Part shown: positions 1 through 64,000 of the stretch, piece by piece
How the letters are laid out: every line of letters starts with the position of its first letter
How positions within the stretch are numbered: position 1 is the first letter of the stretch
Source of the DNA: Obrimoposthia wandeli
Lineage: Eukaryota
Length of the DNA stretch: 64,000 nt
NCBI GenBank assembly: GCA_977020255.1
Contig: CDROCS010000506.1
Coordinates: 1,054,001 to 1,118,000, forward strand
Direction: 5' to 3'
The notes under the pieces: model-generated
The model's database searches: none
What the model was told of the DNA's origin: nothing
The model's input: only the letters and a program-made list of their open reading frames with translations
Position numbers and translations under genes: made by a program

Positions 1-1319
1 TATTTATTCTTCATATCATCGCCTGTGGCTTTCATGGTCTTAATCACCTGATCAAGTGATACCTTATGATCGCCAGCACCCATACGCGCCATACGCGAGG
101 CATTAATCGCTTTAACCGCACCAATGGCATTACGTTCAATACACGGTATCTGCACTAAGCCCGCGACAGGATCACAGGTTAAACCCAAATTATGCTCCAT
201 ACCAATTTCAGCAGCGTGTTCTACTTGCTCTAACGTACCGCCTCTGATGGCAGTCAATCCAGCGGCGGCCATAGAGCAAGCAACCCCGACTTCACCCTGA
301 CAGCCCACTTCAGCACCAGATATAGAGGCATTCTTCTTATATAAGGTACCAATCGCGGCGCAAGTAAGCAGATAGGTTTTAATTTTGTCTTCCGTTAACG
401 GACTAACAAATTGATCATAAAAATACATAACCGCAGGAATGATACCCGCTGCGCCATTGGTCGGTGCCGTTACCACACGCCCACCTGCTGCATTTTCTTC
501 ATTCACCGCCATGGCATACATGTTGACGAAGTCCATGCCGTGGAAAGTATCATCCTTCGCTTCTGGCGCTTGTAACTTTTCAAATAATCCAGGCGCGCGG
601 CGACGTACCTTTAAACCACCCGGTAAGATCCCTTCATTACGACAACCACGATGGATGCAATCGACCATGATGCTGTGTAGTTGCAATAGTTTCTCATCGA
701 TAACCGCATCGGTATTTAATTGGCGTTCATTTTCATACATCAACTTAGCAATCGACAGACCGTTGGCACGGCATGTAGTCAGTAACTCTTCGGCGCTATC
801 AAATTTATACTTGGGTGGTGTTTGCGCATTTTCTTCTAATGGTTTATCGATATGGTCATGATCCAGAATAAAACCGCCGCCAATAGAATAATAAGTCTTG
901 CTGAGTAAAATATCATCGCTACCTAATGCCGTGATGGTCATTGCATTACTGTGGTAGGACAACGTTTTGCGTTGATGCAATATGATATTTTCAAGACGTG
1001 TAAAAGGCACAAAACCAATATCAGCTAAGTTAATCCCCTGATCTACCTCGATGGTCGATAAGATAGATGGAACGAGCTCTGAATCGATGCGATCAGGTTC
1101 ATAACCGGCTAACCCTAAGATAACGGCAATATCACTGCCATGACCAACTCCTGTTTGCCCTAACGATCCAAACAAAGCAGCATTAATACTGACTATCGAT
1201 TGGCGATTATCGAGCGCTTTAAGGTGTTGTAAAAAGTCAAAGGCTGCACGCATAGGGCCTACAGTATGTGAGCTAGACGGTCCAATCCCAATACTAAACA
1301 TGTCAAAGGTACTGATCAT
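1..1319 (-). CDS. sdaA: L-serine dehydratase (Fe-S dependent), 3' end truncated by the window edge
   Basis: Not in the ORF track. Manual minus-strand translation from ATG 1319 gives MISTFDMFSIGIGPSSSHTVGPMRAA, the typical SdaA N-terminus. The frame at the window edge reads MKATGDDMKNK, matching the SdaA C-terminal region. Confidence 0.95.
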   Translation of the reverse strand, partial: MISTFDMFSIGIGPSSSHTVGPMRAAFDFLQHLKALDNRQSIVSINAALFGSLGQTGVGHGSDIAVILGLAGYEPDRIDSELVPSILSTIEVDQGINLADIGFVPFTRLENIILHQRKTLSYHSNAMTITALGSDDILLSKTYYSIGGGFILDHDHIDKPLEENAQTPPKYKFDSAEELLTTCRANGLSIAKLMYENERQLNTDAVIDEKLLQLHSIMVDCIHRGCRNEGILPGGLKVRRRAPGLFEKLQAPEAKDDTFHGMDFVNMYAMAVNEENAAGGRVVTAPTNGAAGIIPAVMYFYDQFVSPLTEDKIKTYLLTCAAIGTLYKKNASISGAEVGCQGEVGVACSMAAAGLTAIRGGTLEQVEHAAEIGMEHNLGLTCDPVAGLVQIPCIERNAIGAVKAINASRMARMGAGDHKVSLDQVIKTMKATGDDMKNK

Positions 1320-1376
1320 AAAATGCTCCCTAATTAATGAATAAGACTTACTGTAGGTATAGCACATGATTGTTGA

Positions 1377-1410
1377 TGCAATTTTATTACTTTATTGAAA
1401 ATTTATTACG
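1377..1410. promoter_or_regulatory. Two adjacent HexR-like operator sites just upstream of sdaA
   Basis: TGCAATTTTATTACT (1377-1391) and TGAAAATTTATTACG (1396-1410) resemble the HexR palindrome TGTAATwwwATTACA, and hexR is the neighbouring gene. Confidence 0.6.
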
Positions 1411-1494
1411 ACCATAATTAGTTATAAACCTACATACACTCTGCCGATAAAGGCAGCATTCACGTTATGTTTGTGCTGTTTAAGCGATTTTAAG

Positions 1495-1509
1495 TGTAAT
1501 AAAATCACA
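1495..1509. promoter_or_regulatory. HexR-like operator
   Basis: TGTAATAAAATCACA, one mismatch from TGTAATAAAATTACA, in the sdaA/hexR divergent region. Confidence 0.7.
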
Positions 1510-1689
1510 AAAGGCCGCTTTACTATGCTAAAAATAATTAAAAAATGTAATAATAGTTCGACTTAGTTCATATTTTTTACATAATTGACGTAATAAATAT
1601 TCAGTAAGGTTTATAATGCCGCTATAGATTCGCATTTATCTTAATCACTTTCATCATGCGCCCATTGCGGAGCTTGCCAGGAAAATATC

Positions 1690-2538
1690 ATGAGTATGCT
1701 CGAAAAAATTATCCAAAATTTAGAAATATTCAGTAAGTCTGAAAAAAAGGTTGCTGATGTTATTCTAGAATCTCCGCAATCTGCAATTCATTCAAGTATC
1801 GCGACACTGGCTAAAGTGGCTGATGTAAGTGAGCCGACAGTAAACCGTTTTTGCCGTCGTTTAGATACCAAAGGTTACCCTGATTTTAAATTGCATTTAG
1901 CGCAAAGCTTGGCGAACGGTACGCCGTACGTAAACAGAAATGTTGAAGCAAATGATGGCCCTGAAGTTTACACTCAGAAAATATTTGAAACGACAATCGC
2001 TCACTTAGATTCAGCAAAAAATAGCTTAGATCCAGAAGTGATTAATAAAGCGGTTGATCTACTGATTCAATCAAAACAGATTTCATTCTTTGGTTTAGGT
2101 GCTTCCGCATCTGTTGCCCGTGATGCTGAAAACAAATTTTTCCGTTTTAATGTACCGGTTATTTGTTTTGACGACATTATGATGCAGCGCATGAGCGTGA
2201 TAAACAGCACTGAAGATTCAGTGGTAGTATTGTTCTCACACACAGGCCGAACTAAAAGTATGGTCGATGTAGCAAAACTAGCACGTGAAAATGATGCCAT
2301 CGTTATCGGCATCACAGCGCAAGACTCACCGCTAGCAGAATATTCGAATTTAGTTATCTCACTCGATGTACTCGAAGATACTGATGTGTACATGCCAATG
2401 GCATCACGCGTTGCGCAACTAGTATTAGTTGATGTACTCGCAACTGGGTTCACATTACGTCGCGGTGATAAATTCCGTGAGAACTTGAAAAAAGTGAAGT
2501 CAGCGATTAAAGATTCGCGTTTTAATAAAATAGATTAA
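1690..2538 (+). CDS. hexR: RpiR-family (HTH + SIS) regulator HexR
   Basis: SEKKVADVILESPQSAIHSSIATLAKVADVSEPTVNRFCRRLDTKGYPDFKLHLAQSLANGTPYV and the SIS domain match HexR/YebK. It lies directly upstream of pykA. Confidence 0.92.
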   Translation: MSMLEKIIQNLEIFSKSEKKVADVILESPQSAIHSSIATLAKVADVSEPTVNRFCRRLDTKGYPDFKLHLAQSLANGTPYVNRNVEANDGPEVYTQKIFETTIAHLDSAKNSLDPEVINKAVDLLIQSKQISFFGLGASASVARDAENKFFRFNVPVICFDDIMMQRMSVINSTEDSVVVLFSHTGRTKSMVDVAKLARENDAIVIGITAQDSPLAEYSNLVISLDVLEDTDVYMPMASRVAQLVLVDVLATGFTLRRGDKFRENLKKVKSAIKDSRFNKID

Positions 2539-2541
2539 TCT

Positions 2542-2570
2542 AAAATGGCCGCTGATATGTGGCCATTTTT
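2542..2570 (+). terminator. Intrinsic terminator-like hairpin between hexR and pykA
   Basis: AAAATGGCC-N10-GGCCATTTTT. Confidence 0.65.
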
Positions 2571-2624
2571 GTATCCCCCTATAAATAAGTAAATCAATCA
2601 TCTCATAATTCATATGGAGTCATT

Positions 2625-4061
2625 ATGTTACGTCGTACTAAAATTGTAACCACTTTAGGTCCAGCTACAGATCGTGATAATAATCTAGAAAAAATTATTC
2701 TTGCTGGTGCCAATATGGTACGTATGAACTTTTCTCATGGTAACGCCGAAGACCATATCAAACGCGCAGAAGATGTACGTGCGATTGCGAAAAAACATAA
2801 CAAACACGTGGCGATTTTAGGTGACCTTCAAGGCCCTAAAATCCGTGTATCTAAATTCGCTGAAGGTAAAATTCATTTAAACCTGGGTGACAAATTCTGC
2901 CTAGATGCAACATTTGATAAAACAGCTGGTACTAACCAGTGCGTAAGTATCGATTACCCAGAACTAGCAAGTGATGTATTCGCTGGTGATGTACTGCTAC
3001 TTGACGATGGTCGCGTACAATTAAAAGTAATCGAAATTAAAGGCCAACAGATCCACACTGAAGTAACAGTGGCAGGCCCATTATCAAATAATAAAGGCAT
3101 CAATAAGCAAGGCGGTGGTTTATCTGCTGAAGCGCTTACAGATAAAGACAAAGCAGACATTATTACAGCGGCAAAAATTGACGTTGATTTTGTTGCGGTA
3201 TCTTTCCCACGTAACGGCAGCGATATCAATTACGCACGTGAACTTGTACGTGCTGCTGGTTCAAATGCAAAAATCTGTGCCAAAGTAGAACGTGCAGAAA
3301 CAGTTGCAACAAAAGAAACAATGAAAGAAATCATCCTCGCATCAGATGCAATCATGGTTGCTCGTGGTGACCTAGGTGTTGAAATTGGTGATGCTGCATT
3401 GGTTGGTGTACAAAAATCACTAATCAACTTATCACGTAAATACAACCGTGTTGTGATCACGGCGACGCAAATGATGGAATCAATGATCACCAGCCCAATG
3501 CCAACACGTGCCGAAGTAATGGACGTGGCAAATGCGGTACTTGATGGTACAGATGCTGTAATGCTGTCTGCAGAGACTGCTGCGGGTGATTTCCCAGTAG
3601 AAACAGTTAAGGCTATGGCTGAAGTTTGTTTAGGCGCAGAGACGCATCCAAGCGTTAATGTATCTAATCACCGTATTGATTACACATTCGATTCAATTGA
3701 AGAAACAATTGCCATGTCGACTATGTATGCGGCGAACCACCTTACAGGTGTTAAAGCAATCGTGGCATTAAGTGAGTCAGGTACAACACCATTATTGATG
3801 TCACGCATCAGTTCAGGTTTACCTATCTTCTCATTGTCTCCACATCAGAAGACATTAAACGCAACAGCATTATACCGTGGTGTAACACCATTACAGTTTA
3901 ATACTGAAGGGTTATCACAAGAGCAAATCGTTGAAGGTACTTACGCGGTACTAAAAGAGACAGGCCAAGTTAAAGCAGGTGATATTATTTTGCTAACGCT
4001 AGGTGATAAAATGGATACGGTTGGTTCAACCAATACCAGCAAGATCCTAACAGTTAAATAA
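2625..4061 (+). CDS. pykA: Pyruvate kinase II
   Basis: [78 protein letters not shown]. Confidence 0.97.
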
Positions 4062-4070
4062 ATCAGTTTA

Positions 4071-4136
4071 TCGACAAGTTAACGACGTAACTTTTTAAAT
4101 TGAGTTTAAATTGAATCAATGTCGTTAACTTGTTGA
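4071..4136. repeat. Long-loop inverted repeat 3' of pykA
   Basis: TCGACAAGTTAACGAC (4071-4086) pairs with GTCGTTAACTTGTTGA (4121-4136), 1 mismatch, 34-nt spacer. Confidence 0.85.
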
Positions 4137-4150
4137 AAACAGACAGACAT

Positions 4151-4188
4151 AAAAAAACCGAGGCTATTTTAAATAGTCTCGGTTTTTT
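4151..4188. terminator. Bidirectional intrinsic terminator (pykA / fadE)
   Basis: AAAAAAACCGAGGCTATTT-TA-AATAGTCTCGGTTTTTT between convergent genes. Confidence 0.85.
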
Positions 4189-4247
4189 ATGCTTTATTAA
4201 AAATCTAACCCGCAGGCTAGATTTTTAAGCTGTTGTTAATCGCTAGA

Positions 4248-6536
4248 TTAAGCAACTTTATCGTTTTTTGTTACAGCTGGAATGCCAGCAAACTCTTCTG
4301 GTGTGAATGAGTCAACGTTAATCGCAGCAAAACGTAATGCATCAGCAGCTAATAGCTCGTCTGCTTCAACTTGCGTAATAATACCTTTTTCAACAGCAAG
4401 TGGCGCAGCAACTTTTGCAGCTAACTTACGTGGCAATGTACCTTTCGATGCAGCAATCGCGATTTTCTTCTCGATAGGCTGTACTTTATACATAGCTTGG
4501 AACGCAGATTCCATGTCGTAGATAGCTGTGTTGGCATCATTCTCATCACCGATATAACAAAGGTGCGTTAGACGATCACGCGCTTCACTTGGTTTAAGTA
4601 ATACTTCACAGATTTCTTTTGAAATATCATCAGCAGGCATTTTGTAGTTGATACCGAATGGGAATACAACTGCTTTCAATGTACCAGCGATGCCTTTGTT
4701 ACCGAAGTTTTGGAAGAAACCAGTAAATGCTTTACCAATTTCAAACAAGTTACGTTCGATAGCCCAAGATAACATAGGTAGATCTTCAGCTTGACGACCT
4801 TGCTCTTCAAAATGTTTCAACGTCGCAGATGCAAGATACAAGTTACTTAGTACATCACCTAAACGTGCAGAAATCATTTCACGACGTTTCAAGTCACCAC
4901 CAAGTACCAACATAGATACGTCAGCACAAAGTGCTAATGCTTTACTCATACGCGTCAGTTGCTTGTAATATTTCTTCGTTGGACCTGATACTGGAGCAGA
5001 ATTTAATGCGCCGCCAGTAAGACCTTGACCTAATGCACCAAAGAAGTTTTTAGTACCAAAGCCGATGTGTTTGAATAACAACTCATCAAATTGCGCTAGA
5101 CCTTCTTTCTCATCTGGATTTGCAGCTGCTTGTAACTCACCAAGTACATATGGGTGACAACGTGTAGCGCCTTGACCAAAGATCATTAGGTTACGTGTAA
5201 GGATGTTTGCACCCTCAACTGTAATCGCAACTGGGATACCCCAATAAGCGTGTGCAAGGTAGTTTTTAGGACCACATTGGATACCACTACCCGCTTGAAT
5301 ATCAAGTGCATCATCAACAACAGTACGTGCCATTTCAGTCATATGATATTTAGAGATAGCCGTTACAATCGCAGGGCTTTGACCTAAGTCTAGGGCACCT
5401 GTTGTAAATTTACGTGCAGCTTCAAGTTGGTAAGTTAAACCACCGATACGCGCAAGCGACTCTTGCACACCTTCGAATTTACCAATTGATAGACCGAACT
5501 GTTTACGTACGAATGAGTAAGCACCCGTCATACGAGCAGTTAAATGACCACATGCTGTACCCAGTGCAGGTAAAGAAATACCACGACCAGCAGATAAACA
5601 TTCAACCAGCATACGCCAGCCTTTACCAACTTGATCAACACCACCGATAACCCATTCCATTGGAATGAATACGTCATCACCGTAAGTTGTGCCATTCATG
5701 AATGCAAGACCCATAGGGAAATGACGGTCACCGATTTCAACACCTTCGTGCGACGTTGGAATAAGTGCACAGGTAATACCGATATCAACGTTATCACCCA
5801 GTAGGCCATCAGGATCTTGCAGTTTAAATGCCAGACCTAGTACAGTAGCAACTGGTGCTAGAGTAATATAACGCTTGCTCCACGATACGCGGATACCAAG
5901 CGTTTCTTTACCTTCAAATTCTTCTTTAACTACGCGACCCATATCTGGGATACCGCCAGCATCAGAACCAGCTTCAGGACCTGTAAGTGCGAAACATGGT
6001 ACTTCAGTACCGTTTGCTAGACCTGGTAACCAGCGATCTTTTTCTGCTTGTGTACCGTAATGTGCAAGTAACTCGCCAGGACCTAATGAGTTAGGTACCA
6101 TTACCGTTACAGCCGTAGATAAACTACGTGTTGCAATCGTTGTTACAATTGTTGAGTTAGCGTAAGCAGAGAATGCTTTACCGCCGTACTCTGTTGGAAT
6201 GATAAGCGCAAAGAAACCGTTTGATTTAATGAAATCCCAAACTGGTTTTGGTAAATCACGGTCTTCATGAACGATTTTATAATCATCCAGCATACCCATT
6301 AATGTTTTAAGTTCGTTATCGATGAAGCTCTGTTCTGATTTACTTAACTTAGGTGTTGGGTAGCTAAGCATTTTATTCCAATCAGGGTTACCTGCGAATA
6401 AATCACCATCCCACCAAACACTACCAGATTCCATTGCTTCCTGCTCTGTTTGCGAAAGCGGTGGCAAGATCTTCTTAAACACTTTAAATAATGGTGCTGT
6501 GATATTATTTTTTCTAAATTCACTCATTGCGCTCAT
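4248..6536 (-). CDS. fadE: Long FadE-type acyl-CoA dehydrogenase
   Basis: LPPLSQTEQEAMESGSVWWDGDLFAGNPDW, VPNSLGPGELL, FALTGPEAGSDA, ITVEGANILTR. The start is uncertain (6560/6536/6527). Confidence 0.92.
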   Translation of the reverse strand: MSAMSEFRKNNITAPLFKVFKKILPPLSQTEQEAMESGSVWWDGDLFAGNPDWNKMLSYPTPKLSKSEQSFIDNELKTLMGMLDDYKIVHEDRDLPKPVWDFIKSNGFFALIIPTEYGGKAFSAYANSTIVTTIATRSLSTAVTVMVPNSLGPGELLAHYGTQAEKDRWLPGLANGTEVPCFALTGPEAGSDAGGIPDMGRVVKEEFEGKETLGIRVSWSKRYITLAPVATVLGLAFKLQDPDGLLGDNVDIGITCALIPTSHEGVEIGDRHFPMGLAFMNGTTYGDDVFIPMEWVIGGVDQVGKGWRMLVECLSAGRGISLPALGTACGHLTARMTGAYSFVRKQFGLSIGKFEGVQESLARIGGLTYQLEAARKFTTGALDLGQSPAIVTAISKYHMTEMARTVVDDALDIQAGSGIQCGPKNYLAHAYWGIPVAITVEGANILTRNLMIFGQGATRCHPYVLGELQAAANPDEKEGLAQFDELLFKHIGFGTKNFFGALGQGLTGGALNSAPVSGPTKKYYKQLTRMSKALALCADVSMLVLGGDLKRREMISARLGDVLSNLYLASATLKHFEEQGRQAEDLPMLSWAIERNLFEIGKAFTGFFQNFGNKGIAGTLKAVVFPFGINYKMPADDISKEICEVLLKPSEARDRLTHLCYIGDENDANTAIYDMESAFQAMYKVQPIEKKIAIAASKGTLPRKLAAKVAAPLAVEKGIITQVEADELLAADALRFAAINVDSFTPEEFAGIPAVTKNDKVA

Positions 6537-6601
6537 AACGATTTCCTTTTGTTTCATCATGTTGATGCTGTACTCACAACATCAAAATAACTGAATTGCA
6601 T

Positions 6602-7249
6602 CTACATGCTTGTAGTTTCTGTTGAGGTATTCATTCCTGATGCCAAATAAGGGATCACTTTTCGGATTAGCCCCTCGACATCAATATCTTGATTAAAATC
6701 TGCTTTAGCAATATCCATCAATGCGCCACTCGAACCCATCGTAAATACTGCCGTACCCAAGGTAAAATGTAATCGCCAGAATAGTTCTTGCGATGACAAC
6801 GCTGGGTTCGCTTTCAATAAAGCCTTAGTTATGTTTGCTAAGACTTCACCGTAATGCGTTGTTGTGTACCAACGTAAATGCCCTTGTTCATCGGTATAGC
6901 TTCGACCAAGCAATTGCATAAAGATCACGGTACCATTTTTACTTTGTTGTTCTAACGCTAATAGCGGATCAACAAAACTGTTAAACACATCTAATAACGA
7001 TGGCTTTTCAGCTTGCGTGCATAAGGCTGTTAATTTCTCATTCAGTAGGGGCATGAAGAGTTCGAGATGTCGGGCTATAACGGCCTGAATCAATTCTTTC
7101 TTAGAACCAAAATGATAATTAACTGATGCCAAATTCACACTTGCTCGTGTAGTTATCAAGCGTAAAGAAGTATCTGAAAACCCGTGTTCTGCGAACAAGC
7201 TTTCGGCTGCATCTAGAATGCGAGTTTTTGTATCCAACTTACTAACCAT
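6602..7249 (-). CDS. psrA: TetR-family fatty-acid-degradation regulator PsrA
   Basis: RILDAAESLFAEHGFSDTSLRLITTRASVNLASVNYHFGSKKELIQAV closely resembles the Pseudomonas PsrA N-terminus. It is upstream of fadE and has PsrA-like boxes in its promoter. Confidence 0.85.
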   Translation of the reverse strand: MVSKLDTKTRILDAAESLFAEHGFSDTSLRLITTRASVNLASVNYHFGSKKELIQAVIARHLELFMPLLNEKLTALCTQAEKPSLLDVFNSFVDPLLALEQQSKNGTVIFMQLLGRSYTDEQGHLRWYTTTHYGEVLANITKALLKANPALSSQELFWRLHFTLGTAVFTMGSSGALMDIAKADFNQDIDVEGLIRKVIPYLASGMNTSTETTSM

Positions 7250-7263
7250 AATTAACCCTTTTT

Positions 7264-7339
7264 AAACGAACGTTTTAAAATTACGTTCTGACGGACAAAA
7301 TGTCAACACAATGTAAACAAATGTTTGAAACAAATGTTT
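7264..7339 (-). promoter_or_regulatory. sigma70 promoter of psrA-fadE with three PsrA-like boxes
   Basis: On the minus strand, -35 TTGACA (7306-7301), a 17-bp spacer and -10 TAATTT (7283-7278). Boxes are AAACGAACGTTT (7264-7275) and AAACAAATGTTT (7315-7326 and 7328-7339). Confidence 0.75.
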
Positions 7340-7475
7340 TGAATTTGTCCTACTTCGCATTTTTATACGAATATTAAATTACAAATAACCATTAATGGGT
7401 AGCTACAGATGGGGTTAAGCAGATAAACACGAGCGCCGATATTTACCTTCTCTCTCCTAAAAATAGCACAGTTAA

Positions 7476-7515
7476 AATAAATAAAGCGCCAACCTAAGTT
7501 GCCGCTTTATTTATT
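7476..7515 (-). terminator. Terminator-like hairpin after the fumarase gene
   Basis: AATAAATAAAGCG-N14-CGCTTTATTTATT. Confidence 0.65.
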
Positions 7516-7554
7516 CTCAAACAATTTTTAAAACACTAATGCGTTATTCAAGCA

Positions 7555-9063
7555 CTATTCATTCAGTTTTATTTTCCAGATAGCTGGACCTTCAACATGG
7601 GCAGACACACCATTAGTATCAACCGCAACTGTCATTGGCATATCAACAACATCAAATTCGTAGATCGCTTCCATACCTAAGTCTTCAAAAGCAACAACAC
7701 GAGATTTCTTAATTGCTTTAGATACCAGGTAAGCAGCACCACCAACAGCCATTAAATAAACGGCCTTGTGTTTCTTGATACTTGCAACCGTTGCAGGACC
7801 ACGTTCTGATTTACCGATCATGCCTAATAAACCCGTCTGTTCTAACATAGTATCGGTAAACTTATCCATACGAGTTGCAGTTGTTGGACCAGCTGGACCG
7901 ACAACTTCATCACCCACAGCATCAACTGGGCCTACGTAGTAAATAAAGCGATTAGTGAAATCAACACCTTCAGGTAAACCTTCGCCTTTATCTAACATGT
8001 CTTTAATACGTTTATGTGCAGCGTCACGACCCGTTAAGATCTTACCTGATAATAGGACTGTTTCGCCTGTTTTCCATTCCAGTATCGATTCTGGCTTAAT
8101 GTCATTCACATTAACACGACGTACGCTATCGCTTACTTCCCATGTTACTTCTGGCCAATCTTCTAATTTCGGCACATGCAGTTCTGCAGGGCCTGAACCA
8201 TCAAGGATAAAATGGGTATGACGTGTTGCAGCGCAGTTCGGGATCATCACTACAGGTTTTGATGCAGCGTGTGTTGGACAAGATTTGATCTTAATATCCA
8301 ATACCGTTGCCATGCCGCCTAAACCTTGCGCGCCAATACCCAATTTATTAACACGGTCAAAAATATCTAAACGCATTTTTTCGTCAGTCGTTTCCGCGCC
8401 ACGTTCCATTAGCTCGTGAATATCAACTGGTTCCATTAATGACTCTTTAGCCATTACAGCTGCTTTTTCAGCTGTGCCGCCAATGCCTATACCTAACATA
8501 CCCGGTGGACACCAGCCTGCACCCATAGTCGGTACCGTTTTTTCAATCCACTCAGCTACGTCATCTGATGGATTTAACATCACCATCTTACTTTTGTTTT
8601 CAGAACCGCCGCCCTTAGCTGCGATCATCACTTCAACTTTCGCGCCAGGTACCATTTCTACGTGTACAACACCTGGAGTATTATCTTTGGTATTTTTACG
8701 CGCGCCAGCTGGATCAGCAACAATAGATGCGCGCAGTGGATTACCGGCAAAAGCGTAACCACGACGAATACCTTCATCCACCATTTCTTGTACAGTTTGA
8801 TCGGTTTCCCACTGCACGTTCATACCAATTTTAACGAAACAAGTAACAATACCTGTATCTTGGCAGATTGGACGTTTACCTTCCGCAGACATGCGAGAGT
8901 TAATTAGAATTTGCGCAATCGCATCTTTAGCGGCTTGGCTTTTTTCTGCGTTGTAGGCTTTTTCCATTGCTTGGATAAAATCAAGCGGATGGTAATATGA
9001 AATGTATTGTAGTGAATCTGCAATACTGTCGATAAAGTCCGCTTTACGGATAACTGTACTCAT
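7555..9063 (-). CDS. fumA: Class I (Fe-S) fumarate hydratase
   Basis: RPICQDTGIV, AKGGGSENKS, GAGWCPPG, IPNCAATRH, GPTTATRMDK. The ATG at 9063 follows an AAGGGAG RBS. Confidence 0.92.
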   Translation of the reverse strand: MSTVIRKADFIDSIADSLQYISYYHPLDFIQAMEKAYNAEKSQAAKDAIAQILINSRMSAEGKRPICQDTGIVTCFVKIGMNVQWETDQTVQEMVDEGIRRGYAFAGNPLRASIVADPAGARKNTKDNTPGVVHVEMVPGAKVEVMIAAKGGGSENKSKMVMLNPSDDVAEWIEKTVPTMGAGWCPPGMLGIGIGGTAEKAAVMAKESLMEPVDIHELMERGAETTDEKMRLDIFDRVNKLGIGAQGLGGMATVLDIKIKSCPTHAASKPVVMIPNCAATRHTHFILDGSGPAELHVPKLEDWPEVTWEVSDSVRRVNVNDIKPESILEWKTGETVLLSGKILTGRDAAHKRIKDMLDKGEGLPEGVDFTNRFIYYVGPVDAVGDEVVGPAGPTTATRMDKFTDTMLEQTGLLGMIGKSERGPATVASIKKHKAVYLMAVGGAAYLVSKAIKKSRVVAFEDLGMEAIYEFDVVDMPMTVAVDTNGVSAHVEGPAIWKIKLNE

Positions 9064-9360
9064 GGTCAACTCCCTTTTGCTTACTCACTGTGTTAACTGA
9101 TTATTATATTTATCATGATTAAGGCGCTATAACCGCCTCAACCTAGTTAACAATAAGATATGTGGTTCTCTGAATCTGCCTCTATCATACCTTTGCTGAT
9201 CACTTCTCTCCACTAAAAATGCGCTAAATCCATACTAAATAACAACAGCAGCACAACTTTATAGCAACACCGTTTTCGTTTAGTGCAGTATATCGTTCAA
9301 GATTAATCGCCCTAATTGTGATAATCTGCGCGCATCAAAATTTAGGGATATGCTGTACTA

Positions 9361-10797
9361 ATGAAATCACTTGTAATAAAACCCATTGCCTTTCCTAGCA
9401 ACGGCATTCACGCATTTTTTGCCCCGCTAAGTCATGCCCCTTGGTCAATTTTACTCGAGTCAGGATCAGCGGATCACATCGATAGCCGCTTCCACATTAT
9501 TGTTGCCGAGCCCATAGCTACTCTGGTGACAGAAGATACCCAAACCACCATTAATCAAGCCAGTGGTCAAACAGTCACTCATGACGATGCATTTACAGTA
9601 TTACAAACTCTGAATCAACAGCTCATCGGTGAATTACCCTCGCAGCCCCTAGATATAGAATTACCTTTTATTGCCGGTGCACTCGGTTACTTTGGTTACG
9701 ATCTCGGTCGTAATATCGAAAACATTGGTAATACAGCCAGCAATGATTTGCACTTCCCTGATATGGCCGTTGGTCTATACGACTGGGCTATTGTTGTTGA
9801 TACTCAATCTCAGCAAGCGTGGCAGCTCCAATTTAGTGACAACGCCGAGCAAGCTTGGCAACAACGTCATGATTGGTTGCTTGAACGTGGTATAGGCCTA
9901 GCTGTAGTAGGCCAAGAAATTGTAGACCAAGACATTGCGGACCAAGCTGCAAAGCAAACGTCCACATCTGCCTTTGAACTACAAAGCAGCTGGCAGTCGA
10001 ATATGTCAGAACAGGCATATCATCAAAAATTTGCGCAGATACAAGCCTACTTACGCTCGGGTGATTGCTACCAAATTAATTTAGCTCAGCGCTTTAACAA
10101 TCAATATCAAGGTGATGAATGGCAAGCTTACTGCACCTTAAGTCAGCATAATAAAGCGCCCTTCTCGGCATTTATGCGCTTAGAACATCAAGCCGTATTG
10201 TCTATTTCACCAGAACGTTTTATCCAAGTGAAAGACGGCGATATTGAAACTAAACCGATTAAAGGCACGCGCCCACGTAGCCAAGATCCACAAATTGACT
10301 TGGCCAACGCACAAGCATTAAAAGTCGCCGAAAAAGACCGCGCTGAAAACGTCATGATCGTCGATTTATTGCGAAATGATATTGGAAAAATTGCCGTCCC
10401 TGGATCAGTCAGCGTACCCAAGCTATTTGATATCGAAAGTTTCCCCGCAGTACATCATCTTGTGAGTACCATTACTGGTAAGTTACCTGCAGATAAACAA
10501 CCGAGTGAATTATTACGTGCTTGCTTCCCAGGAGGCTCTATCACTGGCGCTCCTAAGGTTCGTGCGATGCAAATAATTGAAGAATTAGAGCCACATCGCC
10601 GTTCACTTTATTGCGGTAGTATCGGCTATTTATCTGCACATGGGCATATGGATACCAGCATTACCATTCGCACATTATTGTGTGATAGTGGTGAAATATA
10701 CTGTTGGGCCGGCGGCGGTATTGTTGCAGATTCGGTTGTCGAAGAAGAATATCAAGAAACATTTGATAAATTAGGTAAAATATTACCTATACTTTAA
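9361..10797 (+). CDS. pabB: Aminodeoxychorismate synthase component I
   Basis: SGDCYQINLAQRF, SISPERF, TKPIKGTRPR, KDRAENVMIVDLLRNDIG, FPGGSITGAPKVRAMQII. Confidence 0.95.
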   Translation: MKSLVIKPIAFPSNGIHAFFAPLSHAPWSILLESGSADHIDSRFHIIVAEPIATLVTEDTQTTINQASGQTVTHDDAFTVLQTLNQQLIGELPSQPLDIELPFIAGALGYFGYDLGRNIENIGNTASNDLHFPDMAVGLYDWAIVVDTQSQQAWQLQFSDNAEQAWQQRHDWLLERGIGLAVVGQEIVDQDIADQAAKQTSTSAFELQSSWQSNMSEQAYHQKFAQIQAYLRSGDCYQINLAQRFNNQYQGDEWQAYCTLSQHNKAPFSAFMRLEHQAVLSISPERFIQVKDGDIETKPIKGTRPRSQDPQIDLANAQALKVAEKDRAENVMIVDLLRNDIGKIAVPGSVSVPKLFDIESFPAVHHLVSTITGKLPADKQPSELLRACFPGGSITGAPKVRAMQIIEELEPHRRSLYCGSIGYLSAHGHMDTSITIRTLLCDSGEIYCWAGGGIVADSVVEEEYQETFDKLGKILPIL

Positions 10798-10890
10798 ATT
10801 AACCATTCCGTATTTTAGTTAGTGAGGCAGCATTAATCAGTGGCTGCGCTAAATTACGTAGATTCAACAGCATAAGTTGCAGGGACGCAT

Positions 10891-11460
10891 ATGGATATTA
10901 ATTCGTTAACTTCACGTTTTGTACTATCACCAAGTGAGCAGCCAATCAGTAAACTGACTAAAGTATTTACCCCTGCAGCCGTGCTCTTTCCCATTGTTGA
11001 ACGTGAAAAACAGCTCAACTTGATACTCACTCGACGGGCATCACATTTACGCCATCACAGTGGTCAAATAGCATTACCGGGTGGTAAAACTGAAAAAACA
11101 GATAGTTCATCGATTGCTACTGCATTACGTGAAACCCATGAAGAAATTGGTATTCCTGCCGACAAAATTACCGTATTAGGTACCCTGCCTAGCCGCCCTA
11201 CGATTAGCCGTTATTATGTCACGCCAGTTGTTGCCTTAGTTGACAGTGACTATCAGTCTAAAATTGATCCGAATGAAGTCGACGAAATTTTTGAAGTGCC
11301 TTTAGCTTTTTTACTTGATGATGATAATCATATTATTGAAAAGAGTTTATTTAAGGGGAAATATCGTGAAGTGACGTTTATGCCTTGGGGTAAATATCCT
11401 ATATGGGGAACGACAGCGGCAATTATCAAAGATTTTTCTAAACATATTAGATCGAACTAA
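10891..11460 (+). CDS. nudL: Nudix CoA pyrophosphatase
   Basis: LRHHSGQIALPGGK...ALRETHEEIG Nudix box and IWGTTA, downstream of pabB as in enterobacteria. Confidence 0.88.
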   Translation: MDINSLTSRFVLSPSEQPISKLTKVFTPAAVLFPIVEREKQLNLILTRRASHLRHHSGQIALPGGKTEKTDSSSIATALRETHEEIGIPADKITVLGTLPSRPTISRYYVTPVVALVDSDYQSKIDPNEVDEIFEVPLAFLLDDDNHIIEKSLFKGKYREVTFMPWGKYPIWGTTAAIIKDFSKHIRSN

Positions 11461-11622
11461 ACATACAGCTAATAGCACATGCCTAATGACTTATGCCTAA
11501 GCCAATACCCTGAGATAATAATAATACCGAAATAATAGTACTGAAATAACAGTGCAGAAATAGTGCCTTTAATAAAGGACACCACCTGTCGATATTATTT
11601 ATCTAGATAATCGTTATAGCAG

Positions 11623-11781
11623 CTACTTCAATACCAGCCAAAGCGCATGGATCATGCCAGGGATCACAAACAGAAAACACAGTAAAATATTAATTAGTAA
11701 GTCTTTACCGACACCATTATTTAAGAATACGGCGACAGGCGGTAAGAATATAGCCAAAATTATTAAGAGTATTTTATTCAT
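11623..11781 (-). CDS. yqaE: YqaE/Pmp3-family small membrane protein
   Basis: ILAIFLPPVAVFL...LLINILLCFLFVIPGMIHALW. Start taken at the inner ATG (MNKILL). Confidence 0.88.
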   Translation of the reverse strand: MNKILLIILAIFLPPVAVFLNNGVGKDLLINILLCFLFVIPGMIHALWLVLK

Positions 11782-11879
11782 CTGCACTTCTCCAATTGTT
11801 ATCAATAATCGTTCACCTTCAGTATAGAAGTTTATTACTCTATTATGTGCCCGTTAAGCAAATAAGCCGCCATAATATG

Positions 11880-11935
11880 AAGTTTCGTTACCTTTACTAT
11901 TAGCAAATGTATCATCAATAACAGTAACGAAACTT
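11880..11935. repeat. Long-loop perfect inverted repeat 3' of mscS
   Basis: AAGTTTCGTTAC (11880-11891) pairs with GTAACGAAACTT (11924-11935), 32-nt spacer. Confidence 0.85.
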
Positions 11936-11952
11936 AACGCTATACCAAGTAA

Positions 11953-13605
11953 TTATTCTGCAGCTTTATCTACCATATGCAAATGTACATCTTGCTGCGG
12001 GAATGGAATTGATAAACCTTCTTTATCAAAGCGTACTTTCACTTCGCGAGTGATATCCCAGTACACATCCCAATAATCTTCAGTTTTAACCCAAGGGCGC
12101 ACAATAAAGTCCACCGAAGAAGTATTGAGTGTATGTAGCTTGATTATCGTTTCTGGGTTCTTCAATACCAGTTCATGAGATTGCACAATATCAGCTAATA
12201 CAGTTTCAGCTAGGGCGATATCATCGCTATAACCAATACCAAAAACCATATCAACACGACGAACACGTTCATGGGTAATATTTTTAATTATATCGCCCCA
12301 TATTTTGCTGTTCGGTACGATGATAACTTGGTTATCAAAGGTCTTGATCGTAGTATTTACTAGGCTCATATGAGCAACTTTACCTGATACACCACCCGCT
12401 TCAACAAAGTCACCTTCATCAAATGGACGATAAATCAATAGCATCATACCCGAGGCAAAGTTAGACAAGGTATCTTGCAATGCAAAACCAATGACTAAAC
12501 CTGCTACACCAAAACCAGTTAAGATTGGCGTTAAATCAACACCGACTTGTGATAATGCGATAAGTAAACCAATCGCAAATACAATATTACCCGACATCGA
12601 CGTAAAGAAATCTTGTATCAAGCGCGACAATTTTAAATTGGGTGACGATACAGCTCTTTTCACCATTTTACGGGTGAGTTTTTTCAACCAACGGAAAGCT
12701 AAAATTATCGCAATAAAGAGTAATACTTTGAATATTAACTCCGGCGCATTACTCATAACCCACTCGCCAGCACCTTCGCCCCAAGTCGAAATAATCGACA
12801 AGATGAGATCCACGTTAAGTAATTCGTCAGTCAAGGTACCAGTAGCTTGAAACAGTTGCTGTTTATATTGCGTCGTGTCTAAAGACATTTTATCGGCAAG
12901 TGTCACTAAAAATTGTAACGTCGTAATATCATTACTTACTTTACGCTGGGCAATAATATGCTCTAGCTGTACTGCCGTTTTCTCACCTTCGGTAGCTGAC
13001 TTAAGCTGCTTACTCAATAAGGCTTCTTGTTGATTATCAAAAATCAAAGACGCAGACATGAATCCAAGTCGACGCTCAATATCACCAATTAAAGCTTTTT
13101 CTTTTGCTGGTGAAGATTGATCGAGTAACTTCAACCATTGATAGTTAGTCCACTGATCGGCTAATAATCGTGTAGAAAAACGACGCGATTCATCCAATGA
13201 TTTTTGCGCTGATAATTTACCTTCATTGGTTTCTTTTTCTAACGCTTTTTCAGTCGTTGAAATCTTATTTAATAGATACTTTGACGCATCTGCAATAAAC
13301 ATCACCTGCTGATTAACTTGCTTTAACAAGATGCCGTGCGTTTCCTCAGTGCGATTATCAATAAGCTCTTGAATCACTTCTCGCAGTGCATCATTTTTAT
13401 TTAATAATTGTAACCGAACGACATCTCTAGCCGAGCCAGTCATCGTTTGTGACTCGCGGTATAGCACCGAAATGTCATTATCGATCTGATTTAGCTTTTC
13501 TATTTGTGGCGATGCTACTTGTTCGGTAGCAAGTTTCGACGAAGATGCTTGTGCAAAAGACAAGCTAGGCGCCAATAACATCAACAATAAAACTATAATT
13601 CTCAT
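11953..13605 (-). CDS. MscS-family mechanosensitive channel with a large periplasmic N-terminal domain
   Basis: Signal peptide (MRIIVLLLMLLAPSLSFA) and helical N-terminal region. The MscS core reads GFGVAGLVIGFALQDTLSNFASGMMLLIYRPFDEGDFV...IVPNSKIW...RRVDMVFGIGY. Confidence 0.9.
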   Translation of the reverse strand: MRIIVLLLMLLAPSLSFAQASSSKLATEQVASPQIEKLNQIDNDISVLYRESQTMTGSARDVVRLQLLNKNDALREVIQELIDNRTEETHGILLKQVNQQVMFIADASKYLLNKISTTEKALEKETNEGKLSAQKSLDESRRFSTRLLADQWTNYQWLKLLDQSSPAKEKALIGDIERRLGFMSASLIFDNQQEALLSKQLKSATEGEKTAVQLEHIIAQRKVSNDITTLQFLVTLADKMSLDTTQYKQQLFQATGTLTDELLNVDLILSIISTWGEGAGEWVMSNAPELIFKVLLFIAIILAFRWLKKLTRKMVKRAVSSPNLKLSRLIQDFFTSMSGNIVFAIGLLIALSQVGVDLTPILTGFGVAGLVIGFALQDTLSNFASGMMLLIYRPFDEGDFVEAGGVSGKVAHMSLVNTTIKTFDNQVIIVPNSKIWGDIIKNITHERVRRVDMVFGIGYSDDIALAETVLADIVQSHELVLKNPETIIKLHTLNTSSVDFIVRPWVKTEDYWDVYWDITREVKVRFDKEGLSIPFPQQDVHLHMVDKAAE

Positions 13606-13683
13606 TATTACTTCAACTTTATCACTAGGGTTTAACAAGAATAGCAAATCAAACATCATCTGCTATTGAGGTAGTCGTTAGAA

Positions 13684-13717
13684 TATAAAAACCACGATAT
13701 TAAGCGTGGTTTTTATA
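13684..13717 (-). terminator. Terminator-like hairpin between hemF and mscS
   Basis: TATAAAAACCACG-N8-CGTGGTTTTTATA. Confidence 0.7.
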
Positions 13718-13722
13718 AAATA

Positions 13723-14625
13723 CTATATCCAGGCTTGTGGTTGCGAAACCACATCGACTAACGCTTGTTGCGCGTCGTTCTGCGGCTCTAAATCATCATA
13801 GTGCCAGCTAGCAAGTGGCGGCATCGACATCAAAATTGATTTGGTACGGCCCTTACTTTGCAAACCAAAGATAGTGCCTCGGTCAACAATCAAATTAAAC
13901 TCGACATAACGGGTACGACGGAATAATTGGAACTGACGCTCTTGCTCTGTATATGGCTGATTTTTACGTTTAGCGATAATCGGTGCGTACGCTTGGGTAT
14001 AACCTTTAGCAACAGACTCAATAAAGCTTAAACTCTTTTCGATATCCCATTCATTCAAATCATCATAAATAATACCGCCAATACCACGATATTCTTCGCG
14101 ATGTGGCATATAGAAGTATTCATCCGCATCTTGTTTGAATTGGGTATATAGATCATCGCCGAATGGGGCTACAGCATCACGAGCAGCTGTATGGAAATGA
14201 CATGCATCGTCCGCATATAAATGGATCGGGGTTAAATCGAACCCTCCACCTAACCACCAATGCTGCTGACCATCGTCATCAGTGACCATGAACATGCGTA
14301 CATTGGCATGACTTGTTGGTGCATGTGGATTACGCGGATGCACAACCACTGATACGCCCATCGCTTGGTATGACATACCAGTAAACTGTGGACGCTTAGC
14401 CGATGCAGCAGCCGGTAATTTATCACCGCTCACCATCGAAAAGTTCACACCTGCACTTTCATATACTTCGCCATCACGTAATACACAACTCGTACCCTGA
14501 CCTAAATGGCTAGTCCAATTATCGGCAATAAACTCGCCTTTGGTTTCTTCCGCCTGAAAAGCCGTGATAATCGTTTTTTGTATATTACGAAAAAATGATT
14601 CTAGATCATTGATATTGACAGTCAT
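13723..14625 (-). CDS. hemF: Oxygen-dependent coproporphyrinogen III oxidase family protein (divergent)
   Basis: [59 protein letters not shown]. Several normally conserved positions differ (see findings). Confidence 0.85.
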   Translation of the reverse strand: [300 protein letters not shown]

Positions 14626-14744
14626 AACTACCTTACTTACAACTTAATTGACACGGCATGCGCACGGTCATTTAAAAAGATTATGAATAAAAAAACCCAT
14701 ACTGAGTATTAAAGTATGGGATTCAAAAAATAGCTTATTTAATA

Positions 14745-15509
14745 TTATGCAGAGATCTCAGCATAGAGATCACAAAATTGCAGCGTCACTTTATGCTTCG
14801 GCGCGCAATTGATCAAGGGTTGCGAGATATTATGTGATTCTTTTACTTTCACTGAACTGTGAATCAGGGTATTTAAAATCGGTAAGTTTTCAGCTCTTAG
14901 TTCGGCAACCAATTTTTTAGGTAAGCTAGCTTGTCCTTGGTATTGATTCACCACAATCCCCTCGACCCGCAATTTATCATTGTGATCTTGGCGTGTTTCT
15001 TCAATATTAGCTAACAAACTGTATAAACCACGACGGGAAAAATCATCACAGTCAAAAGGGATCAAACAAGTGTCCGCAGCAATCAAAGCCGACAAACTAT
15101 AAAAGTTAAAGGCTGGCGGCGTATCGATATATACTTCGTCATAATCACGCTTCAACTTCACCAACGCATCACGCAATTTATAAATCTTATGGCGCTGCTC
15201 TAATTTAACAATCAAATCACCCAGTAATTCAGACGCTGGCATAATTGATAAGTTAGGGAATGCAGTCGGGGTAATAAAATCCTGATAAGGTCGCCCTTTC
15301 ATGATTATATTTAAGGTCTGCTCAAAAAACTCAGCGACACTGAAATCAACTTTATAATCATTCCCTAATAAATAAGCACTGGTATTACATTGACTATCTA
15401 AATCGATAATCAAAGTGCGCTTGCCTTCTGATGCTGCAATCGCCGCTAAATTACTACAGATCGTAGATTTACCTACGCCACCTTTTTGATTAAACACAAC
15501 ACGGATCAC
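14745..15509 (-). CDS. Orphan ParA/Soj-family ATPase
   Basis: Deviant Walker A NQKGGVGKST, IDLDSQCN, IDTPP. No adjacent parB. Confidence 0.88.
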   Translation of the reverse strand: MIRVVFNQKGGVGKSTICSNLAAIAASEGKRTLIIDLDSQCNTSAYLLGNDYKVDFSVAEFFEQTLNIIMKGRPYQDFITPTAFPNLSIMPASELLGDLIVKLEQRHKIYKLRDALVKLKRDYDEVYIDTPPAFNFYSLSALIAADTCLIPFDCDDFSRRGLYSLLANIEETRQDHNDKLRVEGIVVNQYQGQASLPKKLVAELRAENLPILNTLIHSSVKVKESHNISQPLINCAPKHKVTLQFCDLYAEISA

Positions 15510-15542
15510 GAGACACTCCCTTCTCTCTACTTATTTAATGAT

Positions 15543-15579
15543 TTAATTCGTTAATTCGTTAATTCGTTAATTCGTTAAT
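15543..15579. repeat. 8-bp tandem repeat (TTAATTCG)x4 plus TTAAT
   Basis: Read directly between the glpR stop and the parA start. Confidence 0.95.
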
Positions 15580-15593
15580 AGTAACTTCTAATC

Positions 15594-16382
15594 TTATATA
15601 TCATTCAGTTCTGGACTAGCTTCACAGACGATAGACTCGACTTGATGTAATTGTAATAATTTAGCTAGTTCTTCTGGTGGTTCAATGTCAGTAAATAACT
15701 TATTAACCTGATTGATATTACCAATATTGACCATAGCATTACGGCCAAACTTAGTATGATCAACAGGTAAAAATACTTCTTGTGAGCACTCGATGATCGC
15801 TTGTGTCACTCGCACTTCTTGATAATCGAAATCAAGTAATGAGCCATCCATATCTAAACCACTGATAGTGACGATACCAAAGTCCATTCTGAACTGCTTA
15901 ATAAAATCAACAGTCGCTTCACCAACCACACCCGCATCTTTATTGCGGACTTCACCACCAGCAACAATGACTCTGAAGTCGGGTTTTTGCATCAAAATAG
16001 TGGCGACATTAAGATTGTTGGTAACAATACGTAAATTGTTATGATTAAGTAATGCACGTGCTAATGCTTCAGACGTGGTTCCTATATCAATAAATAGTGA
16101 TGAACCATCTGGAATTAATTCAGCCATCGCCTGTGCGATTTTCATTTTTTCTTTGGCTGTTTTTTGCTTACGATTAACGTATGAATCGTTAACAACACTG
16201 CTTTCTAATAGTGATGCTCCGCCATGATGACGACGCACTAAATTATTCTCAGCTAATTCATTTAAATCTCGACGGATAGTTTGCGGGCTTACTGAAAAGT
16301 GCTCAACCAACACCTCAGTACTAACAAAACCTTCCTCTTTAACCAACGAAATTATTTTTTGGTGACGTGTATTTTGTCTCAC
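15594..16382 (-). CDS. glpR: DeoR-family repressor GlpR
   Basis: RHQKIISLVKEEGFVSTEVLVEHFSVSPQTIRRDLNELAENNLVRRHHGGA and FIDIGTT match GlpR. Confidence 0.85.
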   Translation of the reverse strand: MRQNTRHQKIISLVKEEGFVSTEVLVEHFSVSPQTIRRDLNELAENNLVRRHHGGASLLESSVVNDSYVNRKQKTAKEKMKIAQAMAELIPDGSSLFIDIGTTSEALARALLNHNNLRIVTNNLNVATILMQKPDFRVIVAGGEVRNKDAGVVGEATVDFIKQFRMDFGIVTISGLDMDGSLLDFDYQEVRVTQAIIECSQEVFLPVDHTKFGRNAMVNIGNINQVNKLFTDIEPPEELAKLLQLHQVESIVCEASPELNDI

Positions 16383-16615
16383 ATCGTTCTCCCTGTTTTC
16401 CCTAATATCATTATCGAAAGGGAGTTAATATTACCCCTTAGTTTATATCATATTTACACCTGTAAACCTGAAAAATAGCGTCAATAAACAAAGTTTAACG
16501 TTATTTTGAGATATACTCATCCCTGTTCATCAATATTATCAAGTTGCGATCACCACATTAATAATGGCTCGTAACGGCGATATTCAAATAACAGTAATAC
16601 GACGAGACAATAAAA

Positions 16616-16891
16616 ATGGCTTCAGATCCCGATAAACTACTCAAAAAACACGCAGGATTAACCCATTCAGAACTGCAAAAGGTGACTTCTCACGTACAGC
16701 GTGAAAAAGACGAGTGGTTTGTCAATACGGTGATGATCCAAGGTCACACGGTACCATTTAAATTTAAGCGTAAAAAAGTCTATCAGTCGTTAACAGGGGC
16801 ACGTGTAAATCTCACTTATTACCCTGAAGTGGAGACGGTGGCAGGTTTCAAAGTAGAGATCATGCATGTGGTTAGAATTAAAAAATCATAA
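16616..16891 (+). CDS. Small basic hypothetical protein
   Basis: 91-aa ORF filling an intergenic gap, with a GAG-type RBS, beta-rich and Lys/Arg-rich. No family recognised. Confidence 0.7.
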   Translation: MASDPDKLLKKHAGLTHSELQKVTSHVQREKDEWFVNTVMIQGHTVPFKFKRKKVYQSLTGARVNLTYYPEVETVAGFKVEIMHVVRIKKS

Positions 16892-17015
16892 CCTATTTTA
16901 TATGCTCTTAAGCCAACCTTTTTAATATAGTGATTAAGCTTGTTGCAAACATTTCAGCGAGTTACACTAGAGTAACTATTACTAAACTTAACGTATGATT
17001 CGAGGGAACGACCAC

Positions 17016-17993
17016 ATGAGTAAATCTAAAATCATTGCAGGTATTGCTGCTGTCAGTATTATCTTTTACGCCACTTCAATTTATTGGAGTGTTGAACCAG
17101 ACAATTTTAGTCCGACACAAGTTACGGAAGAATTAACTAAAAATAATGCCGATATTGCGGTTGGCTCTTACATGACGGCAACGCTAATTAAATCGATTCA
17201 AACGTTAGATGATAAAAATGGCGGTTACCTGAGTAATTCAGTATTACCACCAGCGATCTTGATGGATAACATGCCATCATGGGAATATGGGTTATTAGAA
17301 CAGTCTCGTGACCTTATGTTGGTATTACGTCGTGACTTAAGCCGTTCACAAACGCAATCAACTGAAAATAAAGACCTACAAAAAGCACACGGTTCGTTAA
17401 ATGTTGAACACACACGTTTATTCCCAACCAATGCAAACTCTGAATACAAAAAGACAATTGCAGAACTGCAAACATACCTAGATAAATTAAATGATTCGCA
17501 ATCTAAAAACGCACAATTCTACGCTCGTGCCGACAACCTTGCTGAATGGTTTAAACAAGTTGAGAAACGTCTTGGTTCATTATCACAACGTTTAAGTGCG
17601 TCTGTTGGCCAATACCGTATCAACACGGATTTATCAGGTGATCTTGGTGCTGAGCAATCAACATTCACAGAGTTAGGTTCTAACGTTAAAACGCCATGGT
17701 TAGAAATCGATAATGTATTCTGGGAAGCGCGTGGTTCTTCTTGGGCATTGTATCATTACCTAAAAGCGGCTCGTATTGATTTTAAAGGCGTATTACAGAA
17801 GAAAAATGCCCTAGCAAGTGTTGACCAAATCATCCTTGAATTAGAAGCATCACTTCAGCCTGTCGGCAGCCCTATGATCCTTAATGGTGCTGGTTTTGGT
17901 TTCTTTGCTAACCACTCTCTGGTAATGGCAAACTACCTGTCTCGTGCTAACGCAGCGGTTATTGATCTACGTAGATTACTAGAACAAGGTTAA
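17016..17993 (+). CDS. DUF2333-family protein
   Basis: N-terminal TM followed by WSVEPD, GGYLSN, MDNMPSWEYG, FYARADNL, IDNVFWEARG, LNGAGFGFFANHSLVMANY. Confidence 0.8.
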   Translation: MSKSKIIAGIAAVSIIFYATSIYWSVEPDNFSPTQVTEELTKNNADIAVGSYMTATLIKSIQTLDDKNGGYLSNSVLPPAILMDNMPSWEYGLLEQSRDLMLVLRRDLSRSQTQSTENKDLQKAHGSLNVEHTRLFPTNANSEYKKTIAELQTYLDKLNDSQSKNAQFYARADNLAEWFKQVEKRLGSLSQRLSASVGQYRINTDLSGDLGAEQSTFTELGSNVKTPWLEIDNVFWEARGSSWALYHYLKAARIDFKGVLQKKNALASVDQIILELEASLQPVGSPMILNGAGFGFFANHSLVMANYLSRANAAVIDLRRLLEQG

Positions 17994-18017
17994 TCTTCGC
18001 TAGCATAAATAACGCTT

Positions 18018-18057
18018 AAGCCCGTGACTCGATTTAAACCGAGTCACGGGCTTTTTT
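18018..18057 (+). terminator. Intrinsic terminator
   Basis: AAGCCCGTGACTCG-N8-CGAGTCACGGGCTTTTTT. Confidence 0.9.
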
Positions 18058-18134
18058 GGGCCTGCATTTTATGCCACACTGTGTTGTTATTTATAGCGAT
18101 TTATTAAGCATAAAACAGTAAAGGATACTCTTAA

Positions 18135-18959
18135 ATGCAAACAGTACTCATCACTGGAGCTTCAACAGGGATAGGCTATCACGCAGCTGTAACACTTAAA
18201 GCCGCAGGTTATCGTGTCTTTGCCACAGCCAGAAAAACAGCAGACGTAGCAGCATTAACCGCACAAGGTTTTGAAAGTGTGCAACTCGATTTAAGCTCAA
18301 CAGAATCTATCACTGCGGCAGTTACGCATATATCTAAGCTTGCCGATAATAAGATTGATGTCCTATTTAATAACGGTGCTTATGGTCAACCGGGCGCGGT
18401 CGAGGACTTACCGACTGATGCATTGCGTAAACAATTTGAAGCGAACGTATTTGGTTGGCACGAGTTAACCACTCAAATAATTCCATTAATGCGCGCTAAT
18501 GGTCGTGGCCGTATTATTCAAAATAGTTCAGTATTGGGCTTGGTAGCAATGAAGTACCGCGGTGCCTATAACGCCAGTAAGTTCGCGATTGAGGGTTTAA
18601 CAGATACCCTACGCTTAGAGCTGCGAGATTCGCCAATCAAGGTATCATTAATTGAACCCGGACCGATTGTGAGCCAGTTCAGAGCCAACGCATTAAGTGC
18701 CTTTCAAGAACACATTGATATTGAAAACAGTGTGCACGCCAAAGACTATCAACAACAAATCAGCCGTCTGGGTAAAAAAGATGTCAGCAATAAATTGACG
18801 CTAGGGCCAGAAGCCGTCACCAAAGCGCTGATTCATGCGATTGAAAGTAACCGACCGAAAGTACGTTATTACGTAACCTTCCCTACCTATTTATTTGCTT
18901 TGTTAAAGCGTATTTTACCGTTTCGCGTATTGGATGGGATATTGGCTAAATCTGGTTAA
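18135..18959 (+). CDS. SDR oxidoreductase (YbbO-like)
   Basis: TGASTGIG Rossmann motif, NNGAYG, catalytic YNASK. Confidence 0.9.
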   Translation: MQTVLITGASTGIGYHAAVTLKAAGYRVFATARKTADVAALTAQGFESVQLDLSSTESITAAVTHISKLADNKIDVLFNNGAYGQPGAVEDLPTDALRKQFEANVFGWHELTTQIIPLMRANGRGRIIQNSSVLGLVAMKYRGAYNASKFAIEGLTDTLRLELRDSPIKVSLIEPGPIVSQFRANALSAFQEHIDIENSVHAKDYQQQISRLGKKDVSNKLTLGPEAVTKALIHAIESNRPKVRYYVTFPTYLFALLKRILPFRVLDGILAKSG

Positions 18960-19063
18960 TATCATCACGCATTAGCTATCAACAGACCTAAGCCTAAGCG
19001 CCATTAACAAGTACAAGCACAAATATAAGTACCACGCTAACCATCAACATAAGGTATCTGAAT

Positions 19064-19936
19064 ATGAATAATATAAACCTCTTATTTGATTACAACGGCC
19101 ACTTACCTGAATGCCCTACATGGTGTGAACAAAGCCAAAGCTTATATTGGACAGATATCTTAGAGAAACAGATACACCGATATGATCTATTAACCAAAAA
19201 ACATCATGTTCTCCATTTTACTGAAGAAGTGGGCAGTTTTGCACTCAGAAAATCAGGCGGTTTTATTTGTGCGATGCGCACTGGCATCTATTTAACCGAT
19301 GCCGATGGACAGCTAGATAAAAAAGTATGTGATAACCCGAACAATCCAGTGCTGGCTCGTTTTAATGATGGTGGCGTAGATCAACTAGGCCGCTTTTACG
19401 CTGGCACATACTGGTCACCAAAGGACTTTAATGGGGCATTGTTATGTCGCGTTGATGCGGATTTAAATACCAAAGTAATACACGCTGATATCCTCGGCGC
19501 TAATGGCCTGGCGTTTAGTCCTGATAGACAATGGATGTATACAACAGATACGCCAAACCGAGTCATGTATCGCACACCTCTAGATGAATTAGGTAATGCT
19601 GGCACTAGAGAGACATTCAAACGGTTCGAACCTGATTATGGCCGACCAGATGGCGCAGCGATGGATGTTGAAGGTTGCTACTGGGTTGCGATGTTTAGCG
19701 GTGCTAAAGTGATTCGTATCTCACCCAATGGCGAGATCTTGGCTGAATATCCAATTCCCGTTAAAAATCCGACCATGGTCTGTTTCGGTGGCAGTGATAT
19801 GAAGACGCTTTTCATTACTTCGGGACGTGAAAAAATGTCTGCAAGTGAGCGAGCAGCATCACCATTATCAGGTTGTATTTTTACCCTACACACCAGCGTT
19901 AAAGGCATGATTAAACCTCGCTTTAAAGAGGCTTAA
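19064..19936 (+). CDS. SMP-30/gluconolactonase/LRE-family lactonase
   Basis: LPECPTW, RFNDGGVDQLGRFYAG, NGLAFSPD, PDGAAMDVEGCYWVA. Confidence 0.9.
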   Translation: MNNINLLFDYNGHLPECPTWCEQSQSLYWTDILEKQIHRYDLLTKKHHVLHFTEEVGSFALRKSGGFICAMRTGIYLTDADGQLDKKVCDNPNNPVLARFNDGGVDQLGRFYAGTYWSPKDFNGALLCRVDADLNTKVIHADILGANGLAFSPDRQWMYTTDTPNRVMYRTPLDELGNAGTRETFKRFEPDYGRPDGAAMDVEGCYWVAMFSGAKVIRISPNGEILAEYPIPVKNPTMVCFGGSDMKTLFITSGREKMSASERAASPLSGCIFTLHTSVKGMIKPRFKEA

Positions 19937-20097
19937 CCTCAAACATGGGTAAATATGAGCATATAAAGTGTGATTTCAGGACGACTTATTTGCCTTGTTA
20001 AAACAAATTTTACCCTTTAAAGTGTTAACTAATATAGTAAATAATACTTTAGCCAAATCTGGTTAGCATTCTCCCTTTCCTCTTATCCCACTTTGGA

Positions 20098-21597
20098 ATG
20101 AACATGACAACAAAATCAGCCTATGAACAGCTATCTAAACATTTTAAAAAAATTCATAATCTAAGCCACTTATCGTCTATTTGTGGTTGGGATCAAGCAG
20201 CTATGATGCCTGCTGGCGGTAATGAAGCTCGCTCTGAAGCGATGGCTGAACTTGCTGTCATGATCCACCAGCAAAGCACAGCACCACAACTTGCCGATTT
20301 AATTAAACAAGCACAGTCAGACCAATTATCAACAGAGCAACAAGCGAGCTTAGCGGAAATAGATCGCAGCTGGCAGCAAGCTAACATAGTGCCTGAAGAA
20401 TTAGTTTCAGCTCAATCGTTAGCAGGTTCTAAATGTGAACACGCTTGGCGCACGCAACGTAAAGAAAACGACTGGGCTGGTTTTTCGAAAAACTTAAAAA
20501 CAGTGGTTGAACTATCACGTGAAGAAGCCAGCATTCGCGCACAAGCCAACAACTGCAGTAACTATGACGCATTAATGGACTTGTACGAACCAGGCATGAC
20601 TAGCGCACAGCTTGATCCAATCTTTGATGATGTAAAGTCATGGTTACCAGAACTAACGCTAGCCGCACAAGAAAAACAAAAATCAGACAATGTTATCATG
20701 CCGACAGGTCACTTCCCGATTGCCGCACAGCAGCAGTTAGGCTTAAAAACCATGGGCATTTTAGGCTTTGATTTTAACCACGGCCGTCTTGATGTATCAG
20801 CGCACCCATTCTGCGGCGGCGTATCTTCAGACGTACGTATTACTACGCGTTACGAAGAAGATGACTTCACACAAAGCTTAATGGGCGTTGTCCATGAAAC
20901 TGGTCATGCGCGTTATGAACAAGGCTTACCAACAGCATTGAACCACTTACCTGTAGGCCAAGCACGTTCAATGGGTATTCATGAAAGCCAAAGCCTGTTA
21001 TTTGAAATGCAATTAGGCCGTAGTGAAGAGTTTTTAACTTTGCTAACGCCAGAAATTAAACAAGCATTTGGCGGCACTGATACGGCTATTTATAACCCAC
21101 TGAACCTAAGCCAGTGTTATACCCGCGTAAAGCCTGATTTCATCCGCGTTGATGCCGATGAAGTGACTTACCCAGCGCACGTGATGTTACGTTATGAAAT
21201 TGAACAAGCATTAATGAATGGCGATATTGAAGTAGATGATATTCCTGAATTATGGGCGCTTAAAATGAAGCAGTATTTAGGTGTGGATACCAAAGGTAAT
21301 TACCGTAACGGTTGTATGCAAGATGTGCATTGGACCGACGGTAGCTTTGGTTACTTCCCGTCTTATACACTAGGCGCTATGTATGCTGCGCAATTTATGA
21401 CTACGATTAAGCAAGAGATGGATGTTTCGGCAATCATTACGAGCGGCGACTTATCACCTATTTTCACTTGGCTTAAAACTAACATTTGGCAGAATGCGTC
21501 ATTGTTAAGTACGAATGACTTAGTTAAGCAAGCAACGGGCGAAACTCTAAACCCTGCGCACTTTAGATGTCATTTAGAAAGCCGCTACTTGAAATAA
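20098..21597 (+). CDS. M32 (carboxypeptidase Taq family) metallocarboxypeptidase
   Basis: GRLDVSAHPFCGG, HETGH zinc motif, HESQSL, IRVDADEVTYPAH, GCMQDVHW, YFPSYTLG. Confidence 0.93.
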   Translation: MNMTTKSAYEQLSKHFKKIHNLSHLSSICGWDQAAMMPAGGNEARSEAMAELAVMIHQQSTAPQLADLIKQAQSDQLSTEQQASLAEIDRSWQQANIVPEELVSAQSLAGSKCEHAWRTQRKENDWAGFSKNLKTVVELSREEASIRAQANNCSNYDALMDLYEPGMTSAQLDPIFDDVKSWLPELTLAAQEKQKSDNVIMPTGHFPIAAQQQLGLKTMGILGFDFNHGRLDVSAHPFCGGVSSDVRITTRYEEDDFTQSLMGVVHETGHARYEQGLPTALNHLPVGQARSMGIHESQSLLFEMQLGRSEEFLTLLTPEIKQAFGGTDTAIYNPLNLSQCYTRVKPDFIRVDADEVTYPAHVMLRYEIEQALMNGDIEVDDIPELWALKMKQYLGVDTKGNYRNGCMQDVHWTDGSFGYFPSYTLGAMYAAQFMTTIKQEMDVSAIITSGDLSPIFTWLKTNIWQNASLLSTNDLVKQATGETLNPAHFRCHLESRYLK

Positions 21598-21639
21598 GAT
21601 TAAGTTAAAATTACCGACTGAATACGAAGGAATACCAGA

Positions 21640-22062
21640 TTGAAACAATCAATAATACACGTTGCCCTTGTTGTTAAAGATTATGATGAAGCAATTGATT
21701 TTTATGTCAATAAGCTAAAATTCGAACTCATTGAAGATACTTATCAAGCAGAGCAAGATAAGCGCTGGGTAGTCGTTTCACCACCTGGATCTAATGGTGT
21801 CACTTTATTATTAGCTCGTGCATCTAAGCCTGAACAAGAGGATTTCGTCGGCAATCAATCCGGCGGTCGTGTGTTTCTGTTTTTAAGTACAGATGACTTT
21901 TGGCGAGACTACAATCGAATGGTATCTGATGGCATCAAATTCATTAGAGAACCACAAGAACAAGATTATGGTACGGTTGCGGTATTTGAAGACCTGTATG
22001 GTAATTTATGGGACTTACTCCAACTGAGTTCGAGTCATCCAATGGCTCCGAGAACAGTATAA
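21640..22062 (+). CDS. VOC/glyoxalase-family protein
   Basis: IIHVALVVKDYDEAIDFY, RWVVVSPPG, YGTVAVFEDLYGNLWDL. TTG start. Confidence 0.88.
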   Translation: MKQSIIHVALVVKDYDEAIDFYVNKLKFELIEDTYQAEQDKRWVVVSPPGSNGVTLLLARASKPEQEDFVGNQSGGRVFLFLSTDDFWRDYNRMVSDGIKFIREPQEQDYGTVAVFEDLYGNLWDLLQLSSSHPMAPRTV

Positions 22063-22081
22063 CAAGTCAATCTAGCCAGAT

Positions 22082-22118
22082 AAAACAGCAGGTTTATAAT
22101 TTAAACCTGCTGTTTTTT
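22082..22118. terminator. Bidirectional terminator (VOC gene / norW)
   Basis: AAAACAGCAGGTTT-N7-AAACCTGCTGTTTTTT. Confidence 0.85.
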
Positions 22119-22149
22119 ATAATGAATAATTCAATGATACATTAGTTCA

Positions 22150-23310
22150 TCAGTTCATCACCTTAGGCAACAAGCGTAATAACTTAAACGCTTCAGGCAT
22201 ATTCGCTTGTGTCACCACAAACCCCATTAATATCTCATCACGATCAAACGCCTTTGCCGTCATTCCCGATGCAGTCAATTCAACTTGCCAACGCGAGTCA
22301 CTGGCCGTGGTATTACCGCTTAGTTGTATTGGAAATAACGGCGTTTTCACTTTAACTAACATTGCTGGAAACATCACCTCGGTCACCGACCCTGTGAGGG
22401 TTTTCGCTAACGCATTTGCACTGAGTATGATTGGTTGTAAAAACGCTAAGTGCTTACCGTCAATCTCAGCACAATCACCAATGGCAAAGATATGTGGATC
22501 ATTTGTGCTTAACTGTTTATCAACCACAATACCGCGATTAACGACTAACCCCGCATCATTTGCTAATGCCGTGTTAGGTTTCAAACCTGCTGCACATAAC
22601 ACGCTATCAACCGTAGCTGTATGCCCATTTTTAAAGCGAACCACAATACCAGTCTCTGTTTTAGTCATGCAGCTGAGTTCATTACCCAGTTGTAACTCAA
22701 CGCCTTGCCTTCTCATCGTTTGATAAAGCTGAGATGACACAAATTCAGGTAATAAACTTGGTAATAATGAATCCGCGCGATCACTTAATATCACCTTATA
22801 ATCGGCAATGGCTAAATCCATCGCGATTTCAGTCCCCACTAAACCCGCGCCAACCACCAACACAGATTTAGCCTGCGCCAATTTATCTTGTGACTGCTGA
22901 TACTCCTCCAGACTATTCAAGGTAATAATGTCTTTAGCCGCATCACCATCAACAAAAGGCACAAATGATTGCGCGCCAGTTGCCAGAACTAAACTTTCGT
23001 AGGCTATTTCGGTCCCCTGACAACTCACCGTCTTTTCGGTGCGATTAATGCCATCAACACTGGTATTTTTCATCAAGGTAATATTGTGCTCAGCCGCAAA
23101 GTCAGCACCGCTTTGTTTGACCATGTCTTGTGCCGTGAGTTTTTTACTAAATACATGGCTCAATTCTGGCTTAACGTAATCATCACCACTACCCGCTGTG
23201 ATGACCATTATCGCTTGTTGCTGATTTGCACGACGGATTGATTTAACTAATTGATAGGCAGCAAAGCCACTACCTATAATGACAATACATTTTTCATTAG
23301 CATCAATCAT
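22150..23310 (-). CDS. norW: NADH:flavorubredoxin reductase
   Basis: [58 protein letters not shown]. Overlaps the norV stop by 4 nt. Confidence 0.93.
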
Positions 23311-24890
23311 GCTACCGCCTTCTTGGTTTTTATTTCTTCAAATACATCCTTACCTAAACCACATTCAGGGCAAAGGAAGTACTCAGGTACATCTGACCAT
23401 GCTGTACCAGGGGCAACATCTTGATTCGGCTCACCTTGCGCGGGCTCATAAACCCACTGGCAGACAGTGCATAACATCGAACTATTTACATCGACATCAC
23501 TACCAATACCAATACCAATACTAATACCAGCATCAAACTGGACAACCGGATTTTCTGGTATCGACTTTGCTACTGATTGTGGTTGTGGTTGTGATTGTGG
23601 TTGTGATACAGGTTCTTGTGCTACTTGTTCAGGAACCGTTTGATTTGCAGCAGGTGCAGATACATCAGCAGTAGGCGCGCTTGTTAGTGCCCACTCTCTG
23701 GCAATCATGCGACCGTATTCACGGCATTCCAATATTGCTTTACCGTCTGGTCGCCACTTAGTTTTAAGACTATCGAAGCGTTCAAAACCAGCGTCGTCAA
23801 GGCGGCTTTCAATACGGTCAATAGCACCGCCATTCCAACCATAACTGCCAAATGCAGCGGCTTTTTTATTTTTAAAACGTAAACCAGTGATCTCTTCAAG
23901 CATGCCAGCGACTTTCGGCATCATTACATTATTCATTGTCGATGAACCAACTAACACCCCTTTAGAAATAAAGGCATTAGATAAGATTTCGTTTTTATCA
24001 TGACGTGCGACATTAAATACTTTCACCGCAACCTGACTATCAACCTCATGGATACCTTGGGCAATCGCATCTGCCATCATCCGGGTATTATTCGACATGG
24101 AATCATAAAAAATAGTAATACGGTCTTCTTGGTATTTATCAGCCCACGTTAGATATTGCTCAATAATCTGAATTGGGTTGTCACGCCATACCACACCGTG
24201 CGCCGTTGCAATCATATCAACAGGTAAATTTAAGCTTAATACTTCTTTGATCTTGGCAGTAACTAATCCACTGAATGGCGTAAGAATATTGGCATAATAA
24301 CGTAGGCACTGATCCATCAACTCTTTAGTATCAACTTCATCATTGAATAAACGTTCATCGCAATAATGCTGACCGAATGCATCGTTACTAAACAGCACTG
24401 CATCACCAGTCATATACGTCATCATGCTATCAGGCCAGTGCAACATCGGCGTTTCAATAAACACTAACTGCTTGCCATTACCCAAATCTAAGCTGTCACC
24501 TGTCTTCACCACATTGAAATTCCAATCTGGCTGGTGATGATGACCGACAATTGAATCGATGGCATTTTCGGTACAATAAATTGGTGTATTCGGAATTTTA
24601 TTTAACAATGCAGCGAGCGCACCTGCGTGGTCTTCTTCTGCGTGGTTAATAACAATGTAATCAATTTTGTTAAGGTCAATTTCTAATTCTAATTGCTGGA
24701 TAAACTCGTAACAAAACTTGTGGTCAACTGTATCGATCAATACCGTTTTTTCTTCTTGAATTAGATAACTATTATAACTTGTGCCTTTCTCAGTTTTAAA
24801 TTCAGTGCCGTGAAAATCACGAACTTCCCAATCACGCTGTCCAACCCAAGAGATATTATTTTTTACATGTATAGTCATTTTAAATTCCAA
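23307..24890 (-). CDS. norV: Anaerobic NO reductase flavorubredoxin
   Basis: HAEEDH metallo-beta-lactamase motif, HWPDSM, flavodoxin domain, and C-terminal rubredoxin CTVC...CPECG. Confidence 0.95.
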
Positions 24891-24927
24891 TTAAACAATA
24901 ATAATAAATTTTATATACCTCTTTAAT

Positions 24928-24943
24928 TGCATGTAGCGTGCCA
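24928..24943 (-). promoter_or_regulatory. sigma54 -24/-12 promoter of norVW
   Basis: The minus strand reads TGGCACG-CTAC-ATGCA, against consensus TGGCACG-N4-TTGCW. Confidence 0.85.
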
Positions 24944-24986
24944 AAAGTTAACCTGTTGATTTAATAGTATATAACAAAACATGACT

Positions 24987-25041
24987 GTCATAATGACTAC
25001 CTTTACACATTGTCATTATGACTATACACTGTCGATAAGAC
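24987..25041. promoter_or_regulatory. Three NorR enhancer boxes (GT-N7-AC)
   Basis: GTCATAATGAC (24987-24997), GTCATTATGAC (25012-25022), GTCGATAAGAC (25031-25041). Confidence 0.88.
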
Positions 25042-25051
25042 AGTATTTTAT

Positions 25052-26620
25052 ATGATGATCACCATGCAACATGATACTAAAGACCTTATTCATATCGCCT
25101 TAGACTTAACGACTAATATCTCCAGTCAAGATCGCTTCGAGCGCTTACTCACCACCATGCGTAAACTATTTAATTGCGATGCATCAGCACTGCTAGAGTT
25201 TAAAGGGCAGCACTTCAAACCCTTAGCTATTAACGGCCTAAGCGCAGATGTACTAGGTAGGCAATTTAATATCAGCGAACACCCTAGATTAGAGGCAATA
25301 GCCAGAGCGGGTGATGTCGTCAGATTCCCAGCAGACAGCGATCTGCCCGACCCTTATGATGCCCTTATTACTTCGCATCAAGGTGATTTGCATGTGCATG
25401 CATGTGTAGGCTTACCCTTAATGGCAAATCAACGCCTGATTGGTGCTCTTACTATCGATGGTTTTAATCCTAACCAGTTTGATAACTTCAGTAATGATGA
25501 GTTACGTACCGTTAGCGCACTCGCGGCAGCGACTCTGAATATTGCATTATTGATGGATAAACTGGAAAAAGTCGCTGGCACCATGACCGAGTCAGATCCA
25601 GCCACACATCAACCACAAAGCAACACTGAAATTATTGGTCAATCAGCGCAACTCCAAGCCTTAAAAAAAGAAATCAGCGTTGTAGCTAGCACCGACATGA
25701 CAGCGCTCATATTAGGTGAAACAGGTGTTGGTAAGGAATTAGTCGCCACGGCAATCCACCAGCAATCGTCTCGAGCAGATAAACCCCTGATCTATCTTAA
25801 CTGCGCCGCATTGCCTGAATCTATCGCTGAAAGTGAATTATTTGGCCATGTCAAAGGCGCCTTCACGGGCGCTATTAGTAACCGTAGCGGTAAATTTGAA
25901 TTAGCCGATAAAGGCACGCTGTTTCTTGATGAAATTGGTGAATTAACCCTGACGTTACAAGCCAAACTATTACGGGTATTACAATACGGTGACTTACAAC
26001 GTATTGGTGATGACCGTAATTTAAAAGTCGATACCCGTATTATTGCCGCAACCAATAAAGACTTAAAAGAAGAGGTACTTGCAGGTCGATTTAGAGCAGA
26101 TCTTTACCATCGCCTGAGTGTATTTCCTATAATGGTATCGCCTTTACGTGAACGCGGTGAGGACATTCTATTATTGGCTGGTTTCTTTATGGAACGCTGT
26201 CGCAGCAAGTTGCAATTAAGCCATTTAAGTTTAAGTACTGCTTGCCAAAATACACTGATGAGTTATCCATGGCCGGGGAATATTCGCGAATTAGAACACA
26301 GCATTAATCGCGCAGCTATTCTCGCCAAAGCAGAAGCTAAAGATGAATTGGTCATACTACAACCTGCACATTTTAGGATTGATAATGTGAACGTTGGGCA
26401 CTCACCATTTGAAGTAACCGATGTGATTAACCAACCGACTCTCACAGTGACCAATATGCCCGTGGATAATTTACGCGAGGCTACCGAACAATTTCAACGG
26501 CAGTTAATCACTAATGCACTGCAAGAAAATAATAATAACTGGGCTGCGACAGCACGCCAGCTTTCTATCGATGTGGGCAATCTACACCGTTTAGCTAAGC
26601 GAATAGCATTGAAACAATAA
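25052..26620 (+). CDS. norR: NO-sensing sigma54-dependent activator NorR
   Basis: GAF domain (VHACVGLPL), [32 protein letters not shown]-terminal HTH. Divergent from norV. Confidence 0.95.
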
Positions 26621-26664
26621 AGTTAGCAAAGTAAAAAGATAAAACAGAAAAAACAGAAAAAATA

Positions 26665-26708
26665 AAGGCCGCACATTTCTATTAATAAAATGTACGGCCT
26701 TACTTTTT
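26665..26708. terminator. Terminator-like hairpin between convergent norR and the Ig-lipoprotein gene
   Basis: AAGGCCGCACATTT...AAATGTACGGCCTT followed by ACTTTTT. Confidence 0.65.
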
Positions 26709-26736
26709 GTCACTGTAAATTCAACTAAATGATGCG

Positions 26737-29700
26737 TTATTTCATCGGCTGAGAAAGCTGTTGCAGTGACATATCACCCGGTTCAATGGTAAGTGTCATA
26801 CCTGCGATTTCTCCAAACCACGACAATATTGGCAGGTCTATTTCCATTTCAACACCAAGTGTGATCGCATCTAAATTACTCAATTCAATATTCATACGAC
26901 CATCATCTAAAAACGTCAGCGGTCCTTGTAAATTAGCCCTAATAGGATAACTGTGTAGATTATGAATAACTAGGCCTCCTAATACGCTCATGTAAGGATT
27001 ATCCATATAGATATCTAAATCAATTTTGAAATTGAGCCTACCTTCTTCCTCATTCCAAATAATATAACCCGTTGGTACTTCTGTTTTACCATATTGATCT
27101 ACCGGATAAAGAGGACGCATAACCATGGTGCCAGTTGGTACATTTGAAGGATATAAGCCTACAGGAGGTATAAGGCCAATTTGAGGAGTGCCAAGCATAG
27201 CGGCGACATTCACACTCGAAGATATTAATTGTTCTGCATGGATTTTTACTGGAATACGATTATTAACAGCATCGTACTCACCTACTTCTGTTGGCATAAA
27301 ACCGCTGATGAAAGTTTTAGCATAATCATCACTACAGGTTTGATCTAGCTGACAACCAACTGTTGCTCTAACTAACGCCCCACTTGTATCGAGTAGAGAT
27401 AATTTGGCAAAATTACCACTGATCACCTCTTCTTTTATATCATCCCAGCGATAATCACGGTTGGTATCGGACGTTGGCATCATCAGAGGATTAAACACTA
27501 AGTTATCAGTCGGTGCAGCACGGAATGGCATTAACATATTCGGACCACCTTGGTCTTCATGGGTATCCGCTATTAATAAGCTTGTTTGTAAAGGATAACC
27601 CTGAGCACTACACAGTACATTACCAGTAGAGCAATCTACTTCACCTTTAGTTGCCCCTTCTGCTGAAATTAAAGAATAACGGTATACATTTGAACCTTGA
27701 TCTTGCCAGTTATCGTTTGGTGAAAATGTTAAGATCTTATTCTCATACTTAAGCACACCAGGAACCGCTTCAATACAGCGATCAGAATCATTCGGATCAA
27801 CAATTTCGACACGGAATGAACCAGTATGACACTCTTCACCTAGACTGATACTCGCTGCATCCATCTGCTGACTGAATGCCACAAAAATATCGCGATCTTC
27901 CTGTAAATTAAATATATTTAATTTTTGATCTGTCGCTAAACCACCAGCACAACGACCAGCAATATCAAGGCTTAAATCAGTATCTTCCATAGCACATGAA
28001 TAACCCGGTACCATACCTTCAACCATTGGCGCTGTATAACGCGCAGCAATCTCATCATGCTCTTCAAACTCTATACCTTGATCTTTGTTTGGAGTAGAAA
28101 AAACTTGTGACAGATAAGCGCTGTTTCCAGCTAAATCTTTAATTGTGCCCGTAACAGTATAAGCGGTTAATGGTAATAGGTTCTCTGTCGGATCAATGAC
28201 AATCGACGCACCATCCTGTGAAACAAAAGAATCAACAGCTACGCCATTTTCATCTTTCAGTATTAGATTTTGCAGTGATGAGAGTTCTAAGGGCTCATTA
28301 TAAGTAATGATAATATTATCACCCGAGCTAAAATGCTGAGTATTCGTATTAGGATAGGCAGAGTGGAATCGAGGTGACAAAACATCAACAGCAGCTTCAG
28401 GTGTTTCAGCTTCAGTATATGATTCCATGTGAAATGATACTTGTGCATAAGCATTATCAACGCCTAAGATCTTCACACCAATTTCACTAACCGCATCAAT
28501 AATCATTGATGCGCCTTCCGTTCTCACGGTGCCCATCAATTCAAGATGCATAATATTCTGACTTAAACCACCATTGGCTTTGCCATTTAACTTTCCGTTT
28601 TCATCATAACCATCGGTAGTCATAGCAACATCCATGAACAGGTGTAGTTGCTTTGGTGCGTATTTATGATCAGAACTGGTGTTATTAATCAAATAACCCG
28701 TGGCATCAGAAATATTAGTCATGCGAATATTGCCGGTATCGAAACCAGTTGGGAATTCACCGCCAACTTTCACTGTTAAACTAGAACTATTTAAAATAGA
28801 GCCTTTACGAATAACCAATGGCGCGGCGTCATCAAAATTACCTAAATTCGCTAATTCAGTCACTAAATCGGAATCAACATAAGTCGTATCGTTACCACCA
28901 ATCAGTACCGATTTAATCGTTACCGCATTGATCAGTTCACCAGAATAAGGTGATGCCTGGTTATTATCATTCATGGTAACGTTCATTGGTTTAAATGCGT
29001 GAACACCAGAGTCCAATACCTTAAAGGTTTTCTCTAAGCCCGTAAAACTGTTACCCGCCATGTCTTTAACGCCATCACTGATGATAAGTTCATAGCTTGC
29101 ATCAATATCAAGATCAACTGCGGGATCAAAAGTGACATAACGCCCTTTAGCAATCAAATCACCGCTAATTTGCTCAGTTGAGCCTACTTTTTGAAATTTA
29201 AACGTATCACCAACCACTAACGTCTTAGTATCAATGTCATTAGTCATGCGTAGACGTAATGTTGTGAACATCGTAAACGGTAATTCATCGCTTGGGAAAA
29301 AACCGTCCGTATCCAAAGCAAAACTAGCCGAATCTTTAGCTAATCGAGTGGTAAAGGTAAGCGGGTCTTGCGCAGTACGCTCTGCAGTCAGTTCAGCATT
29401 ACCATCCGCTTCATTAATTAAACCAATTGCGTAAGTGACGCTGTACTGCTCACCTGCTTTTAGCGCTTGCGTTGGTTTAAAAGCGAAACCATTGGTCGGT
29501 GGGTTTTCTAGGTCAGTCGCAAAACTACCTTCAATCACTTCGACCGATGTCACCTCAACAAGGTTACCGTCACTGTCTGTTAAGCTAAATGCTTGCGATG
29601 CAAAGGTATCTAACGGATGCGAAAACGACAGCAATACCGAAGTATTAACCCCAACATCCGCTTGGCCGTTTGATGGGAATGAATAGAACTCATGGGCGTC

Positions 29701-29877
29701 AAATAAGCTTTGCGCTCGACGTTCAGCTAATGCTGCACGATTTTCTTCAGCGGTAAGCGCGACTACTTCAGCTTGTTCATTTTCTTGTAATTCAACACCA
29801 CAACCAGCAAGCATTATGGCAGAGGTAATAAGACTGTATTTAAAAAAATCGTTAAGCTTAGTGTTAATTATTTTCAT
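26737..29877 (-). CDS. Large lipoprotein with several SbsA/Big_5-type Ig-like domains (AupB-like)
   Basis: Lipobox LAG-C. About four Ig-like repeats (FPSNGQADVGVNTSVLLSFSHPL; YVTFDPAVDL...VKDMAGNS; IIITYNEPL...IKDLAGNS; IFVAFSQQMD...LTFSP) and several Cys pairs. It starts 9 nt after the FadL-like gene. Confidence 0.75.
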   Translation of the reverse strand: MKIINTKLNDFFKYSLITSAIMLAGCGVELQENEQAEVVALTAEENRAALAERRAQSLFDAHEFYSFPSNGQADVGVNTSVLLSFSHPLDTFASQAFSLTDSDGNLVEVTSVEVIEGSFATDLENPPTNGFAFKPTQALKAGEQYSVTYAIGLINEADGNAELTAERTAQDPLTFTTRLAKDSASFALDTDGFFPSDELPFTMFTTLRLRMTNDIDTKTLVVGDTFKFQKVGSTEQISGDLIAKGRYVTFDPAVDLDIDASYELIISDGVKDMAGNSFTGLEKTFKVLDSGVHAFKPMNVTMNDNNQASPYSGELINAVTIKSVLIGGNDTTYVDSDLVTELANLGNFDDAAPLVIRKGSILNSSSLTVKVGGEFPTGFDTGNIRMTNISDATGYLINNTSSDHKYAPKQLHLFMDVAMTTDGYDENGKLNGKANGGLSQNIMHLELMGTVRTEGASMIIDAVSEIGVKILGVDNAYAQVSFHMESYTEAETPEAAVDVLSPRFHSAYPNTNTQHFSSGDNIIITYNEPLELSSLQNLILKDENGVAVDSFVSQDGASIVIDPTENLLPLTAYTVTGTIKDLAGNSAYLSQVFSTPNKDQGIEFEEHDEIAARYTAPMVEGMVPGYSCAMEDTDLSLDIAGRCAGGLATDQKLNIFNLQEDRDIFVAFSQQMDAASISLGEECHTGSFRVEIVDPNDSDRCIEAVPGVLKYENKILTFSPNDNWQDQGSNVYRYSLISAEGATKGEVDCSTGNVLCSAQGYPLQTSLLIADTHEDQGGPNMLMPFRAAPTDNLVFNPLMMPTSDTNRDYRWDDIKEEVISGNFAKLSLLDTSGALVRATVGCQLDQTCSDDYAKTFISGFMPTEVGEYDAVNNRIPVKIHAEQLISSSVNVAAMLGTPQIGLIPPVGLYPSNVPTGTMVMRPLYPVDQYGKTEVPTGYIIWNEEEGRLNFKIDLDIYMDNPYMSVLGGLVIHNLHSYPIRANLQGPLTFLDDGRMNIELSNLDAITLGVEMEIDLPILSWFGEIAGMTLTIEPGDMSLQQLSQPMK

Positions 29878-29886
29878 AAGACCGCC

Positions 29887-31251
29887 TTAAAACTTAGTCG
29901 CGAATGAAAGTGAAATAGTTGACACTGTGCCTTCCAATTCAACTGAAGAGTTATTTGCGCTATCTTGATGCGTGATAGTGTGGTCTGTTGGATCAAGTAC
30001 TTGTAACTGATACGCTAGGTCAATCTGCCAAGGGTAAGCCGTTAAACCCGTACCTTTATGAAAATATGATATGCCCGCACCAACAACCAATTTATCAGCA
30101 CTTAAGTAGTTCACATCCAATGTTGCTTTTTCTGGGTCTAATGGTGATACCTCATAACTTGCACCCGCCATTATTTTCACTGTGTCGCTAAAGTTAAGTT
30201 CCATACCCGCGCGTGGAATGATGATATCTTCAAAGCCAACACTAGCTTGGTCTTTCACCGTGTCGTTTAACATCAATTCATTTAAATCAGACCAGTTTTG
30301 TTGCTCTGCACTGAAAGCAAAACTAACCATGCCCGCTTTAATACGCACACCAGCAGAAATGATATCTGGCTGATATGCATCATACGTTAATAGATTAATC
30401 GGTAAGTCCGTCACTGTTTGAGTAATTGTGGCAGCCGCTTTAATGTTTGCTTGACCATAACTCTCGCCACGGAAAGCTGCAGCAAAAGTAATACCATTAC
30501 CCGAGCAAGACGTATCGCTGCCGCACATCATTCGACCTAAATCTAAGGTGATACCCGCTATTGGGGTAATCACAGGTTCAGCCGCAATCGCGACACTTTC
30601 ATTACCCGCTGCCGTACCATCGAGTTCACTTTCTAAATTCATCGCCGCATCAGCATGCAAAGAGACTTGCGCACCACCACCAATCGTTAAACCAGGTACA
30701 ATTTGGATTGAACCCGACGCTGCAACAAACAGTGGTTTCTCACCATAATTAGCTAACTGACCAGTCTCTGACGTGGACGAACTAAATGCCATCATCTCGG
30801 TACCGTAATTCTCAATACCAGCAATCAAACCAAAGTAAATTGGGTAAGAAAAATTGAACAGATTAGTGACATTAACATTCATGCCAGCAAGTATTGGTTG
30901 CGTTGCTTCATCAAATGTTTGCTCTCCGGCAGTAATATCAGGTGTTGCTGATAATAAACCAACATACATCTCACCTTTGCCTGCAGTGGCTAGCGCAGAT
31001 GGATTGTAATACGCTGCTGATGATTGTGAATTGAATAAAGAGAAAGATTGAGCAGAGGCAATATCAACAGGTGATAAACCAAATGTGGTGCCTAAATTAC
31101 CCATACTAGCCTGAGCCGTACCCGCTGACAGTGCTAATGCAACTGATACAGAAAGTAGAGAGATATTGTTAGATATTTTTTGGGTAGACTGTGTTTTGGT
31201 AGACAGTATTTTGTGAGACGGTATCTTCTTAGTCATTGGTGCTAACTCCAT
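29887..31251 (-). CDS. OmpP1/FadL-family outer-membrane transporter (AupA/FilD-like subfamily)
   Basis: Signal peptide, mature N-terminus ASMGNLGTTFGLSP, YYNPSAL (NPA-like motif), amphipathic beta strands and C-terminal Phe (LSFATKF). Alternative start at 31236. Confidence 0.8.
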   Translation of the reverse strand: MELAPMTKKIPSHKILSTKTQSTQKISNNISLLSVSVALALSAGTAQASMGNLGTTFGLSPVDIASAQSFSLFNSQSSAAYYNPSALATAGKGEMYVGLLSATPDITAGEQTFDEATQPILAGMNVNVTNLFNFSYPIYFGLIAGIENYGTEMMAFSSSTSETGQLANYGEKPLFVAASGSIQIVPGLTIGGGAQVSLHADAAMNLESELDGTAAGNESVAIAAEPVITPIAGITLDLGRMMCGSDTSCSGNGITFAAAFRGESYGQANIKAAATITQTVTDLPINLLTYDAYQPDIISAGVRIKAGMVSFAFSAEQQNWSDLNELMLNDTVKDQASVGFEDIIIPRAGMELNFSDTVKIMAGASYEVSPLDPEKATLDVNYLSADKLVVGAGISYFHKGTGLTAYPWQIDLAYQLQVLDPTDHTITHQDSANNSSVELEGTVSTISLSFATKF

Positions 31252-31575
31252 TTAGCGAAACTAAAATAAGTATTCTCTAGTGGCTCCAGCCACAACAACG
31301 GAATACCTTCAAATTGTTGAACTTAATTAAACATATCCAAATGGACACGTTGTCATTTCTGGGGATAAACATACCTTAATTGCCCTACTCAATGCCGTGC
31401 ATAAATCTATTTACGGCATCATTCAGACACTAATGAGCTAAAAGCATTAACTGTAACTTAATACCTAGTTTTAAACTTCCGACACTGACTTAGTTATTCC
31501 AATTTACTTAGTGTTTATACTCAAACAACATGAATAGCATCACTTAAATGATGAAACCGCAGCATCGATTGCCTC

Positions 31576-31640
31576 GTCATCTTGGATATTTTCTAACATT
31601 GTCATTTTTCGTCATTATTGATACTTAACTTGTCATTTTG
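31576..31640. promoter_or_regulatory. Phased GTCAT direct repeats upstream of the pdsO-like gene
   Basis: GTCAT at 31576, 31601, 31611 and 31632 (the last three spaced 10 and 21 bp), mostly followed by T-tracts. Confidence 0.45.
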
Positions 31641-31721
31641 TTGGCAGTAAAAAGCCTTTATTGGTTGCTTTAATAGAGTCATAGCTTGTTAAGCAGTCTT
31701 ACATCAATAAAGGAACTGACC

Positions 31722-32474
31722 ATGAAAAAATCTATCTTCGCAAAAACATTACTTATTACGTCAATCGCATGTACGAGCATCTCTGCAAATGCAGCAGAAC
31801 AAGAACCATTAACGGCTTGGGAAAAAGCAGGGGTATTTTCATCGACAATTATCGTCGGCACCATTGCTGGCGGCCCAATTGGTTTAGTACTTGGTGTCGC
31901 GGCGGGTGATTGGATTAATAACACGTGGGATAAGTCGATTGAATCTGACCAGTTGATGGTTGAAAATCAGCAAATGACAGAGAATTTACTTGCCAGTGAA
32001 TTACAAAATAATCAGCTGCAACACGATGTATTAATTTTGGATAAACAAATTCAAAACATTTCTGAAACCGAAGAAGTAAATCAACAACTGGTCATGGATG
32101 CTTTACAGCTCGACCTATTGTTTGCAGTGAATCAAAGTGCGATAGATAACACCAATGAAGCACGATTAATGCAAATAGCCGATTACCTAATTGAAAATCC
32201 AAGCATCAGTATCGTCTTGTCAGGTCATGCAGATCCAAGTGGTAAAGAAGAATTAAACGAAAATTTAGCCCAACAAAGAGCCGTCGCAGTACAAGATAAA
32301 CTCGTTGCGTTTGGTGTAAATGAATTAAATATTCAAGTACATTCGTTTGGTGCAGATCTCGCAAGTGCAAAACTAGGTGAGTTAATTCAATATCCACGCG
32401 ATCGTAAGGTCAGCGTCGAGTTCATCGATAATTTAGCAAATGAAAACGCTGCTGAAATGGCGATGCAATTATAG
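31722..32474 (+). CDS. OmpA-domain protein, PdsO-like (sortase-system-associated family)
   Basis: Signal peptide, glycine-zipper segment IVGTIAGGPIGLVLGVAAGDWI, coiled coil and OmpA_C domain (LSGHADPSG...NENLAQQRA...FGA...DRKV). The AAGGA RBS precedes ATG 31722. Confidence 0.75.
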   Translation: MKKSIFAKTLLITSIACTSISANAAEQEPLTAWEKAGVFSSTIIVGTIAGGPIGLVLGVAAGDWINNTWDKSIESDQLMVENQQMTENLLASELQNNQLQHDVLILDKQIQNISETEEVNQQLVMDALQLDLLFAVNQSAIDNTNEARLMQIADYLIENPSISIVLSGHADPSGKEELNENLAQQRAVAVQDKLVAFGVNELNIQVHSFGADLASAKLGELIQYPRDRKVSVEFIDNLANENAAEMAMQL

Positions 32475-32503
32475 TGGCACTCATTAATACATTTTAAATT
32501 TAA

Positions 32504-32556
32504 GCTAGCGATAGAACTATAGCTCGATAAAGATCCACCAGTAATGGATCGCTAGC
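32504..32556. repeat. Long-loop inverted repeat 3' of pdsO-like gene
   Basis: GCTAGCGAT (32504-32512) pairs with ATCGCTAGC (32548-32556). The 35-nt spacer contains a GATCCA/TGGATC hairpin. Confidence 0.7.
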
Positions 32557-32765
32557 CCTTACCTTTGTTTTATATACCTTCAATATTTTTACCCATTCGA
32601 ATACTTCATATCAACATAAACATGCCTTCACGACTTTTCATAAATAATTATTTATCATTTATATCAAAGTATTAAATTAAAATTCACCTTTCTTGAGCTT
32701 TCCTGATTTAAGTTGATTTTAATATTAATAATATTTTCAATAAACTGCCGTCAATCTCAAAACAG

Positions 32766-32779
32766 ACCAGTGTACTGGT
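32766..32779. promoter_or_regulatory. Palindromic operator-like site upstream of the lipoprotein gene
   Basis: ACCAGT-GT-ACTGGT in an otherwise very AT-rich promoter region. Confidence 0.4.
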
Positions 32780-32835
32780 ATTAACAAACTGTTTTGAAAG
32801 CATATGTAATAAATACTTCAATGACGGGACGTAAC

Positions 32836-33861
32836 ATGAATAATAAATTTAAATTAACATTACTCGCTACCAGCACAATACTACTAACTGCATGTGGAAG
32901 TGGCGGTTCAAGTAGTAGCGACGCCAACAAAAACAATAAAACAACACCACCGAATACTAATAGCTCAGTTATTTTTGAAGATGGAATACAAGCTATCCGC
33001 CCAGGCTACACCCCTTTAAGATTAAACATCGTCAACTTACGTCGTGAACCAGTAAAGTTTACGATTGGCCAGCCTACCGCTGGCAGCAAAAACGGCGAAT
33101 ATACAAAATACATAAAAAGCGATTTAGCCGAAGCAAGTGACAATATGCTACAGACTGAATGGAGAAACGGTAATGACCACAGCATACAAATTAAAAATAC
33201 TAATCTAGACGACCCATTAGATGTCCAAGTTACAGATTCCACTGCAAATATTCCATGGGAAATCAAAGAACAAATTACAACGGGAAATGAAGAGGCTGGT
33301 CACATACTCATTTTACCTAGTGCTACCGATATTGATGGTCAAGTACCAGTGGCATTTATCGAAGGTAATCTTGATTTTGATGAGCATAGAAGCGAAGGTC
33401 AAATCAGTTTTGTTAATCGCTTTCAACATTCAAATCTGTCTGAAAGTGAATCTAACATTTGCTTAGCAATGATGGATTATAATGGCAAGGTAGCATCGGT
33501 TGAAGACAACCTTGCTCAATCCGAAGCCACCGAGTTGCTCGATAGTACCAAACTAGGTCTGGAATCGATGAGAAGACTTGTTGTAGTGACGAATACGACA
33601 CTTAATCCTCAGAAAGAAATGACTGATTTAACCGGTTTACAGTTGCAAGCCATTAATAATGCCTGCCCAAATCATGAAGTTACTAACGGCGATAACATTC
33701 AGGTCATTTATATAGGCGTACAAATGGACACCATGATAACAGATATTATTTATAGCCCGGAAGATGGGGAGGTAGCACGCTTTGAGCGCTCGGCGACACT
33801 ACCTTCACTAAAATGGGAATCTGAGATCGACTACCAAATAACTCCAAATAACCTTAAATAA
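32836..33861 (+). CDS. Hypothetical lipoprotein
   Basis: MNNKFKLTLLATSTILLTA-C lipobox followed by a GSGGSSSS linker, with a GGGA RBS before ATG 32836. The mature part has no recognisable family. Confidence 0.8.
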   Translation: MNNKFKLTLLATSTILLTACGSGGSSSSDANKNNKTTPPNTNSSVIFEDGIQAIRPGYTPLRLNIVNLRREPVKFTIGQPTAGSKNGEYTKYIKSDLAEASDNMLQTEWRNGNDHSIQIKNTNLDDPLDVQVTDSTANIPWEIKEQITTGNEEAGHILILPSATDIDGQVPVAFIEGNLDFDEHRSEGQISFVNRFQHSNLSESESNICLAMMDYNGKVASVEDNLAQSEATELLDSTKLGLESMRRLVVVTNTTLNPQKEMTDLTGLQLQAINNACPNHEVTNGDNIQVIYIGVQMDTMITDIIYSPEDGEVARFERSATLPSLKWESEIDYQITPNNLK

Positions 33862-33887
33862 CTCTGGTTCAATCTAATCGAGATAAT

Positions 33888-33916
33888 AAGCGCGTTGTTA
33901 ATTCAACGCGTGTTTT
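33888..33916. terminator. Hairpin between the convergent lipoprotein and regulator genes
   Basis: CGCGTTG-N6-CAACGCG then TGTTTT. Confidence 0.6.
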
Positions 33917-35348
33917 AGTTTTCAGCCTTTTGTAATAAATATTCACTCACTCGATTTAACTTCTTGAGTCGCGGTTTCATTGGATTTGTCTTTAAATACT
34001 TTTTTGCCAAAAAATAGGTTAATGCTTTTTTCACACGAAAAAAAGAAACCTGTTTAGTTGACAGCAACAATTGGTTAGCCCTGTTGAAATCACCTGATAA
34101 TGCATAAGCGACCGCTAATTTCAAACGCGTATCAGCAAGTTTATCTGGTAACCCCTGCTGTAAATATTCAATTGATTTTTGTAATGTTTGCGCATCTTCA
34201 TTCTTGGTATATTGATTTAATAATACTCGCCCATAAGCACCAAATACCAAGGGGCAATCTTGATTACAACTTTCAGTTGATTGCGCTAATTTAGTTACAA
34301 ACTCAGAATTGTCTTCAATGTCCTGGCTGTACGCCAATGCAGTTAACTGTAACCTGTCCATCGATTTAGTCGGATCATGAGGTTTCTTTAAATTAGCAAA
34401 CGCTATCGCTAACACCCTCTTTTTATTCTCACTGCTTGTTAGCCTATCCAACAACTGCAACAATAAATCATCTAATTCCCCATCAAGCTGATCAAAAGAG
34501 AGTGATTTAGTGGTCAGTTCAATATCAGCATTAACGCCATCAATAACCAAATTCAGTTTTAACATGTTCCCGGAATACCGCAAAATAGGTTTTATTTCTA
34601 TGACTTGGCTACGATCAAACTGATAACTCTCAGGGCAAATTTGTTTTGCGGCGGGGGTAGAACATTCAAAGTGCACATCTACATTTTCCCCTGCAAACGA
34701 ATTCTTCAGCCCATAAAACAAAAATCCAGATAAAGCATGGCTGATCGGGTCAGCAGGGATCTCACCCGAACGTGTGATAATTAAAGCCGGAGATACGACG
34801 ATCGTTTTATTACTTTTTGGCCATACCGAGATACCGAAAGCAGTCGCTATAAGGAACAAAACAATACTATAACCAATAAACTTAATGCTCATCTTTGGAT
34901 ATTTTTTTAACTTTGTAGACTGGGTATCTAACGCTTTATTATTTTTAGGGCTAATATTTTTTGAAGATGAAGAAACTGCCTCATCAACAGATACCGTTGA
35001 GATACTGCTTTCAGGAAAACTAACTAGTCCGATAAATGAGTAACCTTTACGTGGATTCGTTATAATCATTTCTGGTGACTTAGTGTTATCACCTAATAAT
35101 TTTCGTAATTTACTTATGGATTGATTTAGTGAGTTTTGAGTCACAACCATATTTGGCCAAACGGCTTCAAATATTCGCTCTCGAGAAACAATATTACCCT
35201 GTGCACTAACCAGCAAAAGTAATAACTGAATCAATTGCGGCTCAATTTTTTGTACTTGTTGATCTTTGCTGATAGTTTGCTTCTTTGGATCAATAATCAA
35301 GCTATTACCAATATAAAACAATCGAGGATTTTCATACAGCGCAATCAT
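33915..35348 (-). CDS. ToxR/CadC-type membrane-anchored winged-helix transcription factor with a large periplasmic domain
   Basis: IEPQLIQLLLLLVSAQGNIVSRERIFEAVWPNMVVTQNSLNQSISKLRKLLGD...IITNPRKGYSF (OmpR-type wHTH), a Ser-rich linker, one TM (FIGYSIVLFLIATAFGISVW) and a helical TPR-like C-terminus. The start is uncertain (35348/35387/35450). Confidence 0.85.
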   Translation of the reverse strand: MIALYENPRLFYIGNSLIIDPKKQTISKDQQVQKIEPQLIQLLLLLVSAQGNIVSRERIFEAVWPNMVVTQNSLNQSISKLRKLLGDNTKSPEMIITNPRKGYSFIGLVSFPESSISTVSVDEAVSSSSKNISPKNNKALDTQSTKLKKYPKMSIKFIGYSIVLFLIATAFGISVWPKSNKTIVVSPALIITRSGEIPADPISHALSGFLFYGLKNSFAGENVDVHFECSTPAAKQICPESYQFDRSQVIEIKPILRYSGNMLKLNLVIDGVNADIELTTKSLSFDQLDGELDDLLLQLLDRLTSSENKKRVLAIAFANLKKPHDPTKSMDRLQLTALAYSQDIEDNSEFVTKLAQSTESCNQDCPLVFGAYGRVLLNQYTKNEDAQTLQKSIEYLQQGLPDKLADTRLKLAVAYALSGDFNRANQLLLSTKQVSFFRVKKALTYFLAKKYLKTNPMKPRLKKLNRVSEYLLQKAEN

Positions 35349-35640
35349 ATACAGTCTCTGTAGAGCAGGTAAAATAGGGGGATGCATTATATACTCAAAT
35401 TTACTAAAAATGCGAATGTAGCGTGGACATTCAAGACACATAGTCACCATTTATATCGAGTCTATAACTCTTTTAAAAACTAACATCTCCTTGTTCTATA
35501 CTGAAATAGCCATCCTAGTATATTTAAATAGTATTTTATGATCTAAGTAACAGTTTACTAGCCCCAACTAAGTATATTTAAAGGTGTAGATACATTACTC
35601 GCGACTACTTGTTAGTCCCATTTTAACCAGGAGCTTCATC

Positions 35641-36072
35641 ATGACCATTAACAACATCCTTTGCCCGACCGATTTTTCAGATACGGCAAATAAAGCGATA
35701 AACTACGCTGCAGAAATGGCAATCATACATGATGCTACCTTGCATTTGGTCAGTGTCATTAATGAGATCCATGGCTTCGATAGTTTTCAAGTGCTCGCTA
35801 TTACACCAAGTGATATTCACGAACATATGCTCAAGATTACTCAAGAAAAGCTGGATGAACTTACTACAGAACTCAAACCAAGCTTGCCACGACATACTGC
35901 GGTACTAGAAGGACACCCATCAACAGAGATCGTCCAAGCGGCTGTCGACTTTGATTGCGACATGATTGTTATTGCTAGCCATGGTCGTACAGGTCTAGAA
36001 CATATCTTAATAGGAAGTGTGGCAGAATCGGTTACCCGTCATGCGCATTGCCCAGTATTGATTGTCAAATAA
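35641..36072 (+). CDS. Universal stress protein
   Basis: ILCPTDFS, DMIVIASHGRTGLEHILIGSVAESVTRHAHCPVLIVK. Confidence 0.93.
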   Translation: MTINNILCPTDFSDTANKAINYAAEMAIIHDATLHLVSVINEIHGFDSFQVLAITPSDIHEHMLKITQEKLDELTTELKPSLPRHTAVLEGHPSTEIVQAAVDFDCDMIVIASHGRTGLEHILIGSVAESVTRHAHCPVLIVK

Positions 36073-36127
36073 CTGGCATAGATATGAAGTAATCCCCGTT
36101 AATGAAATGATGTAATGGGGATTTTAA

Positions 36128-37114
36128 CTATTTAGGCGTAAATTCATTAAACCAAGCCGGTATACGCTCTTCTAACCAATACTTTGGTTTTAATATTGAA
36201 CCATAGACAAAACCAACATGACCACCGTAGCGGCTTAACTCAAATAAAATATTATCTGACATGTCTTCAAGTTTAGGGATCACTTTTTTGGTTAAAAACG
36301 GATCGTCCTCGGCATGAATAAATAAGGTCGGCGTTTCGATTTTATGTAAAAACTGCAAACTGCTGCACTGGCTATAATAATCTAATGCATCTTTAAAACC
36401 ATGCAACGGCGCCGTAACGCGATCGTCAAATTCAACAAAGGTATTAAGCTTTTTCACTTGCTTGGTGGTCATATCTAACGCTGAACGCATATCTAGATGT
36501 TCAAATTTACGCACCACACTGGCTTGTAAACGTTTAATCAAGCGACGTTGGTAGGCTTTTGAAAAACCTTTCTTAATCCGCTCTGCACTTTCTGCTAGCA
36601 GTAATGGCGCAGAAACAATTGAAGCAGCTAATAACTGCGATTTTGTACCTGTTTGAGCTAAATAATGCGTTAACACACTGCCACCCAGTGAATAACCAAT
36701 CGCGAATAACGGCGCATTAGGATAACGTTTAGCCATCAAACCAATCACATAACTTGCATCGCTGGTATCACCAGAATGATAAGCGCGTAATAAACGATTC
36801 GACTCTTCGCTGCAACCACGGAAATGCATCACCAAACCAATCCAACCTGCCGCAGTCACCGCTCGCATGATACCTTTTACATAAGGGGATTCGACAGAAC
36901 CTTCCAAGCCATGAAATATGATAACAATCGGTTTATTATTTTCAGCGGTGGGCAAGGCTGTCCAAGCCAGATCAAGAAAATCACCATCTTCAAGTTCTAG
37001 CCTTTCACTAATTGTCGGTAATTTCAGATTACGGCGGCTAATCGTTGGCAACATCGTTTGTAAATGCGCATTACGGATCCACCACTGGGGCTGAAATTGA
37101 CTCGGTTGAAACAT
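36128..37114 (-). CDS. yheT: YheT-family alpha/beta hydrolase
   Basis: RNAHLQTM, DGDFLDLAW, FHGLEGS, GYSLGG nucleophile elbow, DDPF, GGHVGF. Confidence 0.88.
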   Translation of the reverse strand: MFQPSQFQPQWWIRNAHLQTMLPTISRRNLKLPTISERLELEDGDFLDLAWTALPTAENNKPIVIIFHGLEGSVESPYVKGIMRAVTAAGWIGLVMHFRGCSEESNRLLRAYHSGDTSDASYVIGLMAKRYPNAPLFAIGYSLGGSVLTHYLAQTGTKSQLLAASIVSAPLLLAESAERIKKGFSKAYQRRLIKRLQASVVRKFEHLDMRSALDMTTKQVKKLNTFVEFDDRVTAPLHGFKDALDYYSQCSSLQFLHKIETPTLFIHAEDDPFLTKKVIPKLEDMSDNILFELSRYGGHVGFVYGSILKPKYWLEERIPAWFNEFTPK

Positions 37115-37144
37115 CTATAGCTACCTTCATTTAATCTATTGGCT

Positions 37145-37242
37145 ATTTAAACAACGCCTTAGATATTATTTTATATTTAATGATAACACCACTAACGGAT
37201 TTTTAAATAACACCATGACTATTTTAAATAACACAGCGACTC
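37145..37242. repeat. Degenerate direct repeats in the yheT / DUF2947 divergent region
   Basis: TTTTAAATAACAC at 37201 and 37222 (21-bp period), with looser copies near 37146 and 37176. Confidence 0.7.
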
Positions 37243-37352
37243 ACTTCAATAACATGGCAAGTTGTTTAATGACAGTCCGCTGAGTAATTTATACCGCCAA
37301 GGTTAATAATGTTGTAAACTGAAAATAATTTTACTTATAACCAGTGCCATTA

Positions 37353-37847
37353 ATGAATTATATAGAACTTGAATCTTATTCTCGAAAGTGGATATTTAGT
37401 CATAAATCTCTACCTGTTAGCAGCGATGATCTCGTTAACATCACCCCTTTCAGTAAAGCTAGAGCGGGTCAACTGTGGAGCCAACTGATTAGCTCACAAT
37501 GTAACTTTACCGATCAATTTGGTAAAGGCGATTGGCCACATGACCAAAATACTTGGTTACAAGAGGCTGACTGGCAGCAAGCTTGGGATGATGACGATAA
37601 TAATGATTTACCTGAAGCAGTGCTTGCGCATTTAACCTGGGATGATAATAGTAAAGTCTATTTTTGCTATGAACGTTTTAACATGATTGAAACGAACTGG
37701 GGCACATTTAAACGCAACTGGAAAAACTTTTTATTCTACGATGACGGCGCAATTTTAATTTCAGCCAAACGTAAAGAAGCGCTTTCATTTCGACAGGACG
37801 GTACCGTATTAATTGGTACTCGCGCACCTGTTTCACCAGCAAAATAA
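37353..37847 (+). CDS. DUF2947-family protein
   Basis: MNYIEL..Y.RKWIF, Trp-rich, WKNFLFYDDGAIL. Confidence 0.7.
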   Translation: MNYIELESYSRKWIFSHKSLPVSSDDLVNITPFSKARAGQLWSQLISSQCNFTDQFGKGDWPHDQNTWLQEADWQQAWDDDDNNDLPEAVLAHLTWDDNSKVYFCYERFNMIETNWGTFKRNWKNFLFYDDGAILISAKRKEALSFRQDGTVLIGTRAPVSPAK

Positions 37848-37856
37848 AGAGCCATT

Positions 37857-38324
37857 ATGCATACACTTTGTAGCTGTGGTTTGGCAATGCCCTTTAAAGA
37901 TTGCTGCGGTAAATACATTTATGGCACAGCAGCAGCGGCAACTGCCGAACAATTGATGCGATCGCGATATAGTGCTTATGTACATAACGCGCCGGTTTAT
38001 TTAATGGCAACGCACCATCCAGATTTCATTGCAGATTTGAATGAAGACTTAATTACTGAAACCGCAAAAAACACCCAATGGTTACGATTAGAAATAATCA
38101 TGAGCCAAGGTGATGAAGAAAGCGACACAGGTATCGTCGAATTCAAAGCGTGGTTCCAAGATGGTGAAGATGAAGCATGTCTACATGAACGTTCTAACTT
38201 CATTGCTCAAGATCAACAATGGTTTTACACGCACGGTGAGCTAAATCCAGCGCCACTCAAACAAGGTCGTAATGATCTGTGTTTATGTGGCAGTGGTAAA
38301 AAACACAAAAAATGCTGTGCTTAA
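37857..38324 (+). CDS. ychJ: YchJ-family SEC-C motif protein
   Basis: CSCG...CC, TAEQLMRSRYSAY, LHERSNF, C-terminal GRNDLCLCGSGKKHKKCC. Confidence 0.92.
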   Translation: MHTLCSCGLAMPFKDCCGKYIYGTAAAATAEQLMRSRYSAYVHNAPVYLMATHHPDFIADLNEDLITETAKNTQWLRLEIIMSQGDEESDTGIVEFKAWFQDGEDEACLHERSNFIAQDQQWFYTHGELNPAPLKQGRNDLCLCGSGKKHKKCCA

Positions 38325-38346
38325 CACCTATATAAAATGCCTGGAT

Positions 38347-38440
38347 TCACGCGACTATTTACTATAAAACCAACCATAGATTAGTCGCGTTGAAAATATA
38401 ACTAAACAGATACCAGAAATACGTATCTCGTTTAGTTATA
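38347..38440 (+). other. Two tandem hairpins without U-tract between ychJ and purU
   Basis: ACGCGACTA/TAGTCGCGT (38349-38390), and TATAACTAAAC-AGATAC/GTATCT-C-GTTTAGTTATA (38397-38440). Confidence 0.7.
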
Positions 38441-38485
38441 ACCAAGGATACATCAAATAAAGTAGTAGCTAGGATAGATATAATC

Positions 38486-39319
38486 ATGGAAAAGAAAATA
38501 TTGCTGGCCGATTGTCCAGATCAAAAAGGGCTTATCTCAAAGATCACCAACATTTGTTACAAACACCAGCTCAACATCAGTAACAACACTGAGTTTGTCG
38601 ACCGTACCCACAACCGATTTTTCATGCGTACCGAACTCGATGGCATATTCAACGATGAAACGTTACTTGCCGACCTCGATGACGCACTGCCAACAGGCTC
38701 ACACCGTAAACTCGTCTCAGCAAGTCGTAAGCGCATCGTCATTTTAGTCACTAAAGAGGCTCACTGCCTTGGTGATATTTTAATGAAAAATTATTACGGT
38801 GGCTTGGATGTCGAGATCGCCGCAGTAGTCGGTAACTACGATAGCCTAGCTGAGTTAGCCGGGAAATTTGATGTGCCTTATCACACGGTATCTCACGTCG
38901 GTATTAGCCGTGAAGAACACGAAGAAAAGATCATTGAAACCGTTGCAGGCTACCAGCCAGATTATGTTATTTTGGCAAAATACATGCGTATTTTAACACC
39001 CAATTTTGTGTCTGCATTTGAAAATAAGATAATTAATATCCATCACTCATTCTTACCTGCTTTTATTGGTGCACAACCTTATAAGCAAGCATTCGAACGT
39101 GGTGTGAAAATTATTGGTGCGACGGCCCACTACGTCACCAATAACCTTGATGAAGGACCTATTATCTTACAAGACGTGATCCACGTCGATCATAAGTACA
39201 GCGCCGAAGATATGGCGCGTTCAGGTAAAGACGTAGAAAAATCAGTACTCAGTAAAGCACTGCGCCTGGTACTTGAAGAACGTGTATTCATTTATGAAAA
39301 CCGTACTGTGGTATTTTAG
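38486..39319 (+). CDS. purU: Formyltetrahydrofolate deformylase
   Basis: ACT domain (CPDQKGLI), VTKEAHCLGDIL, LAKYMRIL, INIHHSFLPAFIGAQPY, LDEGPII. Confidence 0.97.
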   Translation: MEKKILLADCPDQKGLISKITNICYKHQLNISNNTEFVDRTHNRFFMRTELDGIFNDETLLADLDDALPTGSHRKLVSASRKRIVILVTKEAHCLGDILMKNYYGGLDVEIAAVVGNYDSLAELAGKFDVPYHTVSHVGISREEHEEKIIETVAGYQPDYVILAKYMRILTPNFVSAFENKIINIHHSFLPAFIGAQPYKQAFERGVKIIGATAHYVTNNLDEGPIILQDVIHVDHKYSAEDMARSGKDVEKSVLSKALRLVLEERVFIYENRTVVF

Positions 39320-39462
39320 TCGTTTCAAAGCAAATAGCTGCGGCATAAAATACTCGGCTCATAAATTATTATGGGCCGACCTCCGCTTCCCTTCACATTT
39401 ACCTTTACACTACTAGCTACATTGTTAATATTACTCACTTATTCCTCATATCATGGTTTATT

Positions 39463-39903
39463 ATGCTCACAATTATTTTTACCGCCTTACTCAGTAGTAT
39501 CTTTACCGCACTGGCTTTTATATCTGTATTCAATAGAGTGATTAAACCTTATATCGCTACGCAAATAGCCTTAATAAAAACAGAGGCAGATGTGATGATT
39601 AATCAAGCTTCACCACAAATAAGTAAAGATATTGCCGATGCGATTGAAGCAAAAATTGCCGAAATACAGCCAGAGCTAGAGGCCCATATAAAACAAGAAC
39701 TCGACCAAATTATTGATGAATTCTTGCCTCAGCTGAGCAAAGAAGTCGAAGACGGCGTCGATAATTCATTTAAAAAGTTTATTCCCACCATGATGGGTTC
39801 AGCGGCGACGATGCCAGCTGAAACACTAATAAAAACCAGCTCAACCTTATTCAATACCGGCATTGGTATTTTAAGAAGTGTCACTCCGGATATAAAAAAA
39901 TAA
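39463..39903 (+). CDS. Hypothetical protein with N-terminal membrane anchor and amphipathic helical body
   Basis: 146-aa ORF with a hydrophobic N-terminus and an acidic, helix-forming middle part. Confidence 0.7.
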   Translation: MLTIIFTALLSSIFTALAFISVFNRVIKPYIATQIALIKTEADVMINQASPQISKDIADAIEAKIAEIQPELEAHIKQELDQIIDEFLPQLSKEVEDGVDNSFKKFIPTMMGSAATMPAETLIKTSSTLFNTGIGILRSVTPDIKK

Positions 39904-40017
39904 TCTAACTGCGTGATCCAGTCTGCACTTTTAAAAATCGTACTTGCAACTGGATCGACCTGCCTATAAGCAAAATTAATGTAAACTGGTGTTTTCATTA
40001 TCGTAGCTTAATTAAAT

Positions 40018-40734
40018 ATGTTTCTAAACGAATTCTATTCTCAAAAAGACAGCTCTTTTCGCTTTACTCAACAACAAGCTAGCCGCTTTGCGAAAACGGT
40101 AGCAAACGATTATAACAAGATCCATGATGTGGATAATAAACGTTTTTGTGTACCTGGCGACTTACTTTTTGCTGTGTCTTTGGTTAAATTCGGTTTATCT
40201 GAAACAATGAAAATTGATTTTACTGGTATGGTTAAAAACGACACTGACCTGGTATTCTCTCCGCTGCTCGACAATAAAACTGAAATATTGAATCCAGAGC
40301 AAAAATCTTTTATGGAATTAGAGCTTGGTGGTCAATCATCGCATGATGAAAACATCATCAGTAAAATCATTAAAGAATACGTACAATTTTCAGGTAAGAA
40401 TTTTCCTGACATCATGGTGCCGCTGATGCGCTCAAAAGACCTGATGTTTAATCCTGCACGAGCTTTAATCATGTATAAATCAATGCAGATAAGCATGACT
40501 CGCGTAGAAGTTAATCGCATTGAGCTTAAATTTGACGAAGCGATTATTGAAGTGCAAGGTAAGCGTGCAAGCGTGACCTTTAAGTTCGATTTTTACGAAG
40601 GTGATGAAAAAGTCGGTACGGGTCAAAAAGAAATGATCTTAAGTGGTCTTATTCCTTACGAAGAATCAGTGATGGCGGGTGTCATTGCCGATTATCAATC
40701 GGCAAAAACGAAATACCTTGCTGCAGCGAGCTAA
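40018..40734 (+). CDS. DUF3581-family protein
   Basis: QQASRFAK.VA.DYN.IHD...KRFCVPGDLLF, SGKNFP..MVPLM. Confidence 0.75.
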   Translation: MFLNEFYSQKDSSFRFTQQQASRFAKTVANDYNKIHDVDNKRFCVPGDLLFAVSLVKFGLSETMKIDFTGMVKNDTDLVFSPLLDNKTEILNPEQKSFMELELGGQSSHDENIISKIIKEYVQFSGKNFPDIMVPLMRSKDLMFNPARALIMYKSMQISMTRVEVNRIELKFDEAIIEVQGKRASVTFKFDFYEGDEKVGTGQKEMILSGLIPYEESVMAGVIADYQSAKTKYLAAAS

Positions 40735-40747
40735 TTTTTGATTACCG

Positions 40748-41221
40748 CTATTTAATATGGTCGAGCGGTAATACCGTTCGGCTTAAAACATTACGCAACA
40801 TAAAGCTCGATCTCACCCCAGTTACTCCTTTAATACGCGTCAACTTCCCTAGCAATAACTCTTGATAATGATCCATATCCGGTACGATAACCTTTAATTG
40901 AAAATCCGCATCACTACCTGTGATAATACAACATTCCATCACGTCTGGAATCGCAGCTATCTCAGCTTCAAAGTTATCAAATCGCTCTGGCGTATGGCGA
41001 TCCATACTAATGTGAATATAAGCAGTCAGTTTTAAACCGAGTTTAGCTTGATCAAGTAAGGTCACGTGTTTATCGATTAACCCCAATTCCTCTAAATGCT
41101 TAACGCGGCGTGAGCAAGGTGACGCGGACAGGCCAATTTTATCGGCTAATTCTAAATTACTAATTCGGCCATTTTCTTGGATTAAATTTAAGATTAATTT
41201 ATCCGTACGATCAAGTTTCAT
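40748..41221 (-). CDS. Lrp/AsnC-family transcription factor
   Basis: LDRTDKLILNLIQENGRISNLELADKIGLSASPCSRRVKHLEE HTH and RAM domain (ECCIITGSDADFQLKV). Confidence 0.93.
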   Translation of the reverse strand: MKLDRTDKLILNLIQENGRISNLELADKIGLSASPCSRRVKHLEELGLIDKHVTLLDQAKLGLKLTAYIHISMDRHTPERFDNFEAEIAAIPDVMECCIITGSDADFQLKVIVPDMDHYQELLLGKLTRIKGVTGVRSSFMLRNVLSRTVLPLDHIK

Positions 41222-41489
41222 CTTTGCATCTCCATATTATCAAATCACAAAAGTTATAACTGGCTTAAAAGGCCTGTATTTCTGGTCATTATCGCCTCCA
41301 CTTAATGAAAGTAAGAATATAAATAGCGTGTCAAAACAACCCAAGGGTTAATTATTGCTAATAACAACCAAAAATACAAATGTAATTGCTAACAAAGTGG
41401 GAATTAATGCAAACATCGCAACCACATTCCAAATCGTTATAGCTATACTAAACCCAGTTAAAGATAACGCCACAAGCTGATTAGCAAAC

Positions 41490-41629
41490 ACCTTAACCCA
41501 GGTCGATGCGGTGATAGAAGTACCCTTCTTGCTACCAATCAGGCAACCTTCCTTACCCAGGAATATTCGTCATCACCAGTGACAGGCAGTATTAACGCAA
41601 AGATAGGCACCCTAAACGGTGCCTTTTTT
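41490..41629 (+). ncRNA. Candidate sRNA or structured leader ending in an intrinsic terminator
   Basis: Plus-strand terminator AGGCACC-CTAAAC-GGTGCCT-TTTTT (41605-41629) with no plus-strand CDS upstream. Contains a hairpin AGAAG-TACC-CTTCT and a repeated CCTTA(A)CCCAGG motif. The 5' boundary is unknown. Confidence 0.4.
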
Positions 41630-41833
41630 GTATTCGATTTCCCCAGCAGACATCCCAGATATGACAAATTAGCTACCACTTTCAAAAGCTAACCTCTATA
41701 ATTGAGTTCATCAGACTAATTATATGAATTGGTACTCTGCCAAACAACGTATAATTAAATACTAAATCATTTCGTATTGCGTATATTCACGACCCGCTCT
41801 GTATTATCCAGTCACAAACATAGGTAAATTTTA

Positions 41834-42937
41834 ATGCACTATGCAAATATCACCGGTTGGGGTAAATGCTTACCGCCCGCGACGCTAACAAATAATGACC
41901 TAAGCACTTTTCTTGATACTAATGACGAGTGGATCCAATCTCGTACCGGTATGCAGGAACGCAGAATTTCACATGTAAGTACATCAGAACTTGCTTACGT
42001 TGCAGCATGCCAAGCGATTGCAGCAGCAGGTATTGATGCATCAGAGCTTGACGGTATTTTCTTTGCAACTTGTACCGCCGATTGCACATTGCCCAGTGCT
42101 GCATCAAAAGTTCAAGCTAGATTAGGCGCCACTAACGCCGCCGTATTTGATATGAATGCCGCTTGTACTGGTTTTGTATATGGCTTGAGTACAGCCAATG
42201 CCTTTATCCAAAGTGGTCAAATGGACAAGATATTAGTGATTGGTGCCGAGCGCATCAGTTATTTTCTTGATTGGACTGAACGTGGTACCGCGGTATTATT
42301 CGGCGATGGTGCTGGTGCGGTGATCCTAGAATCAAGCACAGAAAAACAAGGTATTTTAAGTAACAAAATTGGTTGTGACGGTGATGCTGGACATATCCTT
42401 TCCGTGCCAAACTTTGGTACTGACAGAGCGCGTTTCAAAAATATCGATGGCCTATTTGATTTTAACTTCGAAGGTAAAGAGATCTTTAAACGTGCGGTAA
42501 CTCGTATGGGTGAAGCATCTGCAATTGCCCTAGAAAAAGCCGGTATGACACCTGAAGACGTTGATTTTATTATTCCCCATCAAGCCAATCTACGTATTAT
42601 TGATTTCTTAGCTAAGCGCATGGGTGCCAGCAAAGAAAAGGTAATGGTAAACGTGCATAAATATGGCAATACTTCATCAGCAACTGTGCCGATTGCATTG
42701 TGTGAAGCGTTAGAAGAAGGCCGCATTAAAGCAGGTGACAATGTATTATTAGCTGCATTTGGTGGTGGGTTAACATGGGGTGCGACGATGATCAAGTGGG
42801 GCGAAAGAACAACGCCTATCGCGACATCTGACGTGACATTACCTGAATACAATGGCACTGCATTAGATTTAATTCAAGATGCGATTAAAGGCTGTCAAGA
42901 CGCGAAATTGGCGCGTGAATCACAAGTGGATGCATAA
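41834..42937 (+). CDS. fabH: Stand-alone beta-ketoacyl-ACP synthase III
   Basis: WIQSRTGMQERR, catalytic triad AACTGF / PHQAN / GNTSSA, FGGGLTWG. It is outside the plsX-fabH-fabD-fabG cluster, so probably a paralogue. Confidence 0.9.
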   Translation: MHYANITGWGKCLPPATLTNNDLSTFLDTNDEWIQSRTGMQERRISHVSTSELAYVAACQAIAAAGIDASELDGIFFATCTADCTLPSAASKVQARLGATNAAVFDMNAACTGFVYGLSTANAFIQSGQMDKILVIGAERISYFLDWTERGTAVLFGDGAGAVILESSTEKQGILSNKIGCDGDAGHILSVPNFGTDRARFKNIDGLFDFNFEGKEIFKRAVTRMGEASAIALEKAGMTPEDVDFIIPHQANLRIIDFLAKRMGASKEKVMVNVHKYGNTSSATVPIALCEALEEGRIKAGDNVLLAAFGGGLTWGATMIKWGERTTPIATSDVTLPEYNGTALDLIQDAIKGCQDAKLARESQVDA

Positions 42938-42947
42938 CTATCTTTAG

Positions 42948-42990
42948 ATAACGTTCTCTAAATAACGTTTTCTAAATAAGTCATCGCTAA
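42948..42990. repeat. Degenerate 14-bp tandem repeat 3' of fabH
   Basis: ATAACGTTCTCTAA / ATAACGTTTTCTAA / ATAAGTCATCGCTAA. Confidence 0.75.
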
Positions 42991-43020
42991 ATCAGTTATA
43001 TCGATAGCGACAGTCTATAA

Positions 43021-43051
43021 AAAAACCAGTGAATCACTTCACTGGTTTTTT
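43021..43051. terminator. Bidirectional terminator (fabH / Kazal lipoprotein)
   Basis: AAAAACCAGTGAA-TCAC-TTCACTGGTTTTTT. Confidence 0.88.
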
Positions 43052-43101
43052 GCTATCTAAGCATGAATGACTGCTTAAGCAGCAGTGACATACAACTAAG
43101 G

Positions 43102-43368
43102 CTATTTACATTCACCTTCAGTGAAACCACTTACCGTGTCATCAGAACATGCTCCACACGCATTGCCGAATGTTTTCAATTCGCCAGAATCAGTCGTACC
43201 ACATACCGGGCGGTAATCCATCGTACACATCTGTGGGCGTTCATCAGGGCAGCTATTACCGTAAGTTGGTAGTGTTGGTAATGCCTTTGCTGTTTCTGGC
43301 GTCGTTTCAGTGCTCGTGCATGCTGCTAAGCCAAATACTGTTAATGCTACTAAAATTGCTTTTTTCAT
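43102..43368 (-). CDS. Small lipoprotein with a Kazal-type protease-inhibitor domain
   Basis: Lipobox LAA-C and the Cys pattern CPDERPQMCTMDYRPVCG...TFGNACGAC...GEC. Confidence 0.8.
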   Translation of the reverse strand: MKKAILVALTVFGLAACTSTETTPETAKALPTLPTYGNSCPDERPQMCTMDYRPVCGTTDSGELKTFGNACGACSDDTVSGFTEGECK

Positions 43369-43459
43369 CTTAATTCCTACTCTTCATTGATTGTTAGTTT
43401 TGTTCTTATTTTAACATTAGGATTTTTAATTCGAGCTTTTAACTGCTTATGATTCAACA

Positions 43460-44932
43460 TTACAGCAACGGGTTGAATAAATAAAATACGCTTTCTAGAA
43501 AGCGCTGAACTCGACCTCGTTGTCGCCATTGCGTCAGGCATACTTTATGCGAATGAGCGATATAAGATAGCTGCAACTGATACAGTTCGGCAATAAAAGG
43601 CGATTGGTCAATGAGTAATGTGACTTCAAAATTAAGCCAAAAACTGCGCTTATCTAAATTAACCGTGCCCACCAAACATAGTTCATTATCAACCAAAATA
43701 CTTTTAGTGTGCAGCAGACCATCTTGGTATTGATATATTTCGACACCACAAACCAGTAACTCCTCAAAAAAACCTTTGCAGGCATAATCAACCATACGTG
43801 AATCATTTTTTGCGGGTAGAATAATTTGTACTTTCACACCACGGGCACTGGCGGTTTTAAGCGCCGCTTGCAAAGCCTCGTCAGGGACAAAATAAGGCGT
43901 GGTTAAAATTAATGATTTTTGCGCTGAATAAATCGCGGAAACCAATACTTGATGAATATTATCATCATCAACATAAGGCCCAGATGGGATCACTTGCACA
44001 TGACTGTTCTCTGAAAATACCGGGCTTTCTTGGCATTTAGCCATCATATTTTTAACTAAGCTTTCACCGGTTTCCATCTCCCAATCAAATTCCAGTAGTG
44101 AACCGGTAATAGGAATAATGGGGCCTTGCATGCGGATCATAATATCAACCCACTCACCAACGCCAGCGTCTTGCTTAAACACATGTGGATCAACCAAATT
44201 CATACTACCGGTATAACCAACATGGCTATCAATCGCGATAAGCTTACGGTGCATCCGTAAATCTTGGCGATGAAAGAATATTCGCATCGGGCCAACAGGT
44301 AATACTTCAATGAGGTGAATACCCGCCCGTTTAAATTGCAGCGGCCAACGACTTTTAAAGAATGCCGAACTACCCACAGAATCAAGCATGACACGACAAT
44401 CAATACCGCGCTTAGCAGCATTTATCAGTGCATCAGCCACCTGGTCTGCTTTACCACCCACCGCCCAAATATAAAATTCAAGGTAGATAACTTGAGTGGC
44501 AGCATTAATATCAGTGATTATCTGTTCGAGAATACCGTGTGGACTGGTTAATAACATCAGCTTATTACCTGTGACAGCTGGCATTTTAAAACGTCCATAA
44601 ACCAACTCACGCAATGACGTCACTAAGCTTCTATTGTTCTCGTCATAAGGCACTAGATACGGCGCAGCACATTGATTAATTTGTCGAGTAAAAGGATCAA
44701 ACATCGCTTCAGCACGCTGTACCCGTTTTTTACCTAGGTACAACTCACCAAAAATCAAATAAATACCCACACCAGCAAAGGGTAATGTATAAATCACCGA
44801 TAGCCAGGCTAACGATATACTGGCAGAACGGCGTTTAGTGATAACCCTAAATGAAACTAATATAATGATCACCGCATGCAGGAAAACCAGCAACAAGGTA
44901 ATAAAATTAGTAAACGAATCCCATTTATCCAT
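43460..44932 (-). CDS. clsA: Cardiolipin synthase A
   Basis: Two N-terminal TMs and two HKD-type motifs (RMHRKLIAID, LLHTKSILVD), plus IPSGP and TPYFVP. ATG 44932 overlaps the arcB stop by 8 nt (track start 44944 is TTG). Confidence 0.92.
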   Translation of the reverse strand: MDKWDSFTNFITLLLVFLHAVIIILVSFRVITKRRSASISLAWLSVIYTLPFAGVGIYLIFGELYLGKKRVQRAEAMFDPFTRQINQCAAPYLVPYDENNRSLVTSLRELVYGRFKMPAVTGNKLMLLTSPHGILEQIITDINAATQVIYLEFYIWAVGGKADQVADALINAAKRGIDCRVMLDSVGSSAFFKSRWPLQFKRAGIHLIEVLPVGPMRIFFHRQDLRMHRKLIAIDSHVGYTGSMNLVDPHVFKQDAGVGEWVDIMIRMQGPIIPITGSLLEFDWEMETGESLVKNMMAKCQESPVFSENSHVQVIPSGPYVDDDNIHQVLVSAIYSAQKSLILTTPYFVPDEALQAALKTASARGVKVQIILPAKNDSRMVDYACKGFFEELLVCGVEIYQYQDGLLHTKSILVDNELCLVGTVNLDKRSFWLNFEVTLLIDQSPFIAELYQLQLSYIAHSHKVCLTQWRQRGRVQRFLESVFYLFNPLL

Positions 44933-47273
44933 CTTGATTAGCAATCCAAGTTTTCAGACGATTAACATCATGCTGATATTCAGTATTAATTTGCTCTACC
45001 CAATCATCAATATTTTCCCACCACGTCGGCTGCTCTGGTGACTGCGCTAATTGTGATACTTGCTGAATACGTGTCAACCCTATCGAACCTGCCGCACCTT
45101 TAATTTTATGGGCTTCGTCAACAATCGCATCTTGATCTCGGGCGGTTAAATTAGTATTTAATATGGTCAAATAATGCGGCATAGTTTGTTCAAATAACAG
45201 CACACTTTGCAATAATAAATCTTTGCCTAAGGTATCCAAATATTGCTGTAATAAATCAACATCAAGATATTCATCAAGCATGTTTTGTTCATCAATCAAT
45301 TCATCAACAACATAATTAAGATGTGATTCAGCACCCTGCTCTAAACTACTAAACAAGCGACTAATCACCCCTGTTACCGCATTGATCGACAGCGGTTTAC
45401 TGATTGCATCGTCCATGCCTTTATCGATATATTCTTGGCGATTATTAATCACATTCGCTGTTAACGCCACTACCGGTGGTAATTCCAGCGCATCATTTTC
45501 ACGTAAGGTCTTAATCACATCAAAACCAGTCATATCAGGTAAATTAATATCTAAGAAGATCAAATCATAATGATTATTTTGTGCCATTTCGATAGCAGCG
45601 TGACCATCAACCGCGACAGCAACACTGTGACCTAATTTATTTAAAATAGCGGTACACACAGTGACATTTAATTCGATATCTTCAACAAGCAGTATCGACA
45701 GTTTAGTTTGTTCCGTTTCTGGTACACCACTCGGCTGCAAACTTTCTACGCCATCGACATCAAATTCGATGGTAAAACAGGCACCTTGACCTAATTCGCT
45801 GCTTACCCAAATATCACCGCCCATCGCAGTCATTAAGCTTTTAGCCACTGACAAACCAATACCAGTACCAGTAGCACGCTTGCTACCCTGTTCCTGATAA
45901 TACATGGCGAATATTTTATCTTGGCCTTCAGCAGAAATCCCAATACCGGTATCTTCAACCTCAAAGGTTAAACCAATTCTATTATCGTCTTCTTCGCTGG
46001 TGAATACCCGAATACTCACTTCGCCAGAATCGGTGAACTTCACCGCATTAGACACCAAATTCCATAACACTTGGCGTAATCTAGTCCCATCCGCATTGAT
46101 AAAATCAGGAATTTCACCAAATACATCAAACACTAATACCAGGCCCTTCTGATCGGCTTGTAACAAGGCTAAGGTCTTAATGTCATTAAGGAAACTTCTG
46201 AATTCAATCGGTTGATTAACGATCTCAAATTTACGGCGATCAAACTTATCCAAATCAATAATATCGTTAAAAATATTACCCATTGTTTGCGCGCTAACAT
46301 AAATGGTATTTAAATGCTGGCGCTGCTCTTCACTGAGCGAACCATCAAGTAAAATTCGACTTAAGCCGACCACACCATTTAATGGTGTTCTTAACTCGTG
46401 ACTAATCGTTGAGATAAAAGTAGTTTTATCACGACTGGCTTTTTCTAATGCGTCTTGGTACTTCTTACGTTCAGTAATATCTCGGCCATAACCCAGTACA
46501 CCGATAGATTCATTACGACGTCCAAAGAAAGGTACTTTACGTAATTCAAAGCACGCTTTATGGCCATCAGGATAAGTTAACCATTGCTCGTAGGTTTCTG
46601 ATAGCTGAGTACTTAATACCGCTTTATCGGTGGCTGCAAATTTAGCCGCAATTTCGGTATCGTAAACATCAAACGGCGTAAAACCAATGAGCTCTCTTTC
46701 GATTTTACCCGTTAGTGCTTCCATGGCTAAGTTACAACCAGAAAATTGACCTTGTTCATTACTGTAATAAACCAAATCAGGCGAGCTATCAATAAATGAA
46801 CGCACTAACGCAGAGCGCTCTTCCACAACTAACTGCGCCTGCTCACGCTGAAAAACTTCATTTTCTAAATCTTTGAAGGCTTGATTTCTATCCGATTCTG
46901 CTTTTTTACGCTCTTCAAACTCGGCATTAAGTTCAACTAAATTAACTTGCAGTTCTTGCTGTAGTTGTAAATCTCGAGCACGCACTTCTTGCAGTTTGTA
47001 GACCATTTTACTGAGTCGTTTACGAGAATCTTCCAGTTGCTGGACTACGATCGAGAGGAAAAAAACGACCCAAGGCGTAACAATAATGGCAAATAAAATA
47101 GCGGCATACAGATCGTCAAGCTTCACTTCACCACGCAAAATATAGTTAATGCTAGCTTGGATCATGATAGCAAAGAAAATAATCATGGCAGCTGATAGGA
47201 TACTAAACCGAATAACACCCAATTTACTGAGCATATCAACATAGTATTGAGCCCAGGCTCTGATTTTAATCAT
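44925..47273 (-). CDS. arcB: Hybrid aerobic respiration control sensor kinase ArcB
   Basis: AQYYVDMLSKLGVIRFS N-terminus, leucine zipper, PAS with both redox Cys (FSGCN, KACFELRK), H-box SHELRTPLN, receiver domain and HPt (AHKIKGAAGSIG). Confidence 0.95.
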   Translation of the reverse strand: MIKIRAWAQYYVDMLSKLGVIRFSILSAAMIIFFAIMIQASINYILRGEVKLDDLYAAILFAIIVTPWVVFFLSIVVQQLEDSRKRLSKMVYKLQEVRARDLQLQQELQVNLVELNAEFEERKKAESDRNQAFKDLENEVFQREQAQLVVEERSALVRSFIDSSPDLVYYSNEQGQFSGCNLAMEALTGKIERELIGFTPFDVYDTEIAAKFAATDKAVLSTQLSETYEQWLTYPDGHKACFELRKVPFFGRRNESIGVLGYGRDITERKKYQDALEKASRDKTTFISTISHELRTPLNGVVGLSRILLDGSLSEEQRQHLNTIYVSAQTMGNIFNDIIDLDKFDRRKFEIVNQPIEFRSFLNDIKTLALLQADQKGLVLVFDVFGEIPDFINADGTRLRQVLWNLVSNAVKFTDSGEVSIRVFTSEEDDNRIGLTFEVEDTGIGISAEGQDKIFAMYYQEQGSKRATGTGIGLSVAKSLMTAMGGDIWVSSELGQGACFTIEFDVDGVESLQPSGVPETEQTKLSILLVEDIELNVTVCTAILNKLGHSVAVAVDGHAAIEMAQNNHYDLIFLDINLPDMTGFDVIKTLRENDALELPPVVALTANVINNRQEYIDKGMDDAISKPLSINAVTGVISRLFSSLEQGAESHLNYVVDELIDEQNMLDEYLDVDLLQQYLDTLGKDLLLQSVLLFEQTMPHYLTILNTNLTARDQDAIVDEAHKIKGAAGSIGLTRIQQVSQLAQSPEQPTWWENIDDWVEQINTEYQHDVNRLKTWIANQDG

Positions 47274-47363
47274 GGATCACTCACAGTAATAAAATTATCT
47301 AGATAATGAATAATATACGATAGGTTATAAGCAAACTAGCGGAAAGTTAGGGTTTTAATCAAT

Positions 47364-49250
47364 CTATGATTTTAACAGATCAAAATTTAATTCAAGCATG
47401 TCACTATCCTGTACTTTATCTTGGTAAACACAATACTGATTACGCCCATTCTCCTTGGCGAGATATAACGCCTTATCTGCATTTTCAAGTAATGTCGCTT
47501 CGGAACTTTCGCTTTCTGGGCACATAGTTGCAATACCGATACTTAAGGTGACGTATTTAGCCGCCTTAGAGTAAGCATGTTCAATGGCTAAACCTTCAAT
47601 AGCTGCAAGGATCTTATTGGCAAGACGAATCGCACCTTCTTCATCGGTATTAGGTAAAATAACCGCAAATTCTTCGCCGCCATAACGCGCCACTAAATCA
47701 GAACCACGGTGTACTTGCTCATCCATCACTTGGGCAATGTTTGCCAGCACGATATCCCCCATCGGGTGACCGTAATTATCATTATATAATTTGAAACTGT
47801 CGACATCACAAAACAACAAAGACATCTGTTTAACTTCACGATGATGAGTTGACCAATAATGCTGTAATTTATTATCAAACGTGCGGCGATTAGCAATTTT
47901 AGTCAGCTCATCAGTTGAGCTTAATTCATCGAATTTTTCTATCGCCTGTTCAAGATCATACTCGATACGTTTACGTTCGGTTAAATCACGATAAATAATT
48001 AAAATACCACTTTCACCATTGGTGCTGTTCAGATAACGTTGCTTACATATTTCATACCAGCGTGGTTCTTGATCTGTAAGGTGCAATAACTCTTCATAAC
48101 GCACCGATTTACCATCCACTAATAATTGATTTTCTTGCTCCAGCAACCAAGATTTTTTATCGTGACTGAATAACTGTTGTCTATCCATACCAAGTAAATC
48201 GGCATGTTTAACACCTACAACCTCGCAATAACCATGATTGGCACCAACATACTTACCGTTGCCATTCATGAATGCCACCGGATCTGGGGTCGCATTAATA
48301 ACTGAATTTAATAAACTATTGTTACGACTTAATTCAGCTTCAATACGTACATGCTCACCATTCTCACTCAGCAGGCGCTCATTCAGATCCATGATTTCGG
48401 TTTGGTCATGCGATACAGTTAAGATCGCAACGACTTTTTTATGCTCGTCGTATAATGGATACTTGATGGTTCGTAATAAAATATTATTGTCATCCACCGT
48501 ACTCCACTCTTCATATTCTTGCACTTCGCCAATAAGCACAGATTTTTCATAAGACTTTATTTGCTCAAGTTTCGAAGCACTGTAAAAATCATCCTCAAAA
48601 TGACCATTAACTTGCGCTACCGACTGCTGAAATTGAGTGGCCCATGATGGTGAACAACTTAAGATGAGACCATCCAATGCTTTGATATGAATGAACGCAG
48701 AGTTGGACGCAAATAAGCTTTTAATTATTTGTCCATCCAGATCCCAAGGAGAAATAGTGGAAGAATTAGTATCAATATGCTCAATCTGGCACAACCAAGC
48801 GCTGCGACCTTGATAGTTAATTTTCATCGCGCTATAACGTAAAGTTTTCTTCAGTTGCTTTATATGAAAAACATCATTGGTGATAGACGTTTTATCAGTG
48901 AGTTCAGATAAACGCTCGAAACAACATTGAGCAACAATATTACTGGTCTTATTGTCGCGGTCAAAAAGCAGGGTAATTGCTGGATTCGTATAAAGTATCG
49001 AGGCTTTTTTTACATCAATAACCAGTGTTGGTGTTACTGAACATGTCAGTAATTTTTTACTGGTAGACAATTTTCGCGAGAGCGAGTACATCACCAGCAT
49101 ACTCGTTAATAACGCCGACACAACTAACCAAAGCGTGATAACGACAGGTGTATTTGTTGATAATTCGCTAACGTCCTGCCACCAATTTAATATTATTTTC
49201 ATAGCTGACTGATATTTAAAATCCATAATTTCGCCCAAGATCCGTCTCAC
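47364..49250 (-). CDS. PAS-domain diguanylate cyclase
   Basis: N-terminal TM, PAS-like segments, TDELTKIANRR, DVDSFKLYNDNYGH..GD, I-site RGSD and GGEEF active site. The true start is probably a downstream ATG. Confidence 0.9.
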   Translation of the reverse strand: MRRILGEIMDFKYQSAMKIILNWWQDVSELSTNTPVVITLWLVVSALLTSMLVMYSLSRKLSTSKKLLTCSVTPTLVIDVKKASILYTNPAITLLFDRDNKTSNIVAQCCFERLSELTDKTSITNDVFHIKQLKKTLRYSAMKINYQGRSAWLCQIEHIDTNSSTISPWDLDGQIIKSLFASNSAFIHIKALDGLILSCSPSWATQFQQSVAQVNGHFEDDFYSASKLEQIKSYEKSVLIGEVQEYEEWSTVDDNNILLRTIKYPLYDEHKKVVAILTVSHDQTEIMDLNERLLSENGEHVRIEAELSRNNSLLNSVINATPDPVAFMNGNGKYVGANHGYCEVVGVKHADLLGMDRQQLFSHDKKSWLLEQENQLLVDGKSVRYEELLHLTDQEPRWYEICKQRYLNSTNGESGILIIYRDLTERKRIEYDLEQAIEKFDELSSTDELTKIANRRTFDNKLQHYWSTHHREVKQMSLLFCDVDSFKLYNDNYGHPMGDIVLANIAQVMDEQVHRGSDLVARYGGEEFAVILPNTDEEGAIRLANKILAAIEGLAIEHAYSKAAKYVTLSIGIATMCPESESSEATLLENADKALYLAKENGRNQYCVYQDKVQDSDMLELNFDLLKS

Positions 49251-49746
49251 ACTGACGGATTATAGAACACCAAAATAAGAATACTGTAAAGCAGGTATTC
49301 TTAAAACTATCGCCATCACCCATTTTGGGTTACATACTTTAGTACTAGGTAACATAAACCAACTAAATCAGTAGATTATGTATAAAACAAAATGAAAATG
49401 GCACACTACATCATGAATAACTGTTGAAACATCATTTAAAATCACACAATGTCATATATCCAAAATTAAAAACCAAATATTAAACAATCATCAACATTTC
49501 TTACACTTTATTGACTAATGACAAAACAAATGGCCCATTTATATGAAAAGGTGATAAGTAACTCAGAATACATTTTTAGATTGACCTAAGTGTTAATTCT
49601 GGTAAATTTGGCAGGTTAGCCAATTTTCGGCTTTTGGAAACTTTAACGATTTACCTATTTTTGTATGTATATTTAAACTCTGAGTAGAATCTCACTGAGG
49701 CATATAGAATCAGTATTTAGTAAATTGAATGCAAGGGAGAAGTGCA

Positions 49747-55631
<5,885 letters not shown>

Positions 55632-55691
55632 AGTGAAAATCGCAAGGTAAGTCGTATAATACGCTTATATTAAAACACTACTTATCTAATT

Positions 55692-55726
55692 AAAAACGCT
55701 AGCATAAATTATGCTAGCGTTTTTTT
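55692..55726 (+). terminator. Intrinsic terminator of gltBD
   Basis: AAAAACGCTAGCATAA/TTATGCTAGCGTTTTTTT. Confidence 0.9.
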
Positions 55727-55824
55727 ATATGTAAATTACCGTCATAAAAACGATAATATATTTAATTACGTGCTTTTTTTTTGTATCATGTCCGTCAATT
55801 TAACGGTCTTGATGACCCCAATAC

Positions 55825-57069
55825 TTGGTGATAATGAATTCGTTTAATCTCTCCATAGCTGCCCTACATCGATTGATAGCAACCAGCATAACGTTCATTT
55901 TTATCAGTGCCCTATTTAGCGCACCGAGTTTTGCTGCGCAAGAAATAGTCCTAGGCGACTATATCAATACCGATAAACTCAGCCCCGAGAGTGAACCAGC
56001 CAAAGTCAGTACCAACATCGCCGAAAATAGCGATGCCGTGACGACGACAGAAAACAGCCAAGAAGTCATACTCGCAGATAGTTTAGGTGTAGACGAAGAT
56101 TGGCTATGGTTAAAATCCGGTGAATTCTTAATTGGTAACATCGAAGATCTTTATGAAGAAAAAATGGCTTTCGATAGTGATGATCTCGGCGATTTAAAAA
56201 TTAAGTGGAAAGATATCAGCCGCATTAACAGCCGTCAGTTATTTACCGTTAGAACTATTAATGGCGAGATCGTTACCGGAACAATTGCGCTTGAAGACGG
56301 TATATTGATTGTCAGTAATAATCGTCAGCATAAAATCCCCCAAGACGACCTCATGACTCTGATTGCGGGTTTAGAAACCGGCGCCAACATCTGGGAAGGC
56401 AAAATTACCTTCGGGGCTAATCTAAGCTCAGGTAATACCAACAAGCTGGAATATAATACCAACGCTGAGCTTTCTAGGCACACAACAGCATCACGTATTA
56501 AAGCGTCATACATCGCCATTATTGGTGAAACAGATAATGTGCAAACAGATGAGAACCATCGTTTTACTACGACCTACGATGTCTATAGTGACAAAGACCT
56601 GTTTTTTCGTCCGCTCGATTTTAGCTTCTATCGCGATCCATTACAGAATATAAACAGCCGGATAAATGTGGGTATGGGTATCGGTTATCAATTTATTGAT
56701 GACGGTGATCAAGAACTAGAAATGAACTTAGGTCCTTCTTTTCTTTATACCAAATATGAATACGCAGATGTACAACTCAATAGCAGTGATGAAAGTCTCG
56801 CGGTATCCCTCACTGTTGATTATGAACGTGAAATCCATGATCAAATTGATTTTGAATTAAGTTATAAAGTAACAGCCACAGAATCTGAGACTGGCGGCTA
56901 TTTGCAAAATGCTAAAATGAACTTTGATATTGAGTTAACTGATGTACTTGATTTTGACATTTCCTTCTTCTGGGACCGAGTAAATAATCCCCAGCTTGAT
57001 ATCGACGGTATACAGTTAGAGAAAAACGACTTTCGTATTGCATTTGGCTTAGGCGTTTCTTTTAATTAA
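55825..57069 (+). CDS. DUF481-family outer-membrane beta-barrel protein
   Basis: Signal peptide, N-terminal DWLWLKSGE domain, barrel strands ([17 protein letters not shown]) and C-terminal LGVSFN. Confidence 0.75.
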
Positions 57070-57137
57070 TACCGCCATTAATTCCACACCCAAATTGTGC
57101 TAGCATAGTGCCTTTCCAGACAGATTTAGAGACAACA

Positions 57138-57833
57138 ATGAAAATAGGTATTATTGGCGCAATGGAGCAGGAAGTTGAGATCCTGCGTGAGCAACTAGAC
57201 AACGTAACAACATTTACTCAAGCTGGTTGTGAGTACTACAGTGGTACGCTTGCTGGTCATGATGTTATTTTAAGTAAATCAGGTATTGGTAAAGTAGCTG
57301 CAGCCGTAGCGACTACATTACTACTTGAACATTACAAACCTGATTATATTATTAATACTGGCTCTGCTGGCGGTTACGATAAAACGCTTAAAGTGGGCGA
57401 TGTAGTGATCTCGAGTGAAGTACGTCACCACGACGTTGACTTAACTGTATTTGGCTACGAAATGGGTCAATGTGCACAGAAACCTGCGGCATTCATCCCT
57501 GATACTCGTCTTGTTGAAGCCGCTAAGAAAGCGATTGCAGCAGACAGCGAAATCAAAACTATCGAAGGTTTAATTTGTACTGGCGATAGCTTCATGTGTG
57601 ATCCGAAAAAAGTAGAAGAAGCGCGTGTTAACTTCCCTACAATGGCCGCAGTAGAAATGGAAGCAGCAGCAATTGCACAAACATGTCACCAGTTTGACGT
57701 ACCGTTTGTAGTGATCCGCTCGCTATCTGATATCGCTGGTAAAGAATCACCAACGTCATTTGAAGAATACCTCGTTGTAGCAGCGAAAAACTCTTCAGCA
57801 ATGGTACTAAACATGCTTAAAGAATTAAAATAG
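57138..57833 (+). CDS. mtnN: MTA/SAH nucleosidase
   Basis: [48 protein letters not shown]. Confidence 0.96.
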
Positions 57834-57834
57834 C

Positions 57835-58773
57835 ATGAATTTGGCCATGGATTGGACCAGTATGCAGTCAGTATTTATCTTACTGACTGCTATCATTATT
57901 GCCCGTTTACCGCTCTGCCCACCGCGCTATCATCCGACACAACTGCTCAACCATCTCTTTAGTGCTATCGCAGATAAAGTCAATAACGCCAAGCGTAGCC
58001 ACCAGCAACAAGTCATCGCCGGTAGCCTTGCCACATTCATCATGCTCGGGTTTATGTTAGCCATCGCCGTGGTCATTGAATTTATTGTCATTGAAAGTAT
58101 CATTTTTGAATTACTGTTATTACTGTGTTTATTACAGTGGGAGAAAATCAGTTTACCCATCGTTGATTTAGGCTCGCTCGAAAAACAAACCATCATCAGC
58201 CAAATACAACCGCGTATATTACGTGATTTAGACCAACTATCCTTACTCGGCTTACATAAAGCCAGTATCGAAAGCCTGTGTTTACGTAATAGCTACCAGT
58301 GGTTTGCCGTTATCTTTTGGTATAGCTGCTTGGGTATCTGGCCAGCCATCGTTTATCGCGTGATCCAATTGATGGCCCATAACTGGAATTGCAAACTAGC
58401 AGGTAATCATCACTTCGGTCGCCCTGCTGCAGCCATGCTGGAGTTATTAGCATTACCGTCTCATCTTTTACTGGCATGCACATTACGTGGCTTACAACGT
58501 GCAACAAGCCCATTATCGAATTTAATCCAGCAAGCAAAGAAATGGCATCACTTTGGCAGCGGCTTGTTATTATCAAGCTTCGCTTATAGCCTTGCGGTTC
58601 AGCTTGGTGGCCCACGAAAATACCAAGGCGCAATGCAACGCTTTAGCCAACTTGGTCATAACCAGCCAGTACAGCGCGAAGATATTCAGCGCGCACAGCA
58701 AAAATTGACCTTGGCAATGGCGGTTTGGTTATGCTTTATCACCGCTACCTATGTGCTTATTGCGATTAAATAA
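57835..58773 (+). CDS. CobD/CbiB-family membrane protein
   Basis: Multi-TM with RDL..LS, IESL, WFAVIFW and L.VQLGGP..YQG motifs, in the Vibrio-type mtnN-cbiB-btuF order. Confidence 0.7.
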   Translation: MNLAMDWTSMQSVFILLTAIIIARLPLCPPRYHPTQLLNHLFSAIADKVNNAKRSHQQQVIAGSLATFIMLGFMLAIAVVIEFIVIESIIFELLLLLCLLQWEKISLPIVDLGSLEKQTIISQIQPRILRDLDQLSLLGLHKASIESLCLRNSYQWFAVIFWYSCLGIWPAIVYRVIQLMAHNWNCKLAGNHHFGRPAAAMLELLALPSHLLLACTLRGLQRATSPLSNLIQQAKKWHHFGSGLLLSSFAYSLAVQLGGPRKYQGAMQRFSQLGHNQPVQREDIQRAQQKLTLAMAVWLCFITATYVLIAIK

Positions 58774-58827
58774 ACCGGCTAGATTTACGACAGTTAACCT
58801 TTTCACATTTCACTACACTGAGTTTTT

Positions 58828-59712
58828 ATGTTTGTTCACGTACGGTTCGTTAGTCTATTAATAATGGCATTGTCAGTGCTATTTCCATCGGTACTATTAC
58901 CATCTGTACATGCGCAATCATTAGCAGAGCCCAAAAAGTACCCACAGCGCATCATCTCGCTATCACCCCATACCACAGAATTAGTCTTTGCCGCTGGCGG
59001 TGGCGATAGACTCATCGGCGTCAGTGCTTATTCAGATTACCCTGAAGCCGCTAAAGCATTACCGATTGTTGCGAGCTCACAGCAGATCAACATCGAAACC
59101 ATACTAGCGCTAGAACCCGACATGATTATTTACTGGCAGCAAGGTAATTCAGCCGCAGACATCAAGCAACTGAAAAAATTTGGCATACCTGTTTATGCCT
59201 CAAAAACCGGTGGATTAGATGATATCGGCATTCAAATACAGCGACTTGGCAGAATGCTTGGCACAGAAACGATTGCCGATCCCGTGAGTGAAAAATACCG
59301 TCAAGCCTTGGCCAGACTCCGCACTAAATATAAACACAATCCGCAACAAGATTTATTCTACCAAGTCTGGCCAACCCCGTTAATGACAGTAGCGAACGAT
59401 CCTTGGTTACAACAACAATTTGAATTATGTGGTTTTAACAATGTGTTTAATGACAGTCCAGTACCTTATCCAGTGATTAACGTAGAGCAAGTTCTGGTGA
59501 AACAACCAGCCGTGATCATCGCAGGTTCGGTAAATGACGACGAGTTAGCCCAGTGGCAAACCTGGCAGAGTATTCCAGCAGTGAAGAATGGTAATATATT
59601 TAGGGTTAATCCCGATGTCTCACACCGTTTTTCACCACGCGTAGTGCATGGTATAGAAACCCTTTGCAAAATTGCCTTACAAGCGCAACAGAACACCAAT
59701 AACCACCTATAA
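58828..59712 (+). CDS. btuF: Vitamin B12 ABC transporter periplasmic binding protein
   Basis: RIISLSPHTTELVFAAG, VSAYSDYP, NIETILALEPD, EQVLVKQP, HRFSPR. Confidence 0.88.
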   Translation: MFVHVRFVSLLIMALSVLFPSVLLPSVHAQSLAEPKKYPQRIISLSPHTTELVFAAGGGDRLIGVSAYSDYPEAAKALPIVASSQQINIETILALEPDMIIYWQQGNSAADIKQLKKFGIPVYASKTGGLDDIGIQIQRLGRMLGTETIADPVSEKYRQALARLRTKYKHNPQQDLFYQVWPTPLMTVANDPWLQQQFELCGFNNVFNDSPVPYPVINVEQVLVKQPAVIIAGSVNDDELAQWQTWQSIPAVKNGNIFRVNPDVSHRFSPRVVHGIETLCKIALQAQQNTNNHL

Positions 59713-59724
59713 AAGAGCAGCTAT

Positions 59725-59788
59725 CTGCTGTAAGACCTTATAATAAGTTCTACTGTAAGATCTTATAATAAGCTCTGCTGTAAGGGCC
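59725..59788. repeat. 25-bp tandem repeat (about 2.5 copies)
   Basis: CTGCTGTAAGACCTTATAATAAGTT / CTACTGTAAGATCTTATAATAAGCT / CTGCTGTAAGGGCC at 59725, 59750 and 59775. Confidence 0.9.
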
Positions 59789-59899
59789 ATTACAATGACC
59801 ATTTTAAAGCACTTATAACAATAAATATTGTCATAATTCAAACTCCTAGCTACCTTTAGTAAAGGTTTCTTACGTGCGTTCACTTTATGGCAATGATTT

Positions 59900-61339
59900 A
59901 TGGCCCTATGGATTAAGCTTTATCAGTTTTGTGTTATTTTTTGGCGAAAACGCTTTTATTTACTGATCCCAATAATCACTATGCCAATCATAGGCTACTT
60001 TGTCGGGCGTAGCATTCCTGAAAGTTACCATTCGCATACAACGATATTATTACAAGAAAGCACCATACTAAATCCATTTTTATCCGAGCTATCATTGCCC
60101 TTCAATGTCCAATCTCGTTTTAAAGCGATCAATATTCTGGTCAAGCGCAAACAGGTATTACTTGAAGTCGCAAAACAAGTAGGCTTAATCACTCCAGATG
60201 ATTCAGCTTGGCAGCAGCAACAAGTTATTAATAAAATTAAGTCCGCTTTAAATCTCTCGTTAACAGGTTCAGAGATAATCAAAATTGAAATGGACTGGCC
60301 TGATCCGCAGCAGTTAAGCGTGATCTTAACCGTCGTCAGTGAGCAATTTATCTTACGCTTAACCAAACCGAATCAAGATCAGGCATTAAGCAGTAAAACC
60401 TTTCTTACAGCGCAGCTTAATCAACAACATAAAATATTGCGCCAAGCCGAACAGGGACTTTTTAATTACAAACTAAAACATGCCGCTATCATTCCTTTGT
60501 TATATGACGCGCGGGAATTAACATTGATGGATATTAATCTTCTTCTAAAAAATAAAACTCAGGAATTAGCGTTATACCAAGCTAAATTAACATTACTCAC
60601 CAAGAAATTAATTCTAACCAATCCAGCGGCTCAGTTCATTGATAACAAAATAACCCAGCTCGAAACACAAAAAATACAGCTATTACAGCAGTACACCGAG
60701 AGCCACTCTCAAGTAAAATCAACCAATCAACAATTAGTACGTTTACAGCAACAAAGAGACGAGTTACTGGCTGATATCCAAAACCAGCAATCCCTAGACC
60801 TATTAATGAACCGTTTAACACGACTGACCCAACAATCCTTACTCACTCAGCTAACACCTGTATTACTGAGACAACTTAAAGATTATCAGCGCTTAAAAAG
60901 TCACATAGAAAAAATAACCCAAGAGTTAAAAACGCTGAAGGAACAGCATCAAGAAATTCAAAAAAATCAAAGGAAATATATCTCCATTGAACAAGAATTA
61001 CAGCTATTACAACGGGATTATCTCACTAAAAATAGCTTATATTTAGATCTCTTAACACGCAATGAGATGGTCATCATAAGTAACGCGCTTGGCGAGCATG
61101 AACTAGCCACTAACATTAAAGTAATTACCCGCCCCTTCATTCCCGAACAAACGATTAATTTACCTATTATCAGTTATATTTTACTTGGGTTGTTGTTAGG
61201 CATAATACAAGGCATAGCCGTCAGTTTAGTGCTTTCAAGAACCCAAGATACATTATGGGATGAAGACAACATTGCTCATATCACGGGCTTAAAAGTCATT
61301 GCACGACTGCCGTTAATACCGAGCGGATCAGGTCGGTAA
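59900..61339 (+). CDS. Polysaccharide co-polymerase / chain-length determinant (Wzz/GumC, SypO-like) without kinase domain
   Basis: N-terminal TM (WRKRFYLLIPIITMP), HTTILLQES..LNPFL, a long periplasmic coiled coil and a C-terminal TM followed by the D..I..ITGLKVIARLP tail. Confidence 0.8.
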   Translation: MALWIKLYQFCVIFWRKRFYLLIPIITMPIIGYFVGRSIPESYHSHTTILLQESTILNPFLSELSLPFNVQSRFKAINILVKRKQVLLEVAKQVGLITPDDSAWQQQQVINKIKSALNLSLTGSEIIKIEMDWPDPQQLSVILTVVSEQFILRLTKPNQDQALSSKTFLTAQLNQQHKILRQAEQGLFNYKLKHAAIIPLLYDARELTLMDINLLLKNKTQELALYQAKLTLLTKKLILTNPAAQFIDNKITQLETQKIQLLQQYTESHSQVKSTNQQLVRLQQQRDELLADIQNQQSLDLLMNRLTRLTQQSLLTQLTPVLLRQLKDYQRLKSHIEKITQELKTLKEQHQEIQKNQRKYISIEQELQLLQRDYLTKNSLYLDLLTRNEMVIISNALGEHELATNIKVITRPFIPEQTINLPIISYILLGLLLGIIQGIAVSLVLSRTQDTLWDEDNIAHITGLKVIARLPLIPSGSGR

Positions 61340-62307
61340 ATGATTTGTAATGTCGTATTATCTTTGCCGAGCGGATCTGCCGAGATGACGATGTGCGGAA
61401 TCGCCATATACTCAGGACTGTATCCTTCAAAAGGGTGTTTATCTTCCACCAACACGACAAAATTGCCAAACTTGATACGCTCATAATTGGGGTACAAGGA
61501 TTGGTAGAAATCAAGTACCGACCTCGCACTGGCATCAACGCTATAACTGGCTAACGGTAAACTCGCGATACGATTAAGATCTAAGCCTTCAGGAATGAAG
61601 TTATTCAGCTCAGCGCCTTGATAAACAGGTAGGAAGTAATGCGGTAACAGCACTGAAAGCGCTTTGTCTTGCTCTTGTAGTTGGCTAAGCCAGCGAGGTT
61701 CGCCCAAGTCGTCTTTTTGCACATCGATTTTTTTCACATCCATGACGACTGGTAGCTTATCCACTTCAGGCTCAATAACTTGCTGCGGACCTATTTCTAA
61801 TTTAGGGAAGCTTAATTTATAGAGATTTAATAACGTCTGCTGAAATTGCTGCTTGATCACATCCAGCATAATAACTTGCGGCCGTTTGGCAATAATAGCA
61901 TCCATCTTAACAGCAACAGCTTGCACAGAGGCTGAATGAATAAATTGCTCATAGTGCTCAAGGTCATTACATTGACGACAAAAATTAGTCAGCAAATCAG
62001 CAGTGGTAATGGTAACTACTTCACGTTGGATATATTCAGGAAAAATGAGTAAAGCGTCGAGGCTGATACCTTGATCTGAAAATAACTCCAAATGATAAGG
62101 TTCCGTATTATGCGCAATATCACTACTAAGGCACAATTGATTATTCACCACTGGCTGAGATAAAGTCTCATCCAGATAAATGGTTTTATTCTGTAAATAC
62201 GCTGATTCTAGTTTTACTACGATGGCACAATTATTTGCAATCGCAGCGGTCGGCCACAATGCCGGTAACAACGTCGCCGTCATCACGATTATTTTAAGTA
62301 ACTGCAT
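61276..62307 (-). CDS. Hypothetical exported protein
   Basis: 343-aa ORF with a signal peptide (MQLLKIIVMTATLLPALWPTAAIA). Its 3' end overlaps the Wzz-like gene by 64 nt. Confidence 0.7.
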   Translation of the reverse strand: MQLLKIIVMTATLLPALWPTAAIANNCAIVVKLESAYLQNKTIYLDETLSQPVVNNQLCLSSDIAHNTEPYHLELFSDQGISLDALLIFPEYIQREVVTITTADLLTNFCRQCNDLEHYEQFIHSASVQAVAVKMDAIIAKRPQVIMLDVIKQQFQQTLLNLYKLSFPKLEIGPQQVIEPEVDKLPVVMDVKKIDVQKDDLGEPRWLSQLQEQDKALSVLLPHYFLPVYQGAELNNFIPEGLDLNRIASLPLASYSVDASARSVLDFYQSLYPNYERIKFGNFVVLVEDKHPFEGYSPEYMAIPHIVISADPLGKDNTTLQIIYRPDPLGINGSRAMTFKPVI

Positions 62308-62525
62308 TTGATATCCTTATCTAGCAATTATGTCTATGTCATTAAATTAGTGCAAAAGCTCCGCTTGAGACACTATTAATACCTTTGTGAGGTAAGGCTT
62401 AATTTAGCAGTAATTTACACGTATCGTAACGATCTGTGTCACTAAGTTAACAATCATCAAAAATAAACCACTAAAAATAAGATATCAACAGTTGCATATT
62501 AAAAGTAATGCGCTATATTTAAATT

Positions 62526-62695
62526 AGAAACCGAAACAGCCGACCACTTTATTGGTCAAACAGATGTAATGACATCGTCTTTGGGCTTTCAATGCCGGCG
62601 TGCTTGGTTATCTCACTCTAACTTAGGGTTAGCGCTTTCGAACAATACAGCATTCAGATTTACAAAAAAGCTCACCTTATAAGTGAGCTTTTTTG
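62526..62695 (+). ncRNA. Candidate sRNA of about 170 nt
   Basis: Promoter-like TTGCAT-N16-TATATT (62492-62519), three or four short hairpins and a terminator at 62663-62695. No convincing plus-strand CDS. Confidence 0.35.
62663..62695. terminator. Bidirectional intrinsic terminator
   Basis: CAAAAAAGCTCAC-CTTATAA-GTGAGCTTTTTTG. Confidence 0.9.
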
Positions 62696-62704
62696 TGTCT
62701 GTCA

Positions 62705-62763
62705 TATTTTTTTACTATTCTATTTTTACTATATCTGTTTTTACTATTCGGTTTTTATTATTC
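62705..62763. repeat. Degenerate ~14-bp T-rich tandem repeat 3' of the MCP gene
   Basis: Four copies resembling TTTTTACTATTC. Confidence 0.7.
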
Positions 62764-62796
62764 TTTTTTGATTAAAGCACCCTGCTTCAGGCCTTA

Positions 62797-64000
62797 CTAC
62801 GCATGTTTGTTTACCATCGTCATCAAACGGCTCGACATATCGCTTAGGTCACCACTCACTTGCAACAGCTCACCGATACTTTTAGTCATAGCCTGAGCAT
62901 TCAATTCATTACTCTTCGTCACCGAGGTGACTTGTTCACTAGCTGACAGCACCCCGCTAATATTTTTATCTGTGTTAACAACATTTTCGGTAACACAGCT
63001 GATTTGGCCACTCATGTTAGTAACGGCATCAATAATTTCAGCAAATGTTTCGGCGTTTGTTTCAACAGCTTCATAACCATTATTTACATCCGAAGAGCTT
63101 TTTTCGATAAGTAACTTAATTTCGTTAGCTGATTCTGTACTGCGCTTGGAAAGGTTACGTACTTCATCCGCTACAACCGCAAATCCACGTCCCATTTCAC
63201 CAGCCCTAGCCGCTTCAATCGCGGCATTAAGCGCTAATAAATTCGTTTGATTGGCAATATCGGTAATCACCTTAATGGCTTTTTCAATCGCATCATTACT
63301 GTCTTTAATATCCGACATCGAAGTGATAGTCGCCGTCATCGCAATCGAACTGTTATCGGCTTGCTCTTCTGCGCGCAGAGAATCATTGCCCATAGCTTGA
63401 ATAATGCCACTAGCATTACCCACCAAAGTAGCGGTATCTTGCAGTAAATCGTTAATATGGCTGGTTGCCGATACTTGCTCACCGACACCATCATCGATGT
63501 CTTTAGCATATTGTGACATCACCGATAAATGAGTCGTCAGATCGCGAGAGGTTTGCATCAACTGCGTGACAGTTTCACCAACTTGATTAAATAACAGCTG
63601 TAATTCTTCACGGCTTTGTTCCGCCGCCTGTGACGCTGATTCAGCCGCTAACAATGCCGCCTGATTACTGGCTATCGCTTTACTGCGTAAGGTATTGTTG
63701 TAATGATTTGAAAACCAAATAGCGAGAGGAGGTAGCAATAACGCGGAATAATGTTCAACTTTGGCATCTTTTGCAGATAACACCAATTGTGGCAGTTCAT
63801 AACCACTGTAGTCCATCGCGATCATCACCACGTAAGTAATCACCATCACCACTGACCAAAAAAAGCCAGAGCGCGCATTCATTAATAAATAAGCAAAAAC
63901 GGTCATTGCCGCGATCCACATAATCGAATTTGAACTGGCACCACCGGTTTGAAACATTAAATTAGTGAGGTGGATCATACCGCCAAGTTGCATCACGTTA
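62797..64000 (-). CDS. Methyl-accepting chemotaxis protein, 5' end truncated by the window edge
   Basis: [40 protein letters not shown] signalling hairpin and several N-terminal TMs. The frame stays open to base 64000. Confidence 0.93.

Follow-up and report, generated by a model that had tools for sequence, protein, structure and literature searches.

The module lies on the minus strand of the window, by which we mean the whole 64-kb stretch of DNA that was analyzed, and consists of two ORFs separated by an intergenic gap of 9 nt, in the order and at the coordinates given by a first-pass annotation, which had described a barrel gene followed by a lipoprotein gene. The aupA-like gene (29887..31236, minus strand, 449 aa) encodes a predicted FadL-fold outer-membrane barrel, and the aupB-like gene (26737..29877, minus strand) an all-beta lipoprotein of 1046 aa with its lipobox cysteine at residue 26. 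A terminator-like hairpin of 15 pairs with a T-run (26665..26701, minus strand) stands 36 nt past the aupB-like stop codon, and this layout indicates that the barrel and lipoprotein genes are a single transcription unit, a two-gene operon closed by the hairpin. Chance ORFs can be excluded, since homologs are found by the hundred and the barrel matches the NCBIfam AupA model (NF041571) over its full length (2-444/444; 358.8 bits, E 3e-107). The sequence features quoted in the first-pass annotation (YYNPSAL, a C-terminal Phe, and the lipobox LAG-C) were all located in the translations.

Counted from the first ATG (31251), the barrel ORF spans 29887-31251 and encodes 454 aa. Two features make the second ATG (31236; MTKK..., 449 aa) the most likely true start: a GGAG motif precedes it by 9 nt, and a conserved hairpin loop encloses the first ATG. 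The signal peptide ends in ...AQA; if cleaved after AQA, according to the A-x-A rule, the mature barrel would begin with SMGNLG. The mature segment quoted previously is thus present, but its expected first residues are SMGNLG and not ASMGNLG. Residues 48-61 are ASMGNLGTTFGLSP, residues 81-87 are YYNPSAL, and the last residue is Phe. The conserved hatch segment SMGNLGTTFGLSP...YYNPSAL is nearly invariant.

The match to the AupA model does not reach the equivalog cutoff of 840 bits, a cutoff that is effectively Marinobacter-specific; elsewhere the model scores 891 bits in Marinobacter, 492 in Bermanella, and 296 in P0082, a deep relative within the Moritellaceae clade. It is the sole strong model match of the barrel, the only other being BamG (E 1e-3, 17.9 bits, cutoff 250). 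The FadL and FilD models of NCBIfam gave nothing for the window barrel at E<=0.01, and Pfam Toluene_X (PF03349) gave nothing even at E<=1, whereas Marinobacter AupA scores 52 bits against the latter (cutoff 29.7). The mention of FilD as a related barrel holds as far as the description of its family goes (NCBIfam NF050080, "putative pilus system OmpP1/FadL family transporter"), but that model does not match the window barrel. At the level of structure, the AlphaFold model of the barrel (pLDDT 82.5) finds FadL, TodX, and TbuX as its best PDB matches (TM about 0.6, E 1e-14), and the top 24 structural matches are FadL, TodX, TbuX, and CymD (TM 0.43-0.60). A profile of the barrel family detects 3DWO (1.7e-14), TodX (2e-9), and FadL (2e-8) in the PDB, with the NPA block covered; the NPA-type motif of the FadL superfamily reads NPS in the window barrel. 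Model and profile together show a predicted 14-strand FadL fold with a conserved N-terminal hatch.

Residues 1-26 of the lipoprotein form the signal peptide and the lipobox (...MLAG-C; 29800..29877, on the minus strand like all domains of the protein), whose cysteine is kept in 97% of 103 AupB-like family members; the Gly-Val-Glu that follows at positions +2 to +4 is indecisive for sorting to the inner or outer membrane. Ig-like repeats 1 (residues about 63-178; 29344..29691) and 2 (about 183-290; 29008..29331) come next, both delimited by hhalign comparison of domain slices, in which the first matches the second and third at a probability of 96-98%. They are followed by a domain that we call Beta-A (about 294-490; 28408..28998), the best conserved part of the protein (omega 0.04-0.06), which has no Pfam match and no relation to the Ig repeats. 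Ig-like repeat 3 (about 500-598; 28084..28380) gives the strongest Big_5 match, Ig-like repeat 4 (about 615-740; 27658..28035) contains the cysteine pairs C628/C643 and C683/C701, and the C-terminal beta domain (741-1046; 26740..27657), again without a Pfam family, contains C749/C756 and C842/C848. Pfam Big_5 is detected in three stretches (E 7e-32), and all four repeats are mutually related in profile comparisons of the slices (probability 75-98%), which bears out the earlier count of about four Big_5-like repeats. Repeat 1 also shows a weak CopC-like match. The disulfide pairs proposed earlier are likewise upheld, as the cysteines behave pairwise across the 103 family members: C628/C643, C749/C756, and C842/C848 are each retained in at least 98%, and C683/C701 occur together or not at all (in 47% of the whole family and 100% of the Moritella clade). 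Sequence comparison thus shows the order Ig1-Ig2-betaA-Ig3-Ig4-C-terminal domain, with three to four predicted disulfides stabilizing it. The structural model of the lipoprotein (pLDDT 79, pTM 0.77) has no whole-chain structural precedent.

Ig3, Ig4, and the C-terminal beta domain behave as a recombining allelic cassette: the C-terminal half is a mosaic whose alleles diverge between Moritella lineages, and the barrel stays conserved while this distal half diverges and recombines. Since divergent alleles recombine between lineages, specificity may be determined by the distal half, or this half may be the part of the protein that is exposed. No segment reaches an omega of 0.25, which gives no indication of positive selection.

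Each of the two proteins corresponds collinearly, over its whole length, to a homolog in the Marinobacter pair. Alignment of the barrel with a Marinobacter protein carrying the NCBI name AupA runs from end to end (38% identity, E 4e-99), and residues 65-1046 of the lipoprotein align with residues 37-1045 of a 1051-aa Marinobacter protein (28% identity, BLASTP E 2e-89) whose gene lies 13 nt after that AupA gene. These alignments substantiate the proposal of an AupAB-like module. Because both homologies are full length and the FadL and FilD models go unmatched, we did not find the combination named beforehand as speaking against it, a barrel grouping with FadL or FilD beside a lipoprotein without homology to AupB. 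The arrangement described by Mounier et al. in 2018, a FadL-like barrel gene followed by an aupB homolog on the same strand, is present here with its 9-nt gap. In the sense of that study the family also implies co-occurrence with alkane hydroxylase genes (alkB, ahpG), a need for the pair in taking up alkanes, micellar ones above all, and induction by alkanes. Across the family we counted 89 such barrel-lipoprotein pairs, in which the median distance between the two genes is 11 nt; even remote relatives of the barrel are still paired, their partners being AupB homologs (hhalign E 3e-49 and 4e-51). On these sequence data the pairing extends far past marine oil degraders. A search of 1.84 billion representatives gave just 213 relatives of the barrel at E<=1e-3, so its subfamily is small and separate. 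In its phylogeny the Moritellaceae stem measures 1.19 substitutions per site and Bermanella is the sister clade; the tree and synteny indicate that the aupAB-like pair of Moritellaceae forms a monophyletic lineage that is both deep and syntenic, and recent transfer is rejected. We conclude from sequence that the two genes are a diverged, ortholog-level Moritella relative of the Marinobacter aupA-aupB operon. A functional change in the Moritella barrel relative to Marinobacter AupA is possible, given the low model score against the cutoff (359 versus 840 bits) and the long stem.

The mRNA leader of the operon contains two hairpins, an architecture specific to Moritellaceae, as other aupAB lineages have different leaders. 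The distal hairpin, HP1 (31280..31293, minus strand; GUGGC-UGGA-GCCAC), holds a GGA in its loop, and its stem is preserved by two-sided changes among L085-L088, where 100% of cells pair and three of five pairs change on both sides; the observed covariation score was matched in none of 500 shuffles. The proximal hairpin, HP2 (31241..31256, minus strand; GCUAA-AUGGAG-UUAGC), carries the Shine-Dalgarno GGAG (31246-31249) in its loop, 9 nt ahead of the second ATG (31236). HP2 is invariant among 10 Moritellaceae sequences, so that covariation supports HP1 only. About 37 nt separate the two GGA motifs, and the second of them overlaps with the Shine-Dalgarno. Leaders regulated by CsrA/RsmA are known, for instance in glgC and hcnA. 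A search of Rfam with the leader matched no family. The two GGA-loop hairpins, one of them covarying, suggest control of the Csr/Rsm type: by its motif architecture, the leader is probably a candidate CsrA/RsmA-type target, through which expression would be controlled post-transcriptionally.

In Marinobacter hydrocarbonoclasticus (nauticus) SP17, aupA and aupB constitute an operon, its products being proteins of the outer and inner membrane that co-immunoprecipitate, AupB fractionating mostly with the inner membrane; mutants lose growth on, and binding of, hexadecane in Brij 58 micelles, whereas their adhesion is unaffected (PMC5989066). The same study already lists four Moritella genomes among aupAB carriers (Mounier et al. 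2018, Table S2; PMC5989066): M. dasanensis, M. marina, and M. viscosa have alkB 0 and ahpG 0, and Moritella sp. PE36 has one of each. The claim that an occurrence outside the known hydrocarbon degraders would be new does not stand, then, since Moritella had been on record since 2018 with three of four genomes lacking alkB and ahpG (PMC5989066). No alkB, ahpG, or other alkane hydroxylase was found in the 64-kb window, as had been noted before. In PE36, DT_65, and one more relative, a P450 gene is found upstream of the module, at a distance of about 3 kb, and this gene is absent from the window; given these three cases, a link to alkane or fatty-acid hydroxylation is possible in some lineages. 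At the genus level, in community correlations that are not operon-specific, Moritella is stimulated by Corexit and not by oil, and the non-ionic surfactants of Corexit (Span 80, Tween 80/85) are consumed first (PMC7580538, PMC10103760).

Judged from the characterized pair, the module probably serves to take up poorly soluble or micellar lipids through the envelope. The lipoprotein would contact the barrel, as homology to the Marinobacter pair implies, and the two would capture very poorly soluble hydrophobic compounds offered as micelles or aggregates and move them across the envelope. With alkB and CYP153-type genes absent from most Moritella genomes, n-alkanes are probably not the substrate in this genus; because Moritella responds to non-ionic fatty-acid-ester surfactants and not to oil, we propose surfactant-like or lipid esters and other amphiphile-solubilized lipids. 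The structured leader, with one of its two GGA loops serving as ribosome-binding site, would act as the CsrA/RsmA-type target. This account as a whole (a Moritella aupAB relative, uptake of micellar or poorly soluble lipids, leader control, and an exchangeable distal half) we regard as reasonably likely.

Three other readings deserve consideration. The module could serve dedicated uptake of micellar n-alkanes as in Marinobacter, with the hydroxylase encoded elsewhere in the genome. The full-length AupA/AupB homology fits this, as do the oil-associated sister genus Bermanella, the single alkB and ahpG of PE36, and the P450 upstream of the module in PE36, DT_65, and one more relative. However, three of four Moritella genomes have neither alkB nor ahpG, the window contains neither a hydroxylase nor the PE36-type P450, Moritella reacts to Corexit rather than oil, and the Moritellaceae clade is deep and long-branched with a leader unlike that of other lineages, all of which make n-alkane uptake improbable. 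That the barrel mainly docks or exports the lipoprotein as a surface-displayed receptor or adhesin for hydrophobic particles, following the logic of PorV/PorQ, FadL-fold barrels to which partner proteins are held, or of Slam and its surface lipoproteins, and not that of a channel continued by a periplasmic bridge, we also judge unlikely. Remote members of the barrel family do weakly resemble PorV/PorQ, BamG, and FilD, and the window barrel itself matches BamG at E 1e-3, but the PorV and BamG similarities are far under the cutoffs. Big_5 Ig repeats and matches to S-layer protein folds are typical of exposed proteins, and a divergent, recombining distal half beside a conserved barrel is a pattern common among them; yet omega below 0.25 everywhere gives no indication of positive selection, and the nearly invariant hatch is what would be expected of a gated FadL-type channel. 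The Marinobacter phenotype points both ways, as the mutants no longer bind micellar hexadecane but AupB is found mostly in the inner-membrane fraction. In the third reading the barrel would be a usual FadL transporter of long-chain fatty acids, with an unrelated Ig-repeat lipoprotein next to it by chance. This reading could appeal to the FadL fold and to records calling some relatives "long-chain fatty acid transport protein." It is to a large extent refuted, and very improbable, given that the FadL NCBIfam and Pfam Toluene_X models are unmatched, that the subfamily is small and separate (213 relatives at E<=1e-3), and that pairing with an AupB homolog is kept at 89 loci across distant lineages.

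Little is understood of how bacteria bring nearly insoluble lipids and hydrocarbons through two membranes when these are presented in micelles or particles; to our knowledge, AupAB belongs to the very few such systems with genetic evidence. Its well-conserved counterpart in Moritella, a cold-adapted, deep-sea genus largely unable to oxidize alkanes, provides a natural test of whether these systems are alkane-specific or handle micellar and aggregated lipids generally; the answer matters for how marine lipids and dispersant surfactants are turned over. Given that the AupB-type lipoprotein is without structural precedent, a structure of the barrel-lipoprotein pair would be informative. The operon in Moritella was already on record, and the published AupAB model is not overturned; added here are the depth of the Moritellaceae lineage, the wide pairing, the domain plan of the lipoprotein, the two-hairpin leader, and the recombining C-terminal half. 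More speculatively, and with considerable doubt, AupAB-type modules may not be alkane-specific but an old, general two-part envelope machine, a FadL-fold barrel with a giant lipid-anchored beta protein, that takes up lipids in aggregates or solubilized by amphiphiles; its Moritellaceae branch would have been Csr-rewired at the post-transcriptional level and given an exchangeable distal cassette that governs binding. On that view, uptake of alkanes in Marinobacter would be a single specialization within a wider, unrecognized lipid-capture system, also present in non-marine bacteria.

Among known systems, the leader resembles the CsrA/RsmA leaders of glgC and hcnA in having two GGA motifs in hairpin loops, one on the Shine-Dalgarno. 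The barrel shares with FadL, TodX, TbuX, and CymD the predicted 14 strands, the N-terminal hatch (TM about 0.6), and profile-level similarity that includes the NPA region (NPS in the window); it differs in escaping single-sequence search and the Pfam and NCBIfam FadL models, and whereas those channels act alone, its subfamily is nearly always coupled to a giant lipoprotein. A FadL-like barrel working with a large partner protein recalls PorV/PorQ of type IX secretion, BamG, and FilD, but the window barrel lies below the BamG cutoff and is unmatched by the PorV and FilD models, and the window contains no type IX or pilus genes near the module. Relative to Marinobacter AupA and AupB (PMC5989066), the module differs in identity (38% and 28%), in model score (359 bits versus the 840-bit cutoff), in its separate deep clade and 5' leader, in an extra helix-bearing linker after the lipobox, and in a host genus mostly without alkane hydroxylases, while sharing the gene order, the tight spacing (9 versus 11-13 nt), the lipobox of the second protein, three of the four cysteine pairs, the FadL-fold barrel, and the hatch motif block.

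The two-gene module described in the first-pass annotation is present on the minus strand, with a barrel gene (29887-31251, 454 aa) followed after 9 nt by a lipoprotein gene (26737-29877, 1046 aa), and the pair has the structure of an operon, with a terminator-like hairpin of 15 pairs and a T-run (26701-26665) 36 nt past the lipoprotein stop codon. All the features quoted there were found: ASMGNLGTTFGLSP, YYNPSAL and a terminal Phe in the barrel, and the lipobox MLAG-C26 and Big_5 repeats in the lipoprotein. The only strong match of the barrel to a curated model was NCBIfam NF041571, "alkane uptake protein AupA" (E 3e-107, full length, 2-444 of 444). It scores 359 bits and does not reach the equivalog cutoff of 840, which in practice is specific to Marinobacter (Marinobacter 891 bits, Bermanella 492, and 296 for P0082, a deep relative of the Moritellaceae clade). 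At the Marinobacter reference locus, whose barrel NCBI names AupA, a 445-aa barrel is followed, after a gap of 13 nt, by a Big_5 protein of 1051 aa whose lipobox reads LAAC. The barrel of the window aligns to this AupA with 38% identity across 433 residues (E 4e-99), and its lipoprotein is collinear with the protein downstream of AupA (65-1046 versus 37-1045, 28% identity, E 2e-89). Judging from these alignments, both genes are true homologues of AupA and AupB. The AupAB assignment is therefore supported, as opposed to a barrel grouping with FadL or FilD beside a lipoprotein lacking homology to AupB.

Searched as a single sequence, the barrel showed no match to Pfam Toluene_X even at E<=1, none to the FadL NCBIfam model or the FilD model, and none among the solved structures of the PDB. 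A 30-sequence family profile reached the FadL superfamily (3DWO, a Pseudomonas aeruginosa FadL homologue, 1.7e-14; TodX, 2e-9; Escherichia coli FadL, 2e-8), with the match covering the NPA block of the hatch. The best 24 structural matches of the AlphaFold model (pLDDT 82.5, pTM 0.80) were FadL, TodX, TbuX and CymD (TM 0.43-0.60), so that the barrel is predicted to adopt the FadL fold. An exhaustive phmmer search of 1.84 billion representatives returned only 213 proteins at E<=1e-3, of which 39 reached E<=1e-30. The single-sequence nulls, the profile and structure matches and this small number of relatives together place the barrel in a small, divergent subfamily of FadL-fold proteins.

The lipoprotein model is almost wholly beta (pLDDT 79, pTM 0.77), with a disordered stretch after the lipid anchor and then one short helix. 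We derived the domain plan by slicing a 25-sequence alignment and comparing the slices with each other. Four mutually related Ig-like repeats were recognized (residues 63-178, 183-290, 500-598 and 615-740; probability 75-98%), along with a 200-residue domain, beta-A (294-490), and a 300-residue C-terminal domain (741-1046), both unrelated to each other and to the Ig repeats. Neither of these two domains matched a Pfam family, and beta-A is the most conserved part of the protein. Whole-chain Foldseek returned generic multi-Ig/FN3 matches alone (TM about 0.1), and the lipoprotein profile searched against solved structures gave marginal matches to the CopC and TssM Ig domains and nothing else. 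Across 103 family members, three Cys pairs are kept in at least 98%, and a fourth is gained or lost as a pair, a pattern that fits the oxidizing environment of an extracytoplasmic lipoprotein. The lipid-modified Cys is followed mostly by Gly-Gly-Asp/Gly/Glu/Ser in the family and by Gly-Val-Glu in the window, which gives no prediction of membrane sorting.

The module lies among ordinary chromosomal neighbours, and GC content is even throughout its region. Downstream are the NorR, NorV and NorW genes, which form a complete norR/norV-norW nitric-oxide detoxification unit (22150-26620) immediately beside the module; the unit is syntenic in all Moritella loci and is not found beside the module in other genera. 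Upstream are a divergent OmpA-like gene, a small lipoprotein gene, a CadC-like regulator, Usp and a YheT-like hydrolase. We considered norRVW, the OmpA-like gene, Usp and the hydrolase as parts of the system and rejected them, since they are chromosomal backbone within Moritella only and are missing from other lineages. The small lipoprotein (32794-33861, plus strand), whose family was not recognized, and the CadC-like membrane regulator (33915-35450, minus strand) are both absent from five other Moritella loci. The interval from Usp and the OmpA-like gene to the barrel is a variable hot spot among Moritella, occupied in JT01 by EAL-domain and DicA-like genes. In several Moritella (L005:5307-6380, and L006, L007, L008 and L088), the gene immediately before the barrel on the same strand encodes a 357-aa lipoprotein with an HxHxDH-like motif and a weak Lactamase_B_2 match (E 0.002), which the window, JT01 and L085-L087 lack. 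Farther away in the window, about 20 kb from the module, an FadE-type acyl-CoA dehydrogenase gene lies beside that of a PsrA-type TetR repressor, which controls fatty-acid degradation (4248-7249). Two ORFs of 479 and 343 aa (59900-61339, plus strand; 61276-62307, minus strand), whose ends overlap by about 60 nt, matched no Pfam family at E<=1e-8.

About 100 nt before the barrel gene (31241-31345, minus strand) are nearly identical in six Moritella species, and the remaining intergenic DNA diverges, apart from further conserved blocks upstream of this leader (TGACAAnnTGTCC and a GCTTTTAGCTCATTAGT block). The leader can form two hairpins on the minus strand: HP1 (31293-31280, GUGGC-UGGA-GCCAC) and HP2 (31256-31241, GCUAA-AUGGAG-UUAGC), the latter invariant in all 10 sequences. 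In four deeper relatives HP1 reads GCGAC-AGGA-GUUGC, GUAAC-UGGA-GUUAC, GUAAC-AGGA-GUUGC and GUGAC-UUGGAU-GUCAC; all positions pair, 3 of the 5 pairs have changed on both sides, and the covariation score was reached by none of 500 shuffles, with slid registers dropping to 10-51% paired. The covariation support for HP1 is good, not overwhelming, because the sample holds only 7 distinct sequences. The HP2 loop contains GGAG 9 nt before the second ATG (31236), and also the first ATG (31251), which argues that translation would start at the second (MTKK..., 449 aa). Paired GGA loops, one over the ribosome-binding site, are the target architecture of CsrA/RsmA. The leader resembles it in that its GGA loops, which number two and are spaced by about 37 nt, include one that covers the ribosome-binding site, and by this likeness, one of motif architecture only, it is a possible CsrA/RsmA-type target. 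At E<=1, Rfam matched nothing in 26500-31800 beyond an sRNA model over the terminator, at chance level, and the leader thus falls within no known RNA family. The idea of a family-wide leader was dropped because GGA-loop hairpins are not enriched upstream of non-Moritella barrels (21 of 89, versus 18.3 expected). Scanning for the sigma-70 consensus upstream of the barrel gave no convincing promoter (11 sites versus 15.7 expected), and on inspection by eye the leader showed no match to sigma-54.

A scan of one genome per species found 94 AupB-like loci, a taxon list that is incomplete because the single peptide pattern used misses Marinobacter. The loci came from five Moritella species, many Alcanivorax and Alloalcanivorax, and Bermanella, Oceanicoccus, Mangrovitalea, Saccharospirillum, an Ectothiorhodospiraceae isolate and Moraxellaceae MAGs. 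The coupling of the two genes is conserved: there were 89 barrel-lipoprotein pairs (median gap 11 nt, range -1 to 49), and very few AupB-like genes with enough upstream DNA lacked a barrel (L035, L070, L078). Alcanivorax often carries two or three tandem pairs, and in some Bermanella/Oceanicoccus loci (L009, L011, L012) a second AupB-like gene without its own barrel comes straight after the first. Pairing is kept even in remote metagenomic relatives. In L084 a gap of 12 nt separates a 422-aa barrel from a 913-aa Big_5 lipoprotein, and in L082 the barrel has a truncated partner 3 nt downstream. By hhalign both partners are homologous to AupB (E 3e-49 and 4e-51), and each has a lipobox; the module is therefore older, and more widely distributed, than the marine oil degraders. 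The barrel tree groups Moritellaceae as a single clade (SH-aLRT 100), whose stem measures 1.19 substitutions per site, in a trichotomy with a Bermanella-Oceanicoccus clade and a large Alcanivorax-Marinobacter clade holding the characterized AupA; the lipoprotein tree agrees, with the Bermanella clade as sister of Moritellaceae. The locus lies between norRVW and the Usp/hydrolase block in five Moritella species representatives, and four deeper relatives from metagenomes also retain the Usp/hydrolase side. The clade is monophyletic on a long stem, and its synteny extends over about ten Moritellaceae contigs; this argues for vertical inheritance, and we therefore reject a recent horizontal acquisition from an oil degrader. 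The AupAB pair of L030, a MAG labelled Desulfobacteraceae, nests among sequences of gammaproteobacteria, which probably points to a binning error and not to transfer.

Within Moritella, the two halves of the lipoprotein have different histories. Across most of the region the closest relative of the window is M. dasanensis ArB 0140, with 93% nucleotide identity in the barrel (dS 0.30), dS of 0.45-0.72 in the N-terminal half of the lipoprotein and 85-95% nucleotide identity in norR and norV. From about 28,650-28,350 to the lipoprotein stop codon, identity to this strain drops to 57-67% (63% at the protein level in Ig repeats 3-4 and 55% in the C-terminal domain; dS about 1.8), whereas JT01 and DT_65 stay at 75-83% nucleotide identity. 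In this mosaic stretch (26740-28650, minus strand; 8001-11120 in L004-L008) the window belongs to the JT01/DT_65 allele class, in accord with the conflict between barrel and lipoprotein trees within Moritella. With the lipid anchor at the N terminus, it is the distal half that varies. Omega stays below 0.25 throughout (barrel 0.05-0.08, beta-A 0.04-0.06, C-terminal domain 0.09-0.22) and it is dS that jumps; positive selection is therefore rejected, and the distal half reflects an exchange of alleles belonging to two or more old classes.

In Marinobacter hydrocarbonoclasticus, aupA and aupB make up an operon induced by alkanes; AupA is an outer-membrane protein, AupB is located mainly in the inner membrane, and the two co-immunoprecipitate (Mounier et al. 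2018, mBio, PMC5989066). The aup mutants neither grow on nor bind hexadecane in Brij 58 micelles, and their adhesion and growth on hexadecane vapour are normal (PMC5989066). The accompanying survey found aupAB in 76 genomes, four of them Moritella: M. dasanensis ArB 0140, M. marina ATCC 15381 and M. viscosa with one tandem each and no alkB or ahpG, and PE36 with one tandem, one alkB and one ahpG (PMC5989066, Table S2). Since the proteins of the window are 73-95% identical to their M. dasanensis counterparts and 88% to those of M. marina, they are the very orthologs catalogued there. The novelty that the first-pass annotation saw in a module outside the known hydrocarbon degraders is thus largely pre-empted, though the paper leaves the point undiscussed. 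Literature on AupA after 2018 yielded citations alone, with no work on the pair's structure or on Moritella. What is new here is modest (how broad the family is, how the lipoprotein is divided into domains, a structured leader with GGA loops and a distal half that recombines), and it provides concrete handles for experiments.

By homology, the pair would take up very poorly soluble compounds offered as micelles or aggregates. Alkanes as the substrate in Moritella are argued against by circumstantial evidence at the level of the genus. No alkane hydroxylase was found in the 64-kb window, as had been noted before, and 3 of 4 Moritella genomes lacked alkB and ahpG in the 2018 survey (PMC5989066). 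Moreover, in Arctic seawater Moritella increases with Corexit and not with oil (PMC7580538, PMC10103760), and Span 80 and Tween 80/85, which are the non-ionic fatty-acid-ester surfactants in Corexit, are the first to be consumed. In PE36, DT_65 and one further relative (L006:1918-3369, L008:1992-3434 and the contig of P0080), the hydrolase and Usp genes have between them a cytochrome P450 gene (about 480 aa), situated about 3 kb upstream of the module. This P450 keeps a link to oxidation open in some lineages, and may be what was counted as ahpG in PE36. The window and M. dasanensis have no P450, and in the window Usp (35641-36072) adjoins the hydrolase (36128-37114).

A serious alternative to uptake is a barrel whose main task would be to dock or export a lipoprotein displayed at the surface, by a PorV/PorQ- or Slam-like logic. 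The recombining allelic cassette and the Ig repeats would both fit such a role, but the barrel hatch is invariant and Marinobacter AupB fractionates with the inner membrane, which both argue against it. The remotest members of the barrel family show weak similarity to the models of PorV/PorQ, BamG and FilD, all FadL-fold barrels that act with partner proteins, and for Acinetobacter FilD/FadL our literature search found no paper. The module itself is a diverged member of the known AupAB system.
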